Source: an uncultured Gemmatimonadales bacterium
GTDB taxonomy: Bacteria > Gemmatimonadota > Gemmatimonadetes > Gemmatimonadales > GWC2-71-9
Assembly: GCA_963739455.1 (NCBI GenBank)
Contig: CAVUAK010000001.1
Span: 544,001 to 608,000 of the forward strand
Reading direction: 5' to 3'
Length of the DNA: 64,000 nucleotides
Within the stretch, counting starts at the first letter, position 1. Each line of letters starts with the position of its first letter. Below, piece after piece: positions 1 through 64,000 of this stretch. The notes below the pieces were generated by a model. That model was not told the origin of the DNA, searched no databases, and was given only the letters and a program-made list of their open reading frames with translations. Position numbers and translations under genes: made by a program.

Positions 1-195
1 GCTGGTAGACGCTGTCAGATGCTTCCGCCACCTGCGCGATGGCCCAGTCGCGCAGCGTCGCGCCCAGCAGCGTACTGCGACGCTGGAGCGCGAAGAGCAG
101 CAGCACCGCCAGCGGCACCAGGGCGAGAAGCGCCCAGGTCGAAGGTCGCTTCCAGCGGGGCGGCGTGGCGGGCGTCGTGGAATCAGGGCTAATTG
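1..195 (-). CDS. N-terminal part of a membrane-anchored protein running off the window (possibly AsmA-like); start codon uncertain
   Basis: Manual minus-strand translation is open: ...PPRWKRPSTWALLALVPLAVLLLFALQRRSTLLGATLRDWAIAQVAEASDSVYQ, a basic patch followed by a TM helix. Not in the ORF track. Confidence 0.4.
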
Positions 196-228
196 CAGTC
201 TCGCTGGAAATACATCCGAGGATGGACC

Positions 229-714
229 ATGAACAGGATTCTACCCTGCCTGCTGCTCGCCGTTACGGCAGCGAGGCTCGACGCCCAGTTGGTGTCACGC
301 GAGCGGCTCTCGAGAATGGACCAGGGCATCACCGCGGCGGCGCTCGTTGCCGAGCCGTGGCTCGCCCTCATGGACGCGGGGCGGGTCGACGAAGCCTGGG
401 CCCAGGTGTCGGTCGTACTGCGACGGGACTCATCGACTGCCTGGCTGGCGAAGCTTCGCCCGCAGGGTGGCATTCCCTACACCGTCGTGGGCCGGGAGGT
501 GCTCACCCTGCAGCAGTCGTTCGTGCGGCCGCCATTCGCCTTCCCGGAGTACGTCAGGTTCGAGTTTGCGGTACGGTACAACAACGAGACGCTGGGCGGC
601 GAGGAACTTACCGTGGTGCGGGATACCGATGGGATATGGCGCGTGGCCGCCTATGCACGGCGGCCCGGCCCGCTGCAGAACATTCCCGGAAACCCTCCGG
701 GCACAAACTATTAG
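229..714 (+). CDS. Secreted DUF4019-like protein
   Basis: Signal peptide MNRILPCLLLAVTAARLDA|Q; pattern AEPWLALMDAG..DEAW...YVRFEF.VRY...EELTVVRDTDG.WRVAAY resembles DUF4019. Confidence 0.6.
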   Translation: MNRILPCLLLAVTAARLDAQLVSRERLSRMDQGITAAALVAEPWLALMDAGRVDEAWAQVSVVLRRDSSTAWLAKLRPQGGIPYTVVGREVLTLQQSFVRPPFAFPEYVRFEFAVRYNNETLGGEELTVVRDTDGIWRVAAYARRPGPLQNIPGNPPGTNY

Positions 715-754
715 GGCGGACCTGTAGTCCGCCCCAGCCCTTCCCGCGCGGCCG

Positions 755-1432
755 TTACCTGGTCGCGGCCGAATCCACCTTTACGACCAGCCCGTTCCTG
801 TCCGCCCTCACCCGCACCACCTTGCCTTTGCCGTCGTTGACGTGAATGAACGCGCCATTGCTGTCGGCGCTGATGTTGACGAGCTCGCCACTGTCGCCCT
901 CCGCATTCACGTGCACGCCCTGATGTGATGAATCGATGCTGAGTTCGCCCCGCTGGCGCAGCTGGGCAAGGGCTGCCTTGTCGGCTCGCACGGGACGGAC
1001 CACGCCCACGGGTTCGAAGCGCACCTCGCCGAGCGAATGCAGGCCGTGGTCGGATGGCGTCGCGCAGCGGAAGCCCTGTCTCACCTCGAACTTGTCCGGG
1101 CTCACCGGGACAAGGTCGCACGAGGAGAGCATCGCCGGGTCGAGGTGATCGCGGTCGAGCGACACCAGCGCGTGCAATGCGACACCGGTGCCACCCTTGC
1201 CCGCACCCAGCGTGAGGTTCGTCAGCTCGCCGAGCGTCCGGCCATCGAGCACAAAGGGAATGGCCCGGCCCATGTCGCCAGCCAGGACCTGGCCCGAATC
1301 AAGCTCGGACTTGAGCTCCATGAGTGCCTGCCTCGCCCGGGCCTTGGTCCGGCCGGCAGCGGTGTAGAGCAGCATGCCAAGGGCAAAGACAGCAAGCGCG
1401 CCAACGCCAGCGCGAACCCAGATCGAGCGCAT
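755..1432 (-). CDS. Hypothetical membrane-anchored protein
   Basis: N-terminal TM helix (VRAGVGALAVFALGMLLY), GGAGG RBS, beta-rich C-terminus. Confidence 0.6.
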   Translation of the reverse strand: MRSIWVRAGVGALAVFALGMLLYTAAGRTKARARQALMELKSELDSGQVLAGDMGRAIPFVLDGRTLGELTNLTLGAGKGGTGVALHALVSLDRDHLDPAMLSSCDLVPVSPDKFEVRQGFRCATPSDHGLHSLGEVRFEPVGVVRPVRADKAALAQLRQRGELSIDSSHQGVHVNAEGDSGELVNISADSNGAFIHVNDGKGKVVRVRADRNGLVVKVDSAATR

Positions 1433-1596
1433 GGGACCCTCCTGCGACGAATACGAGAGCACAGAGAACGGTGCCCCCTACGCCAAGCATCCGGACAATG
1501 TTTCAGTTTGTGACGATGGTTTGACGGCTAGTTCCGGAAATCGAACGGGGCGGACCGTGAGGTCCGCCCCGTGTCCCTGCCTGGCAACCGAGCCGG

Positions 1597-1839
1597 TCAG
1601 CGCGTCAGGTTGAGCGCCATGCGCGCGGGGCGACGCCCGCGCAGCAGCACCATGCCGATGACGAATACCGCCACGGCGATCACCGCGAGGACCAGCAACC
1701 GCGCCCAACTGCGCCCGATCTCTGGTGGGGGTGTCGCGTCATCGTGGTGTCCCACCTCACCCAGCATCGCGTCGAGTTCTGCGTTCGCCTGGGCGAGGTA
1801 CAGGTCGCGAGTCGCGGTCTCGGATTGTGGCGCGGTCAT
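1597..1839 (-). CDS. Small hypothetical membrane protein
   Basis: 80-aa ORF with one C-terminal TM helix, GGAG upstream. Confidence 0.5.
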   Translation of the reverse strand: MTAPQSETATRDLYLAQANAELDAMLGEVGHHDDATPPPEIGRSWARLLVLAVIAVAVFVIGMVLLRGRRPARMALNLTR

Positions 1840-1869
1840 GTCACAGCTCTCCAGGGGCCCGGAACGGGC

Positions 1870-2349
1870 TCAGTCTGCTGAAAGGCCAATGGGGGATCCC
1901 ACCGTGGGATCGGCTTCCCGCTCCCGCTCGGTGGCGCGACCAAGCCAGAGGCAGCCGGCGGCGATGGCGCACCAGGTCAGGACAACCAGGGCGGCCAGCC
2001 CGAAGAACCAGCCCACCGGGCCAAACGGCAACCGATGCCGTCCGCTGGCAAGCCACCAGAACATCATGAGGCTCGACGCGGCGCCCAGCATGAGGCTGCC
2101 GATTCCCGATGTGCGGGCCGCCACGCCGGGAATCGACGGGAGGGGGAGCGGTGCCGACACCGCCTGCCGGGCCCGCCACCATGCCAGCGCGGCGCCCACG
2201 ACGGCGAGCGCGATGGAGCCCAGCTCCCAGCCAATGTTGCGCTCACCCGCGAACAGCCACCGTGTCGGCGGCAGGTGGGTCAGGCCGGTCCACATCAGCA
2301 GGAGGCCCCCAACGACAGCAGTGACGTCGAGATAAAACGCGGTACGCAT
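1870..2349 (-). CDS. Hypothetical integral membrane protein (about 4 TM)
   Basis: Four hydrophobic segments; GGAG RBS upstream. Confidence 0.55.
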   Translation of the reverse strand: MRTAFYLDVTAVVGGLLLMWTGLTHLPPTRWLFAGERNIGWELGSIALAVVGAALAWWRARQAVSAPLPLPSIPGVAARTSGIGSLMLGAASSLMMFWWLASGRHRLPFGPVGWFFGLAALVVLTWCAIAAGCLWLGRATEREREADPTVGSPIGLSAD

Positions 2350-2434
2350 TCATGCTCCGGAAATCGGGACTTTGCGATGCCTTGATCCTAGCGCGGTGCC
2401 GCTTCCTGCGCGAGGGCGTGCACCGGGATCCTGC

Positions 2435-2466
2435 AAGAAAGAAACCTCGGGGCGCAGGCCCCGAGG
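2435..2466 (-). terminator. Intrinsic terminator after the M8 protease gene
   Basis: Stem CCTCGGGGC-gcag-GCCCCGAGG with A-rich flank giving a U tract on the minus strand. Confidence 0.7.
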
Positions 2467-2490
2467 CTTCTTGTCCTGACTGCGTGGTGC

Positions 2491-3987
2491 CTACTTGCTG
2501 CGGTAGGTCCCGACGATCTTGCCCTGCTTGTTGATGATCCTGATCGGACCGCGCAGGATGTCGTTGTGCAGCTTGAACGTCTTCGACGGCCCCATCCGGA
2601 GCAACGACATGATGCTATAGGCGTCCGCCTTGCTCAGGTCGACTTCGTAGCCCTCGTCCTGGAGCGACGCGATCGTCACCACGCTGAGCGGGTTCTCGCC
2701 CGGGCTGACATACCCGGTCATCATCTCGTTGTTGAACACCGACTCGCGCCAGTGTGCATCTGCGGTGCCTGGTCCGCCCTGGTTCTCAACCGGCACCTTG
2801 CCACCGACGTAGGTGTCTCCGCCCACCGTTTCGAATGCGGCGAGCGCGTTCGTTCCAGTGAAGTGCGGATCGGTACCGCCCGAGAGAGACGGATCGGCCA
2901 GCAGGCCCCCGTCCCCGAACTGGGACTCGCCCCACAGCGTGCCGATACCCAGCACGTGACCCATCTCATGCGTGATGACCGGAACCAGGACGCCATTTGC
3001 CTCGATGGTCTCGAGGTCCTCCGCGTCCAGCGTCATCTGCCCGATGGCCGGGAGAAGTCCCACCTCGTGCAGGAAGCAGACACCAGCACCACCGAGAATT
3101 CCGCCCGGCCCGTCGATGGGGCTCAGGTCCACGAAGATGATGAGGTCATCGATGGGGCGGTTGATCGCCGGACTCATGCCGCAGCTGTAGGCCGGAAGGT
3201 CCGCGGAGTCGTCGGGCAGGTCGGCCGTAATGATGGACTCCCAGCGCGCCTCTGCCTGGGCGAACGCGTCGGCCTGCGCCGCGGTCGGGCTTCCGTTGAT
3301 GAAGATTACCTCGATATCGAACGGCCCCGGAACGGCCGCCGTCTCATTGAAGGTGACGCTGGCGTCGGTGCCCGGAAGCGTGGCGGTGGCGGTGTACGCC
3401 CCCAGCGCCGAACCCAGGGTCATGGTGGCGGACGCCTGGCCGAACTCGTCGGCCGTGACCAGCGTGGTCGGGGCGATGCTGGCGCCGGGACTCGTGGTGG
3501 CGAACTGGACCTGCGCACCGGCAACGCGGGAGTACAACGCGTCGGTGACGATCACCGTCAGCGGCGTGCTGAGCACCGTGGAGGGCGCGGAGTGCTGATG
3601 GTCGCCCAGGCCGATGGTGAGGTGCACCGGCGTCTGGGTGATGGTAACGGCCATCTCCGACGAGAGCGTGCCGTACGACACCATGACCGTCGCCTCGCCC
3701 GGGCTCATCGCCGTGGCCAGGCCGTCGCCGTTGATCTTCAGGATGGCGGGATCGGACGTGGACCAGTTGAGTTCCGCGTCAGTGGGATCGCCACCGCCAT
3801 CGGTCGCCGTCGCCAGGAAGAGCTGGCTCTGGCCAAGCGACGTGAACGTGAATGCTTCCTGCTGCAGCGCGAGATGGGTCGGGACGCCGGGAACGAAATC
3901 GTCGTCACCACTGCAACCGGCGACGGCCAGGGTTGCGAGAATGAGCCAGGTACCTGCGTGGCGCGCGAGGCGCATCGGGTTTGCCAT
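2491..3987 (-). CDS. Leishmanolysin-like (M8) zinc metalloprotease lipoprotein with N-terminal Ig-like domains
   Basis: Lipobox LAVAG|C; Big_2-like segment (WSTSDPAIL.INGDGLATA..PGEATV); HEMGH zinc motif, distal AHWRE His, Met-turn EMMTG. Alternative start GTG 4020. Confidence 0.85.
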   Translation of the reverse strand: MANPMRLARHAGTWLILATLAVAGCSGDDDFVPGVPTHLALQQEAFTFTSLGQSQLFLATATDGGGDPTDAELNWSTSDPAILKINGDGLATAMSPGEATVMVSYGTLSSEMAVTITQTPVHLTIGLGDHQHSAPSTVLSTPLTVIVTDALYSRVAGAQVQFATTSPGASIAPTTLVTADEFGQASATMTLGSALGAYTATATLPGTDASVTFNETAAVPGPFDIEVIFINGSPTAAQADAFAQAEARWESIITADLPDDSADLPAYSCGMSPAINRPIDDLIIFVDLSPIDGPGGILGGAGVCFLHEVGLLPAIGQMTLDAEDLETIEANGVLVPVITHEMGHVLGIGTLWGESQFGDGGLLADPSLSGGTDPHFTGTNALAAFETVGGDTYVGGKVPVENQGGPGTADAHWRESVFNNEMMTGYVSPGENPLSVVTIASLQDEGYEVDLSKADAYSIMSLLRMGPSKTFKLHNDILRGPIRIINKQGKIVGTYRSK

Positions 3988-4016
3988 TGAAATGAGGGAA
4001 GTCATTGGATGCGCGC

Positions 4017-5159
4017 TCACAGTCCGTACGCCGAGCGCGGGAGATGCACCACGAAGGAGACGATGTTGAAATCAGCCTTGGTCGCCTGGCCGAGGACGAT
4101 CGTGCCGTCGGTCGAGGACGCAATGACGTTGGTCAGCTGCGTGCCCTCGGGGATGGTCAGGCCGGCTGCCGTGATGACGTCCGCCAGCTTCTTCATGCCG
4201 CCGGCCTGCGTCCACACGAATGCGTTGGCATTGCCGAAGAACGGCTGGCCCGACACGCCGAATATGAGCTTGCCGTCATCCGTGATGGCGTTGGCGATGG
4301 CCCCGTGGAAGTCGAACTCGTCGGCGGGAGGAAGCCGCCCGATGCTCACCGCGCCGCCAGCCTGGGTCCAGTAGAAGGCGTTCTCGCCCCAGTAGCCCGC
4401 GAGGAACTTGCCGTCGCCACTGGTGGCCATGACCTCGCCCGGATATTCCGCCGTGAGGCTGGCGGTCGGTTCGATCAGGAAGCCCGTTCCATCCGGATGC
4501 CACACGGCCGGGGATCGGTCGGTCAGGGCGGTGGAAGCCCAGCCGCCAATGATGCTGCCGTCGTCCGAGATGACGGTCGCGCGATTGCTCGGCGGATTGG
4601 TCGTCCAGTCGGGGATGGAACCGAGGCGCTGGAGCAGCGTCATGATGCCCGAGCCGGTCGCGTCCCACTTGAACGCCTGCACACCGCACTCGTCCCACGC
4701 CATGCCCACGACCGTCCGGCCGTTTGCCGTGATATCCCACGCGCTCGCGATGTCGGTACCGCACGGCTGCCGGAAGACGCTGGGAATGTCGGTCCAGCCG
4801 GAGTGCGCGGTCCAGATGCCAGCCGAAACCGGCTCACCATGGAGGGCCGTCACCACCTCGTTGCCCGAGATCGCCGTGACCAGGGTACGCGACGGATCGC
4901 CCACCACGCCCTTGAACTCGAGGCTGCCCGTCCCCGTGCGGTAGAAGTAGAACTCCCCGGCCGCGTTGTACTGCTGGAGCAGTGCGACGCTCCCGTCGGG
5001 GGTCAGGTCCATCGGCTGGAAGACGTTGATGAAGTCGATGCTGGGCTGGACTGTCGCTGTGGTCGGGCCTGAGCCGTTGTCGTCGCTGCAGGCGGCAAGC
5101 GCCCCCGCAACGAACAACGAGGCAAGGACAGGCAACCTACCGGTGAACCGATGACGCAT
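4017..5159 (-). CDS. Lipoprotein with HAF-like extracellular repeats (probable beta-propeller)
   Basis: Lipobox ALAA|C; repeated units A..I(S/T).DG..(I/V)G.....AF.WT..GG. Confidence 0.7.
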   Translation of the reverse strand: MRHRFTGRLPVLASLFVAGALAACSDDNGSGPTTATVQPSIDFINVFQPMDLTPDGSVALLQQYNAAGEFYFYRTGTGSLEFKGVVGDPSRTLVTAISGNEVVTALHGEPVSAGIWTAHSGWTDIPSVFRQPCGTDIASAWDITANGRTVVGMAWDECGVQAFKWDATGSGIMTLLQRLGSIPDWTTNPPSNRATVISDDGSIIGGWASTALTDRSPAVWHPDGTGFLIEPTASLTAEYPGEVMATSGDGKFLAGYWGENAFYWTQAGGAVSIGRLPPADEFDFHGAIANAITDDGKLIFGVSGQPFFGNANAFVWTQAGGMKKLADVITAAGLTIPEGTQLTNVIASSTDGTIVLGQATKADFNIVSFVVHLPRSAYGL

Positions 5160-5467
5160 TTGATCTCCCATACCAAGGCGGTGAGGTGGCAACCGCCCGG
5201 CACAGGCACACAATAGGCGCTTCCGCTTGGAAGCGGAGTGCGGCATCGTCAAGAGCGTGCTGGATCAGGCGGTTCGAAACGTGGTAGCTCGCGGAGCGCC
5301 ATAGCAGTTTGCTTGCCACTGCACGCCCCCGCGGCGCGCACAGTATGCAACGCGGTACCACGTATGTAAATAGGTGGGCCAGCGCGTTTTCCCTGCGGAA
5401 TGTTAGCCTGCACGAAACTGACCCACAGACGTGACGGCGAATGGATCCCAACTGTCACAAAGGATGG

Positions 5468-5503
5468 AAAAACGGGGGGCGACCCTTTCAGGCCGCCCCC
5501 CGG
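5468..5503 (-). terminator. Intrinsic terminator after pilC
   Basis: CGGGGGGCG...CGCCCCCCG stem with adjacent A5 (U tract on minus strand), about 20 bp after the pilC stop. Confidence 0.7.
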
Positions 5504-5523
5504 TCTTTCCGTCCTGCGACCGC

Positions 5524-6735
5524 CTACTGGATCGCGTTCATCATGTCGAAGATCGGCAGGTACATGGCGATCACCATGCCGCCGACCACCACGCCGAGCA
5601 CCACGATCATGACCGGCTCCATGAGAGCGAGCAGGGCGCTCACCGCCACGTCCACCTCTTCGTCATAGAAGTCGGCGATCTTGGTCAGCATTTCGTCCAA
5701 GCCGCCCGTCTGCTCGCCGACCGCGATCATCGAGATGACCATTGGCGGGAACACCTTGGACCGGTCGAGTGGCGCGGCGATCGTTTCGCCGCCGGCGATC
5801 GAGGCCCGCGACTCCATGACCGCATCGTGTACCACCCGGTTGCCCGCGGTCTTGGCGGTGATCTCGAGGCCGTCCAGGATGCTGACGCCCGAGGAGATCA
5901 GGGTGCCGAGCGTGCGGGTGAAGCGGGACACCGCCGACTTGCGCACCACGTCGCCCAGCACTGGCGCCTTCAGCATCAGGCTGTCGATGGTCTTCTGGCC
6001 CGCTGTCGTGGCGTAGTAGCGCTTGAGCATGAACCAGGCACCAAAACCAGCCCCGAGGATAAGCCACCAGTAGCTGGTCAGGAACCCGGACATGCCGATG
6101 ACGATACGCGTCGGCAACGGTAGTTCCATGTTCACCGACGCGAACATCTTCGAGAAGGTGGGAATGACGAAGATGAGGAGTACCGTGATTGCGATCGCGG
6201 CCACGCTCATGATCACCACCGGGTACACCATGGCACCCTTCACCTTCCGCACCAGGGCATCGTTCTTTTCCATGAACGTCGCCAGGCGCAGGAGGATCGT
6301 GTCGAGAATGCCGCCGTGTTCACCGGCGGCGATCATGTTGACGTAGAGCTCGGTGAAGGCGTTCGGGTGCTTCCGGAACGCGTCGGCGAGGGTGTTGCCG
6401 GCCTCGACGTCGAACACCACCGACCGGGTGACGTCCTTCAGCGTCTGGTTCTCGGTCTGCTTGCTCAGGATGTCCAGCGACTGCACCAGCGGCAGGCCGG
6501 CGTTGATCATCGTCGCGAACTGTCGCGTGAAGATCACGATGTCACGTGTCTTGACGCTCGCCTTCCCAAAGTTGAAGCTGAGCTTGATCGGCTTCGGCGC
6601 TTCCCGGAGGCTCACCAGCATCATCCGGTTCTTCCGGAGATACGAGGTGACGTCGTCCTTGGAAGGGACGTCGAGCTGTCCCTTCTGGATCTGGCCCGTC
6701 TGCGGGTTGCGTGCGGTATACTCGAAGAGCGGCAT
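5524..6735 (-). CDS. pilC: Type IV pilus inner-membrane platform protein PilC (T2SS F family)
   Basis: FTRQFATMINAGLPL, AGEHGGILD, VGEQTGGLDEML, EPVMIVVLG..VGGMVIAMYLPIF. Confidence 0.95.
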   Translation of the reverse strand: MPLFEYTARNPQTGQIQKGQLDVPSKDDVTSYLRKNRMMLVSLREAPKPIKLSFNFGKASVKTRDIVIFTRQFATMINAGLPLVQSLDILSKQTENQTLKDVTRSVVFDVEAGNTLADAFRKHPNAFTELYVNMIAAGEHGGILDTILLRLATFMEKNDALVRKVKGAMVYPVVIMSVAAIAITVLLIFVIPTFSKMFASVNMELPLPTRIVIGMSGFLTSYWWLILGAGFGAWFMLKRYYATTAGQKTIDSLMLKAPVLGDVVRKSAVSRFTRTLGTLISSGVSILDGLEITAKTAGNRVVHDAVMESRASIAGGETIAAPLDRSKVFPPMVISMIAVGEQTGGLDEMLTKIADFYDEEVDVAVSALLALMEPVMIVVLGVVVGGMVIAMYLPIFDMMNAIQ

Positions 6736-6750
6736 CGGTCCTTCTCCCGG

Positions 6751-7890
6751 TTAGCGGCGCCCGCCGCTGCTGCTGGCCATCTTGCCGGACGGCGCCGAGC
6801 CAATTTCCTGGTCGTCGAGCGGCTTCTCACCGATCATGCGCAGGAACTCGTTCGGGTCCGGCGACACCCGGAGGCACTCTTCCTGAGCAACCTCCCGATT
6901 CATGTACAACTGGTACAGCGAGGCGTTCATCGTCTGCATGCCGAACTTCTGGCCGGCCTGCATGGCGGACTGGATCTGGTGCACCTTGTCGTCGCGGATC
7001 AGAGCCCGGATGGCAGGCGTCACCACCATGATCTCGGTGGCCATCACGCGACCACGCCCACGTGAGCGCGGCAACAGCGTCTGGGTCAGCACGCCCTCGA
7101 GCACGAACGCGAGCTGTGCGCGCACCTGGGACTGCTGGCTCGACGGGAAGACGTCGATGATACGATTGATCGACTCTGCCGCGGAGTTGGTGTGCAGGGT
7201 CGCGAGGGCAAGGTGGCCCGTCTCGGCGATCGTGAGCGCCGCGGACACCGTCTCGAGGTCGCGCATTTCTCCCACGAGGATAACGTCAGGGTCCTCGCGA
7301 AGGCAGTACTTGAGCGCCGACGAGAAGCTCTTCGTGTCCGTTCCCACCTCGCGCTGGTTGACGATGCAACTCTGGTGGCGGTGGATGAACTCGATCGGGT
7401 CCTCCACCGTGATGATGTGACCCTTCCGCTCCTTGTTGATCTTGTCGATGATCGCCGCGAGCGTGGTGGACTTGCCGGAGCCCGTGGGCCCGGTGACCAG
7501 GATGAGCCCGCGCGGGCGCTCCGCCAGCTTCGCCACCACCGGTGGCAGGCCGAGCTCGCCGAAGGTCCGGACGTTGAAGGGAATCATGCGGATGGCCACC
7601 GACACGCAGCCCCGCTGCTTGTAGACGTTCCCACGGAAGCGGGCCAGGTTCTGGATGCCGAAGGAGAAGTCGAGCTCGTCCTCGGTCTCGAACCGCTTCT
7701 TCTGGTTCTCCGTAAGCACCGAGTACGCCAGGGACAGCGTGTCCTTCGGGTTCATGATGTCGGCACACGAGTTGGCATTCGTGATGTCGCCATCGACGCG
7801 AAGCTTCGGCCGTTCACCCGCAGTCAGGTGGAGGTCCGAGGCTTCCCGCTCGATCATTTCCTCTAGGAGCACCCGGAGGTTGACACTCAT
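6751..7890 (-). CDS. pilT: Type IV pilus retraction ATPase PilT
   Basis: ASDLHL, Walker A GPTGSGKST, LREDPDVILVGEMRD, ETGHLALATLH, AIRALIRD (AIRNLIRE-like); ATG overlaps the pilB stop. Confidence 0.95.
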   Translation of the reverse strand: MSVNLRVLLEEMIEREASDLHLTAGERPKLRVDGDITNANSCADIMNPKDTLSLAYSVLTENQKKRFETEDELDFSFGIQNLARFRGNVYKQRGCVSVAIRMIPFNVRTFGELGLPPVVAKLAERPRGLILVTGPTGSGKSTTLAAIIDKINKERKGHIITVEDPIEFIHRHQSCIVNQREVGTDTKSFSSALKYCLREDPDVILVGEMRDLETVSAALTIAETGHLALATLHTNSAAESINRIIDVFPSSQQSQVRAQLAFVLEGVLTQTLLPRSRGRGRVMATEIMVVTPAIRALIRDDKVHQIQSAMQAGQKFGMQTMNASLYQLYMNREVAQEECLRVSPDPNEFLRMIGEKPLDDQEIGSAPSGKMASSSGGRR

Positions 7891-9602
7891 GCTGCGGTCT
7901 CCTTCACGACTTCTTCGAGAGTAGTCACGCCCTTCGCGACCTTCACCATGCCGTCCATGCGCAGGGTCAGCATGCCTTCCGCCACCGCCGCGTCCCGGAG
8001 CTCCGTCGAGGCATCGCCCCGGAGGATCATCCGGCGCAGCGTGGCCGAGAGGTTCATCACCTCGTACAGGCCCGCCCGGCCCTTGTACCCCAGGCCGCCG
8101 CACGCATCGCAGCCCTTCCCCTTCATGAACGGAATCTTGCGATACTCAACAAGATCCGTGCCGATCGCGGCGAGCACATCGTCCGGATAGGTCGTCGGTT
8201 CCTTGCAGGACTTGCAGATCCGGCGCACGAGTCGCTGCGCCACCACCAGGTTGACGGCACTTGCAACGTTGAACGCTTCGAGCCCCATGTCAATCATACG
8301 GGTGATTGTGCTGGGCGCGTCATTCGTGTGCAGCGTCGACAGCACCAGGTGGCCGGTGAGCGCGGCCTTGATGGCGATGCTGCCGGTTTCCAGGTCCCGG
8401 ATTTCGCCGATCATGATGATGTTGGGGTCCTGTCGCAGGAACGCCTTGAGCGCCGCCGCGAAGGTGAGCCCGATTTCGTTGCGCACCAGGACCTGGTTGA
8501 TGCCCATCAGGTTGTACTCGACGGGATCTTCCGCGGTCATGATGTTCGTCTCGATGGTATTGATGCGCGACAGCGCCGAGTAGAGCGTCGTCGTCTTGCC
8601 GGAGCCCGTCGGGCCGGTGACCAGCACCATGCCGTACGGATTCAGGATTGCCTTGAGCAGGTCCGCCTCGGCCTTGGGCTCGAACCCGAACTTGCTCAGG
8701 TCGAGCGTCAGGTTGCCCTTGTCGAGGATTCGCATCACGATCTTCTCGCCGAACAGCACCGGAAGGGTCGAGACACGGAAGTCGATGACCCGGTTCCCCA
8801 TCTTGAGCTTGAGGCGGCCGTCCTGCGGCACGCGGCGCTCGGCAATGTTGAGCTGGGAGAGAATCTTGACACGGCTGGTAAGGGCCGCGCGCAGCTTGAG
8901 CGGTGGCTTCATCACCTCGACCAGCGCACCGTCGATACGGTAGCGCACCCGGATCTCGTGCTCGAACGGCTCGATGTGGATATCGCTGGCTCCGCGGCGC
9001 ACCGCGTCGGTCAGCAGGCCGTTGATCAGCTTCACGACCGGCGCGTCGTCGATCTGCTCGCGGGTGGCGACCTCGTCATCCCGCTCCTCGACGACCTCGA
9101 CATCCTCGTCCAGCCCCTCCATGTCCTTGAGGAGGTTCTGGAGCTGCTGCTCGTTGCCCGCGGACTCGTAGTGGCGCTCGATCAGGCTCCGGAGGGTGAC
9201 CTCGCCCGCAATGACGGGGAAGAGGTCGTACCGGGTGATGAACTTGAGGTCGTCCAGGAGGCCATGGTCGGACGGATCCGCCACCGCCACCGTGAGCGTG
9301 CGGCCCTCGCGCTTGAGCGGGAGGACAATGTGCTTGGCGGCGACTTCGCCGGGAATCAGCTTGAGGGTCCGGGGATCAACTTCGAACTTGGTCAGGTCGA
9401 CGGCGGGCATGCGGTAGTGGCGCGCGAGCAGCTTGGTCACCTCGATTTCGGGGACCATGCCCGACTTCGCCACCACGTAACTCAGGCGCAGGCGGGACGA
9501 CTTCGCCTCGGCGTTGGCCGCCGTCAGCTGCTCGCGAGTCAGCAGACCTTCCTGCAGAAGGAGGTCGCCGAGTGAGTTTCCGCCTACCGCCACAGACGCC
9601 AT
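7887..9602 (-). CDS. pilB: Type IV pilus assembly ATPase PilB
   Basis: N-terminal LGDLLLQEGLLT, ASDIHIEP, ERRVPQDGR, GPTGSGKTTTLY, LRQDPNIIMIGEIRD, CxxC...CxxC zinc motif. Confidence 0.95.
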   Translation of the reverse strand: MASVAVGGNSLGDLLLQEGLLTREQLTAANAEAKSSRLRLSYVVAKSGMVPEIEVTKLLARHYRMPAVDLTKFEVDPRTLKLIPGEVAAKHIVLPLKREGRTLTVAVADPSDHGLLDDLKFITRYDLFPVIAGEVTLRSLIERHYESAGNEQQLQNLLKDMEGLDEDVEVVEERDDEVATREQIDDAPVVKLINGLLTDAVRRGASDIHIEPFEHEIRVRYRIDGALVEVMKPPLKLRAALTSRVKILSQLNIAERRVPQDGRLKLKMGNRVIDFRVSTLPVLFGEKIVMRILDKGNLTLDLSKFGFEPKAEADLLKAILNPYGMVLVTGPTGSGKTTTLYSALSRINTIETNIMTAEDPVEYNLMGINQVLVRNEIGLTFAAALKAFLRQDPNIIMIGEIRDLETGSIAIKAALTGHLVLSTLHTNDAPSTITRMIDMGLEAFNVASAVNLVVAQRLVRRICKSCKEPTTYPDDVLAAIGTDLVEYRKIPFMKGKGCDACGGLGYKGRAGLYEVMNLSATLRRMILRGDASTELRDAAVAEGMLTLRMDGMVKVAKGVTTLEEVVKETAA

Positions 9603-9681
9603 GTCCACCGTACCTGACCGTAAGCCCAAGTGATTGCAATGCTTTGAGATACGCTGCGGAAACAGGGGCACTGAATCGCAC

Positions 9682-10331
9682 TCACTGCTGCCCGGCTGCC
9701 GTCCAGAGACCTTGAGCAAGCGCAAGGCTGATGCCGAGTACCCGGGCCAGGTCGGACGGGCTCCGGAACGGACCCGCGCTGTCACGAAAGGCGACGATCC
9801 GAGCCGCCCTCCGCTTCCCGATTCCGGAGATCCGTTCAAGGTCGGCCACTGATCCGCGGTTGATCACCTCGGTAGTGACTCGCTCCGCCGACGCGGTCGC
9901 GGGTCCCGGCGGCACCGGTCCCGGCGGTGCGACCGCCGGTCTCGGAGGTGAGGAGAAGGCAAGATTCGGTGCCATGCGCGCCAGCTTGGAGGGGCCGATC
10001 CCCGGCACGCGTGAAGCGCGGCGGTATCCCCGAAGGGTCCCGAACGGGAGCGTTCCTCGACGATGCGACGCGCGAGACCCGACCCAACTCCGGGCAGGCG
10101 CTGGAGTTCCTGGGCCGAGGCTCGATCCACATCGATTCGCTCACCGCGGGCCAGGGGCCGGGCAAGGCGCGCCAGACTGTCGCGTCGTGCGAGCGCGGCG
10201 GATGAACTCGAGGAGCCCAGCAGCCGGACGTCGCCGGGCGGTCGGCGGACATCGGACGCGACCATGCGCACCACGTGACCACCGAGTCCGAGGCCAAGGA
10301 GGAGCAGTACCGCGCGATGTTCAGGGGTCAT
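9682..10331 (-). CDS. comEA: ComEA-like helix-hairpin-helix DNA-binding protein (frameshift near 10020)
   Basis: N-terminal TM; two HhH modules, IDVDRASAQELQRLPGVGSGLARRIV and INRGSVADLERISGIGKRRAARIV, in adjacent frames. Confidence 0.8.
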
Positions 10332-10385
10332 CCTGCGAATGTCGGGTGCCGTTGCTGGAGGGCGGCACCCAAATAGCCGGAGTGG

Positions 10386-11325
10386 CTACTTTTTTCCGCC
10401 GGCCTCGAGACGGATCACCGCCATCATCACGTCCCCGACTGCCTGCAGGCTCTGTGCGCTCAGCTTGTCGGGCGTGTCGTCGATGCTGTGCCAGAGGCTG
10501 TTGTTGCTGCCGTAGGTGAAGTCGATCACGTCGATCGCGCGGATGCCCGCCTGCTGCAGCGGCAGGTGGTCGTCCACCATGGTCTGGCCCTGGTGTGGCA
10601 ATGAACACCTTCGAGTAGCCCGCAATCTTCGCGGCATCCCACACCCGCTCCACCACCTCCGGAGCTCCCAGCAGCGAGTTGCCTTCCTGGTAGATCTGCA
10701 GGTCCCGGTCGCCGACCATGTCGAGCAGGACGGCGAACAGCGGCTTCGGACCAGGCGCCTGGTTCTTCGCGTAGTATCGCGCGCCCAGCAGGGTCTCGGT
10801 CGAGTCCTCGAAGCTGCCGTAGTCCTCTCCATCGACGAAGAGGAGGTCGACACCGATCGCAGGAGGTGTCTTCTTCAGCGCGTCGGCCATCCCCAGGAGT
10901 ACTGCAACCCCCGAGGCACCGTCATTCGCTCCCGCGATGGGCTTCTTGCGGTCCGCGGAGTCGGCTGACCTCTCGGCGATCGGGCGGGTATCCCAGTGCG
11001 TCAGGAAGAGAATGCGATCGGGTGCAGACGGGTTGAACCGCATCATCACGTTGCGAAGCGAGAGCTTCTCACCCTTTGCGGTGAAGTTGACCCAGTCCTG
11101 GATGTAGACGGAGTCCGCTGTCGCATGGGCCAGTGAGTCGAGCCAGGCCGCCATCGCCGCGTGCCCGGGCATCCCCGGCACCCGCGGGCCGAAGGCCACC
11201 TGGGTTTCGACGTTGCGCATCGCCGCCGCGCCGTCGAACTCCCGGGGCGGCGCGGGACGCTGCGACTCGCATGCACCCAGGAAGACGAGCAGGGCCAGCA
11301 ACCCGGTCAGTCGGTACTGCGTCAT
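10386..11325 (-). CDS. M28-family lipoprotein, glutaminyl-peptide cyclotransferase-like (frameshift near 10595)
   Basis: Lipobox FLGA|C; HWDTRP, GANDGASGV, DGEDYG, LLDMVG, DDHLP, WHSIDDT motifs as in zinc-dependent type II glutaminyl cyclases; ATG overlaps the sprA stop. Confidence 0.8.
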
Positions 11326-14300
11326 CGATAGTCCCCTGCAAAGAGCGACAGGTTGAGCGAAGCGACCAGGAACAGCTGGGAGTTCTTCCGGTCCAGGCTC
11401 CGGAAGTCGTTCACGGTATACCCGAGCTGAAGGCCCGCGGTCAGGGTGGAGATGATATCGGTATCGATACTGCCGCGATACTCCTGCCGCCGCGTGTCGT
11501 TGATGACCTGGCAATCCAGGCTGGCGGCCCGGAACAGGCACTGGGTGGCCTTGGACACGACTACGCTGAAGGATGAGCGTGCCAGCTTGCGCACCTTGCT
11601 CAATGCGCGCGGCAACGGGAACGCATAGGTCAGGCTGCCGTTCAGGTCGGCCTGGTCCAGCAGCGTCAGCGCCCCATTGCTGGCCGACTGCTGCTTGAGC
11701 AGGCTCAGGTTGGTGGCCAGCGCCGATGCCGTTGCGAAAGGTGATCCCGAGCTCGGGGGAGACGTTCCGCGACTGGTTGGACACGACCGACACGATGGTA
11801 TTGGTGACCGGCTGGGTGGTCGAGCCCTGTCGCTGCCGGATGGTGGCGCCGAACGACAGCAGTGCGAACGGACCCCGCGAGAAGGGATGGCTGAAGCGGA
11901 CCTGCCCGGACGGCCATTCCCTCTGGTAGATCACGGCGAGACGCTGCGCGCCGCCGATGGTCTGGTACCGGTCGGTGGCGATCTCGCTGTACAGGGCCGA
12001 GATGGTCAGGCCGAACCCGAAGTCGAGCCCGGTCGCCAGCTGGGTGGCCACCGTCTGCGTTGCGCCGAGAGACGGGTTTCCGTCCTGGGTCAGGAAGTTG
12101 GACAGGCCACCAAGTCCCAGGATGTAGCCGAGGGATGGCTGGAAGACCGCGAGGTCATAGGTCGACGTACGCGTCGTGCGGCGAGTCACGTCGAGCGGCC
12201 GGAAGCGGCGGATCACGTTGCCCACGCCCGAGGAATCGCCCAGGATCTGCCGGATTCCACGGGCATAGTCGATCGAGAATCCCCACTCATAGGCGCGCAG
12301 GTTGGAGAAGGTCTGCGGCAGGATGAAGGCGCCGGAGTCGCCGTCTGCCCGCACGAGCTGGCGGCTGTTGAGGTAGCGGCTGAGCACGAAGTTGCTGGTG
12401 GTCCCGAATCTCGGCCGGAACCAGGAGGCGATCCTGGGCGCGATGAGCAGGCTGGTGGCCGAGGTCCGGTCGCGCTCCACGCCGACGTCGACGCCGAGGA
12501 GATCCTGGCGCTCGGCCGTGGCCAGTCGCGCCTGCGGCAGTCGAGTCGCCGTACTGGCGCAGGTCGCGCGAGCTGGCCACGTCGGCGGTGAAGGTCAGCA
12601 TGCCGAGCGGCTGCCAGGTAAGGCCGGCCGAATTCCGCCACACGTAGTTGAGGGCCAGTGCGGGCGCCACCGACGCGTCGATGGGGCGCTCGACCGGCGA
12701 AACGTACGAGTAGAAGTAGGTCTGGTCGCGGGCCAGCCCGCTTCGCAGGCGAAGACTTGTCGGAAGGAGCGTATACGACGCCGTCTTGAGGCTGTTGCCG
12801 AAGTCGCTCTCCCGCATCCAGGTGGGGAGGCTGTTGACCAGGTTGTTCAGGTGGATCGGCGTGCCGCGGCGGCGTGACGGCGATGGTGTAGTTCAGGGCC
12901 GCGTTGTAGTTGTCCGTCGTCGTCCGGGAGAGCTCCGTCTGCCCTCGCCCGCGCACGTAGCCGCCGGTGAACGCCAGCGGATCGGCGAGCATGCGCATCA
13001 GCGGACGTGCTGCCGCGAGCCGAGCGCCGCACCAGCAGGCTGATGCTGCCGGTATTGGTGTTCGGCTTGCGCAGGCCCGGCAGGGCATCCGCGATGATGT
13101 CGCTGCCCGTGAGCAGCTGCGGGTCCACCTTCGTCGCGGCGTAGGTCAGGTTGACGGGAATGAGCAGGCCCACCGACGTCGGCAGGAAGCGATCGACGCG
13201 GATATTGCCCGACGTCACCAGCCCGCCGGTGGTACGGAAGCTTGGCTGGGCTCCGAGCTGGCGGAATTGCCCGTTGACGCTGGACATGAGGAAGGTGAAG
13301 TCGAATACGTCACCGGCCGCGAGCCGGGCGTCGAGTGCCCATGCCGTGCCCATGGTGGTGATCGGTTCCGAGAGCCGTACGTCGTCCACCCAGAGCTCCG
13401 TCGAGTCCGACACACCGGCCGCGACACGGATGATGCCGGTCGGACAGGCCCTGCGCCGCCGCAAGGTTGGGTGGATTCACGTTCGGGCTGAGGATGTGCA
13501 CGATGTACCCGCCCTGGCAGGCGACATACGCGAGGGGATCGCCACCGCACACATCCGCCCCTGATGGCGGCAGACCCTGTTCCACCTGCGACTCGATCTG
13601 GGCCCGGAGGTTGGCCCAGATCTGCAGGTCGACGGTCACCTCGGGGTTCCACGCCTCTTCCTCGCCGATGCTGTGCAGCGGTGTCTGGTACATGTAGAAG
13701 TTGTCGGCGTCGCTTTCCACCTTGATGTAGCCAAGCAGTCCGCCGGTGTCCCAGTCCGGCAGGTTGTGGCCACCGCGCATCCACACCCGCAGTTCGCCGA
13801 TACGACAGGAACCGCTGGTTGCCGGCCGGAAACCGGAAGTAGGCCTCCGCGCGCGTCCCCTGGGTCAGTTGCCGGGCGACGATTCGAAGCGACTTCTCGT
13901 CGATCTGGGCCCCGTTGTTCTTGGCGCCAGCGTTGGGATCCTGCAGGCCCACGATGACGCCGGGCGGCGGCACGTACCCGAGGTTCTTGTCGAGCGTCGA
14001 GACCACGGACACCACCACGCTGCCGGTGGGCTCGGCCGTCGAGCCGGCGATGCCCGCGATCGGCGCCGGTGCGCGCGCGAGCCAGGGTGCGCCGACGAAC
14101 GTCAGGCGCGAGAGGGCCAGGCGCGCCACGATGTCGTCGAGCGCCGGTGGCGCCACGAGCGTGATGCGAAGGGCCTGGACCAGCCGGATGTTCGGCGTGC
14201 CGATCACCGCGGTGGGCGTGCGCAGCGGAACGCGGTACAGGGTCCAGCCCGCGCCGGTGACCGGGTCCGTGACGCCCTTTCGCACCACGTACTGCGTGTC

Positions 14301-17300
14301 GGTCAGGCTGACCACGTACCGGTTGACGTTGTCATTGGGCCCCTGGGCATTGAGGATGTTGTCGCCGTTCAGGTCCTCCGTGTCGAGGAAGCCGTTGCCG
14401 CGCGTGCAGCGCGCGCTGAGGTCACCCCAGGGAAAGACCTGCACCGAGGTGCCGAGCACCGTCTGGCACAGCGGAAAGGCAGGGTCGATGTCCAGGTTGG
14501 GCAGCACCATCGGCGGGATATCGCCGAGGATGCCGATGTCGTCGTCCTGTGCGTTGAAGATGCCGTTCGACTGTCGCTCCGTGTTGAGCACGCCCGACGC
14601 CCACGTACTGGCGCCCCACGTAGGTGGAGTCGTTGCCCTCCACCCTGAGCGTGTCCGGTGCCACGCCCACCGCGTCCTCGCTGACCTGGCCCAGGTCGAA
14701 CACGAGGTTGACCCCGGCATTCTCCGCGCTCTTCGCGGCGTCGTTGTACAGCCAGAACTCGATGTAGGTGTTGGACGTGAAGTCGACGCCAACGGTGCTG
14801 AGGGCGGTCTGCATCGAGCGCCATCGCGGTGTGTTGGGGCGCGGTGGCTGGGTCCACTGTGACTTGTTGTTCTGCTGGACGACGCCGCCGGCGGTGTCGG
14901 CGTGCAGCGTCAGGTACATCACCGTCTCCGGTACCTGGGAGCGGCCCGCCGTCACGATGTTCGGGTCGATGTTCTCGGGAAAGAACTGCACGACGCCGCC
15001 GTCGGGCCCCGGAATCAGGTTCTGCCAGATCATCTGCACGGCGTCTGCCGTGTCGAACGTGGCGCCGAACCCGAGAGTCGGGTCAAGGCCGGCGGTGGAC
15101 TGCGGCACGCTGCCGTATTGCCACACGGCCGCGCCCAGGCTGACCGCCGTTCCCGATACGCCCTCGAATTCCTGGAGGTACGCCTGCCCGGTGCGGTTCG
15201 GGTCCGGGCGCGTGAGGGCAAACTCCCCGTTGATGTCGAGGAACGCCTCCGACGACCCGTTGCGGTTGGTGATGGAGCTGACCAGGCGGCTCAGCGCCGT
15301 GGGCCTGAAGTGCAGGTCGGTGTTGACGCCGGCCACAAGGTTGGCGCTGGCCTCGAAGCCCAGTGCCGGGCGCGCGAACGCCGAGCTCTCGCGCTGGTAG
15401 ATGCCGACGAAGTTGACGCCGCCGGTCCGGCCGAGGTCATAGTGCGTGGTGAGGCCGAAGATCGACGTCGGCGCCACGGCGAAGATGCCGCGCTCCTCGA
15501 ACTGCGCCGTGATCTGCGCCACCCCGCTGCCGAAGAGCGCCTCGGGATTGAGGAACGTGATCAACCCGGTTTCGTAGGCGATGGTGTAGTCGGTGCCGCG
15601 AAGCAGCAGCCGGCCGCTGAGGTAGAGTTTTTCCGAGCCCTCGAGGATCTGCAGCGCGTTCAGGTTGAGGGAGGAGCGGTCGCCGGCGCCGCTGGAGTTG
15701 TATCGCAGCCGGAACAGGAACTTGGTCGGCGGACCCTGCGAGAAGAGCAGGTACACTGGCGTCTGGTACAGCGAGTCGGTGAGTTCCGTCGGTCCCAGCA
15801 CGGCCGGGTTCGCGAACGGCTTGATGTTGGGAAACGCCAGGAACGATTCGTGAATGAGCAGGTCGGCCCCGGGGTCGCGCGCCCGCGGGAAGAGCCGGTT
15901 TTCCCAGTCGAAGGTGTTCTCGTCCGTGGGAATCGACAGGCCGAGTGCACTCAGGTACGTGGTGAAGCTCGACGGCGGGAGCGGCCGCTCCGAGCGGTTC
16001 ACCGAGAGGTCCACCTTGAGCGACGTCGGGTCGAGGTCCTGGCCGGCCACGCGGTAGAACTGCCGCATCTCGTGATGGAACGACGGCTGGTCGCTGCCCA
16101 CCAGCGGCTCGACCAGCATCCGGAGCGTGTCGACGGAGGCGCAGGTCGTGCCGGCTCCCGGCTTCGGCTGGCCGGGGAAGCTGCCGACGAACGTGCCGTC
16201 TTCCGTGACGTAGCTGATGGCGATGTAGTCGGCCCGGAGGTCCACCCGCTGGGACATGGCGATCCAGAGACCCGAGGGATCGGTGTAGTAGTCGGCGCCG
16301 AGCACCAGCAGCTGCCACGGCACCGGGCCGAAGGTCTTCCCCGCTGCTCCCTGGAAGGCGCAGGCCGGAATGCCACCGAGGTTCGGGTCCACGCCTCCCG
16401 TCAGCTGCGGCACGCGGTACCGGTACACGCGGAGCTGCGCCGGCCGGACGCTGGGTGACACCGTCAGCGTGTCGAGGCTCAGGGCATCGATGGCGGGATA
16501 GTGCGGCAGCGTGCGCGGATCGACCGTCCAGTAGAAGCGCCCGAACTCGAAGTCGAGGTCGCGCTGGCTGCGATCCTGCGGCGTCGCGACGGCCTGCCCG
16601 ATGGTGAAGGTCCGCTCGGCGATGGCACTGCCCTTCTGCGTCGCGGCCAGCACCTGCATCTGCAGTTGCCCGACCTCGAAGAGGGCGTTGACGCCGAAGT
16701 TGTTCGTGGGAATGGAAGCGGTGAGATAGCGCGAGGAAGGAGGCCGGAACACGACGGTGCCGACCTCGACGCGTCGGATCGGCTCGTCCTCGAGTCCCTC
16801 GTAGTACACCTGGATAATGTTACTATTCGTGAAGTCGCGCTGCGTGTCCCAGTCGACGTTGACACGAAGCCGCCGCCCGATCACGCCGCCGGAACGGATG
16901 GTCATCTGGTTGTCGAGCCGCGGCCCGTTGATGTCGCCGCGACAACCACTGGATGGATCACTGAGCGATGCCGGCGTGCATCGCAGGTTCTTGAGCCGGT
17001 CGGCGCGCAGCTCGAGCCGGATGTTTCCGTCGAGCGTCAGGTCCACGAGGTTGCGGTTGATCCCGAAGAGGCCCTTCCTCTGCAGCGCCGCCTCGGCCGA
17101 GTCAGCTGCCTCCTGACTCCCACCGTACAGGCTGATGAGCACCTGGTTGCTTGTCCTGGCCCCCTGGGAGGAATCGACGGCGGCGTTGAGGCTCGACTGC
17201 CATGCGTTCGCCGTGGCGCCAGGAAGCGGTCGTGGACCAAGGGCCCAGGGCTGCTGATACTGGGCCGGCGTTCGCAGCACGAGCGGTGGCGCTCCGAGCT

Positions 17301-17424
17301 TGGCGCTCACCCCGACCCCGGCCACCAGCGTCGTGTCGGCGGGCGGTGCAAGGGAATCGGCTTGCGCGGCAGCCAGGGCTGGACTGAGGGCGAGGACGCC
17401 AAGAGCCAGGAGAAGGCGCGTCAC
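11322..17424 (-). CDS. sprA: SprA/Sov-like T9SS outer-membrane translocon, about 2000 aa, broken by about 7 single-base frameshifts
   Basis: Joined ORFs 14422-17424, 13215-14792, 13310-13786, 12847-13464, 12287-12817, part of 10321-12480 and 11322-11615. SprA-like motifs YEGLEDEPIRRVEVG, GSEKLYLSGRLLLRGTDYTIAYETG.ITF, DTEDLNGDN.L, W.LYRVPL, ELWVDDVRLSE; signal peptide; beta-strand C-terminus. Confidence 0.8.
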
Positions 17425-17526
17425 GCTCAGGAGGCCGCTGCGATCGTCATAAGTGGTTTGGATTCCAGAAGATAACTCCCGGTCACGGGCCCATCAACCA
17501 AGCCAGGAGCCCTCCCAGACACCCCC

Positions 17527-19065
17527 GTGCGCGTCCTCTCCAGGTACCTCCTGCGCCAGCTGGCGCTCCCCTTCCTGTTCGGCCTGCTCGCGCTGACCGG
17601 CGTCATGCTCCTCAACCTGATTGGGCGGAAGTTCGGCAGCCTCGTCGGGAAGGGCCTGCCCTGGTCGGTCATCGGCGAGGTGTTCCTCTTGAGCGTGCCG
17701 TTCCTGCTGGCCATGACCCTGCCGCTCGCCGTGCTTGCCGCGACGCTGTATGCGTTCAGCCAGCTGGCGAGTGACAGCGAGATCACGGCGATGCGCGCTG
17801 GCGGCGTGAGCACGGTAGGCATGCTGCGCCCGGTACTGGCGTGGGCGGTTGTGATGGGCCTGGTCACCTTCGGCTTCGTGGATCAGGTGCTGCCGCGGAG
17901 CAACGCGCGACTGCGGAATCTCTACTTCGATATCGCCAAGAAGAAGCCCACCTTCTCCATGGTGGAGAACGTCATCAACAAGGTGCCGTCCTCCCAGTAT
18001 TTCCTGCGGGCCAGCCGGATCGACCCCGGCTCCGGGCGGCTCCGGAGCGTGTCCATTTATGACGTCGGCCAGGCCGAGCGACGGCGCATCATCTATGCGG
18101 ACAGCGGCCTCATGGGCTACACCCCGGATGGTCGCGACCTCGTCCTGAGGCTCTTCCACGGTTCCGTCCAGCAGGTCACCTCTGCCGACCGGCCGGCGTT
18201 CGAGCACACCACGTTCGCAACGCAGGAAATTGTCTTCAAGGACGTCTTCGACCAACTCGAACGGAGCGAGGACCAGTTGGATCGCGGCGACCGGGAAATG
18301 ACGAGCTGCGAGCTCATGGGGGTGGTGGACAGCGCGCGCCAGGAAATCCGCGACGCGAGGTCCCAACGTGCGGAACTTACCCGTTCCGATCTCCAGATCC
18401 TGCTGGGACGGCCCCCGGAACCTGCCCCTCCCCCCGCCTACACGGCAAGGCGAGGGGAGTATCGGGGCGCCTATTGCGGCCTCCTGGCGGCGGTTTCGGG
18501 GACCGTCAGGAGGGGGACGGCGAAGCCTGGTGGAACCGCACAGGACACCACGGTTGCGGCGCCACCAGAGGTCCCTCGGGCCGCCTCGGGGCCCGATACA
18601 GCCGCCGTCCCCGCCCCCAGCGTGGCGGCCACCGCCCGGCTCAGCGACAACGGCACGGTCGCCTCGGTGAAGGACCGCGAAATGAACGCCGCGCGCCGCG
18701 CCAATCGGTACCGGGTCGAGATCCACAAGAAGTGGTCGCTGAGCTTCGCGTCGATCCCGTTCGTCCTGATTGCGGTGGTCATGGCGCTGCGCTTCCCCCG
18801 AGGGGGCATGGGGCTCGTGCTGGGCGGCGGCATGTTCGTCTACGCCGTCTTCTACGTAGGCCTCACCGCCGGCGAGACGCTGGCGGACCGCGGCTACGCT
18901 TCGCCGGCCCTGGCAATGTGGTCGCCCAACATCGTCCTCGGCGCCCTCGCGCTGATCGGGCTCCTGCTGGTCCATCGGGGCGGCGGGCTCGTCCCGCGGC
19001 GGAGAGTTCCCGGACCTGCTGCGCCCCTTCCGGCGTCGCAAGGTGGCTCCCGCCGGCGCCGGTGA
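17527..19065 (+). CDS. lptF: LPS export permease LptF (YjgP/YjgQ family); C-terminus possibly frameshifted
   Basis: MRVLSRYLLRQL, LPLAVL.ATL..FSQLASDSEITAMRAGGVS, EIHKKWSLSFA. Confidence 0.85.
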   Translation: MRVLSRYLLRQLALPFLFGLLALTGVMLLNLIGRKFGSLVGKGLPWSVIGEVFLLSVPFLLAMTLPLAVLAATLYAFSQLASDSEITAMRAGGVSTVGMLRPVLAWAVVMGLVTFGFVDQVLPRSNARLRNLYFDIAKKKPTFSMVENVINKVPSSQYFLRASRIDPGSGRLRSVSIYDVGQAERRRIIYADSGLMGYTPDGRDLVLRLFHGSVQQVTSADRPAFEHTTFATQEIVFKDVFDQLERSEDQLDRGDREMTSCELMGVVDSARQEIRDARSQRAELTRSDLQILLGRPPEPAPPPAYTARRGEYRGAYCGLLAAVSGTVRRGTAKPGGTAQDTTVAAPPEVPRAASGPDTAAVPAPSVAATARLSDNGTVASVKDREMNAARRANRYRVEIHKKWSLSFASIPFVLIAVVMALRFPRGGMGLVLGGGMFVYAVFYVGLTAGETLADRGYASPALAMWSPNIVLGALALIGLLLVHRGGGLVPRRRVPGPAAPLPASQGGSRRRR

Positions 19066-19069
19066 CCCG

Positions 19070-20147
19070 ATGATGCGGTGGACCCTCCTCGACCGCTACG
19101 TGTTCCGGAACTGGCTCCGCCTCTTCCTGCTCACGATCCTGGGCTTCCCCATTGTCGCGACGCTCATCGACCTCACCGACAACCTGAAGAAGCTGCTCGA
19201 CCGCGGAATTCCGTTCGGTGGGATCGCGCTGGGCTACGTGTACCTGCTCCCCGAGAAGATGTTCGAGATCATCCCGGCGGCGGTGCTGGTCGCGACGGTC
19301 TTCACCGTGGGCACGCTCGGGCGCCACTCCGAACTCACGGCCGCCAAGGCAGGGGGCATCAGCTTCCATCGCTTCGTGCTGCCGATCTACGTGGGCGCGG
19401 TGCTCGCGGCGGGACTGTGCCTGGCACGTCGAGGAACTCGCGCCGGCCATGACGGAGAGGAAGGTCCAGATCCACGGCGAGCGAGCCGGCTCCCGCGGAC
19501 AGCGATACAACTTCGTCTACCGGGCAGAGCGCGGGTGGGTCTACACCGTGCGCACGCTCGATTCACGAAACAACCGACTCACCGACGTCGTGCTGACACG
19601 GCAGGGCACCGGCCAGAACTATCCGTCGCTCGCCATCACGGCGGACAGCGCCACCTGGGACAGCACCGGCTGGCGCCTGTGGGGAGGGTCGAGCCGGGCC
19701 ATCGCAAACGGGGCGGAGCAGGCCAGCTTCCGCTTCCGGACGATGCGGCTCCCGACGATGAGGGAGCTGCCGTCCGACCTGCTGGCAGAGCCACGACGGC
19801 CGGAAGAGATGCGCTATGCGGAACTGGGGCGGTACATCGACGCGGTGGAGCGCTCCGGGGCCGAGGCCGGCAAGGTGCGCGTCATGCGAGCGCTCAAGCT
19901 GGCCGTGCCGGCGACGTGCATCATCATCGCGCTGTTCGGGGCGCCGCTGGCCATGACGTCGTACCGCGCCGGCACCGCCATCGGCATCGGCATCAGCCTC
20001 GCCACCACGATCGTCTTCCTGCTGCTGGTGCAGCTCTCGCAGGCGCTCGGTGCCGGCGGGTTGGTCAAGCCCGAGGCTGCCGCATGGCTGCCCAACACGG
20101 TCTTCGGGGTCGCCGCTGTCGTCCTGCTCCTGCGCGCCCGGACCTGA
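19070..20147 (+). CDS. lptG: LPS export permease LptG (frameshift near 19425)
   Basis: LLDRYVFR, LGRHSELTAAKAGGIS, PEEMRYAEL, KLAVPATC, AAWLPN. Confidence 0.85.
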
Positions 20148-23100
20148 CTAGAAGCCGAACCTCCACTTGGCGCCAAGCTGCATCGTCCAGCGCGACTGGC
20201 GCTGGCTGTAGACCGTCCGCTCCACCACTGCCGGCTGGGTGAATCGATAGATCGGCCGGTTGTTGGCGTTGTCATAGCCGGCGACGCTGAGGAATGCCGG
20301 CCCCTCCTCGAACGCGCTCACCTCCTTGTACAACCCCCAGTTGCTGCTCAGGAAGTTGAGGAAGTTGAACAGGTCGAGCGTGAGCTCGATGCCCGAGCCC
20401 TTGACCTGCGGCGTGGTCCAGCCGACCCGCAGGTTGAAGTAGTTCTGCCACGGGTTGCGGCAGGAGTTGCGCTCGAGCATGGCACCGCGCGACGCCGCCA
20501 GGCACTTCTGGCTGCTGATGAAGTTCTGCAGCGAGTCGTACGCCGCGGGGTTGGTCAGGGTGATCTGCCCGGGATTGCCGGGTACGAACACGAGGTCGTT
20601 GCCGGCGATACCGTCGGCGTTCGCATCGCCCCTGGTGCCGCCGGGACCGGAGTTGATCACCCATCCATACGGCGTGCCGGAGAATCCGGTGTAGAAGACC
20701 GAGAAATCGAAACCGAGCGGCAGGCTCACCATGCCGGTGAGCGTCACCTTGCTCGGCACATCGAAGGTGGACGTGGTGACGGCTCGATCGGCGATGGTGC
20801 CGGTGCCGATCGACGCGAACTGGTAGTTCGAGAAGGCCTGGCTCGACGTTGCCGAGATCTGGTCGGTGGTGCGGGAGAGGGTGTAGGCTGCGTCGAGCGC
20901 GAAGCGGTTGGAGAACGACTTGTGCACCTGGATCGTGCCTGCAAGCGTCTGGCCCAGCGACGTGTTGGTGTGATACACGGCGTTGGTGACCGCCGTCGTG
21001 CGTCGCGTGACCGTCGCCGCCCCGTTCGCGGCATTGAACGTTCCATAGATGGCCCGGCCCTCACTGGAGAAGGTCGGAGCCTGCGGAATGTTCGTGTCCT
21101 GGATGTAGATCTGGTTCACCTGCTTCGAGTAGTAGCCATCGAGCGTCAGGATGAAACCGCCCGGCAGGCGCTGGTCGAAACCGAGTGATGCCCGGAAATT
21201 CTGCGGATACTTGAAGTTCGGGTCGAAATAGTCCACCTCGCCCGCGACCGCGGTCGGCGTGCCGGTGCGGCAGGCACTGGGCTGTGCCGCCGGGTCCACC
21301 GTGAAGTCCGGCGTGTCGGCACCGGTGCAGGTCACCTGGACGTAGTCGGCACCGGTGTTGGTGAACGAGTTCGCGAGCCACACATACGGCGGCCGCCCCG
21401 AGAATACGCCCACGCCACCGCGGACGATGCTGCGCGCCTGCCCTGACACATCCCAGTTGAAGCCAAGCCGCGGGGACCAGAGGACGTTGGCGTTGGGAAA
21501 GTCCCCGGTGTTGATAGGGAGGTTCGGGTCATTCACCAGCGCCGGGTTGGTGCGCGGACTGTTGATGAGCGGAATATCAGCCCGAATGCCGACGGTGAAG
21601 GAGACGCGCTCGGACGGCGACCACTGATCCTGGGCGTAGAGGCCGAACTGCTGCGCCCCGATCAGCGCGATCGGTCCCTTCGGCTGGAGCGGAGTCGGGA
21701 TGCGGCGCTGGAAGGCCGACGGCGTGCCCGCCGCGAGGCTGTCGAGGCTGCTGAATGACCAGACACCGATGCTGGCCTGGAAGAAGGCATTGTCGAAACT
21801 GAAGAACTCGTTCTGGGTGCCCACGGTGAGCCGGTGTGCGCCGGTGCCGAACGAGAGGTTGTCCGCGAACGAGAAGATGTTCTGGTCGAGGCTGTTGGTC
21901 TGGGAGAAACGCTCCGCACCGGCGGCAAGCCAGGACGTGGCCGCGCCGATGTTTCCCACCGCGGCGAGGATGAGTGGCACCTCTTCCGGCAGGTCGCGGG
22001 AGTCACGCACCAGCTGGTAGCCCGTGAGGAACTCGTTCGACAGGCCGCCACCGAACTCGGCGACCCAGCGAGCGCGAAGGGTGTTGACCTTGCCGACCTG
22101 GGTATAGCCACTGTTCGAGAGCTGCCAGCCATCGCGCATGCGGCCGGTGATCGCGACGCCCGTCGGGTTGCGGATGTACGAACCGAGGTCGGCGTCGGCG
22201 TAGTTGTAGGACAGCTCGAGCTGGCTCGACTCGCCGGTGTTGAAGGTGAGCTTGCCGAACAGGTTCATCAGCGGGTTGTCGACGTTCGGGGTGCTTCCGT
22301 CGCCCGAGTTGGTGATGCCGTAGCCGCCCAGGATGTCCGCGAACTCGTTCACGGTGGAGTTGGTGAACCCGGTGTTCGCCAGGTCCGTCGCGTCGTTGCC
22401 CGTGAGGTTGAACGGCGATGCAAACGCCGACGTGCGGGACTGGACGTCCGCCGACACGAAGAAGTGGACCTTGTCGGTGAGGATCGGCCCGCCGAGCGTG
22501 CCGCCATACTGCCAGATGCTGAGGCTGGTGAAGGTCGGGTCGTCGCGATACCCCGCCAGGTTCTTGCTCTGGCGGAACACAAAGGCGGAGCCGATGAACC
22601 GGTTCGTTCCCGACTTGGTAATGCCGTTGACCATGCCGCCGGCGAAATTTCCCTGGCGCACGTCGTACGGAGCCACCATCACCTGGAACTCCGACACCGC
22701 CTCGATCGAGATCGCCCTGGCACCCGACTGGCCGCCCGGGACACCCGACGCCGCCAGGCCGAAGAGGTCGTTGTTGACCCCGCCATCGATCTGCAGGTTG
22801 TTGTATCGGTTGTTGTTCCCCGCGATGGAGGTGCCCACCGCCTGCGGTGTGGCACTGATCAGGTCGTTGAAGTTTCGTCCCTGCAGCGGTAGTCCCTGGA
22901 TGGCCGTGTCACCCAGCACCTGCTGGGGACCGGTGCGGCCGGCATCGAGCAGCGGGTTGTCGGCACTGGCCGCCACCTCGATCTCCTGCAGCTGCACCAC
23001 CGTCGACTTGAGGGCCACGTCACGGGTCTGGCGGGTGCCCAGGCCGAGCGTCAGGCCTTGCTGCACCGAGGGCAGGTAGCCAATGGCACGCACCGTCAGC

Positions 23101-23360
23101 TGGTAGCCGGAACCGGGCGTGATGTTCTCGAAGTTGTAGCGGCCGTTGCTGCGGGTGGTGGTGGTGAACGACTGGCCGGTCTGCAGGCTCTTGAGTTCGA
23201 CCCGGGCGGCATCGACCCCGGTGCCCGCGCCCTCAACTGAGATGGTGCCCTGAAGCGCAGCCGTGGTGACCCCCTGCGCGCTGACCCTGCGCGCGCCTGC
23301 CCCCAGCAGGGCCACGAGCACGATGGCCGCGAGGCCTGCCGGAGGGGTGCAGCGGTTCAT
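20148..23360 (-). CDS. TonB-dependent receptor, Oar-like, with N-terminal carboxypeptidase-regulatory-like domain
   Basis: Signal peptide VSA|Q; LP..GRNF.DL, N.QIDG..NND.FG, SIEAV.EFQV, G.F.GG..N.ITKSGTN.F.G; ends QLGAKWRFGF. Confidence 0.9.
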   Translation of the reverse strand: MNRCTPPAGLAAIVLVALLGAGARRVSAQGVTTAALQGTISVEGAGTGVDAARVELKSLQTGQSFTTTTRSNGRYNFENITPGSGYQLTVRAIGYLPSVQQGLTLGLGTRQTRDVALKSTVVQLQEIEVAASADNPLLDAGRTGPQQVLGDTAIQGLPLQGRNFNDLISATPQAVGTSIAGNNNRYNNLQIDGGVNNDLFGLAASGVPGGQSGARAISIEAVSEFQVMVAPYDVRQGNFAGGMVNGITKSGTNRFIGSAFVFRQSKNLAGYRDDPTFTSLSIWQYGGTLGGPILTDKVHFFVSADVQSRTSAFASPFNLTGNDATDLANTGFTNSTVNEFADILGGYGITNSGDGSTPNVDNPLMNLFGKLTFNTGESSQLELSYNYADADLGSYIRNPTGVAITGRMRDGWQLSNSGYTQVGKVNTLRARWVAEFGGGLSNEFLTGYQLVRDSRDLPEEVPLILAAVGNIGAATSWLAAGAERFSQTNSLDQNIFSFADNLSFGTGAHRLTVGTQNEFFSFDNAFFQASIGVWSFSSLDSLAAGTPSAFQRRIPTPLQPKGPIALIGAQQFGLYAQDQWSPSERVSFTVGIRADIPLINSPRTNPALVNDPNLPINTGDFPNANVLWSPRLGFNWDVSGQARSIVRGGVGVFSGRPPYVWLANSFTNTGADYVQVTCTGADTPDFTVDPAAQPSACRTGTPTAVAGEVDYFDPNFKYPQNFRASLGFDQRLPGGFILTLDGYYSKQVNQIYIQDTNIPQAPTFSSEGRAIYGTFNAANGAATVTRRTTAVTNAVYHTNTSLGQTLAGTIQVHKSFSNRFALDAAYTLSRTTDQISATSSQAFSNYQFASIGTGTIADRAVTTSTFDVPSKVTLTGMVSLPLGFDFSVFYTGFSGTPYGWVINSGPGGTRGDANADGIAGNDLVFVPGNPGQITLTNPAAYDSLQNFISSQKCLAASRGAMLERNSCRNPWQNYFNLRVGWTTPQVKGSGIELTLDLFNFLNFLSSNWGLYKEVSAFEEGPAFLSVAGYDNANNRPIYRFTQPAVVERTVYSQRQSRWTMQLGAKWRFGF

Positions 23361-23517
23361 CTGTGATCGCCCTTCGACCCGCGGGAAGCCGGCAAACGAC
23401 CATCTCAGCGGCGCCCGCCGTTACTTTCGGGGGACACCGCCGTAAATCGTTTATGCTGATGGATTTAGCTGATTCTATTGGTGGTCGCTATCGGACCAAT
23501 TCCACCCACTTCGGGAG

Positions 23518-23545
23518 AAGTTACGCAGCCGCCGACTCGCGTCAA
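23518..23545 (-). promoter_or_regulatory. Candidate sigma70 promoter for the Oar-like receptor
   Basis: Minus strand TTGACG-N16-TAACTT; a divergent TTGACA at 23600-23605 precedes cyoE. Confidence 0.4.
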
Positions 23546-23635
23546 GCACATCCAGCGCTGATTTACCGTCCCGTGACCGGACCAGGGGAAATTCGCCGGT
23601 TGACAGGGGTCGCACCGTGGCCGTTCTTTCCGCCC

Positions 23636-24595
23636 ATGACTCAGGAAAAACCCACGATTCTCGCTGACCTCGTCACGCTCACCAAGCCGCGGATCATTTC
23701 GCTCCTGCTGGTGACGACGGTGGCCCCGATGTTCATGACCGACCGCGGGCTGCCTTCAGCAGCACTCGTCCTCTGGGTGGTGGTTGCCGGTTACCTGATG
23801 GCGGGCGGCGCCAACGCGATCAACATGTGGTTCGACAGGGATATCGACGACCGGATGACGCGCACGCGCCTCCGCCCCATCCCGTCGGGGCGCATCACCC
23901 CGGGGCAGGGACTGTTCTTCGGCGTGGCCCTGGGCGCCATCGCCTTCGTGATCTTCTGGTACCAGGTCAACCCGCTGAGTGCCTGGCTCGCGCTGAGTGG
24001 GCTGCTCTTCTACGTGTTCATCTACACCATGCTGCTCAAGCGGAAGACGGCGCAGAATATCGTCATCGGCGGCGCGGCAGGCGCGTTCCCTCCCCTGGTG
24101 GGCTGGGCCGCCGTGACAGGGCGCCTGGACCTCGCGGCCATCTACCTCTTCGCCATCATCTTCTACTGGACGCCCCCGCACTTCTGGGCGCTCGCCCTCA
24201 TCAAGCAGGGGGAGTACGCCAAGGCCGGGGTGCCGATGATGCCGGTTGTGAAGGGAGAGGCGCGAACGAAGTGGGAAATGCTCATCTATACGCTGCTGCT
24301 GCTGCCGCTGACCATCATGCCGGCGGTGTTCGGGGCGCTTGGTCCCTTCTACCTCGTGGCCGCGTTGCTCCTGGGCGGCCGGTTGCTCTGGTACTGCATT
24401 CTACTGCTGCGCGAGGCGGGGGTGACGCCGACCGCATGGAAGATGTATCGCTATTCCCTGCTCTACCTGGCGCTGCTCTTCCTCGCCATGGGCATCGACC
24501 GCTACCTGCCGCGCAGTGCGCACCAGCCGGTGGCGCCTGAAGTGGTGATCCTGCGCCAGACCGGCGACGTGACAGGGATCAAGGCGGCTCAGTAG
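23636..24595 (+). CDS. cyoE: Protoheme IX farnesyltransferase (heme o synthase)
   Basis: LTKPRIISLL, NMWFDRDIDDRMTRTRLRPIPSG, NIVIGGAAGAFPPLVGW, FYWTPPHFWALA. Confidence 0.95.
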   Translation: MTQEKPTILADLVTLTKPRIISLLLVTTVAPMFMTDRGLPSAALVLWVVVAGYLMAGGANAINMWFDRDIDDRMTRTRLRPIPSGRITPGQGLFFGVALGAIAFVIFWYQVNPLSAWLALSGLLFYVFIYTMLLKRKTAQNIVIGGAAGAFPPLVGWAAVTGRLDLAAIYLFAIIFYWTPPHFWALALIKQGEYAKAGVPMMPVVKGEARTKWEMLIYTLLLLPLTIMPAVFGALGPFYLVAALLLGGRLLWYCILLLREAGVTPTAWKMYRYSLLYLALLFLAMGIDRYLPRSAHQPVAPEVVILRQTGDVTGIKAAQ

Positions 24596-26016
24596 GACAG
24601 ATACTGGTTGCTGTAGAAGTCCACGCTCAGGAAGCGCCCCGCGTCGCGTACACCGTCCTCGGTGAGGACGTCCCGCCAGTCAGGCTGCCTTGGTTCCTTC
24701 AAGTCGCCTGCAATCATCAGGCGCCACTGCCCGACGCCGGTCCGGTCGGCAAAGATGTACCACAGTCCCTGGTCCGGGTAATTCCATACTTCGTATGGCG
24801 GTGCCTTCTGCACCTGCGCCCGGTGCAGCACCGAGGGCGCGACACCATTCTTGGCAAAGATGCGCCCGCGGTCGGTTTTCCAGCCGGGCACGTTCCGTTC
24901 CTTGAATTCCTTGTTGGCGAGCGCGATCGCGGCATAGAACTGCTCGCGGGCCTCATTGGTGGCGGTGCCCTTGTTGGGATCGCGTGACTGCCAGAAGTCG
25001 GTGAGGTAGCGCCTCTTTCCGTCCTCGCTGAGCGACTTGTTCCAGACCTTGAGCTCTGCCGGCGTGGCGATGTAGTACAAGGGCGCGAACGCGGAATCGA
25101 GTCCCTCGACCGACATGTACTTGAAGTAGCCTTCGTCCGTCTGCCGCTCGACCTTGATGCGCGCCACCCCGCGCTGCAGGGTGGTATCGAGCGAGGCCAT
25201 GGTCATCGGTGCTGAACGGTCCACCGAACGGGCCCCGAGCTGGAGCAGCACCTTCAGCTGGTACCTGCCCTGCGGAAGCCCCTCGAGGTTGAGGCGCCCC
25301 TTCAGCATGCCGCCGGACGCCGCAACCTTCACCGGCGTGTTGGGGGTCTGGAACACCGCCTTGCCCGCCTCATCGACCACCTCGACTGCCATGGTTCCCG
25401 ACTCTTCCGTGCCGTCGTTGTAGGCCTCGAGAACGTAGTACGCCTCGGTGTGCCCCGAGTCGGGCGCAAGTCGCAGGACGGCGGCGGGATTGAAGAGGGT
25501 GTTCCCCTTCCTGACTTCGCCTGGTCTCGGCACCGTATCGCCAGTGCCGGCGATTCTCATGGCGGATGCAAGCGTGAGGTCGGAAGCGTCCGGCCGGCCC
25601 TTGAACGCCTCCAGTGACAGGGTGCTCGAGAGGACCTTGGCCGAGACCGAGTCGGTGACGTCGACGGCGACTGTGTAGGTACCCGGCGCGACCGCAAAAT
25701 CGAGCATCTCGATGCCATAGGCGCCCGGGATGCGCGGGTCCCCGGGTATCCGGGTGCGCCACGAGTCGGTGTGCAGGGTAATTCCTGCCTGGTCGGCCAC
25801 CTTCACCGCGACGAGGTACGACACGCCCTGCGCACCCGGCTCCATGATCGACATCGGAACCTGGATGAGCACGCGAACACGCGTCTGGCCGCCGTTTTCC
25901 GGGCGGAAGGTGCGTACGGCGCGAAGGGAGAGGCCTTCGGCGGTCTGGGCCAGCAGAACGGGGACCTGAAGGCACAGCGTCAGCAGGGCCAGAGCGAGCT
26001 GGCTCCGGAATCGCAC
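24589..26016 (-). CDS. Secreted GWxTD-domain protein
   Basis: Signal peptide LLA|Q; FWQSRDP...NEAREQFY...AN..F...GWKTDRGRIF..YEVWNY. Confidence 0.85.
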   Translation of the reverse strand: MRFRSQLALALLTLCLQVPVLLAQTAEGLSLRAVRTFRPENGGQTRVRVLIQVPMSIMEPGAQGVSYLVAVKVADQAGITLHTDSWRTRIPGDPRIPGAYGIEMLDFAVAPGTYTVAVDVTDSVSAKVLSSTLSLEAFKGRPDASDLTLASAMRIAGTGDTVPRPGEVRKGNTLFNPAAVLRLAPDSGHTEAYYVLEAYNDGTEESGTMAVEVVDEAGKAVFQTPNTPVKVAASGGMLKGRLNLEGLPQGRYQLKVLLQLGARSVDRSAPMTMASLDTTLQRGVARIKVERQTDEGYFKYMSVEGLDSAFAPLYYIATPAELKVWNKSLSEDGKRRYLTDFWQSRDPNKGTATNEAREQFYAAIALANKEFKERNVPGWKTDRGRIFAKNGVAPSVLHRAQVQKAPPYEVWNYPDQGLWYIFADRTGVGQWRLMIAGDLKEPRQPDWRDVLTEDGVRDAGRFLSVDFYSNQYLSY

Positions 26017-26122
26017 GTTGATTGCTCCGCGGGAACGGTAATTCGGGGGCGGCCAGCTCCGGCCGGTGCCAACTCGCCCTGTGAACCTGCCTCCGGAGAC
26101 GACAGGCAGGCCCTGAAAGACA

Positions 26123-26150
26123 CAGGCGGGCCCCGTGAGGGGCCCGCCTG
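26123..26150 (-). terminator. Strong hairpin after the PorV-like gene
   Basis: CAGGCGGGCCCC-gtga-GGGGCCCGCCTG perfect 12-bp stem. Confidence 0.65.
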
Positions 26151-26168
26151 CCGGAGAGCCAACCCGGT

Positions 26169-27290
26169 TCAGAAGCCGACGCTAAACGTGAAGAAGTTCG
26201 TTGGTCCGAGTGTGCCCATGTACCGGTAGGCATAGTCGAGGCCGATGCTGAACTTGGCTGCGGTCTGGTAGAAGAGGCCGCCACCGAAAGCCAAACCCTG
26301 CAGGTTCTCCTCGTCCGCGACTGAGCTCGGGAGCTCGGTCGGGGTGAGGTTGTTGGCCGGCTGGTAGCTGTAGCTGGCCCGGAGCGCCGCGCCGAAGCCC
26401 GACCCGCCGAGATGCTTGAAGTCTACTTCCGAGCCAACACCGAAGGACGCCTTGTTGCTGATCTGCTGGTTGAAGTCGGCGATCAGCGTCCAGCGCGTAT
26501 CGGTCTTTGAGATCAGGTCGTAACCCAGGGCCACCTTGAAGGTGGTCGGGAGGTTGAACGCCTTCGTGCTCAACTCACCCGGCTGCGGGTTGGTCGGCAC
26601 GGTGGGAACCCCCGGCACCGAGTCACGCGGCACCTGGACGATCAGTGCGTCGCCGCCATAACTGATCGCAGAACCGAGGTTCGTGAGGGTGAAGGAGAAC
26701 TGGATCGGCCGACCGCCCAGCCGTGAGTGGAAGTTCGTGCCGAAGTCGACAGCAAACGCGCTGCCGGTGGCGCCACCCAGGTTGTCGAACACGAACTTCG
26801 CCGTGATACCCGCACTGAAGCGGTCGGAGAAGTTCTGGGCGTAGGTGAGGCCGCCGAAGGTTTCGCTCACCGAGTACACCGAGCCGGTGCCATCGGGTTG
26901 CTCGACCGTGTACACCGGCTGGTCACCGAACCCGAAGGTGCCGAACTGGAGGCCGAACGCCTTGGACCGCCCGCCGAACGGGAACGAGAGGCCGGCCCAG
27001 GCATAGTTGGTGTTGGCGACGTAATCGTACGCGCTGGCCGAGAACCCGCTGGTTCGCTGCAAGGCGATACCGGCAGGGTTGTAGTACAGCGCGCTGACGT
27101 CGTTCACGATCGCGGAAAACGAGGTGCCGAGTGCCGCGCCGCGTGCGGAGGCGCCAAGCAGGAGGAATTCCGCCGAGGTGGTGCCGTATGACGTGTTGTC
27201 GCTGCCGGTGTTCTGTGCCGCGAGTAGCGTCGGGCTCCCGATGAACAGCATCCCCGCCAGTGCCCAGCGAAGTCTTTGTGAATCACGCAT
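26169..27290 (-). CDS. PorV/PorQ-family (FadL-like) outer-membrane beta-barrel
   Basis: Signal peptide LAA|Q; GTTSAEFLLLGASARGAALG..FSA..NDVSALYYNPAG N-terminal signature; LPTTFKVALG; C-terminal FSVGF. Confidence 0.85.
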   Translation of the reverse strand: MRDSQRLRWALAGMLFIGSPTLLAAQNTGSDNTSYGTTSAEFLLLGASARGAALGTSFSAIVNDVSALYYNPAGIALQRTSGFSASAYDYVANTNYAWAGLSFPFGGRSKAFGLQFGTFGFGDQPVYTVEQPDGTGSVYSVSETFGGLTYAQNFSDRFSAGITAKFVFDNLGGATGSAFAVDFGTNFHSRLGGRPIQFSFTLTNLGSAISYGGDALIVQVPRDSVPGVPTVPTNPQPGELSTKAFNLPTTFKVALGYDLISKTDTRWTLIADFNQQISNKASFGVGSEVDFKHLGGSGFGAALRASYSYQPANNLTPTELPSSVADEENLQGLAFGGGLFYQTAAKFSIGLDYAYRYMGTLGPTNFFTFSVGF

Positions 27291-27356
27291 GATCTTTCGA
27301 TCTCCTAGGGTAGGTGGTGGGGCCCCGTTCGGGACCCCACTCACCGGGCCAGTGGA

Positions 27357-30300
27357 CTACTGGGCGAAGTTCACCACCGTAAAGCGGCCGACCCTTCGGG
27401 CGTCGCCGGCTTCGATCATATAGAAGTACACACCCGACGCGACAACCTGGTTGTTACGGTTGCGGAGATTCCAGGCTTCCGTACCGCTGAAGTCGGTCGA
27501 GTTGTGTTCGATCATCTGCACCAGGATGCCGCTGGACGTGTAGATGCGGATGATCGCCTGGGTAGGCAGGTTCACGAACTGGAGCACCTTCGCTTCCGTC
27601 GTGGCCTCGTACCCGTTAGTCACGTAGTACGGGTCCGGCACCGTGTGCACCCGGAGCAGGTCCCGGTTGGTGGTCGCCAACGCAGTGGTCGGTTCAGTGA
27701 CGGAGAACCTGACCTGCAGGCCCGGGATGCCGGGCGAGCGCACCTGCGGCGTGTACGCGTAGCCGGTTGGGGTGGTGCCGGCAGCCAGTGTTCCGGCCGT
27801 CGCACTGCCCGCGGACGTCCTGACGATTCCGGCGTAGGTCCGCAGGGTCCACTTCGTTCCCGCTGCCGGCATGGCACCGCCGGTCAACTGGAAGATGTAG
27901 CGCTCGCCGTTGACGTACAGGCCGATTCCCTGGCCCGTCGTGCCCGCCGCCGAGAAGTTGGTGCTGACGTTGCCGACAGTCGCCGTGTTGACGTATGGCA
28001 CGACGTCATTCGGGTCGGTCGGTCCCAGGGCACCCACTTCGTTGGCCCAGAACTCGGCGATGTTTGCGGCGTAGTTGAAGTCCGTCCAGGTGACGACGCC
28101 ATCGCCGTCAGCATCGGTCACGAAGCCCCATGTGGCTTCGGCCTCCGGGTTGAACTTCACGTCGACATCGTTCGAGAGATCGCGGACGGATTCCATCGTG
28201 CCGCCCGGACCCCAGGTGAACTGGACGTCAGCTTCGCGCGAGAGTCCGGCGAAGGCATAACCCCAGAACTGGATCGTTCCGTTGTTCGTGGACGGCCCAG
28301 GCGTGGTCGGGTTCAGCGGATCACGCTGGACGTGGTGGATCGGCGCCCAGACCGTATCGACGCCGGGGAGCCCGCCACCGACCTTGATGCTGACGGCCGG
28401 GTGGTTCAGCGTCTCGTTGTCCCCGGCGAACCAGCGGGAGCCGCCGGCAGATACCGAGGTCTGGCAGTTCGTCGGCGCGGCACCGCAGAGAGCAGCGGTG
28501 TTGTTGTTGACCAACCCTCGCCGAGCGGCCTGACCCTCGAAGCTGCTGAACTGGATGTACTGTCGCATGGCGATGCCGACAGCGGCGCTTCCCGTCAACG
28601 TGCCGGGAATGCCGTAGGTGGCAGCCGCGGTGGGATCAATGTTGACCGGCTGCGCGCCCAGCTGGGCGGTGCCTGTCGCGATTCCATCGAAGCTGCTCCA
28701 GATCGGCCAGAGCGCCACCGTCGTGAACTTCGTTTCTACGCCGTCCTTCACGAACGTCACGTAGAAGATGTAGCACGTGCCGGTGGAGCCGGCGATGGAG
28801 TTGAACACCCCATTGCACGACGGGTTCCCGCCCCACAGCGCCCGCACGGAATCGATGGTCGCCGTCAGGCTCAGCGCCGGCAGCAGCGCCGGGATCAGCG
28901 GAGCAAAGGCACCACTCACGCCGTTGGTTGCCGGCGGCGTGCCGCTGAAGCGGCCAGTCGCGGGGTCGATGCTGAACGGTGCATCGACATTGAGCGCGGT
29001 GCCCGCCGTGCCGTAGATGCCGGACACGAGCGTCGGCGCCTGCACGTTGGAACCAGCGACGCTCGGCGTCACCGGCTTGGCCACGCGGGGCGACTCGAGG
29101 CTGGACGGGCCCGACTGGAAGCTGTTGATGTCGAACGCCGTCACCGAGTAGAAGTAGCGGAAGTTGTTCTTCGGCTCACGGTCGGTGTACCCGAACGGTA
29201 CGCCGGTGTCGGCCAGGGGCGGATAGCCGCCGTTGCTGGCTGACGTGAGTGCGGTGTCAGCGTTGCCGACAACCAGCGCGCAGGCGAACGAGACGCAGTC
29301 GGCTCCGGGAACCTGTCCCGGGTTGACTACGACGCGAGACGCCGAGCCGAGCTTGACCTGGATGAACTGTCCGGTCAGCGGGTACGAGGTGGAGGTCGTC
29401 GCCGAGACGCCGCTGAACTGCACGTAGTTGAAGGCGACCGGGCAGTCGAGCGTGACACCCAGCTCCGGGGCGCAGGTACCGACCGGGTTGATCTGGCCAC
29501 TGAAGTCGGCCATCTCGGTGCCGGAGTAGTCGAACTGGGCCACCAGCGTCAGCGAGCCCGAGTTGTTCACGCGCCCGCGATAGATCCGGTAGCCCTCGAC
29601 GTCGAACTGACGATAGTTCGGGTCGTAGAGCACGTTCGGCTCGGTCGGCGTGCCGGGGTTGCTGGCGACCGCGAAGTACGGGTCGCCGCTCACCTCGGAA
29701 GATGACGGCTGCCACACGATGGACACCTGGTTGTCGCCGGGGATCAGGTAGAAGTTCGGCGACTGGGGCGCGAACGGGAGCAGGAATCCGTTGTCGAAGA
29801 TGACCTGCGCCGTGAGCGCCTTGTTGAGCAGTGAGCCCGGGATGGTGCGGAACTCACTCTGCTCGACGCCGTTGTCGGCGTTGATGTCGGTGTAGCCGTT
29901 GAAGCCGGTCAGCGAGTCCACCTGGTTTGCACCCAGGCTCAGCAGCGACACATCGGTCAACCGGACCGGGTTGCCCGGGGTGACGTCGGTGCTTGCCGTC
30001 GGGGCGAAGCCCGGGATGGCGACCGGTGCGGCGAAGACGTACGCCACCACGATGCTGCCGAAGCCGCCCGGCGCCAACTGGAGCGACGTCGACGACTGGT
30101 AGAACCGCGCGTCCGCTGCGGACGGGTTGATGAAGCAGATGCCCACCGCAAAGCCACCCGCAACGTTGCAGGCCTGGTCACCCTGTGACGGGTCCAGGTT
30201 GCCGGAGAGGTAGCGGAACAGCTGGAACACGTTGGCCGGGTCACGGAAGCCCGTGGCCGAGTTGATCGTGTTGGAGAAGAGCTGGATCTCGCCGGCGCCC

Positions 30301-31334
30301 GTCGGGCTCCGGAGGTACTTCACGCCCACGAAGCCCGGGCCACCGAAGAACGGGGGGCCCCAGATGGCGGGGTTGTCGTACTGCTCACCGCTCGTCGGAT
30401 CGAAGGTGAAGGTGTGCTCGTAGCAGAATCCGAGGGCGAACGGGATGTTCACCGAGCAGTAGTTCGAGCCTGCAGCGGAGACGTCCATGTCCGCGGCGAA
30501 GGCCGAGAACAAGCTGTCGATCGTGTAACCGCCAGCCGGAAGGTTCACGCGGAACCTCGAGCTGTTGCTGGACACGAAGTCCCGGCCGAGCTGCTGCATC
30601 GTCGGCCGGATCGCGGGACGGACGCCGGCGTAGGCCGTCGGGTCGCTGGCCGTCACGTTGTAGAACGAGAACGTGAAGTAGACGATGTCTTCGTTGCCGG
30701 TCGGGTAGTTCCAGCCCAGGCCGCGTGACTCGACGGCGACGCCCAGCGGGTGCGGGCGTCCGGCGATCAGGGTGGAGTTGCCGTCCCAGGTCACGAACCA
30801 GACGTCACCCTGCGACGCCGAGTTGATGCCGCGGAGCACCGGGTTGTAGAAGTTGTCGGCTTCGTTGATCTCGACCGGTACCCGCGCCGCTTCCGGCCAC
30901 GCGCCGGCATCGGCAGGGTTCTGGAAGTTGTAGATCGGCTCGACGCCGTCGCCGTGCTCCGTCGTACCCTTGGGGTCGAAGAAGAAGGCACCGGAGACGT
31001 CGCCGTCCCACGCACCGCCCGGGTTCAGCACCTTGCCGGCAACCTGCAGGCCCGAGTTGAACACGAACTGGTTGCCGGTGCCCTTCGGCCAGAACCCGCC
31101 GCCGATGGTCGACGAGTTCGTGGAGTCAACGCCGATGTTGCCCTTGGACGAACTGAGTCCGAGGTACACCCGGTTGACGGTCATGGCTCCCAGGGTGCGG
31201 GCGAACAGCCGGAACCCGCGCGGCCGCGCGCCCGGCTCGGGCTTCGCAGCGGCGGTCGCGGGAATCAGTGCTGCCAACGCCAGCGCCAGCAGTCCTCCCG
31301 CCGCGAGGCTTCTCGAACGCAACAAGACTTTCAT
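27357..31334 (-). CDS. Large secreted protein (about 1325 aa) with FN3-like region and T9SS type-A-like C-terminal domain
   Basis: Signal peptide; FN3-like PGDNQVSIVW...VEGYRIYR...YFYSVTAFD; Ca-binding-like DINADNGV and DADGDGVV; C-terminus VHTVPDPY...QFVNLP..AIIRIYTSSG.LV..I.H...WNLRN.NNQ.VASGVYFY.IE....GRFTVV. Confidence 0.8.
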   Translation of the reverse strand: MKVLLRSRSLAAGGLLALALAALIPATAAAKPEPGARPRGFRLFARTLGAMTVNRVYLGLSSSKGNIGVDSTNSSTIGGGFWPKGTGNQFVFNSGLQVAGKVLNPGGAWDGDVSGAFFFDPKGTTEHGDGVEPIYNFQNPADAGAWPEAARVPVEINEADNFYNPVLRGINSASQGDVWFVTWDGNSTLIAGRPHPLGVAVESRGLGWNYPTGNEDIVYFTFSFYNVTASDPTAYAGVRPAIRPTMQQLGRDFVSSNSSRFRVNLPAGGYTIDSLFSAFAADMDVSAAGSNYCSVNIPFALGFCYEHTFTFDPTSGEQYDNPAIWGPPFFGGPGFVGVKYLRSPTGAGEIQLFSNTINSATGFRDPANVFQLFRYLSGNLDPSQGDQACNVAGGFAVGICFINPSAADARFYQSSTSLQLAPGGFGSIVVAYVFAAPVAIPGFAPTASTDVTPGNPVRLTDVSLLSLGANQVDSLTGFNGYTDINADNGVEQSEFRTIPGSLLNKALTAQVIFDNGFLLPFAPQSPNFYLIPGDNQVSIVWQPSSSEVSGDPYFAVASNPGTPTEPNVLYDPNYRQFDVEGYRIYRGRVNNSGSLTLVAQFDYSGTEMADFSGQINPVGTCAPELGVTLDCPVAFNYVQFSGVSATTSTSYPLTGQFIQVKLGSASRVVVNPGQVPGADCVSFACALVVGNADTALTSASNGGYPPLADTGVPFGYTDREPKNNFRYFYSVTAFDINSFQSGPSSLESPRVAKPVTPSVAGSNVQAPTLVSGIYGTAGTALNVDAPFSIDPATGRFSGTPPATNGVSGAFAPLIPALLPALSLTATIDSVRALWGGNPSCNGVFNSIAGSTGTCYIFYVTFVKDGVETKFTTVALWPIWSSFDGIATGTAQLGAQPVNIDPTAAATYGIPGTLTGSAAVGIAMRQYIQFSSFEGQAARRGLVNNNTAALCGAAPTNCQTSVSAGGSRWFAGDNETLNHPAVSIKVGGGLPGVDTVWAPIHHVQRDPLNPTTPGPSTNNGTIQFWGYAFAGLSREADVQFTWGPGGTMESVRDLSNDVDVKFNPEAEATWGFVTDADGDGVVTWTDFNYAANIAEFWANEVGALGPTDPNDVVPYVNTATVGNVSTNFSAAGTTGQGIGLYVNGERYIFQLTGGAMPAAGTKWTLRTYAGIVRTSAGSATAGTLAAGTTPTGYAYTPQVRSPGIPGLQVRFSVTEPTTALATTNRDLLRVHTVPDPYYVTNGYEATTEAKVLQFVNLPTQAIIRIYTSSGILVQMIEHNSTDFSGTEAWNLRNRNNQVVASGVYFYMIEAGDARRVGRFTVVNFAQ

Positions 31335-31412
31335 TGCTGTCCTCTCAGAGTAGAAGCGCAACCGGGCCCGACCGAACCAGCGTACGGTTCGGCCGAGCCG
31401 GAGTGCACCACG

Positions 31413-34400
31413 TTAGAAAGTGAACTCCACGCCGAGCCGTAGCTGCTGTTCCCGGCCCCGTAGAAGAAGGTCGGTGCAGCCTGGTTCGCGTAGTACAGTG
31501 CGTTTGAAGCGTTCAGCTGCTCCGCCAGCGTGTAGATGTGGTCGCCGTTGCCGTAGCGCTCTTCCGCCCGGATCAGGTAGACGCAGTTCGGAACGGACGG
31601 CGTGCGTTGCTCGCGTTGACCCAGTCGCCGCAGCCGCTCGCTGCCGCACCACCGAAGCGTCAGGTTCATCGCGCCGGTGTCCTCGTCGAGGACGCCGTTG
31701 CCAAGGGCTTCGTTCGCAGTTGCGGGTGCTGTCCGCCGAGAAGTTCTGCTGCTGCTCGATCTGGCTCGTGATGCTGTTCGTGACGACGTACTGCTGAATG
31801 CGTGTTCGTGAAGCCAAGGATGTTCCGGGCATCCAGATAGAGGGACATCTGGCTCCGGCCGAGGTTGAAGCCCTTCACGAAGCGCATGTCGAACTGCTTG
31901 AACGTCGGCAGGCGCTGGCTGTTGAGGCCGTTGGTGAAGCCGCCGCGGGCGCAGACCTGGCCCGACAGGGTCGACTGGTTGCCGTCGGCCACACCGCAGG
32001 CCGTGTAGGCCGTGCCGCTGGCGAACCGGAAGAGGGCGAACACCTGGAAGTTCTGGAAGATCGAGCCCACCGTCGAGCCGGAGTGCCACCCGTTCGGGAA
32101 GGTGAGCTGCCAGGCTGCCGATCAGCTGGTGCGGGCGCGACAGCGCGACCGGGGCAATGGCCTGCGGGGGCGGCTGGTTGCCGCCGGTAACCTGGTTCAC
32201 GACCCGCGACCCGAAGTTGATGTAGGTGAACGGGTCCGTGCCGGTGTTGCTGCGCGCTCGTGTAGCTGTACCCGAGCGTGCCGTTGAACAACTGGCCGAA
32301 ACGACGGTTCAACCGCAGGTCGAGACCCTTGGTGTTGCCGAAGTCGGAGTTCGTGATGAGGCGCAGGTCCTGGTTCTGGGTGGTGAGCGGGTCGAACGAG
32401 CTCACCAGTCGGCCGGCCGCGTTCGCGAGGTTGTCGCGGTTGTAGGCCGACACGTCCAGCACCATGTCGTCGTTGAAGGCGTGCTGGATGCCGAACTCGA
32501 AGATGATCGACTTGCCGTAGTCGACGTTCTGGCCATACACGTTGTTCGTGTTGGTGACGCTGATATCGGTGTTGATGCCGCTCAGCGACAGCGCGAAGTC
32601 CGGCGACTGGACCGACTGCGCGTACGAGAGGCGGAAGTTGGTCCGCTCGGTGACCGGGAAGGCCACCTGCACGCGCGGGCTGATGTAGTCGAACGACTCG
32701 TCGGCCACATACAGGTCCGTCGGATCCTCGCCCGGGCTGGAGGCCGGGTTGGTCGAGATACGCGGGAAGCCCGTCCAGCGGCTCGCGTTGGTGTTGAAGT
32801 AGTCGTACCGGATGCCGAGCTGCACCACCACGTCGCCGATGTCGAGACGGTCCTGGATGAATGCGGCGTAGCGGGTCGGCTTCGCCTGCCAGTAGTCGGA
32901 GAACGCCTGGCTGGAGATGAGCGCCGAGTAGCTCGTCATGTCGTACTTGAAGTACTCGCCGCCAACCTGGATACGGTTGTAGCGATCGAGCTGCCAGTCG
33001 AGGGTGGCGTTCGCGACGTACCGGTTCTCCTTGTACAGCTGGAGCCGGGCGCTGTTGAGGCCGCCGTCCGGGAACGTCTGCGCCAGACCGTAGGGGTTGG
33101 AGCGGAACGTGACCTGCGGCTGGTGCGCGTTGACCTCGTCGGCGTTGTTGAGGTCGATGGCGCCGAGGCAGGTCTTCTCGTTACGAATGAAGCAATCGAG
33201 CTTGGTCAGCGTCTGGCCCGCCCACCTCGTACGTCTGGTCGAGGAAGTCGAAGTCGTACTGCAGCGGGATCGGGCTGAAGTAGAAGCCCAGCGTTCCGGT
33301 GCCCGGGCCGCCATCCGCGAACGGGCTCTGGATGAAGCGGTCGGTCTGGTAGGACAGGTTCACGTCGAGTGCCAGGGCGCGCTCAGCCGACTTGGACAGG
33401 TTCTGCGTCCAGTTGGCGGTGTAGACGGCGTTCTGGGCACGGAAACCGGTCTGCCTGGTTCGCGAAGACGCCAGGGTTGAGCTGGTTGAAGTAGTTGAAG
33501 TTCTTCCCCTGGTTCTGGCTGCCGAAGCCGCCGATGCGCAACCGTGAGCCGTTGCCGTAGGAGAAGTTGAGGTTGGCGCCGACCTGCGCCGCCGAGAAGC
33601 TGGCGTTCGGGAGCCGCGCACCATTGCAGCCCTGGCCGTTGTTGTCGGCGATGGCGGCGTTGGTGCTGCCGTTGAACGTGTCGCAGCTACCGGTGTAGAT
33701 CGAGTACTGGTTGACGTCCACCTGCGAGAAGCTGCCGTCAGCATTCTCGTTGGTGACCGTCGTGTCCACGCCCGACGTGACGAAGACTGGCGCGTCCTGC
33801 CGGCCCTTGCCCGACCGGACGGACTCGTTGCCCTCGCCGACGAGGTTGACGTTGAACGTCAGCCCCTTGAGAATGAGCGGTCCGCTCAGGGTGCCCTCGA
33901 ACCGGTTGTAGCCCATGCCGATCGTCTTGCCGAACACTTCGTCGGTCTCGGCGCGCAACTGGCCGGCAAACTTGCTGCCGCCTGTGCGCGACGTGATGTT
34001 GACGATACCGGCCTGTGCGTTGCCGTACTGTGCCGCCGCGGCGCCCGTCGTGACCGAGACTTCCTCGAAGCCGTTGGTCGCGAAGGCAACGCCCGACGTG
34101 CTCACGCCGCCGCCGTCGTTGGCCGCGTTGGAGGCGTTGGTACCGGCCGACACGAAGCCGTTGCCACGGTTGCCCGGCTGGACCGAGACGCCGTCGACGT
34201 AGAACGCCGCTTCGTCGTTACGGCCGCCGCGAATGGAGATGGCGGACCCGTTGGCGCCTTCCGCCACGACACCCGGCTGCAGCTGCAGCACCTGGCCGAC
34301 GCGGTCAACCGGCAGGTTCTCCGTGAACTCGCCGTCGATGCGCTGCTTCGTCGTGACCTCGTCGCGCGGCACCAGGGCGTTTGCGGCCGTGGTCACCGTC

Positions 34401-34765
34401 AGCGAGTCGAGTACGACGGTCGACTTCTCGAGCTGGATGTCCTGCGAGATGGTCTGTCCAGCGAGGATCTTGATGCCCTCGACCTCGGACTTCTTGAAGC
34501 CGATGAAGGCGCCGCGAATCGCGACAGTGCCGGCAGGAATGTTGTTGATGAAGTAGTAGCCCTGAGCATTTGTGAGCGCACTGAATGCGGTGCCCACAAT
34601 GAACACCTGGGCGCTCTGGATCGGCGCACCCGCCTGATCCCGCACTCTGCCTTCGAGCTTACCAGTCTGTGCCGCTAGCGCACCGGCGCTGGCGAACAAC
34701 AGCACTGCCGACAACGCGAACCGTCTCGCGAGTCGGACGAAGGCGCTGACTCCGCTTTGTGTCAT
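31413..34765 (-). CDS. TonB-dependent receptor (about 1100 aa) with several frameshifts
   Basis: Signal peptide LAA|Q; carboxypeptidase-regulatory-like N-domain; plug IRGGRNDEAAFYVDG...AQYGNAQAGIVNI; barrel AAFIQDRLD, LGIRYDYF, ISPRV; ends LRLGVEFTF; AGGAGG RBS. Confidence 0.85.
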
Positions 34766-34983
34766 AGAAGCCTTCCTCCTGGGCGTAAACCGCGCTGCTA
34801 AAACCTTCATCAATGCGATCACCGCTGGAGCGGGCGCTCCGGAGCATTCGTTATGGCACACGAATACGCCTCAGCGGCGCACTGCGCTGCCTCGCGCTAG
34901 CGCGCGAAGCGTTCATCCTTGGGTCGAGAGACTGCATGGGGTTGTGCAACGGAACTCCGTCCTGGCCGGGACGGCGCGAGACA

Positions 34984-35012
34984 AGTATGAAGCGCGGTAC
35001 CGTCGGTGTCAA
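34984..35012 (-). promoter_or_regulatory. Near-consensus sigma70 promoter for the TBDR-CTD protein-PorV operon
   Basis: Minus strand TTGACA-N17-CATACT, about 220 bp upstream of the receptor ATG. Confidence 0.6.
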
Positions 35013-35122
35013 GCAACCGTGAACCGGGCGTAACCTTCCGGTGACCGTCCGTAACTGCCTGAAACACCTGCGGATACCCGGAAAGTGACGTTAAGGAACG
35101 TGACAACGCCACCCACCGCCCC

Positions 35123-36300
35123 CTAGGCCCCGGTAATCAGCTCCCGCTGGGGGCTCCCGGGAGTCACGAACGCCTCACCGGGAGTGAGGTACATGTTCAC
35201 CTCGCTGCGCACCCCGAACTCGACCGGCCAGGTAGACGCCCGGCTCCACCGAAAAGCCAGTGCCCGTCAGGAGTTGGCGGTCATCATGGGTCTCGTAGTC
35301 GTCCAGGTGAGGACCCGACCCGTGAAGACGGTGGTCGATTGAGTGCCCCGTTCGGTGGACGAACGCATCGCCAAAGCCGGCTGCGGTGATCACCCCGCGG
35401 GACACCCGATCCACCTCGAATCCCCTGAATGGACCGTCCCGCTGACCATCCCGACTGCACGAACTCGATCGCTGCATCCCTCGCGTCGCGCACCACCTCC
35501 CACACCTTCCGCACATCGGCCGGCGGCCTCGACCCGCTGAAGCCCATCCAGGTCTGGTCTGCGTATACCGCCCCCCAGTGACGACCGCCCCAGAGATCGA
35601 GCAGCACCACCTCGTTCACTGCGAGCGTCCGATCGGCGCCTGCGAGCGGTTCATAGTGCGGGTTGGCGGCGTTCGGTCCGAACCCGACGATGGGCGGATG
35701 ATCGAAGACAAGCCCCCCGGCGTGGAGTGCATCGACCACTTCGCGCTGGAGCGCACTCTCGGTCAGTCCCGTCCCACCCGCCACGACCGCGCGCCGCAGT
35801 GCGGCCTGCGCGACCTGCGCCAGTACATCGGCGGCGGCGAGATGTTCGGTGAGATCTCCAGCACTCCACGTTGAAGCGAAGCGCGTCACCAGCGCTGCCG
35901 AGGGCAGGACGGTCGCACCGAGCTTGCCCAGCAGCTGCACCACGCCACTTGGCACCCGGTCGAGATAGGGCACCGCATCGTCCTCCGCGACCTCCATCGC
36001 GACACGCTTCCCTGCTACCACACTGCGGAGGGCGGCATGCAGTTCCTCCCACCGTGAATACGGGAGAATGCGCCCGGGAAATCCTGCCACCGACTGCAGC
36101 TCGATCCGGTGTGCCACGGCAACCGGCTCGCCAGCGCGTGGGAGGTAGACGAACAGCCGCCGACTGCCCATGCCGGTGATGCCGAGCACCTGACCCAGGA
36201 CGGGGTTCACGCCCTGGAAATCGTAGAGCAGCCAGCCATCAGCGCCCGCCACCTCGAGCGCGGCCGCCAGCGCCACCGGATCGGGAGTGGACAGGGTCAC
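35123..36300 (-). CDS. Xaa-Pro aminopeptidase-like M24 peptidase (frameshifts near 35430 and 35225)
   Basis: DGWLLYDF, NAANPHYEP, LLDLWG, YADQTW, HRTGHSID, FSVEPGVYL, FGVRSEVN. Confidence 0.85.
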
Positions 36301-36926
36301 CGGTAACCCTCTGCGTCAGCCCAATGCCAGACGCACACTGCATCTCCCCGAGCGGCGCAGCGGTCGTGGGTCATTGCGCCCTCCATTCCTGCAAGGAGGC
36401 GGAGTAGTTCAGCGAGCATGGATCCGATGAAACCGCAGGCCTCGCCGTCGGGCATGGCTGCAATGGTAAGCGATTCTGTCACACGAGCTTCCACCGCGCG
36501 GCCGGCGCCACGGAGCTCGATGCCAAGGGTCCGAGCGGCCGCCCGTGCTGCCGTGCGAAATCCGACCTTGCGACTCATGCCGCCCGGGGCCACGCGGATC
36601 AGTGTACGGGCACCCCGACCGGCCGCCTTGGCGGCATGGCGGGCGGCGCGACGGCCGGCATCGGCGAACGCCAGCTGGGCGTCGGCCCGCCGCCCCACCA
36701 GCCGCAGCACCCCCAGGGCCTCGTCACGCGGTACCTCGTCCCCGTGCTCGACTGCTTCCTCGTATCGCTCGATCTGGGCAGCCACGGTGTCGCTCAGGCC
36801 AAAACGCTTCGCCACCATCTCACTGGCGAGCTCCTCGAGCCCATCGTCGAGGGGGGCGTCGAGGTTTCGCAGCGCCTGCAGTAGGCTGAGCGGAATCAGG
36901 GCGGGAACGGTAGATCGTGCTGTCAT
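36297..36926 (-). CDS. Hypothetical protein with V4R-like C-terminal domain
   Basis: ACGFIGSMLAELL...HDRCAARGDAVCVW three-Cys pattern typical of V4R; stop overlaps the M24 start. Confidence 0.6.
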   Translation of the reverse strand: MTARSTVPALIPLSLLQALRNLDAPLDDGLEELASEMVAKRFGLSDTVAAQIERYEEAVEHGDEVPRDEALGVLRLVGRRADAQLAFADAGRRAARHAAKAAGRGARTLIRVAPGGMSRKVGFRTAARAAARTLGIELRGAGRAVEARVTESLTIAAMPDGEACGFIGSMLAELLRLLAGMEGAMTHDRCAARGDAVCVWHWADAEGYR

Positions 36927-37013
36927 GTGATGGCGATCACAAAGTAATCGACGGCCACCCCCGCACTCTAGGGGTGCTTGCGCCGGGGCGTGGACCACGG
37001 GGACATTGGCCTC

Positions 37014-37802
37014 ATGGGGCCCGGTCCGCTGGTATCGGCGCTGGTAGCAGTGCTGCTCTCGACCGGTGGCTGGGCCGCGAAAGCCCTCACCGGCGGGGGA
37101 GCGGCAACCGCGACGCTCGTGGGGGTCGCCCTCCTGAACGGGGCCGGATGGCCCGGCGCGGCGGTACTCGGTGCATTCTTCATCCTGAGTAGCGCCGTTG
37201 GCCGTCTTGGGATGGCCGGGAGCAGCTCGTCTGGGGATCCCAAGGGGGAACAGCGCGATGCCTGGCAGGTCCTGGCGAACGGCGGTTTTGCCGCACTGGG
37301 CGCGGTGCTCGCCCGCGGCAACCCGAGCCTCGCCCTCTGGGTGATCACCGGAAGCCTGGCGTCGGCGGGAGCGGACACCTGGGCCACCGCGATCGGCGCT
37401 CGAAGCCCCACTCCCCCGCGCCGCCTGCTTTTCGGGCACCGGGTCGACCCTGGCAGCAACGGGGGTATGACACTGACAGGCACCGCCGGCGCCATCGTCG
37501 GCGCCGCCCTCATCAGCGCCGCAGGCGCGGTCACTGCCTCCCTGCCGCGGCTGGTGCTGTGGGGCACGGTGATTGGAGTGGCGGGAATGACGCTCGACTC
37601 CGTACTCGGAGCCACGCTGCAGGGAAGATTCCATTGCCCGTCATGCAACGTCGAGAGCGAATGGAGCGTGCACCGGTGCGGCAACCGGACGACGCGCACC
37701 GGAGGCATGGCATGGCTTACCAACGATGGGGTGAACGCAGTGACCACCGCCGCCGGTGCCCTGGCCGGCTGGCTGGCCTGGCGCTGCTGTGCGCAAGCCT
37801 GA
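37014..37802 (+). CDS. DUF92/TMEM19 membrane protein
   Basis: FFILSSAV, RDAWQVLANGG, ADTWATAIG, G.NGGMTLTG, DSVLGATLQ, NDGVN. Confidence 0.85.
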   Translation: MGPGPLVSALVAVLLSTGGWAAKALTGGGAATATLVGVALLNGAGWPGAAVLGAFFILSSAVGRLGMAGSSSSGDPKGEQRDAWQVLANGGFAALGAVLARGNPSLALWVITGSLASAGADTWATAIGARSPTPPRRLLFGHRVDPGSNGGMTLTGTAGAIVGAALISAAGAVTASLPRLVLWGTVIGVAGMTLDSVLGATLQGRFHCPSCNVESEWSVHRCGNRTTRTGGMAWLTNDGVNAVTTAAGALAGWLAWRCCAQA

Positions 37803-38209
37803 CTGCCGGCTGCGATGGCGGCGCGCCGGTTGACCCCGGGACGGTACCGACCGTGGGCACCAATCCCGCCACGTCCGGCGGCGACGGCACGACTGGCGCA
37901 GCTGCCGCCTCCCTGATGGGAACCTGGGAAAACGTCTGGATCGAGAACCTGCCCACGGACCTTCAGCGCATCACGACGCGGTGGCGCTTCCTCCCCGGCG
38001 GGGCCTGTTCGCGGGAGGTCGCGACCTTCAGCGTCGTGGCCGACCAGACCCTGGTGACGCTGCGGGGCTGCACCTTCAGGACCGACAGCAGGCTGGTCTA
38101 CGTGCGGTACGAGGACGCAAGCGCCGAAGTGAGCTTCAGCCTCGGCAACGTGAATTTCGACCCGCGCCGGCTCCTCCTCGATGGCATCGAGTTTGTCCGG
38201 ATCGACTGA
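37712..38209 (+). CDS. Hypothetical lipoprotein (start uncertain, overlaps the DUF92 end)
   Basis: RLAGLALLCASLTAG|C lipobox followed by lipocalin-like LMGTW...; part of ORF 37559-38209. Confidence 0.5.
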   Translation: MAYQRWGERSDHRRRCPGRLAGLALLCASLTAGCDGGAPVDPGTVPTVGTNPATSGGDGTTGAAAASLMGTWENVWIENLPTDLQRITTRWRFLPGGACSREVATFSVVADQTLVTLRGCTFRTDSRLVYVRYEDASAEVSFSLGNVNFDPRRLLLDGIEFVRID

Positions 38210-39400
38210 GCGCGTCGCCGACGCACTCGTGATTGGCGCCGGTCCCGCCGGCAGTGCCACCGCATCCCTCCTCGCCGAGGCGGGGTGGCACGTCGTCATG
38301 ATCGACCGGGCGGCGTTCCCTCGCGAGAAAGCCTGTTCCGAGTACATGAGCCCCGAGACGGTCCGCATGCTCGACCGACTCGGCGTCACGGCCGGGCTGT
38401 GCTCGGCAGGTGCCGCCACACTCAGCGGGTCGAGTGTCACCGCGGCACGCGGTGCGAACGCTGGTGGGCCGCTTCCCCGAGGGACGCGGACTGTCCATCG
38501 CGCGCCGCGAGCTCGACCACGCGCTGGTGGGCGCCGCGCGGGCGCGCGGCGTCGACGGTACTCGAGTCCACGTCGCTCGAGCGCCTGACCATGGATGGTG
38601 ACCGCGTCAGCGGTGCAGTCATTCGCGGACGCGACGGGGAACTCCGGGAGGTGCGGGCACTCGCTCACCGTCGGCGCAGACGGACTCCGATCGCGGGTGG
38701 CGCGCGCACTCGGTGGACAGCACCTCGGGTGGCCGGCACGCGTGGCGTTCGTGGCGCATGTCGCGGGCGTACGCGCCATGGCCGACCGCGCCGAGATGCA
38801 TGTGAGCGGCCAGGGATACGTCGGCCTCAACGCCATCGGCGGCGGCATCACCAACGTGGCCCTGGTGGTGCCGCAGGCGACGGGCCGCGCTGGCTGCGGG
38901 CCGGGTCGAGGCATATTTCATGGAGGAGCTGGATCGCTTTCCCCGGCGTGCGTGGCCGGGTGCAGGTACAGGACATCGTGCGTGAAGTGCTCGTCACCGG
39001 GCCATTCGCCGCACGCGCGCGTCACGTCACCGCGCCGGGCGCCGTCCTGGTCGGCGATGCCGCCGATTTCTTCGACCCGTTCACGGGCGAGGGAATTCGC
39101 GCCGCGCTGGCCGGCGCCGAACTGGTGGCGCAGGCGATGGCAGGCGCGCGGGGAGACCATCGCGCCATCGACGGGGCGCTGCACCACTATCGCCGCGCGC
39201 GGCGACGGCACTTCGCGGGCAAGTGGGCGGTGGAGCGGCTCATTGGCTATGCGATGACCGTGCCCGGACTCTTCGACCACGCTGTTGCACGCATCGGCCG
39301 CCGGCGCGGCATGGCAGACACCCTGGTGGGTGTCACCGGCGCCGTGCTGCCCGCCCGTGCCGTCCTCAACCCGCTCTTCCTCGCGCGGATGGTCCTGTGA
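38181..39400 (+). CDS. FAD-dependent oxidoreductase (geranylgeranyl reductase / aromatic hydroxylase-like), frameshifted
   Basis: VIGAGPAGS, FPREKACSEY, VGADGLRSRVA, LVGDAADFFDPFTGEGI. Confidence 0.8.
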
Positions 39401-39880
39401 GCCAGAACTCCGTTGATCAGGCGCAGTTTCGCCAGTTGCTCGGCCGGTTCGCCACTGGCGTGGCCGTCGTCACGGCCCGTGATGCCGACGGCCGTCCCCA
39501 TGGCATGACCGCCAACAGCCTCGCGTCGGTCTCGCTCGAGCCGCCGCTGGTGCTGCTGTCGATCGACCACGAGGCGTCGATGCATCGCCTGCTCATGACG
39601 GCCCCGGCATTCGCGGTCAACATCCTGTCCAGCAACCAGGAAACAGTGAGCCGGCGATTCGCCGTCGATCGCGAGGAGCGGTTCGAGGGCATCGGCTATC
39701 AGGAGAGTCCGCGCGGGTTGATCCTCCTGGACGGTGCACTCGCCCACCTGGAGTGCGAGCGCACCGCCACGCACGAGGCCGGTGACCACACCATCCTGGT
39801 GGGACGGGTGGTGGCGGGGAACTGCGCTGGACGGGCGCCCGCTCTGCTACTTCCGCGGCGGTTACGCGTCGCTCGCCTGA
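39397..39880 (+). CDS. Flavin reductase (HpaC-like), frameshift near 39830
   Basis: FRQLLGRFATGVAVVT, GMTANSLASVSLEPPL, AGDHTILVGRV, PLCYFRGGY. Confidence 0.85.
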
Positions 39881-39883
39881 CCG

Positions 39884-40572
39884 ATGGCCACCTTGACGCT
39901 CTCGCCGATCGGGCACGAACTGCTCGACGACCCCGGTGCCGATCCCGCGATCGTCACCGAGTCGTTCCGCAACCTGGCCCGTTCGAACTGGTGGTTCGGC
40001 GGGGCGGCGGCAGTGCACTTCGGCCTGGCACAGCTGATTCACGGGGGCGGCGACACACCCTCACGCTGCTCGATGTGGGGACCGGCGTGGGTGACCTGCC
40101 ACGCCGGGCCGCGCGCTGGGCCGCTCGGCGCGGCGTGCGACTCACCGGGATCGGGCTCGAGCGAAGCCGGGTGGCGGCCGCGCTCGCGCAGCGGGGCGGA
40201 CTGCCAAGCGTCGTGGGCTGTGCCGGCGCACTCCCGTTCCGCGAGCGGAGCGCAGACGTCGTGATGATGAGCCAGCTGATCCATCACCTGTCGCGCGATG
40301 CGGCGGTGGAGGTCATCCGGGCGGCAGATCGCATCGCGCGTGTCGGCGTCGTGCTGGCCGACCTTCGGCGCAGTGCACTGGCGGCGACCGGGTTTCACTT
40401 CGCGTCAGCGTTGCTCCGTTTCGATCCCGCGACCAGGGCCGATGGAGTCACCTCGGTGCGGCGGGGGTATCTGCCCCATGAGCTCTCGGCGATCCTGCGC
40501 GACGCCGGTGTGACCGCAAGGGTGCACCGTCGGCCCGGGTTCCGCCTCGTGGCGGCCTGGCGCACCACCTGA
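39884..40572 (+). CDS. SAM-dependent methyltransferase, frameshift near 40050
   Basis: ELLDDP..D......L.R.N.WFGG N-terminus; LLDVGTGVGDLP motif I; HHL; DLRRS; DG..SVRRGY. Confidence 0.8.
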
Positions 40573-41052
40573 TGCGCACGGTCGACCGCGCCATCTTCCG
40601 CTCCCCGATCGACGACGCCTTCCGCGCCGCCTCCGACGTGGAACGGTGGCCCGAACTGCTGTCGCACTATCGCTGGGTGCGCTTCCTGGAGCGGCGACCA
40701 GATGGCGGGCGTGGTGGAGATGTCCGCCAACCGGCCATTCGGTCCGCTCAACTGGCCCACCTGGTGGGTCTCCGAGATGTGGATCGAGCCGGCCCGCCGC
40801 GCCGTGCGCTACCGCCACGTCCGCGGCGTCACGAGCGGCATGGACGTCGAGTGGACCCTGCAGGACACCGCCCAGGGCGTGGATGTCTCGATCGTGCACG
40901 AATGGAGCGGACCGCCATGGCCGCTCATCCGCCGACCGGCCGCGGAGTGGGTGATCGGACCGGTGTTCGTGCATGGCATCGCGAGCCGGACGCTCGCGGG
41001 TCTCAAGCGGGCAGTGGAAGGCGGGAAAACGGCAGTGAAAGGATCGATGTGA
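40572..41052 (+). CDS. SRPBCC / polyketide cyclase-aromatase-like protein, frameshift near 40705
   Basis: ASDVERWPELLSHY, RYRHVRGVTSGMDVEW, C-terminal helix TLAGLKRAVE. Confidence 0.75.
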
Positions 41053-42296
41053 AGCCCAGGCGAGTTGTCATTACGGGAATCGGCGTCGTGACGCCCATCG
41101 GCACGGGACGAGACGAATTCTGGAGTGGCTTGCAGGACCAGGTCTCGAGGGTCGGGCCCATCACCCGCTTCGACCCATCCCCCTTCCGCACCCGGATGGC
41201 CGGCGAGGTGCCCGACTTCCGGCCCGCCGATCACATCGAGGCGCGGCGGGTGCGCCGGTTCGACCGCTTCGCGCAGTTCGGCGTCGCCGCCACACGCCTG
41301 GCGCTCGCGGACGCCGCGATCGACCTGGCGAAGGAAGACAGCGAGCGCATCGGCTCGAGCATGGGCACGGCGCTCGCCGGGGTGGCCCGCGCCGAGGAGG
41401 AGCACGGCAACTACATGCGCGGCGGGCTCCGCGCGGTGGATCCCTCACTCGCGCTGGCGGTGTTCGGCGGCGCCGCGAGCTGCAACGTGGCAATCGAGTT
41501 CGGGCTTTCGGGCCCCAATACCACGAACGGCATGAGCTGCGCGTCGGGCACGATGGCCATCGGCGACGGGTTCCGCGCGATTGCCCGTGGCGACGCCGAC
41601 GTGATGGTGAGCGGCGGCACCGAGGCGCCGCTGGCGCCGCTCTGCTTCGGGGCCTTCGCCGTCATTCGCGCGATGTCCACCCGGAACGATGACCCGACCA
41701 GCGCCAGCCGTCCGTTCGATCGCGAGCGGGACGGATTCGTCATGGCCGAGGGCGCAGCGGTGCTGGTGCTCGAGGAGCGCGAGCGGGCGCTGGCGCGCGG
41801 CGCCAATGTCTATGCGGAGATCTGCGGCTACGGGGTCACCAATGACGCACACCACATGACGCAGCCGCGTCCCGACGGGCGCCAGGCGGCGCGCGCCATG
41901 TCGCTCGCGCTGGCCGAGGCCCACGTGGTGGCCCGCGAGATCGGTTACATCAACGCACATGGCTCATCCACGCCGCTCAACGACCCGACCGAGACCAGCG
42001 CCATCAAGCAGGTGTTCGCGGAGCACGCGAAGCAGGTCGCGATCAGCGGAACCAAGGGGTACTACGGCCACGCCCTCGGGGCGAGCGGCGCGTTCGAGGC
42101 GGCGATCTGCGCCCTGGCGAGCCAGCATCGCTGGCTGCCACCCACGGTGAACCTCACGACACCCGATCCGGCGTGCGACCTGTCATACATCGCCGGGGAC
42201 GGCCTGGTCGCCGACCCGGAATACCTGCTCAGCAACTCATTCGGCTTTGGGGGGATCAATGCCGCGATTGTATTCCGGCGGCATGACGGCAGGTGA
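41049..42296 (+). CDS. Beta-ketoacyl-ACP synthase, FabF-like
   Basis: RRVVITGIGVVTPIG; catalytic Cys in MSCASG; His in NAHGSST and GHALGASG; SNSFGFGGIN. Confidence 0.9.
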   Translation: MKPRRVVITGIGVVTPIGTGRDEFWSGLQDQVSRVGPITRFDPSPFRTRMAGEVPDFRPADHIEARRVRRFDRFAQFGVAATRLALADAAIDLAKEDSERIGSSMGTALAGVARAEEEHGNYMRGGLRAVDPSLALAVFGGAASCNVAIEFGLSGPNTTNGMSCASGTMAIGDGFRAIARGDADVMVSGGTEAPLAPLCFGAFAVIRAMSTRNDDPTSASRPFDRERDGFVMAEGAAVLVLEERERALARGANVYAEICGYGVTNDAHHMTQPRPDGRQAARAMSLALAEAHVVAREIGYINAHGSSTPLNDPTETSAIKQVFAEHAKQVAISGTKGYYGHALGASGAFEAAICALASQHRWLPPTVNLTTPDPACDLSYIAGDGLVADPEYLLSNSFGFGGINAAIVFRRHDGR

Positions 42297-42309
42297 CGGA
42301 ACTGCGTAG

Positions 42310-42385
42310 ACAGGGAACCGGGAACAGGAAGAAAGCGACCCGCCCTACTGTTCCCTGTTCCCTGTTCCCTGTTCCCGTTGTTCCT
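42310..42385. repeat. Inverted heptamer-repeat element (GGGAACA)n...(CTGTTCC)n, copy 1
   Basis: CAGGGAACCGGGAACAGGAAG-spacer-CCGCCC-(CTGTTCC)x4; similar copy at 55862-55927. Confidence 0.85.
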
Positions 42386-42500
42386 CGGCTCGCACCCGCA
42401 GCATCAGCATCATCGAGTACCCAACCAGCACGACCGCCACGATGGTATATGCGGCGATCATGAACGCGCTGTTGTCCGGTGGTTCACGCAGCAGCAACAT
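42345..42500 (-). CDS. ccmD: Probable heme exporter protein CcmD
   Basis: About 51 aa with one TM helix containing AY (FMIAAYTIVAVVLVGYSMML) and charged tail, directly after ccmC. Confidence 0.6.
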   Translation of the reverse strand: MLLLREPPDNSAFMIAAYTIVAVVLVGYSMMLMLRVRAEEQREQGTGNREQ

Positions 42501-43242
42501 CGCGCGCCTCCCGGAGTTCCCGCATGCGTCCCAGTCCATAGCGAGTCGTCACCAGGCCCAGGTACAGGATCGTGAACGCTGACAGCGAGAAGAGCAGCGT
42601 GGCGACGAAGGCGCCCGGCATCGTCGGCCCCTCGGGGTTGAGCACCACCGGGCGTGGGTGGATGGTGCGGAACATGTAGACGCTGAGGTGAATGAACGGC
42701 ACCAGCATCGCACCCAGGATGCCCACCACGGCGCTGTACCGGGCTCGCTCCGCGGGATCGAACATCGCGCGCCGCAAGGTCAGGTAGCCTACGAAGAGAA
42801 AGAACAGGAAGAGCGTCGACGTGAGGCGCGGTTCCCACTGCCACCAGGTGCCCCAGATCGGCTTGCCCCAGATCGGGCCGGTGATCAGCACCAGTCCCGT
42901 GAGCACAATGCCCACCTCGGCCGAGGCCTCGGAAAAGGTGTCGAGCCTGCGATCGCCCAGCCAGAGATAAAGTCCGCTGCAGATGCCCACGAGACCGAAT
43001 GCCAGGAACGCGCACCAGGCCGAGGGGACATGCACGTACATGATCTTCTGCGCCGGGCCCTGCACTGCCTCGACCCCGGTGAAGGCGACCGCGCGCACGT
43101 ACGCGGCGGCAACACCGAGCAGGCCGATGACCGTGAGCACGCGACCGATGCGCACGGCACGGCCGGCCGCAGCGCGCGCGTCGCTACTCGTCGAAGAGAG
43201 CGGGGAAGACAAGTAGGCTGAGGGTGACGAAGGTGATGTCAT
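42484..43242 (-). CDS. ccmC: Cytochrome c biogenesis heme chaperone partner CcmC (true start probably near 43190-43155)
   Basis: IMYVHVPSAW, WGKPIWGTWWQWEPRLT (WWD motif), IHLSV...HP. Confidence 0.9.
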   Translation of the reverse strand: MTSPSSPSAYLSSPLSSTSSDARAAAGRAVRIGRVLTVIGLLGVAAAYVRAVAFTGVEAVQGPAQKIMYVHVPSAWCAFLAFGLVGICSGLYLWLGDRRLDTFSEASAEVGIVLTGLVLITGPIWGKPIWGTWWQWEPRLTSTLFLFFLFVGYLTLRRAMFDPAERARYSAVVGILGAMLVPFIHLSVYMFRTIHPRPVVLNPEGPTMPGAFVATLLFSLSAFTILYLGLVTTRYGLGRMRELREARDVAAA

Positions 43243-43876
43243 AGACCAGGAGAAGACGGAGCCAGCCGGCGCTCTCGAGAAGTGGACGCCCGTTGAGCAG
43301 CGCCGCAGTGACCTGTGCTGCCCCGGCGAGCGGCGGCAGCATGAATGGGAGCAGCAGCACTGGCAGCATCAGTTCGTTGAACCGCACCCGCGCCGTAAGT
43401 GCACTGAACACGGTGCCCACGGCCACGAACCCCACCGTCGCCAGCAGCGCCACCAGCGTGATACCCGGCAACGCTCCCTTCAGGCTCACATTGAAGAATA
43501 GCACGAAAAGCGGCAGGGCGATGCTCTCGACGACAAGCACGAAAACAAGGTTCCCGAGGAACTTTCCCAGGAACAATGCCTCGCGCGGCACCGGCGCGAG
43601 CAGCAGGCCGTCGAGCGCCCCGTGCTCCAGCTCCACGGCGAAGGCGCGCGACAGCGCCGTCACCGCGGCGAAGGCGCAGGTGATCCAGAAGGCGCTCGGC
43701 GCGAGCTGCTCCGCGCGAAGGGACGTCGGGTCGCGCGCGAAGTTGAAGATCACCAGGATGAGGGCTGCGAACACGACCGCCGACACCAGCGCCGTGCGGC
43801 GGCGCAGCTCCGAGCGCAGGTCCTTCCCCGCGATGATGAGCGCGGCCGTGAGCGTGCCGGGGAGCGACGACTTCAT
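43184..43876 (-). CDS. ccmB: Heme exporter permease CcmB
   Basis: KDLRSELRR, FAVELEHGALDGLLL, LGKFLGN, LPVLLLP. Confidence 0.9.
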   Translation of the reverse strand: MKSSLPGTLTAALIIAGKDLRSELRRRTALVSAVVFAALILVIFNFARDPTSLRAEQLAPSAFWITCAFAAVTALSRAFAVELEHGALDGLLLAPVPREALFLGKFLGNLVFVLVVESIALPLFVLFFNVSLKGALPGITLVALLATVGFVAVGTVFSALTARVRFNELMLPVLLLPFMLPPLAGAAQVTAALLNGRPLLESAGWLRLLLVYDITFVTLSLLVFPALFDE

Positions 43877-44568
43877 GCGGCCACGCTCCCGATGGTGCCG
43901 GCCTGGAGCGCGAGCACCCGCGACGCGATGTCGCGAGCCTCATGCATCTGGTGGGTGACGATGATGGTGCCAAGGCCGGCAGGGCGGCGCGCCGCGAGGA
44001 GCGACATGAGCCGGCCCGCCGCAGCGCTGTCGAGGCCGGTGAATGGCTCGTCCAGCAGGAGCAGTCTGGGCGCGTGCAGCAGTGCGCGCGCCAGCGCCGC
44101 TCGCTGGATCAGCCCGCGGCTGAGCGTGCGTGGTGAGTCACCCGCGCGGGCGAGCAGCTCCACCTGGTCGAGCGCGTCGCGCGCCGCCTCGCGCGCATTC
44201 ACCAGGCCATGCAGCCGCGCCACGAACTCGAGGTTCTCCTGCAATGTGAGGTCATCGTACAGCATGGCGCGATGCGACAGGAGCCCGATAGCCGCGCGGC
44301 TTCGGGGATCGGCGGTCCGCACCGGCAGGCCATCGAGCAGCACCTCTCCCGCCGATGGCCGCAGAAGTCCCGCAAGAATCCGCAGCAGTGTCGTCTTCCC
44401 GACACCGTTCGGCCCGATCACGGCGATCGTCTCGCCTTCCGCAAGCGCGAGGCTCACGCCATTGAGCACCAGGCGCTCGCCAAAGCTGCGCCGCAGCCCG
44501 GTGGCCTGCAGCAGGATCGGCGAATCGCCTGGGATGGTTGCTTGACTCACGGCCGGGAGACTAACCAC
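43873..44568 (-). CDS. ccmA: Heme exporter ATP-binding protein CcmA
   Basis: GPNGVGKTTLL, LSRG signature, LLLDEPFTGLD; adjacent to ccmBC. Confidence 0.9.
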   Translation of the reverse strand: MVSLPAVSQATIPGDSPILLQATGLRRSFGERLVLNGVSLALAEGETIAVIGPNGVGKTTLLRILAGLLRPSAGEVLLDGLPVRTADPRSRAAIGLLSHRAMLYDDLTLQENLEFVARLHGLVNAREAARDALDQVELLARAGDSPRTLSRGLIQRAALARALLHAPRLLLLDEPFTGLDSAAAGRLMSLLAARRPAGLGTIIVTHQMHEARDIASRVLALQAGTIGSVAA

Positions 44569-44588
44569 TCACCTTCAACCCGTCTACT

Positions 44589-44650
44589 TCACGTCCTCAC
44601 GTCCTCACTTCCTCACGTCCTCACGTCATCTCCTCACGTCCTCACGTCCT
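44589..44650. repeat. Tandem octamer repeat (TCACGTCC), about 7 copies
   Basis: TCACGTCC TCACGTCC TCACTTCC TCACGTCC TCACGTCA tctcc TCACGTCC TCACGTCC. Confidence 0.9.
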
Positions 44651-44739
44651 GAAAAGACAACAGGCCGGAGCGGGGCGTTGCCAGACCTCGATCCGACCTG
44701 CTGTCAAAGACGGCGCAGCTTGCGCTGCGACGCCGTTTT

Positions 44740-45054
44740 TCAGACCCCTGCGGGTTCGAACTCGAAGAGCATGTTGAGCTTCGTGATGTTGAGCAGGAAG
44801 CGGAGCTCGTCACTTGGATTCTCCAGCACGACGGCATGCCGTCGTTCCGCAGCCCGGCGCTGCACCAGCATGAGGGCCCCAAGGCCCGCCGAGTCTACGT
44901 GTCCAGTGGCAGCGAGATCGACGATGAGCCGGCCTTCACCTTCAGGCATCGACTCGAGGAGCTCGAAAGCCCCAGTGCGGAATGCGACTCGTGTGTCGAG
45001 ACCCAGGGTCTCGGGCGCAGCCAGTTCTCGTACATACTGAGGTGTGGATCGCAT
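44740..45054 (-). CDS. STAS-domain anti-sigma factor antagonist
   Basis: LIVDLAATGHVDSAGLGAL...LRFLLNITKL..LF. Confidence 0.85.
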   Translation of the reverse strand: MRSTPQYVRELAAPETLGLDTRVAFRTGAFELLESMPEGEGRLIVDLAATGHVDSAGLGALMLVQRRAAERRHAVVLENPSDELRFLLNITKLNMLFEFEPAGV

Positions 45055-45434
45055 GATTCTGCTCCCACACCCGATAAGGAAACCCGCGGTTGCCCGCAGC
45101 ATTTCTCCACCTTCGGCACCGAGCTATCTCGCGAACCGCGGATGTGCGGTTACTGTCGAGACCTCTAGTTTTGCGGCCCCGGATCACTCCGGGTGTGCTC
45201 TTATCGGGCGGATCAGGTTCTGTTGTCAGGACGTCGCCGCGTCCCGGCCCATGACATAGCGAGACTGATGCCACGTTCGGCAGGTGCCTATATTCACACG
45301 ACTTGGCTCATTGGCACGGTGACGGCGCACCGAGTTTCGCGGATTTCCCCGGCAGTCCGCCAAGCAACGACCTGCACCCACCGCATGCGGAAACTTGCAC
45401 GTTCGCGTTTCTACCCTCTCCAGAGACGCCATTC

Positions 45435-47390
<1,956 letters not shown>

Positions 47391-47391
47391 T

Positions 47392-49359
47392 TCAGAACTG
47401 GATCTGGGCGCCGAGTTCCACCACCCGGTTGGGCGGCAGCTGGAAGAACGCGGTGGCCGGCTGGGCGTTCCTCGCCATGAGGGCAAAGAGTTTCTTCCGC
47501 CAGCGCGGCATGCCAGGCAGTCCGCCAATCCCCTCGCCCGAGGAAGATGCCCCCCGCGGGGCCGGGGCACCGGGCTTCGCCTTCGACTTGGGCATGACAA
47601 TGAGCGTTTCACGGCCGAGATAAAAACTGGTGTCAGCGGTGCGGAAGGTGGCGGTGTCCTTCCCTTCACTGCGCAATTCATCCGACAACTGCAGCAATGC
47701 CAGCGGCACGTCCGGCGTCTCCATGAAGCCGTAATGTGCCTTGACCAGGTAGAAGCCCTCCCCCAGCGATTCGCTCTCGATCCGCTCCGTCGCGGGCACC
47801 AGTGGTATGTCCGTGGTGGCCACCGACATGATCACCACGCGCTCATGCAGCACCTTGTTGTGCTTGAGGTGATGCAGCAGGACGGGCGGCGCACCCGACG
47901 CCTCGGAGGTGAGGAAGACCGCCGTGCCCGGAACGCGGGGCGGCTTCCGCCGCGCGATGTCGGGCAGGAAGAGGTCGAACGGGAGCGTGTTCTCGCGGAC
48001 AATTGCCCAGAGACGGCGCCGGCCCACACTCCACGTTGTCATGAACAGGTAGATGACCGCCGCGACGACCAGCGGGATCCATCCCCCGCTCTCGATCTTC
48101 ACCAGGTTCGCCCCGAAGAACCCGAGGTCCACCACCAGGAACAAGGCAGCCAGGCCCCCCGATACCGCCCACGGCCAGTGCCATCGCTCGCGTGTCACGG
48201 TGTGGAAGAGGAGCGTGGTGATGATCATGGTGCCGGTCACGGCAATGCCGTAGGCCGACGCGAGGGCGGTGGAACTCTTCATCCCCAGCACCAGCGCGAT
48301 GCACCCGACACAGAGCAGCGCGTTCACCTGGGGGATGTAGATCTGCCCCGATTCCTTGGCCGAGGTGTGCTGGATCGTCACCCGCGGCGAATAGCCCAGC
48401 TGCACCGCCTGCTGGGTGAGGGAGAACGCCCCCGAGATCAACGCCTGCGAGGCAACGACAGCCGCAGCCGTCGCGATGGCGACCATGGGATACAGGGCCC
48501 AGGACGGCACCAGCGCATAGAAGGGATTGCGCAGCGCCTCCGGGTGATGCAGCAGCCACGCCGACTGCCCGAAATAGTTGAGCAACAGTGCCGGCAGTGC
48601 CACGGCGAACCATGCCAGGCGGATCGGCTGGCGCCCGAAATGCCCCATGTCGGCGTACAGCGCCTCACCGCCCGTCACCACCAGCACGACGGAGCCGAGG
48701 ATGAGGAAGCCGGTGAGCCCGTCATCGAGGAAGAAGCGAACGGCGTGAACGGGATTGACCGCGCCGAGCACCGAGGGATCGGCCGAGAGACCGCGAATGC
48801 CGAGCAACGCAATGCAGACGAACCAGAGGACCATCACGGGGCCGAATACCGCGCCCACGCGCGCGGTGCCCGTGCGCTGTACGAGGAAAAGCACCAGCAG
48901 GATCGCCGCTGACAAGTACGGTACGATGGTAGTGCCGACGGGCAGGCCCTCCACCGCGCCGAGCACGGAAATGGCGGGCGTGATGATGCCGTCGCCGTAC
49001 AGCAGCGCCGCGCCGAACAGCCCGGCGCCGACGAGTACGGTGCGCCTGCGCGAGCTGATCTTGCCATGAGGGCGCACCAGCGCGAGCAGCGCCAGGATGC
49101 CGCCCTCGCCGCGATTGTCAGCCCGGAGTACGAACGTGATGTACTTGAAGGAGACCACGAAGTTCATCGCCCAGAACACCAGCGACATGACGCCCATGAC
49201 GTTTTCGCGCGTGGGCGCCAGCCCGTGCTCCGGGTTGAAACACTCCTTCAGGGCGTACAGGGGGCTGGTCCCGATGTCGCCGTAGACAACGCCGAGCGCC
49301 GCGAGGGCCAGGAACGCCAGGTCGCGATGGGTGCGACCGGCGTGAGCGTCGTGTGTCAC
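47392..49359 (-). CDS. kup: KUP/HAK/KT potassium transporter
   Basis: GVVYGDIGTSPLYA, ADNRGEGG, YGDGIITPAISV, EALYADMGHFG, YGFMETPDVP. Confidence 0.95.
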   Translation of the reverse strand: MTHDAHAGRTHRDLAFLALAALGVVYGDIGTSPLYALKECFNPEHGLAPTRENVMGVMSLVFWAMNFVVSFKYITFVLRADNRGEGGILALLALVRPHGKISSRRRTVLVGAGLFGAALLYGDGIITPAISVLGAVEGLPVGTTIVPYLSAAILLVLFLVQRTGTARVGAVFGPVMVLWFVCIALLGIRGLSADPSVLGAVNPVHAVRFFLDDGLTGFLILGSVVLVVTGGEALYADMGHFGRQPIRLAWFAVALPALLLNYFGQSAWLLHHPEALRNPFYALVPSWALYPMVAIATAAAVVASQALISGAFSLTQQAVQLGYSPRVTIQHTSAKESGQIYIPQVNALLCVGCIALVLGMKSSTALASAYGIAVTGTMIITTLLFHTVTRERWHWPWAVSGGLAALFLVVDLGFFGANLVKIESGGWIPLVVAAVIYLFMTTWSVGRRRLWAIVRENTLPFDLFLPDIARRKPPRVPGTAVFLTSEASGAPPVLLHHLKHNKVLHERVVIMSVATTDIPLVPATERIESESLGEGFYLVKAHYGFMETPDVPLALLQLSDELRSEGKDTATFRTADTSFYLGRETLIVMPKSKAKPGAPAPRGASSSGEGIGGLPGMPRWRKKLFALMARNAQPATAFFQLPPNRVVELGAQIQF

Positions 49360-49384
49360 GAAAGGATGCTGACCCGGCCTCGGC

Positions 49385-50080
49385 TCACTGAGTGGGCGCG
49401 GGCGCGACCGGGGCGATCGAATCCACGATGTGCTTGAGCGCGTCGTACGGGAGGTTGCCGCTGACCCGGCGACCACCAATCACGAAGGTCGGCGTCGAGG
49501 GCACGCCCAGCTTCGTCCCCTCGTCCAGGCTGGCCTGGATGCGTCCCGCGTACTTCGCGCTCTGCATGCACGCATCGTACTGCGCCATGTCGATCCCGAG
49601 TGGCTTGGCCAGGTTCCGCAGCTGGCTCACCGCATCCGACTTGAAGGCCCAGTCATTCTGCGCCTCGTAGATGAAGCGATGCATCTCCCAGTACTTGCCC
49701 TGGTCGTTCGCGCATGCCGCCGCGTGCGCGGCGAGGCGCGCCTGGGGATGGAGGTTGTCGAGCGGGAAGTCCCGGTAGCGCCACCGTACCCGCCCGGTGG
49801 CGATGAGCCGCTCACGGACCGACGGGAACTGTACCGCGTCGAATCCCCCGCAGGCAGGACACTGGTAGTCCGCGTACACCACGACCTCGACCGGCGCGTC
49901 GGCACTCCCGAGGATGTACCCGGCGAACCCCGAAGTATCGCTTGCGACCACGACCGGATTGACCGGGATGCTTACGGCCTTGCGCTGCGACATGTACACC
50001 ATCGCACCAACGCCGATCGCCGCCACCACGGCGAGCACGACATAAAACCGCTTCAATCCGCTGGGCGCGGGCGCCGCCAT
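49385..50080 (-). CDS. DsbA-family thioredoxin-fold protein
   Basis: N-terminal TM; YADYQCPAC; RDFPL; GVPSTPTF cis-Pro loop. Confidence 0.9.
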   Translation of the reverse strand: MAAPAPSGLKRFYVVLAVVAAIGVGAMVYMSQRKAVSIPVNPVVVASDTSGFAGYILGSADAPVEVVVYADYQCPACGGFDAVQFPSVRERLIATGRVRWRYRDFPLDNLHPQARLAAHAAACANDQGKYWEMHRFIYEAQNDWAFKSDAVSQLRNLAKPLGIDMAQYDACMQSAKYAGRIQASLDEGTKLGVPSTPTFVIGGRRVSGNLPYDALKHIVDSIAPVAPAPTQ

Positions 50081-50358
50081 GGCTCTTCATCCTCCGGGTC
50101 TTCAAGGGTAAAGGGACTGCTCAACGCATCCTCAACGAGCCGCCGGTGCTCGGCGATCTCGGGGGTATCATAGGTGCTGCGCACCTCGTAGTGAAACAGC
50201 TCGCTTCGCGCCTCGCCCAGGAGCCGCTGCAACTCGGCGCTGGACTCCAGCAAGGTGTCGCGGCGGTTCAGTTCATGGATGAGGTCCGCGAGACGGCGCA
50301 AGAGCGCCTTCAGTCGCTCGGCGCGCGCGTCGTCGTAGAGCTCTTCATGTTCAGCCAT
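50053..50358 (-). CDS. Hypothetical helical protein
   Basis: 101-aa coiled-coil-like ORF with GAGG RBS, overlapping the DsbA start. Confidence 0.6.
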   Translation of the reverse strand: MAEHEELYDDARAERLKALLRRLADLIHELNRRDTLLESSAELQRLLGEARSELFHYEVRSTYDTPEIAEHRRLVEDALSSPFTLEDPEDEEPWRRPRPAD

Positions 50359-50572
50359 GGACTGCCCTCATCCGGCGCGTGACGCGTCCTCTCAGGTGTA
50401 CGATGGGGAAATCTATATCGCCAGCGCGCAGGGCGGGAAAAAGCGCCCTAAGTCACACAACCGCAGCAGTCTGTGACCCTCCGACCGCCGTTGAGCACGG
50501 GGTTTGCACCAAATGGTGCTATCCGGTTATAGTTACCGGCGCAAAGTACATGGCCCAGACATAGGGGAAGGG

Positions 50573-50842
50573 ATGTCCAAGCAGAAGAAGACCCGTAGTA
50601 CTCCGGCAGTGGCTTCCACGCAGGACCAGGCCCGTGACGAGTTGTTCAGTCACATCCTGCGCTGCGGCGTCATCGAGGCGCTCCCGGAACACCAGAAAGA
50701 GTGGATGGACGACACCATGCAGTACCTGGCGGAACGGTACGACGATCTTTCCGACGCGGAGCTGGCCCAGCTTCGTGAACTCGGCGAGCGGTACTGCCAG
50801 CCGGTACGACGCAAGGAGACGGCGGGTTCAGGCGCCGCCTGA
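50573..50842 (+). CDS. Small hypothetical protein
   Basis: MSKQKK... preceded by GGGGAAGGG RBS and followed by a terminator. Confidence 0.65.
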   Translation: MSKQKKTRSTPAVASTQDQARDELFSHILRCGVIEALPEHQKEWMDDTMQYLAERYDDLSDAELAQLRELGERYCQPVRRKETAGSGAA

Positions 50843-50869
50843 CACCCGGTTGTTCCTGAAGGGCGATGC

Positions 50870-50905
50870 GCGCCCCGGCGGAATCCGCCGGGGCGCTCAT
50901 GTTTT
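50870..50905. terminator. Bidirectional terminator between convergent genes
   Basis: GCGCCCCGGCGGA-a-TCCGCCGGGGCGC inverted repeat followed by TCATGTTTT. Confidence 0.7.
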
Positions 50906-50908
50906 CCG

Positions 50909-51313
50909 TCAACCGAGGTCGAGTTCGTAGCTGACGGGAATGTCCGGCGCGAGCGAGTGGACCACCGAGCAGTACTTCTCCAGCGACAGGTCGATGGCGC
51001 GCCGCACCTTGGGCTCGCTCAGAGACTCGCCCCGCACACGGAACTTGAGCCGGATCGCAACGTAGCGGCGCGGCGACTCGTCGCGCCGATCGCCCCAGGC
51101 CTCGACGTCGAGGCTGGTGAGCTTCTCCCGCATCTTCGACATGATGTCCACGACATCAGCGCCGGTGCACGACGTCGCAGCAAGCAGCAAGGTCAGCATC
51201 GGCCCCGGCGCCGTGACGTTGTCGCCGTCCACATGCGAGACCGGCCCGCCCGGTTCACCGCCCTCGAACCGAAGATCGCCGGTCCACGCCAGCGTGATGT
51301 GCTTGGTTTCCAT
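50909..51313 (-). CDS. OsmC/YhfA-family protein
   Basis: PGPMLTLLLA...CTGADVV..M.KMR, AIDLSLEKYCSV. Confidence 0.9.
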   Translation of the reverse strand: METKHITLAWTGDLRFEGGEPGGPVSHVDGDNVTAPGPMLTLLLAATSCTGADVVDIMSKMREKLTSLDVEAWGDRRDESPRRYVAIRLKFRVRGESLSEPKVRRAIDLSLEKYCSVVHSLAPDIPVSYELDLG

Positions 51314-51336
51314 CAGGACCTCCCCGTCATGTACAC

Positions 51337-51894
51337 CTACCCCAAACGACGTTGCAGCCGACGTGCATTGTAATAGTCCCAGATGGCGTAGAGGCCGACC
51401 GCCGTGGTGGCCCATGCCATCGGCCGCAGGTATGCCGGCGCCACCAGGAAGGCGAGCAACGTCAGCAGCTGGCCCAGCGTCACCGCCTTGCCTCCCAGCC
51501 GGGCGGGAATCGAGGACGCGCGACCCAGCCCCGCGGTAATGAAGAATGCGACGGACGCCGCGATGTCCCGCAGCAGTACCCCCACCACCTCCCACCACTG
51601 CAGCATCCCGGAGACTCCCACTACGGCGAAGGCGCACGCCATGAACAGCCGGTCCGCCACGGGATCGACGAACGCGCCGAGACGCGAGGGCCCGAGGCGA
51701 CGCGCCAGCATACCATCGAGGAAATCGGTGATGCCGGCGAGCAACAGGACGGCGAGGCGGGCCCGCGGCGAGGAGAACAGCACGAACGCCAGCGCGAGTG
51801 GGATCCGCAGCGCCGAGCAGAAGTCGGCTATGCCCCAGTGCGGCCGTGCTTGCTCGCCCTCAGGGGCCGGACTAGCTTCGGTCACCTTCGCCAC
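51337..51894 (-). CDS. CDP-alcohol phosphatidyltransferase (PgsA-like)
   Basis: DFLDGMLARRLGPSRLGAFVDPVAD matches DGxxARx7GxxxDxxxD; GKAVT..Q. Confidence 0.85.
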   Translation of the reverse strand: MAKVTEASPAPEGEQARPHWGIADFCSALRIPLALAFVLFSSPRARLAVLLLAGITDFLDGMLARRLGPSRLGAFVDPVADRLFMACAFAVVGVSGMLQWWEVVGVLLRDIAASVAFFITAGLGRASSIPARLGGKAVTLGQLLTLLAFLVAPAYLRPMAWATTAVGLYAIWDYYNARRLQRRLG

Positions 51895-51914
51895 CCAAGG
51901 CCTCCCGGCGTGCC

Positions 51915-52373
51915 ATGAACCATTCGCTGCTGCGGAACACCGCCCTCTTTGCCGACCTCGACGACGCGCAACTGGGGCGGGTGGCCGACATCTGCCTCGA
52001 GCAAACATACCGCTCCGGCGAGACGATTTTCCGCGAGGGCGAGCCCGGTAATCGCCTCTACATCATCGTGTCGGGCAGTGTGCGCATCAGCCGCGACATC
52101 CCGAACGCCGGCGAAGAGGCGCTGGCGGTGCTCAAGTCCGGTACCTGCTTCGGCGAGATGAGCGTGCTCGACCGCTCGGAGCGCTCGACCGATGCCTTCG
52201 CGGCCGACGATTGCGTGCTTGCAACCATCACGCGCCCCGACCTGGAACTGCTGCTCGAGTTCGACAAGGAACTCGCCTACGTCGTGCTGCGCTCATTTGT
52301 GCGCATGCTGTCGGCAAGGCTGCGCGCCACCAACGACAGCCTTCGCACCTTTCTCGCCATGTCAATGTTCTGA
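51915..52373 (+). CDS. Stand-alone cyclic-nucleotide-binding domain protein
   Basis: GETIFREGEPG..LYIIVSGSVRI, FGEMSVLD...RS; no HTH. Confidence 0.85.
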   Translation: MNHSLLRNTALFADLDDAQLGRVADICLEQTYRSGETIFREGEPGNRLYIIVSGSVRISRDIPNAGEEALAVLKSGTCFGEMSVLDRSERSTDAFAADDCVLATITRPDLELLLEFDKELAYVVLRSFVRMLSARLRATNDSLRTFLAMSMF

Positions 52374-53152
52374 TGACACTCGATACCGCGGTCATTCCGT
52401 GTGGCGGTCTCGGCCGCCGGCTCCGACCGATCACGAACTGGGTGCCGAAGGAGATGCTCCCGGTCGGACTCAAGCCCGCTCTCTATTGGGCGCTCGACGA
52501 GGCCGCCTCCGCCGGCCTGCTGCGCGTCATTCTCGTGGTGACCCCGCACAAGCCGGTCATCGAGGCCGCGGCGCGGCAATATCAGGGGCCACTCGAACTC
52601 GAGTTCGTGCCGCAGACCGCCTTTCGCGGCCTGGGAGACGCGATCCTGTCCGCCCGCGATGCGCTCGCGGGGTCGCCGTTCCTGCTGCTGCAGCCGGACC
52701 AGCTGTTCGACGGGCCGAATCCCACCACGGCGGTGCTGGCGGCGCACCGCGTATCGCGCCGCACAACCGTGGCCCTCGTGGAAATCGGCAAGCCGGAATC
52801 GGCGCGCACCGGTGCCCTGGGTCGCGCGATGACCCGCGCCGGCGACGGCGGGCGGATTCAGGTCGCATCGCTCGATGCCCGGGGTTCGAGTCTCGGCCGG
52901 TTCAGCGTGGAAGGAGAGCCCGTGCTCGCGCCGACCGGGCGCGTTGCATACACCAGCGATGTCTTCAGCGACTTCGACGCTGTCGCGGCGTCGGTGCCAC
53001 CGGGCGCCGAGATCGACGATCGGCCCGTGCTGCAGCGCATCGCCGCGCGGGGAGTGCTCGAAGGAGTGACGGTGCCGGCCAAGCTGTTCGACCTGGGCGT
53101 GCCGGAAGGATATCGTGACGCGGTGAGCCGGTGGCCGGCCCGGGTTACCTAG
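52373..53152 (+). CDS. Sugar-phosphate nucleotidyltransferase (GalU/RmlA-like)
   Basis: AVIPCGGLGRRLRPIT..VPKEMLPVG, Q...RGLGDAIL, FDLGVPEGY; TGATG coupling to the upstream gene. Confidence 0.8.
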   Translation: MTLDTAVIPCGGLGRRLRPITNWVPKEMLPVGLKPALYWALDEAASAGLLRVILVVTPHKPVIEAAARQYQGPLELEFVPQTAFRGLGDAILSARDALAGSPFLLLQPDQLFDGPNPTTAVLAAHRVSRRTTVALVEIGKPESARTGALGRAMTRAGDGGRIQVASLDARGSSLGRFSVEGEPVLAPTGRVAYTSDVFSDFDAVAASVPPGAEIDDRPVLQRIAARGVLEGVTVPAKLFDLGVPEGYRDAVSRWPARVT

Positions 53153-53212
53153 AAAGGGCCGGTGACGCGGTTGTGGACCGCGGACTCGAGGTGATTGCGC
53201 GACGGCTGGGTG

Positions 53213-55828
53213 CTACGCTCCCCTGATCACGCCTTCGGCCCGCGCGCCGCTGAACGCATCCGCCGCTACATCGCGAATCGCATCTGCCGTAACCGACCGG
53301 TAGCGCGCTGCCGGGTCCTCGAGTTCCTGCAGCCCCTCCCCCGCCAGCCAGGCATCGACAATTTCTCCTACCACGGCGCTGGCGCTCTGGCGCGAGATCT
53401 CCGCCTGGCCCGACAGGTAGTTCACTCCCTCGGACAGTTCCTGGTCGCTGACACGCTCCTCGGCGAAGCGAGTCAGCTCGGTCAGCATCGCCGCGCGCGC
53501 CTCATCCTCGCGCTCCGGTGAGGTGGCGATATAGGTGAGCATCGCACCGCCGTCGCGGCGCGGCCATGCCGTGCCCACCACGGTGTAGGCCAGCGAACGA
53601 CGGTCGCGCAGCGCGTCGAACAACCGACCACCAAGGCCGCTGGCGACCGCCCCCCACACATCGGCCGCGTGACGCTTCGGGTCGCGGCGGTCGGGCCCAG
53701 GGAACGCCATGGCGAACGCAGTCTGTGCCTTCGCGCGGGACGCGACCCGTTGCCAGTCATCCGGACGTGGCTGCACCAGCTGGCGCGCGCGCGGAGGGGC
53801 AGCCGCGCCGCCGGGTGCGTCACCGAATACGCCCGCCACTTCTGCCGCCGCGGTATCGGGATCGAGGTCGCCCACCACGACCAGCACGCCGCGCCGGCCG
53901 GCAAAACTGGTGCGATGCCAGGCGCGCACGTCATCGATGCCAAGCTGTGGAAGTGTGTCCACCGTGCCGCCGACCGGACGGCCATACCCGCGATCACGGA
54001 ACGCCGCGCCGAAGGCCAGCTGGAACGGGTAGCGGAACATGTCGTCCGCCACCTGTCGCGCTTCCTCCATCAACAGCCCTCGCTCCGTGAGCACGTCGAG
54101 TTCGTTGAACGCCGGCTCGAAGGCGGCGAGGCGCAGCAGCGTCGCAGCCCTCCCGAGATTCTCGCTAAGGACCGGCAGGCTCAATCCGGCCCAGTCGATC
54201 CCGGCGCTGGAGCCGAGCGATCCACCCAGGCCTTCCGCGGCGAAGGCGAGCGCCGCGCCGTCCAGCGGACCGGCACCCCGAATGATCGACCGCATCGCGA
54301 GGGCGCCGACTCCGGCCATCTCGGGTGCCTCCGACGCATCGCGCGGCACGTAGTAGCCCAACGTCACCGCGGGCACGCCCGGCTTCCTTCGAATGAGAAC
54401 GTCGAGCCCGCCGAGCGGCACGTGCAGCACCTCGGCGGTGCGCGATCCCTGCACCCGGCGCGGCGTCGGTGTCGCCGGGGCACCCGCCTCCGGTGGTGCG
54501 ATGGTCGTGAGGGCAGCCACCGCGAATGCCGCTGCGAGACGCTCAGGCGTGAGGTCGTCGCCCTCACCATCGGGCAGGTACACCACCGCACTCACGCTCT
54601 CGGGCAGGAGGTAGCGCCGCGCCACGTCTCGCACCTCATCGGCGGTGACGGTGCCCAGCCGTTCGTATTCCTCGTCAAGGAGCTCGATGCGCCCGAGCGC
54701 CTCGGCGCTGGCCAGTGCCGAGGCGCGGCCCTCCATCGATTCATTGCGCCGGGCCCAGCGGGCCTGCAGCAGTGTGCGCGCGCGGTTGAGATCTGTCTCC
54801 CCCGGCCCGAGCAGTGCCAGCCTGCTTGTCGCTGAAGCGATGCCCTCGAGCACCTGGTCCACGCGCGCCGGCTCCAGATCGGCCGAGATGGAGAACACGC
54901 CGACATCTCCCGGGGCATAGTTCGACGCGCCCACACCAGTCACCACTCCCGGCTCGCGCAGGATGCGGTACAGCCAGCTTCCGCGCCCGGCGCTCAGCAC
55001 CGCAGCCGCCACGTCGAGCGGTACGCTGTCAGGGTGCAGCGCATCCACCGTGCGCCATCCCAGCGTCAGTTCGGCGCGCGTCACGTCACCACGCAGCGTG
55101 CGCGCGCGCACCCCCGCGTGGACGGGCTCGGCCGGTGAAGGGTCCACCGCCCCGGGAGCGGCCTTCCAGTCACCGTATGCCGCGCGCAGGACGGCAAGCG
55201 TCTCCTCTACCGGCACGGCGCCGACCACGGAAACGATCGTGCGCTCCGGGACATAGCGCGACCGGTAGTAGCCCGCCACGTCATCACGCGTGTACGCCGA
55301 CAACTGGGCCTCGGTGCCGATCCGCCACCGGCGAATCCGGTGATGATCAAACATCAGTTCGTGCAGCGTCTCGTAGGTCACTGCATCCGGGGTGTCGAGC
55401 TTGCGATTCGCTTCCTGCACAATGACGCGCAGCTCCCGCTCGAGCTCGCCGGCATCGATGAGAGAATGGCGCAGGGCGTCGGCCTGGATATCCACCGCGC
55501 GCGCCAGGGCGGAGGCGGGCAGCACCACGAAATAGCTGGTGCGATCATAGGAGGTGGATGCGTTGAGGTAGCCGCCCGCGGCCTTCGTTTCCCGCGCGAT
55601 CTGTCCGACAGCGCGGGTGGGAGTGCCCTTGAAGAACATGTGCTCGAGAACGTGCGAGATGCCGATCCAGCGATCGGGCTCGTCGAAGAACCCGGCGCGC
55701 ACGTGGGTAATGGCCGCGACGGCCGGTGCCGAGTCGTCGCGCTGCACCAGGAGCGTGAGGCCGTTCGGCAGCACCTCGCGGTGCACGTCGGCGGTCCAGC
55801 GGCGGGGAGGTGTGGCAGTGTTGGTCAT
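53213..55828 (-). CDS. M16 (pitrilysin-family) zinc peptidase, two-lobed
   Basis: LPNGL, GISHVLEHMFFKGT (HxxEH), NASTSYDRT, C-terminal RLFDALRDRRSLAYTV. Confidence 0.9.
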   Translation of the reverse strand: MTNTATPPRRWTADVHREVLPNGLTLLVQRDDSAPAVAAITHVRAGFFDEPDRWIGISHVLEHMFFKGTPTRAVGQIARETKAAGGYLNASTSYDRTSYFVVLPASALARAVDIQADALRHSLIDAGELERELRVIVQEANRKLDTPDAVTYETLHELMFDHHRIRRWRIGTEAQLSAYTRDDVAGYYRSRYVPERTIVSVVGAVPVEETLAVLRAAYGDWKAAPGAVDPSPAEPVHAGVRARTLRGDVTRAELTLGWRTVDALHPDSVPLDVAAAVLSAGRGSWLYRILREPGVVTGVGASNYAPGDVGVFSISADLEPARVDQVLEGIASATSRLALLGPGETDLNRARTLLQARWARRNESMEGRASALASAEALGRIELLDEEYERLGTVTADEVRDVARRYLLPESVSAVVYLPDGEGDDLTPERLAAAFAVAALTTIAPPEAGAPATPTPRRVQGSRTAEVLHVPLGGLDVLIRRKPGVPAVTLGYYVPRDASEAPEMAGVGALAMRSIIRGAGPLDGAALAFAAEGLGGSLGSSAGIDWAGLSLPVLSENLGRAATLLRLAAFEPAFNELDVLTERGLLMEEARQVADDMFRYPFQLAFGAAFRDRGYGRPVGGTVDTLPQLGIDDVRAWHRTSFAGRRGVLVVVGDLDPDTAAAEVAGVFGDAPGGAAAPPRARQLVQPRPDDWQRVASRAKAQTAFAMAFPGPDRRDPKRHAADVWGAVASGLGGRLFDALRDRRSLAYTVVGTAWPRRDGGAMLTYIATSPEREDEARAAMLTELTRFAEERVSDQELSEGVNYLSGQAEISRQSASAVVGEIVDAWLAGEGLQELEDPAARYRSVTADAIRDVAADAFSGARAEGVIRGA

Positions 55829-55861
55829 GTTGGAAACTTAGTGAGGTCGTGTATTGGAAGC

Positions 55862-55927
55862 GGGAACAGGGAACTGGGAACAGGAAGCGCGGTATGGTTC
55901 CCGCCCCCTGTTCCCTGTTCCCTGTTC
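55862..55927. repeat. Inverted heptamer-repeat element, copy 2
   Basis: GGGAACA GGGAACT GGGAACA GGAAG-spacer-CCGCCC-(CTGTTCC)x3. Confidence 0.85.
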
Positions 55928-55936
55928 GCGCCGTTC

Positions 55937-57055
55937 CTAGTGCAGGATCCGCAGCACTCCCGCTTCTGAACTTCCGCGGATGAACGCTTCTGCATCTGTC
56001 AGCGGAATGACGATCCCTGTCTCGGTGCGACCGCGCCGGGCCAGGCTGGCCATGAACTCACTCATCGGGGCGTCGGCCCACTCGGGCTCGGCGTCCTTCA
56101 TCTGCAGGAGAATTTCTTCCCAGGTACCGCGGAAGGAATGTCCCGCCAGCGTGGCAACGTGGTGCGCCGCATCGCCGCCGGGGCGCTTCTGCATCGCCTG
56201 AAGCTCCGTGAGCAGCGTGCCGAAGAGCTCGAGCTGGTGCGGGTCGCGCACCGTGCCGTCGGGCTGCTGCGCCTCGATCTCGGCCAGCAGCATGTCGATC
56301 GCGTCGGGTTCGCCCGCCACCTCGCCCAGGCGGCTGTACCACGGCGCCAACTCGAGATCGTCGTCGGGCAGGCGGTAGACCGTCTTCTTGAGCTCGATGC
56401 AGCGCCAGATCCCGAGCTCGTCGTAGTGATCGTCGGGCTCGGTGCGCTCGAGATGGTGCAGTGCCGCCTCGGTCTCGCCCCGGTCGTAGAGCATGTTGGC
56501 GAGGTAGATGCGCGCCTCGGGGTACTGGGGCTCCAGCTCCAGGGCGCGCCGTATCCAGAAGAGCGCACCGGGATCGTTCCCGAGCCGGTGCGACGCGTAG
56601 CCGAGACATGCAGCCGCCTCGGGGGATTCTCCATGCGCCGTGACGGCGAGCTCGAAGTAGCGGTGCGCCTGTGCCAGGAGCCCCTCGCGAAAGCAGGCCC
56701 GCCCGAGCTGCAGCATGAGCTCGAGGTCCTCGCGGAACCCGAGTGCCACAATCCGTTCGTACGCGCGGAGCGCCCCGGCCCGGTCGCCGAGCTTGAGCAG
56801 CGCCTCGCCCAGTCCTGCCAGCGCGTCCTCATTGTCGGGGTCGAGCGCGATGGCGGTTTCGAAACTGCGGCGGGCCCACGCGTAATCCTCGCGGGCGAGA
56901 TGAGCGTATGCGGAGCCGACGTGCAGTTCCACCGCATTGGGATACAGCGAGAGCCCCTCACGCAGCAGCGCGAGCGCTTCCTCGTAGGATCCTTCATTGT
57001 AGAGCTGGTGGGCCTGTTCGTCGAACTCGTCGGAGCTACGGAATGCATCCGACAT
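55937..57055 (-). CDS. Tetratricopeptide-repeat protein
   Basis: About six TPR units (A..L.P....A...LG...) plus a distinct C-terminal domain. Confidence 0.8.
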   Translation of the reverse strand: MSDAFRSSDEFDEQAHQLYNEGSYEEALALLREGLSLYPNAVELHVGSAYAHLAREDYAWARRSFETAIALDPDNEDALAGLGEALLKLGDRAGALRAYERIVALGFREDLELMLQLGRACFREGLLAQAHRYFELAVTAHGESPEAAACLGYASHRLGNDPGALFWIRRALELEPQYPEARIYLANMLYDRGETEAALHHLERTEPDDHYDELGIWRCIELKKTVYRLPDDDLELAPWYSRLGEVAGEPDAIDMLLAEIEAQQPDGTVRDPHQLELFGTLLTELQAMQKRPGGDAAHHVATLAGHSFRGTWEEILLQMKDAEPEWADAPMSEFMASLARRGRTETGIVIPLTDAEAFIRGSSEAGVLRILH

Positions 57056-57212
57056 CGGCAGGGGGCCTCCCGTGCGGGTTGGTCAATATTACGGACACCA
57101 GCCCTGTCAGGCAAGAGTTTGGGTCACGACCGTCTCGAAATATCTATCGCCAACGGTGGGAAAGGCTTGCCGCGCCTTGGTCCGGGGCATTGCGGCAAGC
57201 GACTCACCGATT

Positions 57213-57236
57213 ATATTACTGACCGGTCAGTTATAT
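57213..57236. promoter_or_regulatory. Putative TetR operator palindrome
   Basis: ATAT-t-ACTGACCGGTCAGT-t-ATAT immediately before the GAGGAG RBS of tetR. Confidence 0.75.
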
Positions 57237-57245
57237 GAGGAGCAC

Positions 57246-57902
57246 ATGAACACGGTTGAGACAACACCTTCCCCACGGTGGCAGCGCCGTCCCGACGAGC
57301 GCCCAGACGAAATCCTCGACGCAGCGCTCGAGGTGTTCGGCGCGCAGGGTTTCTCCGGCGCGCGGCTGGAGGACATCGCACGCCGCGCCGGCGTCAGCAA
57401 GGGAACGCTGTACCTCTACTTCGATTCCAAGGAAGCGCTGTTCCGCGCCATGATTCGCGCGCGCATCGTGAGCGTGCTCGAGGAAGGTGAGAAGGAACTG
57501 CTGCACGCCGAGGGCAGCACGCGCACGAAGCTGGAACTGCTGATGCGCCGCATCTGGGCTGTGGTGGGTGATCCCTCGATGGCGAGGATTATCAAGCTGG
57601 TGCATGGGGAGTTGAACAACTTCCCGGAACTCGCGCGCTTCTACTATGAGGAAGTGATCCTGCGGGTGCGCTCCCTCGGTCTCGGCGTGCTGGCCCAGGG
57701 CATCGCCGCCGGCGAGGTGCGGCCGGAGCAGGCGCAGTTCGCCGCGCGCGCCATGCCTTCGCTGCTGGTGATGGGCAGCAAGATGCTCCACTTCTTTGCG
57801 CCCCTCGACCCTGCCCCGCTCACGGCCGACGCGATCCTGTCGGGCACCATCGACCTCGTGCTCAACGGTGTGTTGCCGCGCGACACCGGGACGGGCCGCT
57901 GA
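57246..57902 (+). CDS. TetR/AcrR-family regulator
   Basis: ILDAALEVF...GF....LEDIARRAGVSKGTLYLYFDSKEALF. Confidence 0.95.
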   Translation: MNTVETTPSPRWQRRPDERPDEILDAALEVFGAQGFSGARLEDIARRAGVSKGTLYLYFDSKEALFRAMIRARIVSVLEEGEKELLHAEGSTRTKLELLMRRIWAVVGDPSMARIIKLVHGELNNFPELARFYYEEVILRVRSLGLGVLAQGIAAGEVRPEQAQFAARAMPSLLVMGSKMLHFFAPLDPAPLTADAILSGTIDLVLNGVLPRDTGTGR

Positions 57903-57904
57903 TC

Positions 57905-59224
57905 ATGCGCGCGTTTCGCTCGGCCCTGGTCGCATCATTGCTCGCCGCGTCCCCGTTGGTGGCACAGGTGCCAACCCTCGCTGCTCCACAGGGCCCGCTC
58001 ACGCTCGACGAGGCAATGCGCTGGGCATGGCAGCGCGGCGTCGCGGCGTCGGTCGCGCGCCTCAATACCGAGGTTGCCGACGCCCGTGTCGGCCAGCGAC
58101 GCGCCGACCTGCTTCCACAGGTGTCGGGCCTCGTGGACTACTCCCGCCAGACGTTCAACCTTGATGAATTCGGCATTCCGATCGCGACCGGCGTCACCGA
58201 ACCGTTCGATCTCTACCACTTTCGCCTGAACGGATCGCAGACGCTGGTGAACCTCGCCGCCATCAGCAGGGTGCAGTCGGCGTCAGACTCATCGGTCGCT
58301 GCGCGCTTCGATGCCCAGTCGGTCGGCAGCAATGCCGCGGCGGTGGCGGGCGTTGCGTACGTGCGCGTGCTGGGAATCGCCGAGACCATTCGGGCGCGGG
58401 AGGCCGACAGCGCCATCGCGGCCGACCTGCTGGCGCAGGCGCGCCAGCTCTCCGACGCCGGCGTCAGCGCCGCGATCGACGTCACCCGGAACGAGGTGAA
58501 CCTCGCCGCGGTGCGCACGCAGCTGGTCATAACACGGAACCAGCTGGCGCGTGCGCGACTCGACCTGGCGCGCGCCTTGACGCTGCCGCCGGAGACCCCG
58601 TTGCCTCTCGCTGACTCGCTCGGCCAGGAGGATCAGGCGCTGCCCACCGACCAGGACTCGGCGGTGGCGTTCGCGCTCGACCACCGGCCTGAGGTGCTGG
58701 CGGAGCAGCGCCGCACCGAAGCAGTGCGGCTCAGCCGTCGCGCGGTGGGACAGGAGAACCTTCCCAGCGCCGGCATCTCAGGGCAGGTCCAGGAGAGCGG
58801 CCAGCAGACCGACGCGCTCAGTGGCACGTGGGTCGTGCAGGTGGGCGTGTCCATCCCGATCTTCGACGGACTCCGTCGCCAGAAGCGCCGCGCCGAGCAG
58901 AGCGCCCGCTACGACGCGCAGAAGCTGCGGGAATACGACGTGACGCAGCAGGTGGACGCCGAGGCCCGGCAGGTCGTGCTCGACCTCACTGCCGCGCGGG
59001 AGGAGCTCGTCGTTGCGCAGCAGCGTCTGCGCCTCGCCGACCTTGAACTGAAGCAGGCGGACGAGCGCGTCGCCGCCGGCGTGGCCGGCAGCGTCGAGAC
59101 CACGAACGCACAACGCAACCTCGTGGGCGCGCGCGACGCGCTCATCCAGGCCCGGGTTTCCCTGGACATTGCCCGGGTCAATTCATACCGCGCGCTCGGC
59201 GTCATCGTGCCCGCGGGCCAGTGA
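57905..59224 (+). CDS. TolC-family outer-membrane efflux protein
   Basis: Signal peptide LVA|Q; LTLDEA, two OEP repeats, VSIPIFDG. Confidence 0.9.
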   Translation: MRAFRSALVASLLAASPLVAQVPTLAAPQGPLTLDEAMRWAWQRGVAASVARLNTEVADARVGQRRADLLPQVSGLVDYSRQTFNLDEFGIPIATGVTEPFDLYHFRLNGSQTLVNLAAISRVQSASDSSVAARFDAQSVGSNAAAVAGVAYVRVLGIAETIRAREADSAIAADLLAQARQLSDAGVSAAIDVTRNEVNLAAVRTQLVITRNQLARARLDLARALTLPPETPLPLADSLGQEDQALPTDQDSAVAFALDHRPEVLAEQRRTEAVRLSRRAVGQENLPSAGISGQVQESGQQTDALSGTWVVQVGVSIPIFDGLRRQKRRAEQSARYDAQKLREYDVTQQVDAEARQVVLDLTAAREELVVAQQRLRLADLELKQADERVAAGVAGSVETTNAQRNLVGARDALIQARVSLDIARVNSYRALGVIVPAGQ

Positions 59225-59254
59225 AGTCACCGTACTTGCACCGCGAGCCTGATC

Positions 59255-60364
59255 ATGACTGACGTACTGACAGACATCCCTCCCGCCGCATCCGCTGGCC
59301 GCGCTTCCGCTGCGGAGGTTCCGGCCACGCGATCCTCGAGGGTGCGACTCGTTGTCATCCTGCTTGTCGCGGCTGCTGGGGCGACCTGGGGAATACGAAC
59401 CTGGCTGGCGAGCAGGCACGTGGTCACCAGCGACAACGCGCAGATTGATGGTCATATCACGCCCATCGCGCCCAAGGTGCAGGCCTTCGTGAGTCGTGTC
59501 CTGGTGGAAGACAACCAGGAAGTGAAGCTGGGTGATACGCTGGTCGTGCTCGACGCGCGCGATCTCGAGCTCCGGCTGCAGCAGGCCCGCGCCGACCTGG
59601 CGTCGGCGCAGGCACAGGCTGGCACCGGTCGCAACGCGGGCCAGGCGGCGGCACAACTCGCCATGATGCAGGCCCAGGCGGCCGGTGCCGAGGGCTCGGT
59701 TGCGGCAGCGGAAGCAGCAGCCCGGAAGGCTGCCGCCGACCTCGAGCGCTATCGCGGCCTGGCGGCGACCAAGGTGATCGCGGCACAGCAGCTGGACGCG
59801 GCGCAGGCAGCGAACGATGCCGCCATCGCGAACCTCGACGTCGCCCGGCGCCAGGCCATTGCCGCGAAGAGCCAGGTGGCGGCGGGCGCGGCCGCACTCA
59901 AGGGGGCCGATGCACGGCTCGCAGCGGCGGCAGCCGCCGTCGGCACCGCCGAGACCCAGGTCGGCTACACCGTCATCACCGCCCCGATCGCTGGCATCGT
60001 GGCGCGACGGCGGGTCGAGCCGGGCGAGCTGGTGCAGCCGGGCCAGGCCCTGCTCTCCGTTGTGCCGTCCACCGACGTGTGGGTCACGGCCAACCTGAAG
60101 GAAACCGAGCTGCAGTTCGTGAAGGTCGGCGACCCGGTCGAGTTCACGGTGGACGCCTATCGCGGCGTCACCTTCAAGGGCACGGTTGAGTCACTCAGCC
60201 CCGCCACGGGAGCGCGCTTTGCCCTGCTGCCGCCCGACAACGCGAGCGGCAACTTCACCAAGGTGGTGCAGCGTGTGCCGGTGCGCATCGCGGTGCCGAC
60301 GGAGGACCCGGCGCATCCGCTGCGGCCCGGCATGTCCGTCGACGTGTCGATCCGGGTGAAGTAG
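59255..60364 (+). CDS. emrA: EmrA-like HlyD membrane fusion protein
   Basis: SDNAQIDG, ITAPIAG, WVTANLKET, FALLPPDNASGNFTKVVQRVPVRI. Confidence 0.9.
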   Translation: MTDVLTDIPPAASAGRASAAEVPATRSSRVRLVVILLVAAAGATWGIRTWLASRHVVTSDNAQIDGHITPIAPKVQAFVSRVLVEDNQEVKLGDTLVVLDARDLELRLQQARADLASAQAQAGTGRNAGQAAAQLAMMQAQAAGAEGSVAAAEAAARKAAADLERYRGLAATKVIAAQQLDAAQAANDAAIANLDVARRQAIAAKSQVAAGAAALKGADARLAAAAAAVGTAETQVGYTVITAPIAGIVARRRVEPGELVQPGQALLSVVPSTDVWVTANLKETELQFVKVGDPVEFTVDAYRGVTFKGTVESLSPATGARFALLPPDNASGNFTKVVQRVPVRIAVPTEDPAHPLRPGMSVDVSIRVK

Positions 60365-60376
60365 CCGGTTCGACGC

Positions 60377-61963
60377 ATGGCCATCGCAGCGCTTCCCCTC
60401 CGGCAGGTACGCTCGGAGGCAGAGGTCTACCGGGTCCGGTACCTCATTGCCTTCGCCGTTACGCTCGCAAGCGTCCTCGAGCTCGTCGACACGAGCATCG
60501 TGAACGTGGCCATTCCCCACATGATGGGGAACCTGGGTGCGACGCTGGAGGAAGTGGCGTGGGTCAGCACCGGCTACATCGTGGCCAACGTCATCATCCT
60601 GCCGCTCACGCCCTGGCTCTCAGCCCGGTTCGGTCGGCGGAACTACTACACCGGCTCCATCATCCTCTTTACTGTCGCCTCCTTCTTCTGCGGCAACGCG
60701 AGGAGCCTCGAGGCGCTGGTCTTCTGGCGGGTCATCCAGGGCATCGGCGGCGGCGCGCTCATCTCGACGGCACAGGCCATCCTGTTCGACGTCTTCCCGC
60801 TCAAGGAACGCGGCACCTCCACGGCGATCTTCGGCATGGGCGTGATGGTGGGCCCTGCCCTGGGCCCGACGCTGGGCGGCTGGATTACCGACAACTATTC
60901 ATGGCCCTGGATCTTTTACATCAATATCCCGCTGGGCATCATCGCAGCCTTCCTCACCTGGTCGTATGTGCCGGAGCCGAGATACAAGGTCAGGGAGGAT
61001 GCGGGGGTCGACTGGCTCGGGCTGCTCTTCCTGATCATGGGTGTCGGTGCGCTGCAGATCCTCCTCGAGCGGGGTGAGTCCAAGGACTGGTTCGAGTCCA
61101 CGGAAATCATCATCGAGACCTGCATCGCGGCATTCGGGATGATCGCCTTCGTCTGGCACGAGCTCACCACCGAGCACCCGATGGTGAACCTGCGCGTGCT
61201 CAAGCGCCGGCAGCTCGCGGTTGGCGTGGTGTTCGCCAGCATCCTCGGGTTTGCCCTCTACTCGAGTGTCTTTGCCCTCCCGGTTTTCCTGCAGAACTAC
61301 CTCGGCTTCAGCGCCTGGGACACCGGCCGCGTCCTCCTGCCCGGCGCCATTGCGACCGCGATCACGATGGCGGTGGCCGGCAAGATGGCGAACAAGGTGG
61401 ACGTGCGACCGATCATCTTCTTCGGCGTGGTCCTGTTCGCTCTCTCGATGCGGCTCCACTCGCACTTCACGCTCGAGACCGGCCAGGTCGACCTGTTGTG
61501 GCCGATGATCCTGCGCGGCATCGGCATGGGACTCATCTTCGTGCCCCTCACCGGCCTCGCCGTGGCCGGCCTGCCGCCCTCCGACATTCCGCAGGGCACC
61601 GGCCTCTACAACCTGAGTCGCCAGCTTGGCGGCAGTTTCGGCATTGCCATCACCGCGACGATCCTGACGCACTTCCGTGAGCAGAGCCGTGAGGCGCTGC
61701 GCGCCCACGTCACCATCTACGACGACGCCACGCGCGGCTGGCTCGACCAGGTGACGCAGCGGATGCTGGCCGAGACCGGCAGCCTCGTGGCGGCGCAGCA
61801 GAAGGCCCAGGCCCTGCTCTCGCGCATGATCGAGGGCCAGGCGGCCGTCATTGCGTTCGAGAAGGTGTTCTTCATCATGGGCGCGGCCTTCCTGCTCGCC
61901 ACGCCACTGCTGCTCCTCTTCAAGACGGGCCGGGTCAGCGGCGGGGGTGGTGCGGCGCACTAG
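60377..61963 (+). CDS. emrB: EmrB-like DHA2 MFS efflux pump
   Basis: ELVDTSIVNVAIPHM, WVSTGYIVA, GPALGPTLGGWITD..SWPWIFYINIP, RQLGGSFGIA. Confidence 0.92.
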   Translation: MAIAALPLRQVRSEAEVYRVRYLIAFAVTLASVLELVDTSIVNVAIPHMMGNLGATLEEVAWVSTGYIVANVIILPLTPWLSARFGRRNYYTGSIILFTVASFFCGNARSLEALVFWRVIQGIGGGALISTAQAILFDVFPLKERGTSTAIFGMGVMVGPALGPTLGGWITDNYSWPWIFYINIPLGIIAAFLTWSYVPEPRYKVREDAGVDWLGLLFLIMGVGALQILLERGESKDWFESTEIIIETCIAAFGMIAFVWHELTTEHPMVNLRVLKRRQLAVGVVFASILGFALYSSVFALPVFLQNYLGFSAWDTGRVLLPGAIATAITMAVAGKMANKVDVRPIIFFGVVLFALSMRLHSHFTLETGQVDLLWPMILRGIGMGLIFVPLTGLAVAGLPPSDIPQGTGLYNLSRQLGGSFGIAITATILTHFREQSREALRAHVTIYDDATRGWLDQVTQRMLAETGSLVAAQQKAQALLSRMIEGQAAVIAFEKVFFIMGAAFLLATPLLLLFKTGRVSGGGGAAH

Positions 61964-62017
61964 GCACCATCGCCGGACCCCGCAGTATCTTCTGACCACC
62001 ATGCACCACCCTCCGGA

Positions 62018-63541
62018 ATGACGTTCCAGCAGAAACTCCTCCTCGGCTTCGGGCTGATGGTGCTCCCCGTGCTGCTGGTGGGCGCTGAGGCGATTCGCAG
62101 CAACGCCCTGGAGCGGCGGGCGCTGGAAACGCTGGGCGAGAGCCTGACCCGGACCCGGACGTATTCCGAGGTCGAGACGGCGATGTTCGACCAGAGTGAA
62201 GTGATCTGGCGCTCGCTGAGCGGCATGGAGCCCCGCGCGCGCCAGGAGTTCAAGCTCTCGAGCGAGGTAGTCGACTACTGGCTGGACCGGTGGGGCAGTG
62301 AGCTGCAGCCCGACGAGCGCGAACTGGCCGATGGTGTTCGCCGTATCGAGGCCGAGATCCGCACCGTCGCCGACAGCGTGTTCGCGCTCGAGGACCTGGA
62401 CAAGCGCGAGGAGGCCTACGCCTTCGCCAAGGGGCAACTCAAGGAGAGGCTGCTTCCGGCCCTCACCGAGATGAACCACCAGATCTACCGGAAGGCGCGC
62501 GAGTTCAGCGTCTCCCGCGCCTTCAGCAAGGTGGCGGAGATCGTGAACAGCGAGCGCACCCTCCTGTTCTGGATCCTGCTGCTTTCGGTGGCGGCCGGGT
62601 TTGCCGGGGCGTGGCTCATCGCCCGAAGCCTCGCGCGCCCGATCGGTGAACTGCGCCAGGCGATGACAGTCGTGGGCAGCGGCGACCTGGACCACCCGAT
62701 CACGCCGCGCTCCGGCGACGAGATCGGTGACTTGGCCCGGAGCTTCCAGCAGATGACGGGCAACCTCCGGCAATCGCGGGCGGAACTCGTGCACGTCAAT
62801 GCTGAACTGGCGGCGAAGATCGGCCAGCTCGAGACCGCCCAGGCGCAGCTGGTGGAACAGGAGAAGCTGGCGTCCGTGGGACAGATGGCCGCGGGTGTGG
62901 CCCACGGACTCCGGAATCCACTGGCGAGCCTCCGCGCGTCGGCACAACTTGCGCTGCGTCACCCCGACTCCCCCGCAGCCCGGGAGTCGCTGGAGTCGAT
63001 GATCAGCGAGGTGGACCGCCTCGACAAGCGCATCACCCACTTGCTTACGTTCTCGCGCCCGGCGCCACTGCACCCGATGCGGGAAAACCTGGCCATGCTC
63101 GTGGCGGGACTCGTGCCCGCGCTCAGCCGCCTGCTGACGGAGCGGGCGGTTACCCTGCGCACCGACCTGCCACAGGACCTGCCCGACACCATGCTCGATC
63201 CGATGAAGGTGGAGCAAACGATGCACGAGCTCATCGCCAACGCCCTCGATGCGATGCCGGGTGGCGGCACACTAGCCCTGTCCGCCCGCGCGAGCGATGA
63301 CCGCGCGAGCGTGCTGGTGGAGATTGCCGACACCGGCAAGGGCATCCCGGATGAGGTACTTCCGTTGGTGACGGATCCCTTCTTCACCACTCGCCCCGAG
63401 GGTACCGGGCTGGGCCTGGCCATCGCGAAGCGTTTCGTGGAACAGAACGGCGGCACGCTCGAGATCAGCAGCGCCGTGGGCCGAGGCACGACCGTTGGCA
63501 TCCGATTCCCCGCGGCCCCGGCCGTGGCGGCCAGCGCATGA
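62018..63541 (+). CDS. HAMP-containing sensor histidine kinase (NtrB-like)
   Basis: Two TMs with helical periplasmic domain, HAMP, H-box AHGLRNPL, N-box, DTGKGI, PFFTT, GTGLGL. Confidence 0.92.
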   Translation: MTFQQKLLLGFGLMVLPVLLVGAEAIRSNALERRALETLGESLTRTRTYSEVETAMFDQSEVIWRSLSGMEPRARQEFKLSSEVVDYWLDRWGSELQPDERELADGVRRIEAEIRTVADSVFALEDLDKREEAYAFAKGQLKERLLPALTEMNHQIYRKAREFSVSRAFSKVAEIVNSERTLLFWILLLSVAAGFAGAWLIARSLARPIGELRQAMTVVGSGDLDHPITPRSGDEIGDLARSFQQMTGNLRQSRAELVHVNAELAAKIGQLETAQAQLVEQEKLASVGQMAAGVAHGLRNPLASLRASAQLALRHPDSPAARESLESMISEVDRLDKRITHLLTFSRPAPLHPMRENLAMLVAGLVPALSRLLTERAVTLRTDLPQDLPDTMLDPMKVEQTMHELIANALDAMPGGGTLALSARASDDRASVLVEIADTGKGIPDEVLPLVTDPFFTTRPEGTGLGLAIAKRFVEQNGGTLEISSAVGRGTTVGIRFPAAPAVAASA

Positions 63542-64000
63542 GTAACGGCACCATTCTCGTCGTGGACGACGAGCGCACCCTCGCGCGCGCCATCCGGGGA
63601 TACCTGGTGGAAGCAGGCTACGAAGTTGAAGTGGCTGGAGACGCCGAGCAGGCACTGGAGATGCTCGACAAGCTGCGACCGGACGTGGTCTTTACGGACG
63701 TGCGGCTGCCGGGCATGAGCGGCATCGACCTGCTCCGGAAGATTCGCGAGTTCGATGCGGCGATCTCGGTCTGTGTCATGACCGCCTTCGGCACCATCGA
63801 GGGCGCGGTCGAGGCGGTGAAGCTCGGCGCATTCGACTACATCAAGAAGCCGGTCGATCTCGAGGAGATGAAGCTCCTCGCCGATCGCGCGCGCGAAACT
63901 TCACAGCTTCGGCAGGAGCTGTCGTACTACCGGAAGAAGGCGGCGAACGATGTCGTGCTGACCGGCATCGTCGGCAACTCGCCCGCCATGAAGGCAGTGA
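63538..64000 (+). CDS. NtrC-family sigma54 response regulator (partial)
   Basis: MSNGTILVVDDE...TDVRLPGMSG...MTAFG...GAFDYIKKP...IVGNSPAM; ATGA overlap with the kinase; runs off the window. Confidence 0.9.
   Translation, partial: MSNGTILVVDDERTLARAIRGYLVEAGYEVEVAGDAEQALEMLDKLRPDVVFTDVRLPGMSGIDLLRKIREFDAAISVCVMTAFGTIEGAVEAVKLGAFDYIKKPVDLEEMKLLADRARETSQLRQELSYYRKKAANDVVLTGIVGNSPAMKAV

What the first reader, a model, noticed from the sequence alone, without database searches (positions are those of the whole stretch)
24589..35012. TonB-dependent receptor + T9SS-CTD-like giant protein + PorV-like barrel + GWxTD: candidate SusD-independent uptake or surface system
Seen: one sigma70-like promoter precedes co-oriented genes for a TBDR, a 1325-aa secreted protein ending in a type-A-CTD-like domain, a PorV/FadL-like barrel and a GWxTD protein. 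No SusD-like lipoprotein follows the TBDR. Known: in Bacteroidota, PorV collects type-A CTD cargo from the SprA translocon, and SusC transporters use a SusD lipoprotein lid. Inference: the large protein is exported by the SprA homolog about 10 kb away, held at the surface by its own PorV, and acts as the binding or processing partner of the TBDR. I know of no functional description of this architecture, but cannot exclude one.
Basis: partly seen in the sequence, partly recalled or inferred. Interest (0 to 1): 0.82.

Follow-up and report, generated by a model that had tools for sequence, protein, structure and literature searches.

The report
Secretion-anchored partner replaces SusD at transporter
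Four neighbouring genes encode an outer-membrane importer, a giant unnamed protein with a type IX secretion tail, a small barrel predicted to hold that tail, and a fourth protein of unknown role; the first three recur side by side in several related phyla, often among sugar-degrading genes, and likely form a nutrient-capture machine that anchors its surface partner by protein instead of by lipid.

Summary
Observation confirmed, with one correction: the transporter gene carries about ten extra single bases in this assembly, most likely assembly errors. The order transporter - large protein - PorV/PorQ-family barrel held in 72 of 73 and 72 of 72 Gemmatimonadota loci and in 56 of 57 and 62 of 64 distant loci, including Rhodothermus marinus. 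GWxTD is a lineage-limited add-on. The large protein models as a beta-supersandwich plus uncharacterised domains and a tail closest to the retained CTDs of PorZ and PorU; the tail docks on the barrel in a model (0.90, best control 0.00; similar complexes are solved). All 55 genomes with it have sprA. In distant loci the trio sits among glycan genes (hydrolase or binding module in 17-21 of 50 loci), where SusC/SusD would sit; this window has no such context. The window's class lacks PorU, shows no GldL/M/N, and its clade has lost the general porV. Transporter-large protein binding is untested. This scan found the cassette before on other DNA (nine earlier notes); ten literature searches found no description.

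The parts
34984..35012 (-). sigma70-type promoter candidate (TTGACA-17-CATACT)
   Evidence: 10 of 12 consensus matches; like motif upstream of the transporter in 56 of 61 related loci
31413..34765 (-). TonB-dependent transporter (signal peptide, CarboxypepD-like N-terminal extension, plug, barrel; about 1115 aa when intact); frameshifted in this assembly
   Evidence: Pfam hits; one ORF of 1000 aa or more in 59 of 65 related loci; 10 extra bases with unchanged third-position bias; not SusC
27357..31334 (-). 1325-aa secreted protein: signal peptide, beta-supersandwich (about 45-520, conserved D282, D284, D408, R410), beta-rich region (about 520-760), more variable middle region (about 760-1215), PorZ/PorU-like CTD (about 1220-1325)
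   Evidence: AlphaFold2 pLDDT 90.4 and 90.9 for the two halves; fold searches; alignments
26169..27290 (-). PorV/PorQ-family outer-membrane barrel (373 aa), predicted cognate anchor of the CTD
   Evidence: NF033709 142 bits vs 90; profile hits solved PorV at E 1e-10; complex model 0.90 vs best control 0.00
24589..26016 (-). GWxTD-domain protein (475 aa; signal peptide, Ig-like N-terminal part by weak hits, GWxTD domain); role unknown, lineage-limited
   Evidence: TIGR04514 and PF20094 over cut-off; adjacent in 69 of 70 Gemmatimonadota loci, 0 of 46 distant loci
11322..17424 (-). SprA/Sov translocon homologue (about 2030 codons, frameshifted in this assembly); outside the finding but the likely exporter
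   Evidence: TIGR04189 hits on three pieces; frames; single copy in the genome

Best explanation
The transporter, the large protein and the barrel likely form a cognate outer-membrane uptake unit in which the large protein is predicted to be exported through SprA, to keep its C-terminal domain docked on its own barrel, and would act as the surface capture partner of the transporter, the job SusD does in Bacteroides. Steps: Sec export (signal peptides seen); passage through SprA (inferred from the CTD and strict co-occurrence); CTD left uncleaved and bound to the barrel (modelled; no PorU found in this class); large protein positioned beside the transporter (inferred from fixed gene pairing; not modelled); substrate bound by the supersandwich or middle region and imported with TonB energy (inferred). 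Substrate is probably a glycan in the distant loci and unknown in this genome. My split: export plus retention 0.85, functional partner of the transporter 0.7, glycan substrate here 0.45.
For: Gene order: transporter directly upstream in 72 of 73 loci, barrel directly downstream in 72 of 72; in 80 distant metagenome loci picked on the large protein alone, 56 of 57 and 62 of 64; same trio in Rhodothermus marinus pRMAR01 RMAR_RS14120-14115-14110 (homology probability 99.7). In family f10 all 11 paralogues fetched from 7 genomes sit between their own transporter and barrel genes. CTD best structural matches are PorZ (Z 11.9, rmsd 2.2, 89 aligned) and PorU (Z 10.0, rmsd 2.4, 89 aligned), above cleaved cargo CTDs (Z 6.7-8.0); the PorZ model hit the C-terminus in 35 of 36 proteins scanned. 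PorZ and PorU keep their CTDs on PorQ and PorV (PMC10202324, passages). CTD plus barrel: score 0.90, best of 3 controls 0.00; the mark was reached by 116 of 157 solved and 2 of 215 mismatched pairs; runs agree in at least 86% of contacts, partner pLDDT at least 77; like complexes are solved, so the pass may be from memory. Interface falls on conserved columns (CTD 0.87 vs 0.63; barrel 0.76 vs 0.69). Operon barrels score higher to PorQ than PorV in 6 of 6. All 55 of 131 genomes with the N-domain are among the 106 with sprA. Full-length PorU over cut-off in 0 of 116 genomes of this class but 14 of 15 of the distant classes. Flanks of distant loci: glycoside hydrolase or carbohydrate-binding module in 17 of 50 loci, 21 after a looser rescan of 8 proteins, 26 counting LacI, sugar-binding proteins and sodium symporters. 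N-domain fold matches the N-terminal supersandwich of GH15/GH94 enzymes (Z 18.7, rmsd 2.8, 233 aligned).
Against: No test of transporter-large protein contact was possible (pair exceeds the size limit). This window and the 79 Gemmatimonadota loci show no glycan context: conserved neighbours are an M24 peptidase, haem synthases, an ABC transporter and an Ig-like lipoprotein (14 of 21 multi-locus neighbour clusters scanned). The supersandwich is non-catalytic in its best matches and also occurs in YidC and mutarotases, so it does not show sugar binding. Relatives of the N-domain also occur without transporter or barrel, fused to FG-GAP repeats. 7 of 50 distant loci have peptidoglycan-hydrolase-like neighbours instead. 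No background control was run for the glycan tally. Genomes are kin, so co-occurrence counts overstate independence. CTD scores pass the TIGR04183 cut-off in only 5 of 36 proteins. The transporter is frameshifted in this assembly.
Confidence: 0.62

Rival explanations
1. The large protein is a barrel-anchored adhesin or structural surface protein, and the transporter is only co-expressed or helps assemble or export it rather than importing what it captures.
For: No catalytic domain found by Pfam, PDB sequence or fold search; stand-alone relatives carry FG-GAP and ASPIC domains typical of surface proteins; no glycan genes near the Gemmatimonadota copies; strong constitutive-looking promoter. A TonB-dependent transporter needed for protein secretion is known in Myxococcus (Oar; recalled, no call).
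Against: Trio sits between LacI regulators, hydrolases and sugar transporters in many distant loci; paralogous trios each keep their own transporter.
Confidence: 0.17
2. The large protein is a surface enzyme whose conserved acidic pocket (D282, D284, D408, R410) processes a polymer, and the transporter imports the product.
For: The four residues are invariant in 120 of 120 close homologues and D282, D284, D408 in 19 of 19 diverse N-domains; the fold also hosts mutarotase active sites.
Against: In the distant set position 282 is D in 92, G in 38 and unaligned in 66 of 200, and 284 varies; a second, distantly homologous family in the same gene order lacks the motif; dedicated hydrolases are encoded next door in glycan loci. 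A metal site explains the residues equally well.
Confidence: 0.1
3. The transporter supplies TonB energy to a motor-less SprA translocon, so the cassette is a secretion accessory rather than an importer.
For: GldM and GldN in 0 of 131 genomes, GldL over cut-off in 0 of 131; operon lies within about 25 kb of sprA in at least 23 other genomes; where the general porV is missing, sprA is kept almost only with the cassette (24 of 26; 0 of 8 sprA-negative genomes have it).
Against: 51 sprA-positive genomes lack this large-protein family, including 20 in family f2 and 13 in f7, and only some have the second family, so SprA does not generally need the trio; the motor searches had no positive control and GldK was not searched.
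Confidence: 0.07
4. In this particular genome the locus is decaying: the transporter and sprA are true pseudogenes.
For: Both genes are frameshifted in the assembly; source reads were not found (best run held 0.17 of the words).
Against: The breaks are single extra bases with no excess of first- or second-position changes (72/49/188 in the broken part vs 48/33/116 in the intact part); a close contig lacks the extra bases; orthologues at 80-90% identity are intact.
Confidence: 0.04

Closest known systems
SusC/SusD pairs and utilisomes of Bacteroidota polysaccharide utilisation loci
   Same: TonB-dependent transporter with a CarboxypepD-like N-terminal extension followed directly by a cognate partner gene; in distant loci flanked by LacI regulators, hydrolases, binding modules and sugar transporters.
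   Different: Transporter is far below the SusC cut-off (best 85.6 of 368 bits); partner is 1100-1350 aa, has no SusD domain, mostly no lipobox (8 of 117 and 0 of 118), and carries a T9SS CTD with its own barrel.
PorZ-PorQ and PorU-PorV pairs of the Porphyromonas gingivalis T9SS attachment complex
   Same: Retained type-A CTD on a cognate PorV-family barrel; CTD closest to PorZ/PorU; barrel scores higher to PorQ than PorV.
   Different: Body of the protein is unrelated to PorZ or PorU (hits cover only the last 60-100 residues); encoded with a transporter; occurs in genomes with no PorU; barrel below both equivalog cut-offs.
Type B CTD cargo with cognate PorP/SprF barrels
   Same: Cargo and anchoring barrel encoded side by side, CTD probably uncleaved (PMC10202324, passages).
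   Different: Barrel here is PorV/PorQ family, the CTD is type-A-like by structure, and a transporter leads the cluster.
Melioribacter roseus starch operon Mros0762-0758 (PMC3534657)
   Same: Published order GH13 amylase - TonB transporter - two genes called SusD and SusE - secreted CBM48 amylase (passage) matches loci L141 and L158, where the two middle genes are the large CTD protein and the barrel.
   Different: The paper names them SusD and SusE and describes no CTD or PorV-like barrel; I could not obtain the M. roseus sequences, so the identity is a prediction.
BamG-BamH of the Bacteroidota BAM complex
   Same: A FadL/PorV-like 14-stranded barrel serving as a platform for a surface protein (PMC12578637, passages).
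   Different: The barrel profile found only PorV among solved structures; no bamA link; partner is not a lipoprotein; cassette is patchy rather than universal.

Membership tests
SusC/SusD system | Transporter of the SusC/RagA family | tested here: not met
   TIGR04056 best 85.6 bits vs cut-off 368 in 6 intact transporters; none for the closest orthologue at E 1e-4
SusC/SusD system | Adjacent SusD-family lipoprotein | tested here: not met
   Next gene is the large protein in 72 of 73 and 56 of 57 loci; no SusD domain in it; SusD occurs elsewhere in 2 of 5 genomes tested
SusC/SusD system | Located among carbohydrate-active genes | tested here: inconclusive
   Met in 17-21 of 50 distant loci; not met in this window or its close relatives
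SusC/SusD system | Partner caps the transporter and binds the substrate | not testable with these tools
   Pair exceeds the 1000-residue limit of the complex tool; needs experiment
T9SS type A CTD cargo | C-terminal Ig-like CTD sandwich | tested here: met
   Top fold matches PorZ, PorU, mirolase and NucA CTDs
T9SS type A CTD cargo | TIGR04183 score over cut-off | tested here: inconclusive
   17.2 vs 23 in the window protein; over cut-off in 5 of 36 homologues
T9SS type A CTD cargo | Sec signal peptide and a genome encoding SprA | tested here: met
   Hydrophobic N-terminus read from the sequence (no predictor run); sprA in 55 of 55 genomes
T9SS type A CTD cargo | SprA-dependent secretion shown | not testable with these tools
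   Needs a sprA mutant
PorV/PorQ family barrel | NF033709 over cut-off | tested here: met
   142 vs 90 bits
PorV or PorQ orthologue | Equivalog score over cut-off, or position beside porU | tested here: not met
   PorQ 71.9 vs 220, PorV 47.8 vs 250; a separate gene family lies beside porU in the distant classes
Canonical T9SS (Bacteroidota model) | GldL/GldM motor and GldK/GldN ring | tested here: inconclusive
   GldM 0 of 131, GldN 0 of 131, GldL 0 of 131 over cut-off, no positive control; GldK not searched
Canonical T9SS (Bacteroidota model) | PorU sortase | tested here: not met
   0 of 116 genomes of the window's class; 14 of 15 in distant classes serve as internal control
Glycoside hydrolase (GH15/GH94/GH116 type) | Catalytic (alpha/alpha)6 barrel after the supersandwich | tested here: not met
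   Matches cover only the targets' N-terminal sandwich; both models are beta-rich with no helical barrel
GWxTD domain protein | TIGR04514 / PF20094 over cut-off | tested here: met
   87.8 vs 28 and 41.8 vs 26.9; matched in 46 of 46 aligned members

The most novel reading that the evidence does not exclude
This is the FCB-wide alternative to SusC/SusD, and in the window's clade it is the reason type IX secretion survives at all: a stripped system of SprA plus one barrel, with no sortase, no general PorV shuttle and no recognisable motor or rings, kept to place essentially one giant cargo as the lid of a TonB-dependent transporter, with TonB or the GWxTD protein standing in for the missing energiser.
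Probability: 0.25. Interest if true: 0.9.

Novelty: new variant of a known kind. Interest (0 to 1): 0.72.

Why it matters
If right, it explains how Ignavibacteria, Calditrichota, KSB1, Rhodothermota, Balneolota and Gemmatimonadota relatives capture substrates at glycan loci that lack SusD, gives a marker for such loci that SusC/SusD-based searches would miss, and ties type IX secretion directly to building an importer. The large-protein N-domain is an unannotated family (2885 clusters at 50% identity with E up to 1e-10; acidic repeats in the profile may inflate this). The window's clade offers a natural minimal T9SS for asking whether SprA can work without the GldL/M motor and PorU. Cultured carriers exist (R. 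marinus DSM 4252 RMAR_RS14115; Ignavibacterium album IALB_0487), so it is directly testable.

Tried and rejected
Sequence searches of the large protein against solved structures gave nothing; the GWxTD profile gave nothing in the PDB and only its own family in the Atlas. The middle regions of the large protein (about 520-1215) had no fold match of their own, but were not searched as single domains, so this is no evidence of a new fold. 'Only CTD protein in the genome' was rejected: a small CTD-like gene lies upstream of clpB. 'Core T9SS component' was rejected: absent from families f2 (0 of 29) and f7 (0 of 14) that mostly have sprA. 'GWxTD is an obligatory fourth part' was rejected. 'BamG-like' found no support. 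'The barrel is the general PorV shuttle' was rejected on orthology, though it is the only strong family member found in the porV-less clade. Sequencing runs: none held more than 0.17 of the words; contigs from two RNA runs cover parts of the stretch at mostly under 95% identity, which shows neither expression level nor co-transcription. Profile comparison of the full-length first and second large families aligned only the CTD; the N-domains aligned at probability 92.5. A regex for a TonB box matched 32 of 58 transporters and was not used. Whether M. roseus Mros0760/0759 are this pair stayed unchecked: the paper's supplements were unreadable and no M. roseus name appeared among 120 hits. Literature: 'GWxTD' 0 papers; Gemmatimonad + type IX + PorV 4 papers; T9SS + SprA + Gemmatimonad 4; PorV/TonB/Ignavibacteri/Calditrich 1; Rhodotherm + type IX + TonB 3; others (0) found no description of the trio. 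Subscription papers are mostly outside the library.
Full report
OBSERVATION. The window is G000:C1:544001-608000 of a 3.6-Mb, 83.7% complete assembly; its relatives are labelled Gemmatimonadales. The four genes are present on the minus strand: transporter 34765-31413, 1325-aa protein 31334-27357, barrel 27290-26169, GWxTD protein 26016-24589. Family hits confirm the transporter's N-terminal extension and plug, the PorV/PorQ family (142 vs 90 bits) and GWxTD (87.8 vs 28). The promoter match alone is not above chance, but the motif recurs in 56 of 61 related loci. The transporter is split by 10 extra bases in its 3' 2 kb; substitutions there keep the third-position bias of the intact part, a close contig lacks the extra bases, and 59 of 65 related loci carry one long ORF. 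I read them as assembly errors; source reads were not found. sprA, 9.9 kb from the large gene, is likewise frameshifted.

CONSERVATION. Of 536 related stretches in GTDB contigs the best 79 loci were kept: transporter upstream in 72 of 73 with room, barrel downstream in 72 of 72, GWxTD in 69 of 70. In 131 genomes of the phylum the large protein's N-domain was found in 54 by single query and 55 by profile, all among the 106 with sprA, none among the 25 without. It is accessory: 0 of 29 in family f2 and 0 of 14 in f7. In family f10 all 11 fetched paralogues sit between their own transporter and barrel; two fetched copies in f12 were cut by contig ends or lacked neighbours, and f11 copies were stand-alone fusions; full four-gene copies exist in f9 and f12. 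Named relatives with both N-domain and CTD come from KSB1, Calditrichaeota, Ignavibacteria, Melioribacteraceae, Cyclonatronaceae and Bacteroidota, Ignavibacterium album IALB_0487 and Rhodothermus marinus, whose plasmid carries the trio. A metagenome scan with those distant proteins (best 80 of 243, from 3 of 64 parts of the collection) gave transporter upstream in 56 of 57 and barrel downstream in 62 of 64, GWxTD in 0 of 46.

ANATOMY. AlphaFold2 gave confident models of residues 38-775 (pLDDT 90.4) and 752-1325 (90.9). The first about 480 residues form a beta-supersandwich like the N-terminal domains of GH15, GH94 and GH116 enzymes (best Z 18.7, rmsd 2.8, 233 aligned), without their catalytic barrel. 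D282, D284, D408 and R410 are invariant in 120 close homologues but vary or do not align in distant ones. The last about 100 residues match PorZ (Z 11.9) and PorU (Z 10.0) CTDs ahead of cleaved cargo CTDs. The CTD docks on the barrel in a model: 0.90, best control 0.00, mark reached by 116 of 157 solved and 2 of 215 mismatched pairs, agreement at least 86%, partner pLDDT at least 77; PorV-CTD complexes are solved, so this shows likeness more than proof. The interface is enriched in conserved columns. The transporter is not a SusC and its best solved relatives match only plug-side or short stretches.

STATE OF THE SECRETION SYSTEM. PorU is over cut-off in 14 of 15 genomes of the distant classes and 0 of 116 of the window's class. 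GldM and GldN rang in 0 of 131 and GldL in none over cut-off, without a positive control; GldK was not searched. A separate porV, adjacent to porU in distant classes, was found in 26 of 60 genomes of the window's family and is missing at its syntenic site in 5 of 5 near-complete genomes of the window's clade. Among the 34 family genomes without it, 24 of 26 with sprA have the large protein (one miss is cut by a contig end) and 0 of 8 without sprA do; among 25 with both porV and sprA only 11 do. These are kin, probably one loss event. One other small CTD-like gene exists in G000.

FUNCTIONAL CONTEXT. I scanned 89 of 136 candidate flanking ORFs (first 600 residues; mostly opposite-strand or redundant ones dropped to fit the limit) from 50 distant loci: hydrolase or binding module in 17, 21 after a looser rescan of 8 proteins, 26 with LacI, sugar-binding proteins or symporters, and 7 with peptidoglycan-hydrolase-like genes. 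No background control was run. The Gemmatimonadota loci show no such context. A paper on Melioribacter roseus describes a starch operon with the same layout and calls the two middle genes SusD and SusE (PMC3534657, passages; its three supplements were unreadable, and may bear on this); whether they are this pair is unchecked.

MECHANISM. Shown: genes, order, domain folds as models, co-occurrence. Modelled: CTD on barrel. Inferred: export through SprA, retention at the surface, partnership with the transporter, import with TonB energy. Precedent for retained CTDs on cognate barrels and for clustered cargo-barrel genes is in PMC10202324 (passages). The SusD lid mechanism, the need for GldL/M in cargo release and Oar-dependent secretion are recalled, not from a call. 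Rivals are an adhesin, a surface enzyme, an energiser for SprA, and local decay.

LITERATURE. Passages seen: PMC11285876 (T9SS may occur in Gemmatimonadetes), PMC4793230 (T9SS detected only in Bacteroidetes), PMC12204202, PMC12578637, PMC5317091 (no gliding machinery in Caldithrix), PMC10202324, PMC11205867, PMC3534657, PMC12611786 (SprA across FCB phyla; its distribution table not seen). Other papers were seen as search listings only. Ten searches found no description of the trio. This scan had already noted the cassette in nine other genomes; the PorZ-PorQ comparison came from those notes and was then tested here.

VERDICT. Real, widely conserved and apparently undescribed; built from known kinds of parts in a new arrangement. 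New variant of a known kind, interest 0.72; best explanation 0.62.

Noticed in passing
G000:C1:2322554-2322994 (+), also L127:2740-3280: Small conserved gene (about 140 aa) of a signal peptide plus a CTD/FlgD-like domain, directly upstream of clpB; similar short CTD-like ORFs ring in other genomes of the phylum.
   Followed up: partly
L104, L105, L111, L113-L116: A second family of 1300-1400 aa CTD proteins in the same transporter - large - barrel order, without GWxTD and without the DxD motif; found in 10 of 131 genomes; N-domain distantly homologous.
   Followed up: partly
L121-L126; G000 contig C4 6322-10261: The porV orthologue that sits beside porU in distant classes lies near era and prfB-lysS in Gemmatimonadetes and is missing from that syntenic site in 5 of 5 near-complete genomes of the window's clade and from the era-to-regulator interval in G000.
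   Followed up: yes
window 20148-23360 (-): A second, intact 1070-aa outer-membrane barrel with a CarboxypepD-like N-terminus (PF25183) lies between the cassette and sprA; kept there in 7 related loci.
   Followed up: no
window 11322-17424 and 5524-9839 (-): sprA is followed by an M28 peptidase and type IV pilus pilB, pilT, pilC genes; sprA lies within about 25 kb of the cassette in at least 23 other genomes.
   Followed up: partly
L084, L085, L094, L098, L099, L100: The supersandwich domain also occurs stand-alone, fused to FG-GAP repeats, ASPIC and a CTD, or in a 461-aa protein with a PEGA domain.
   Followed up: partly
L034:15502-16803 and relatives: An Ig-like putative lipoprotein gene follows GWxTD in 42 related loci but not in this window.
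   Followed up: no
G000:C1 about 673700-681000, 864000-865600, 1979900-1983800: Several further GWxTD-domain genes, some in tandem, elsewhere in the genome.
   Followed up: no
L165, L181, L182, L183, L185, L191, L195, L080: A subset of distant trios is followed by amidase, SpoIID-like or M23 genes, suggesting peptidoglycan as a second substrate class.
   Followed up: no
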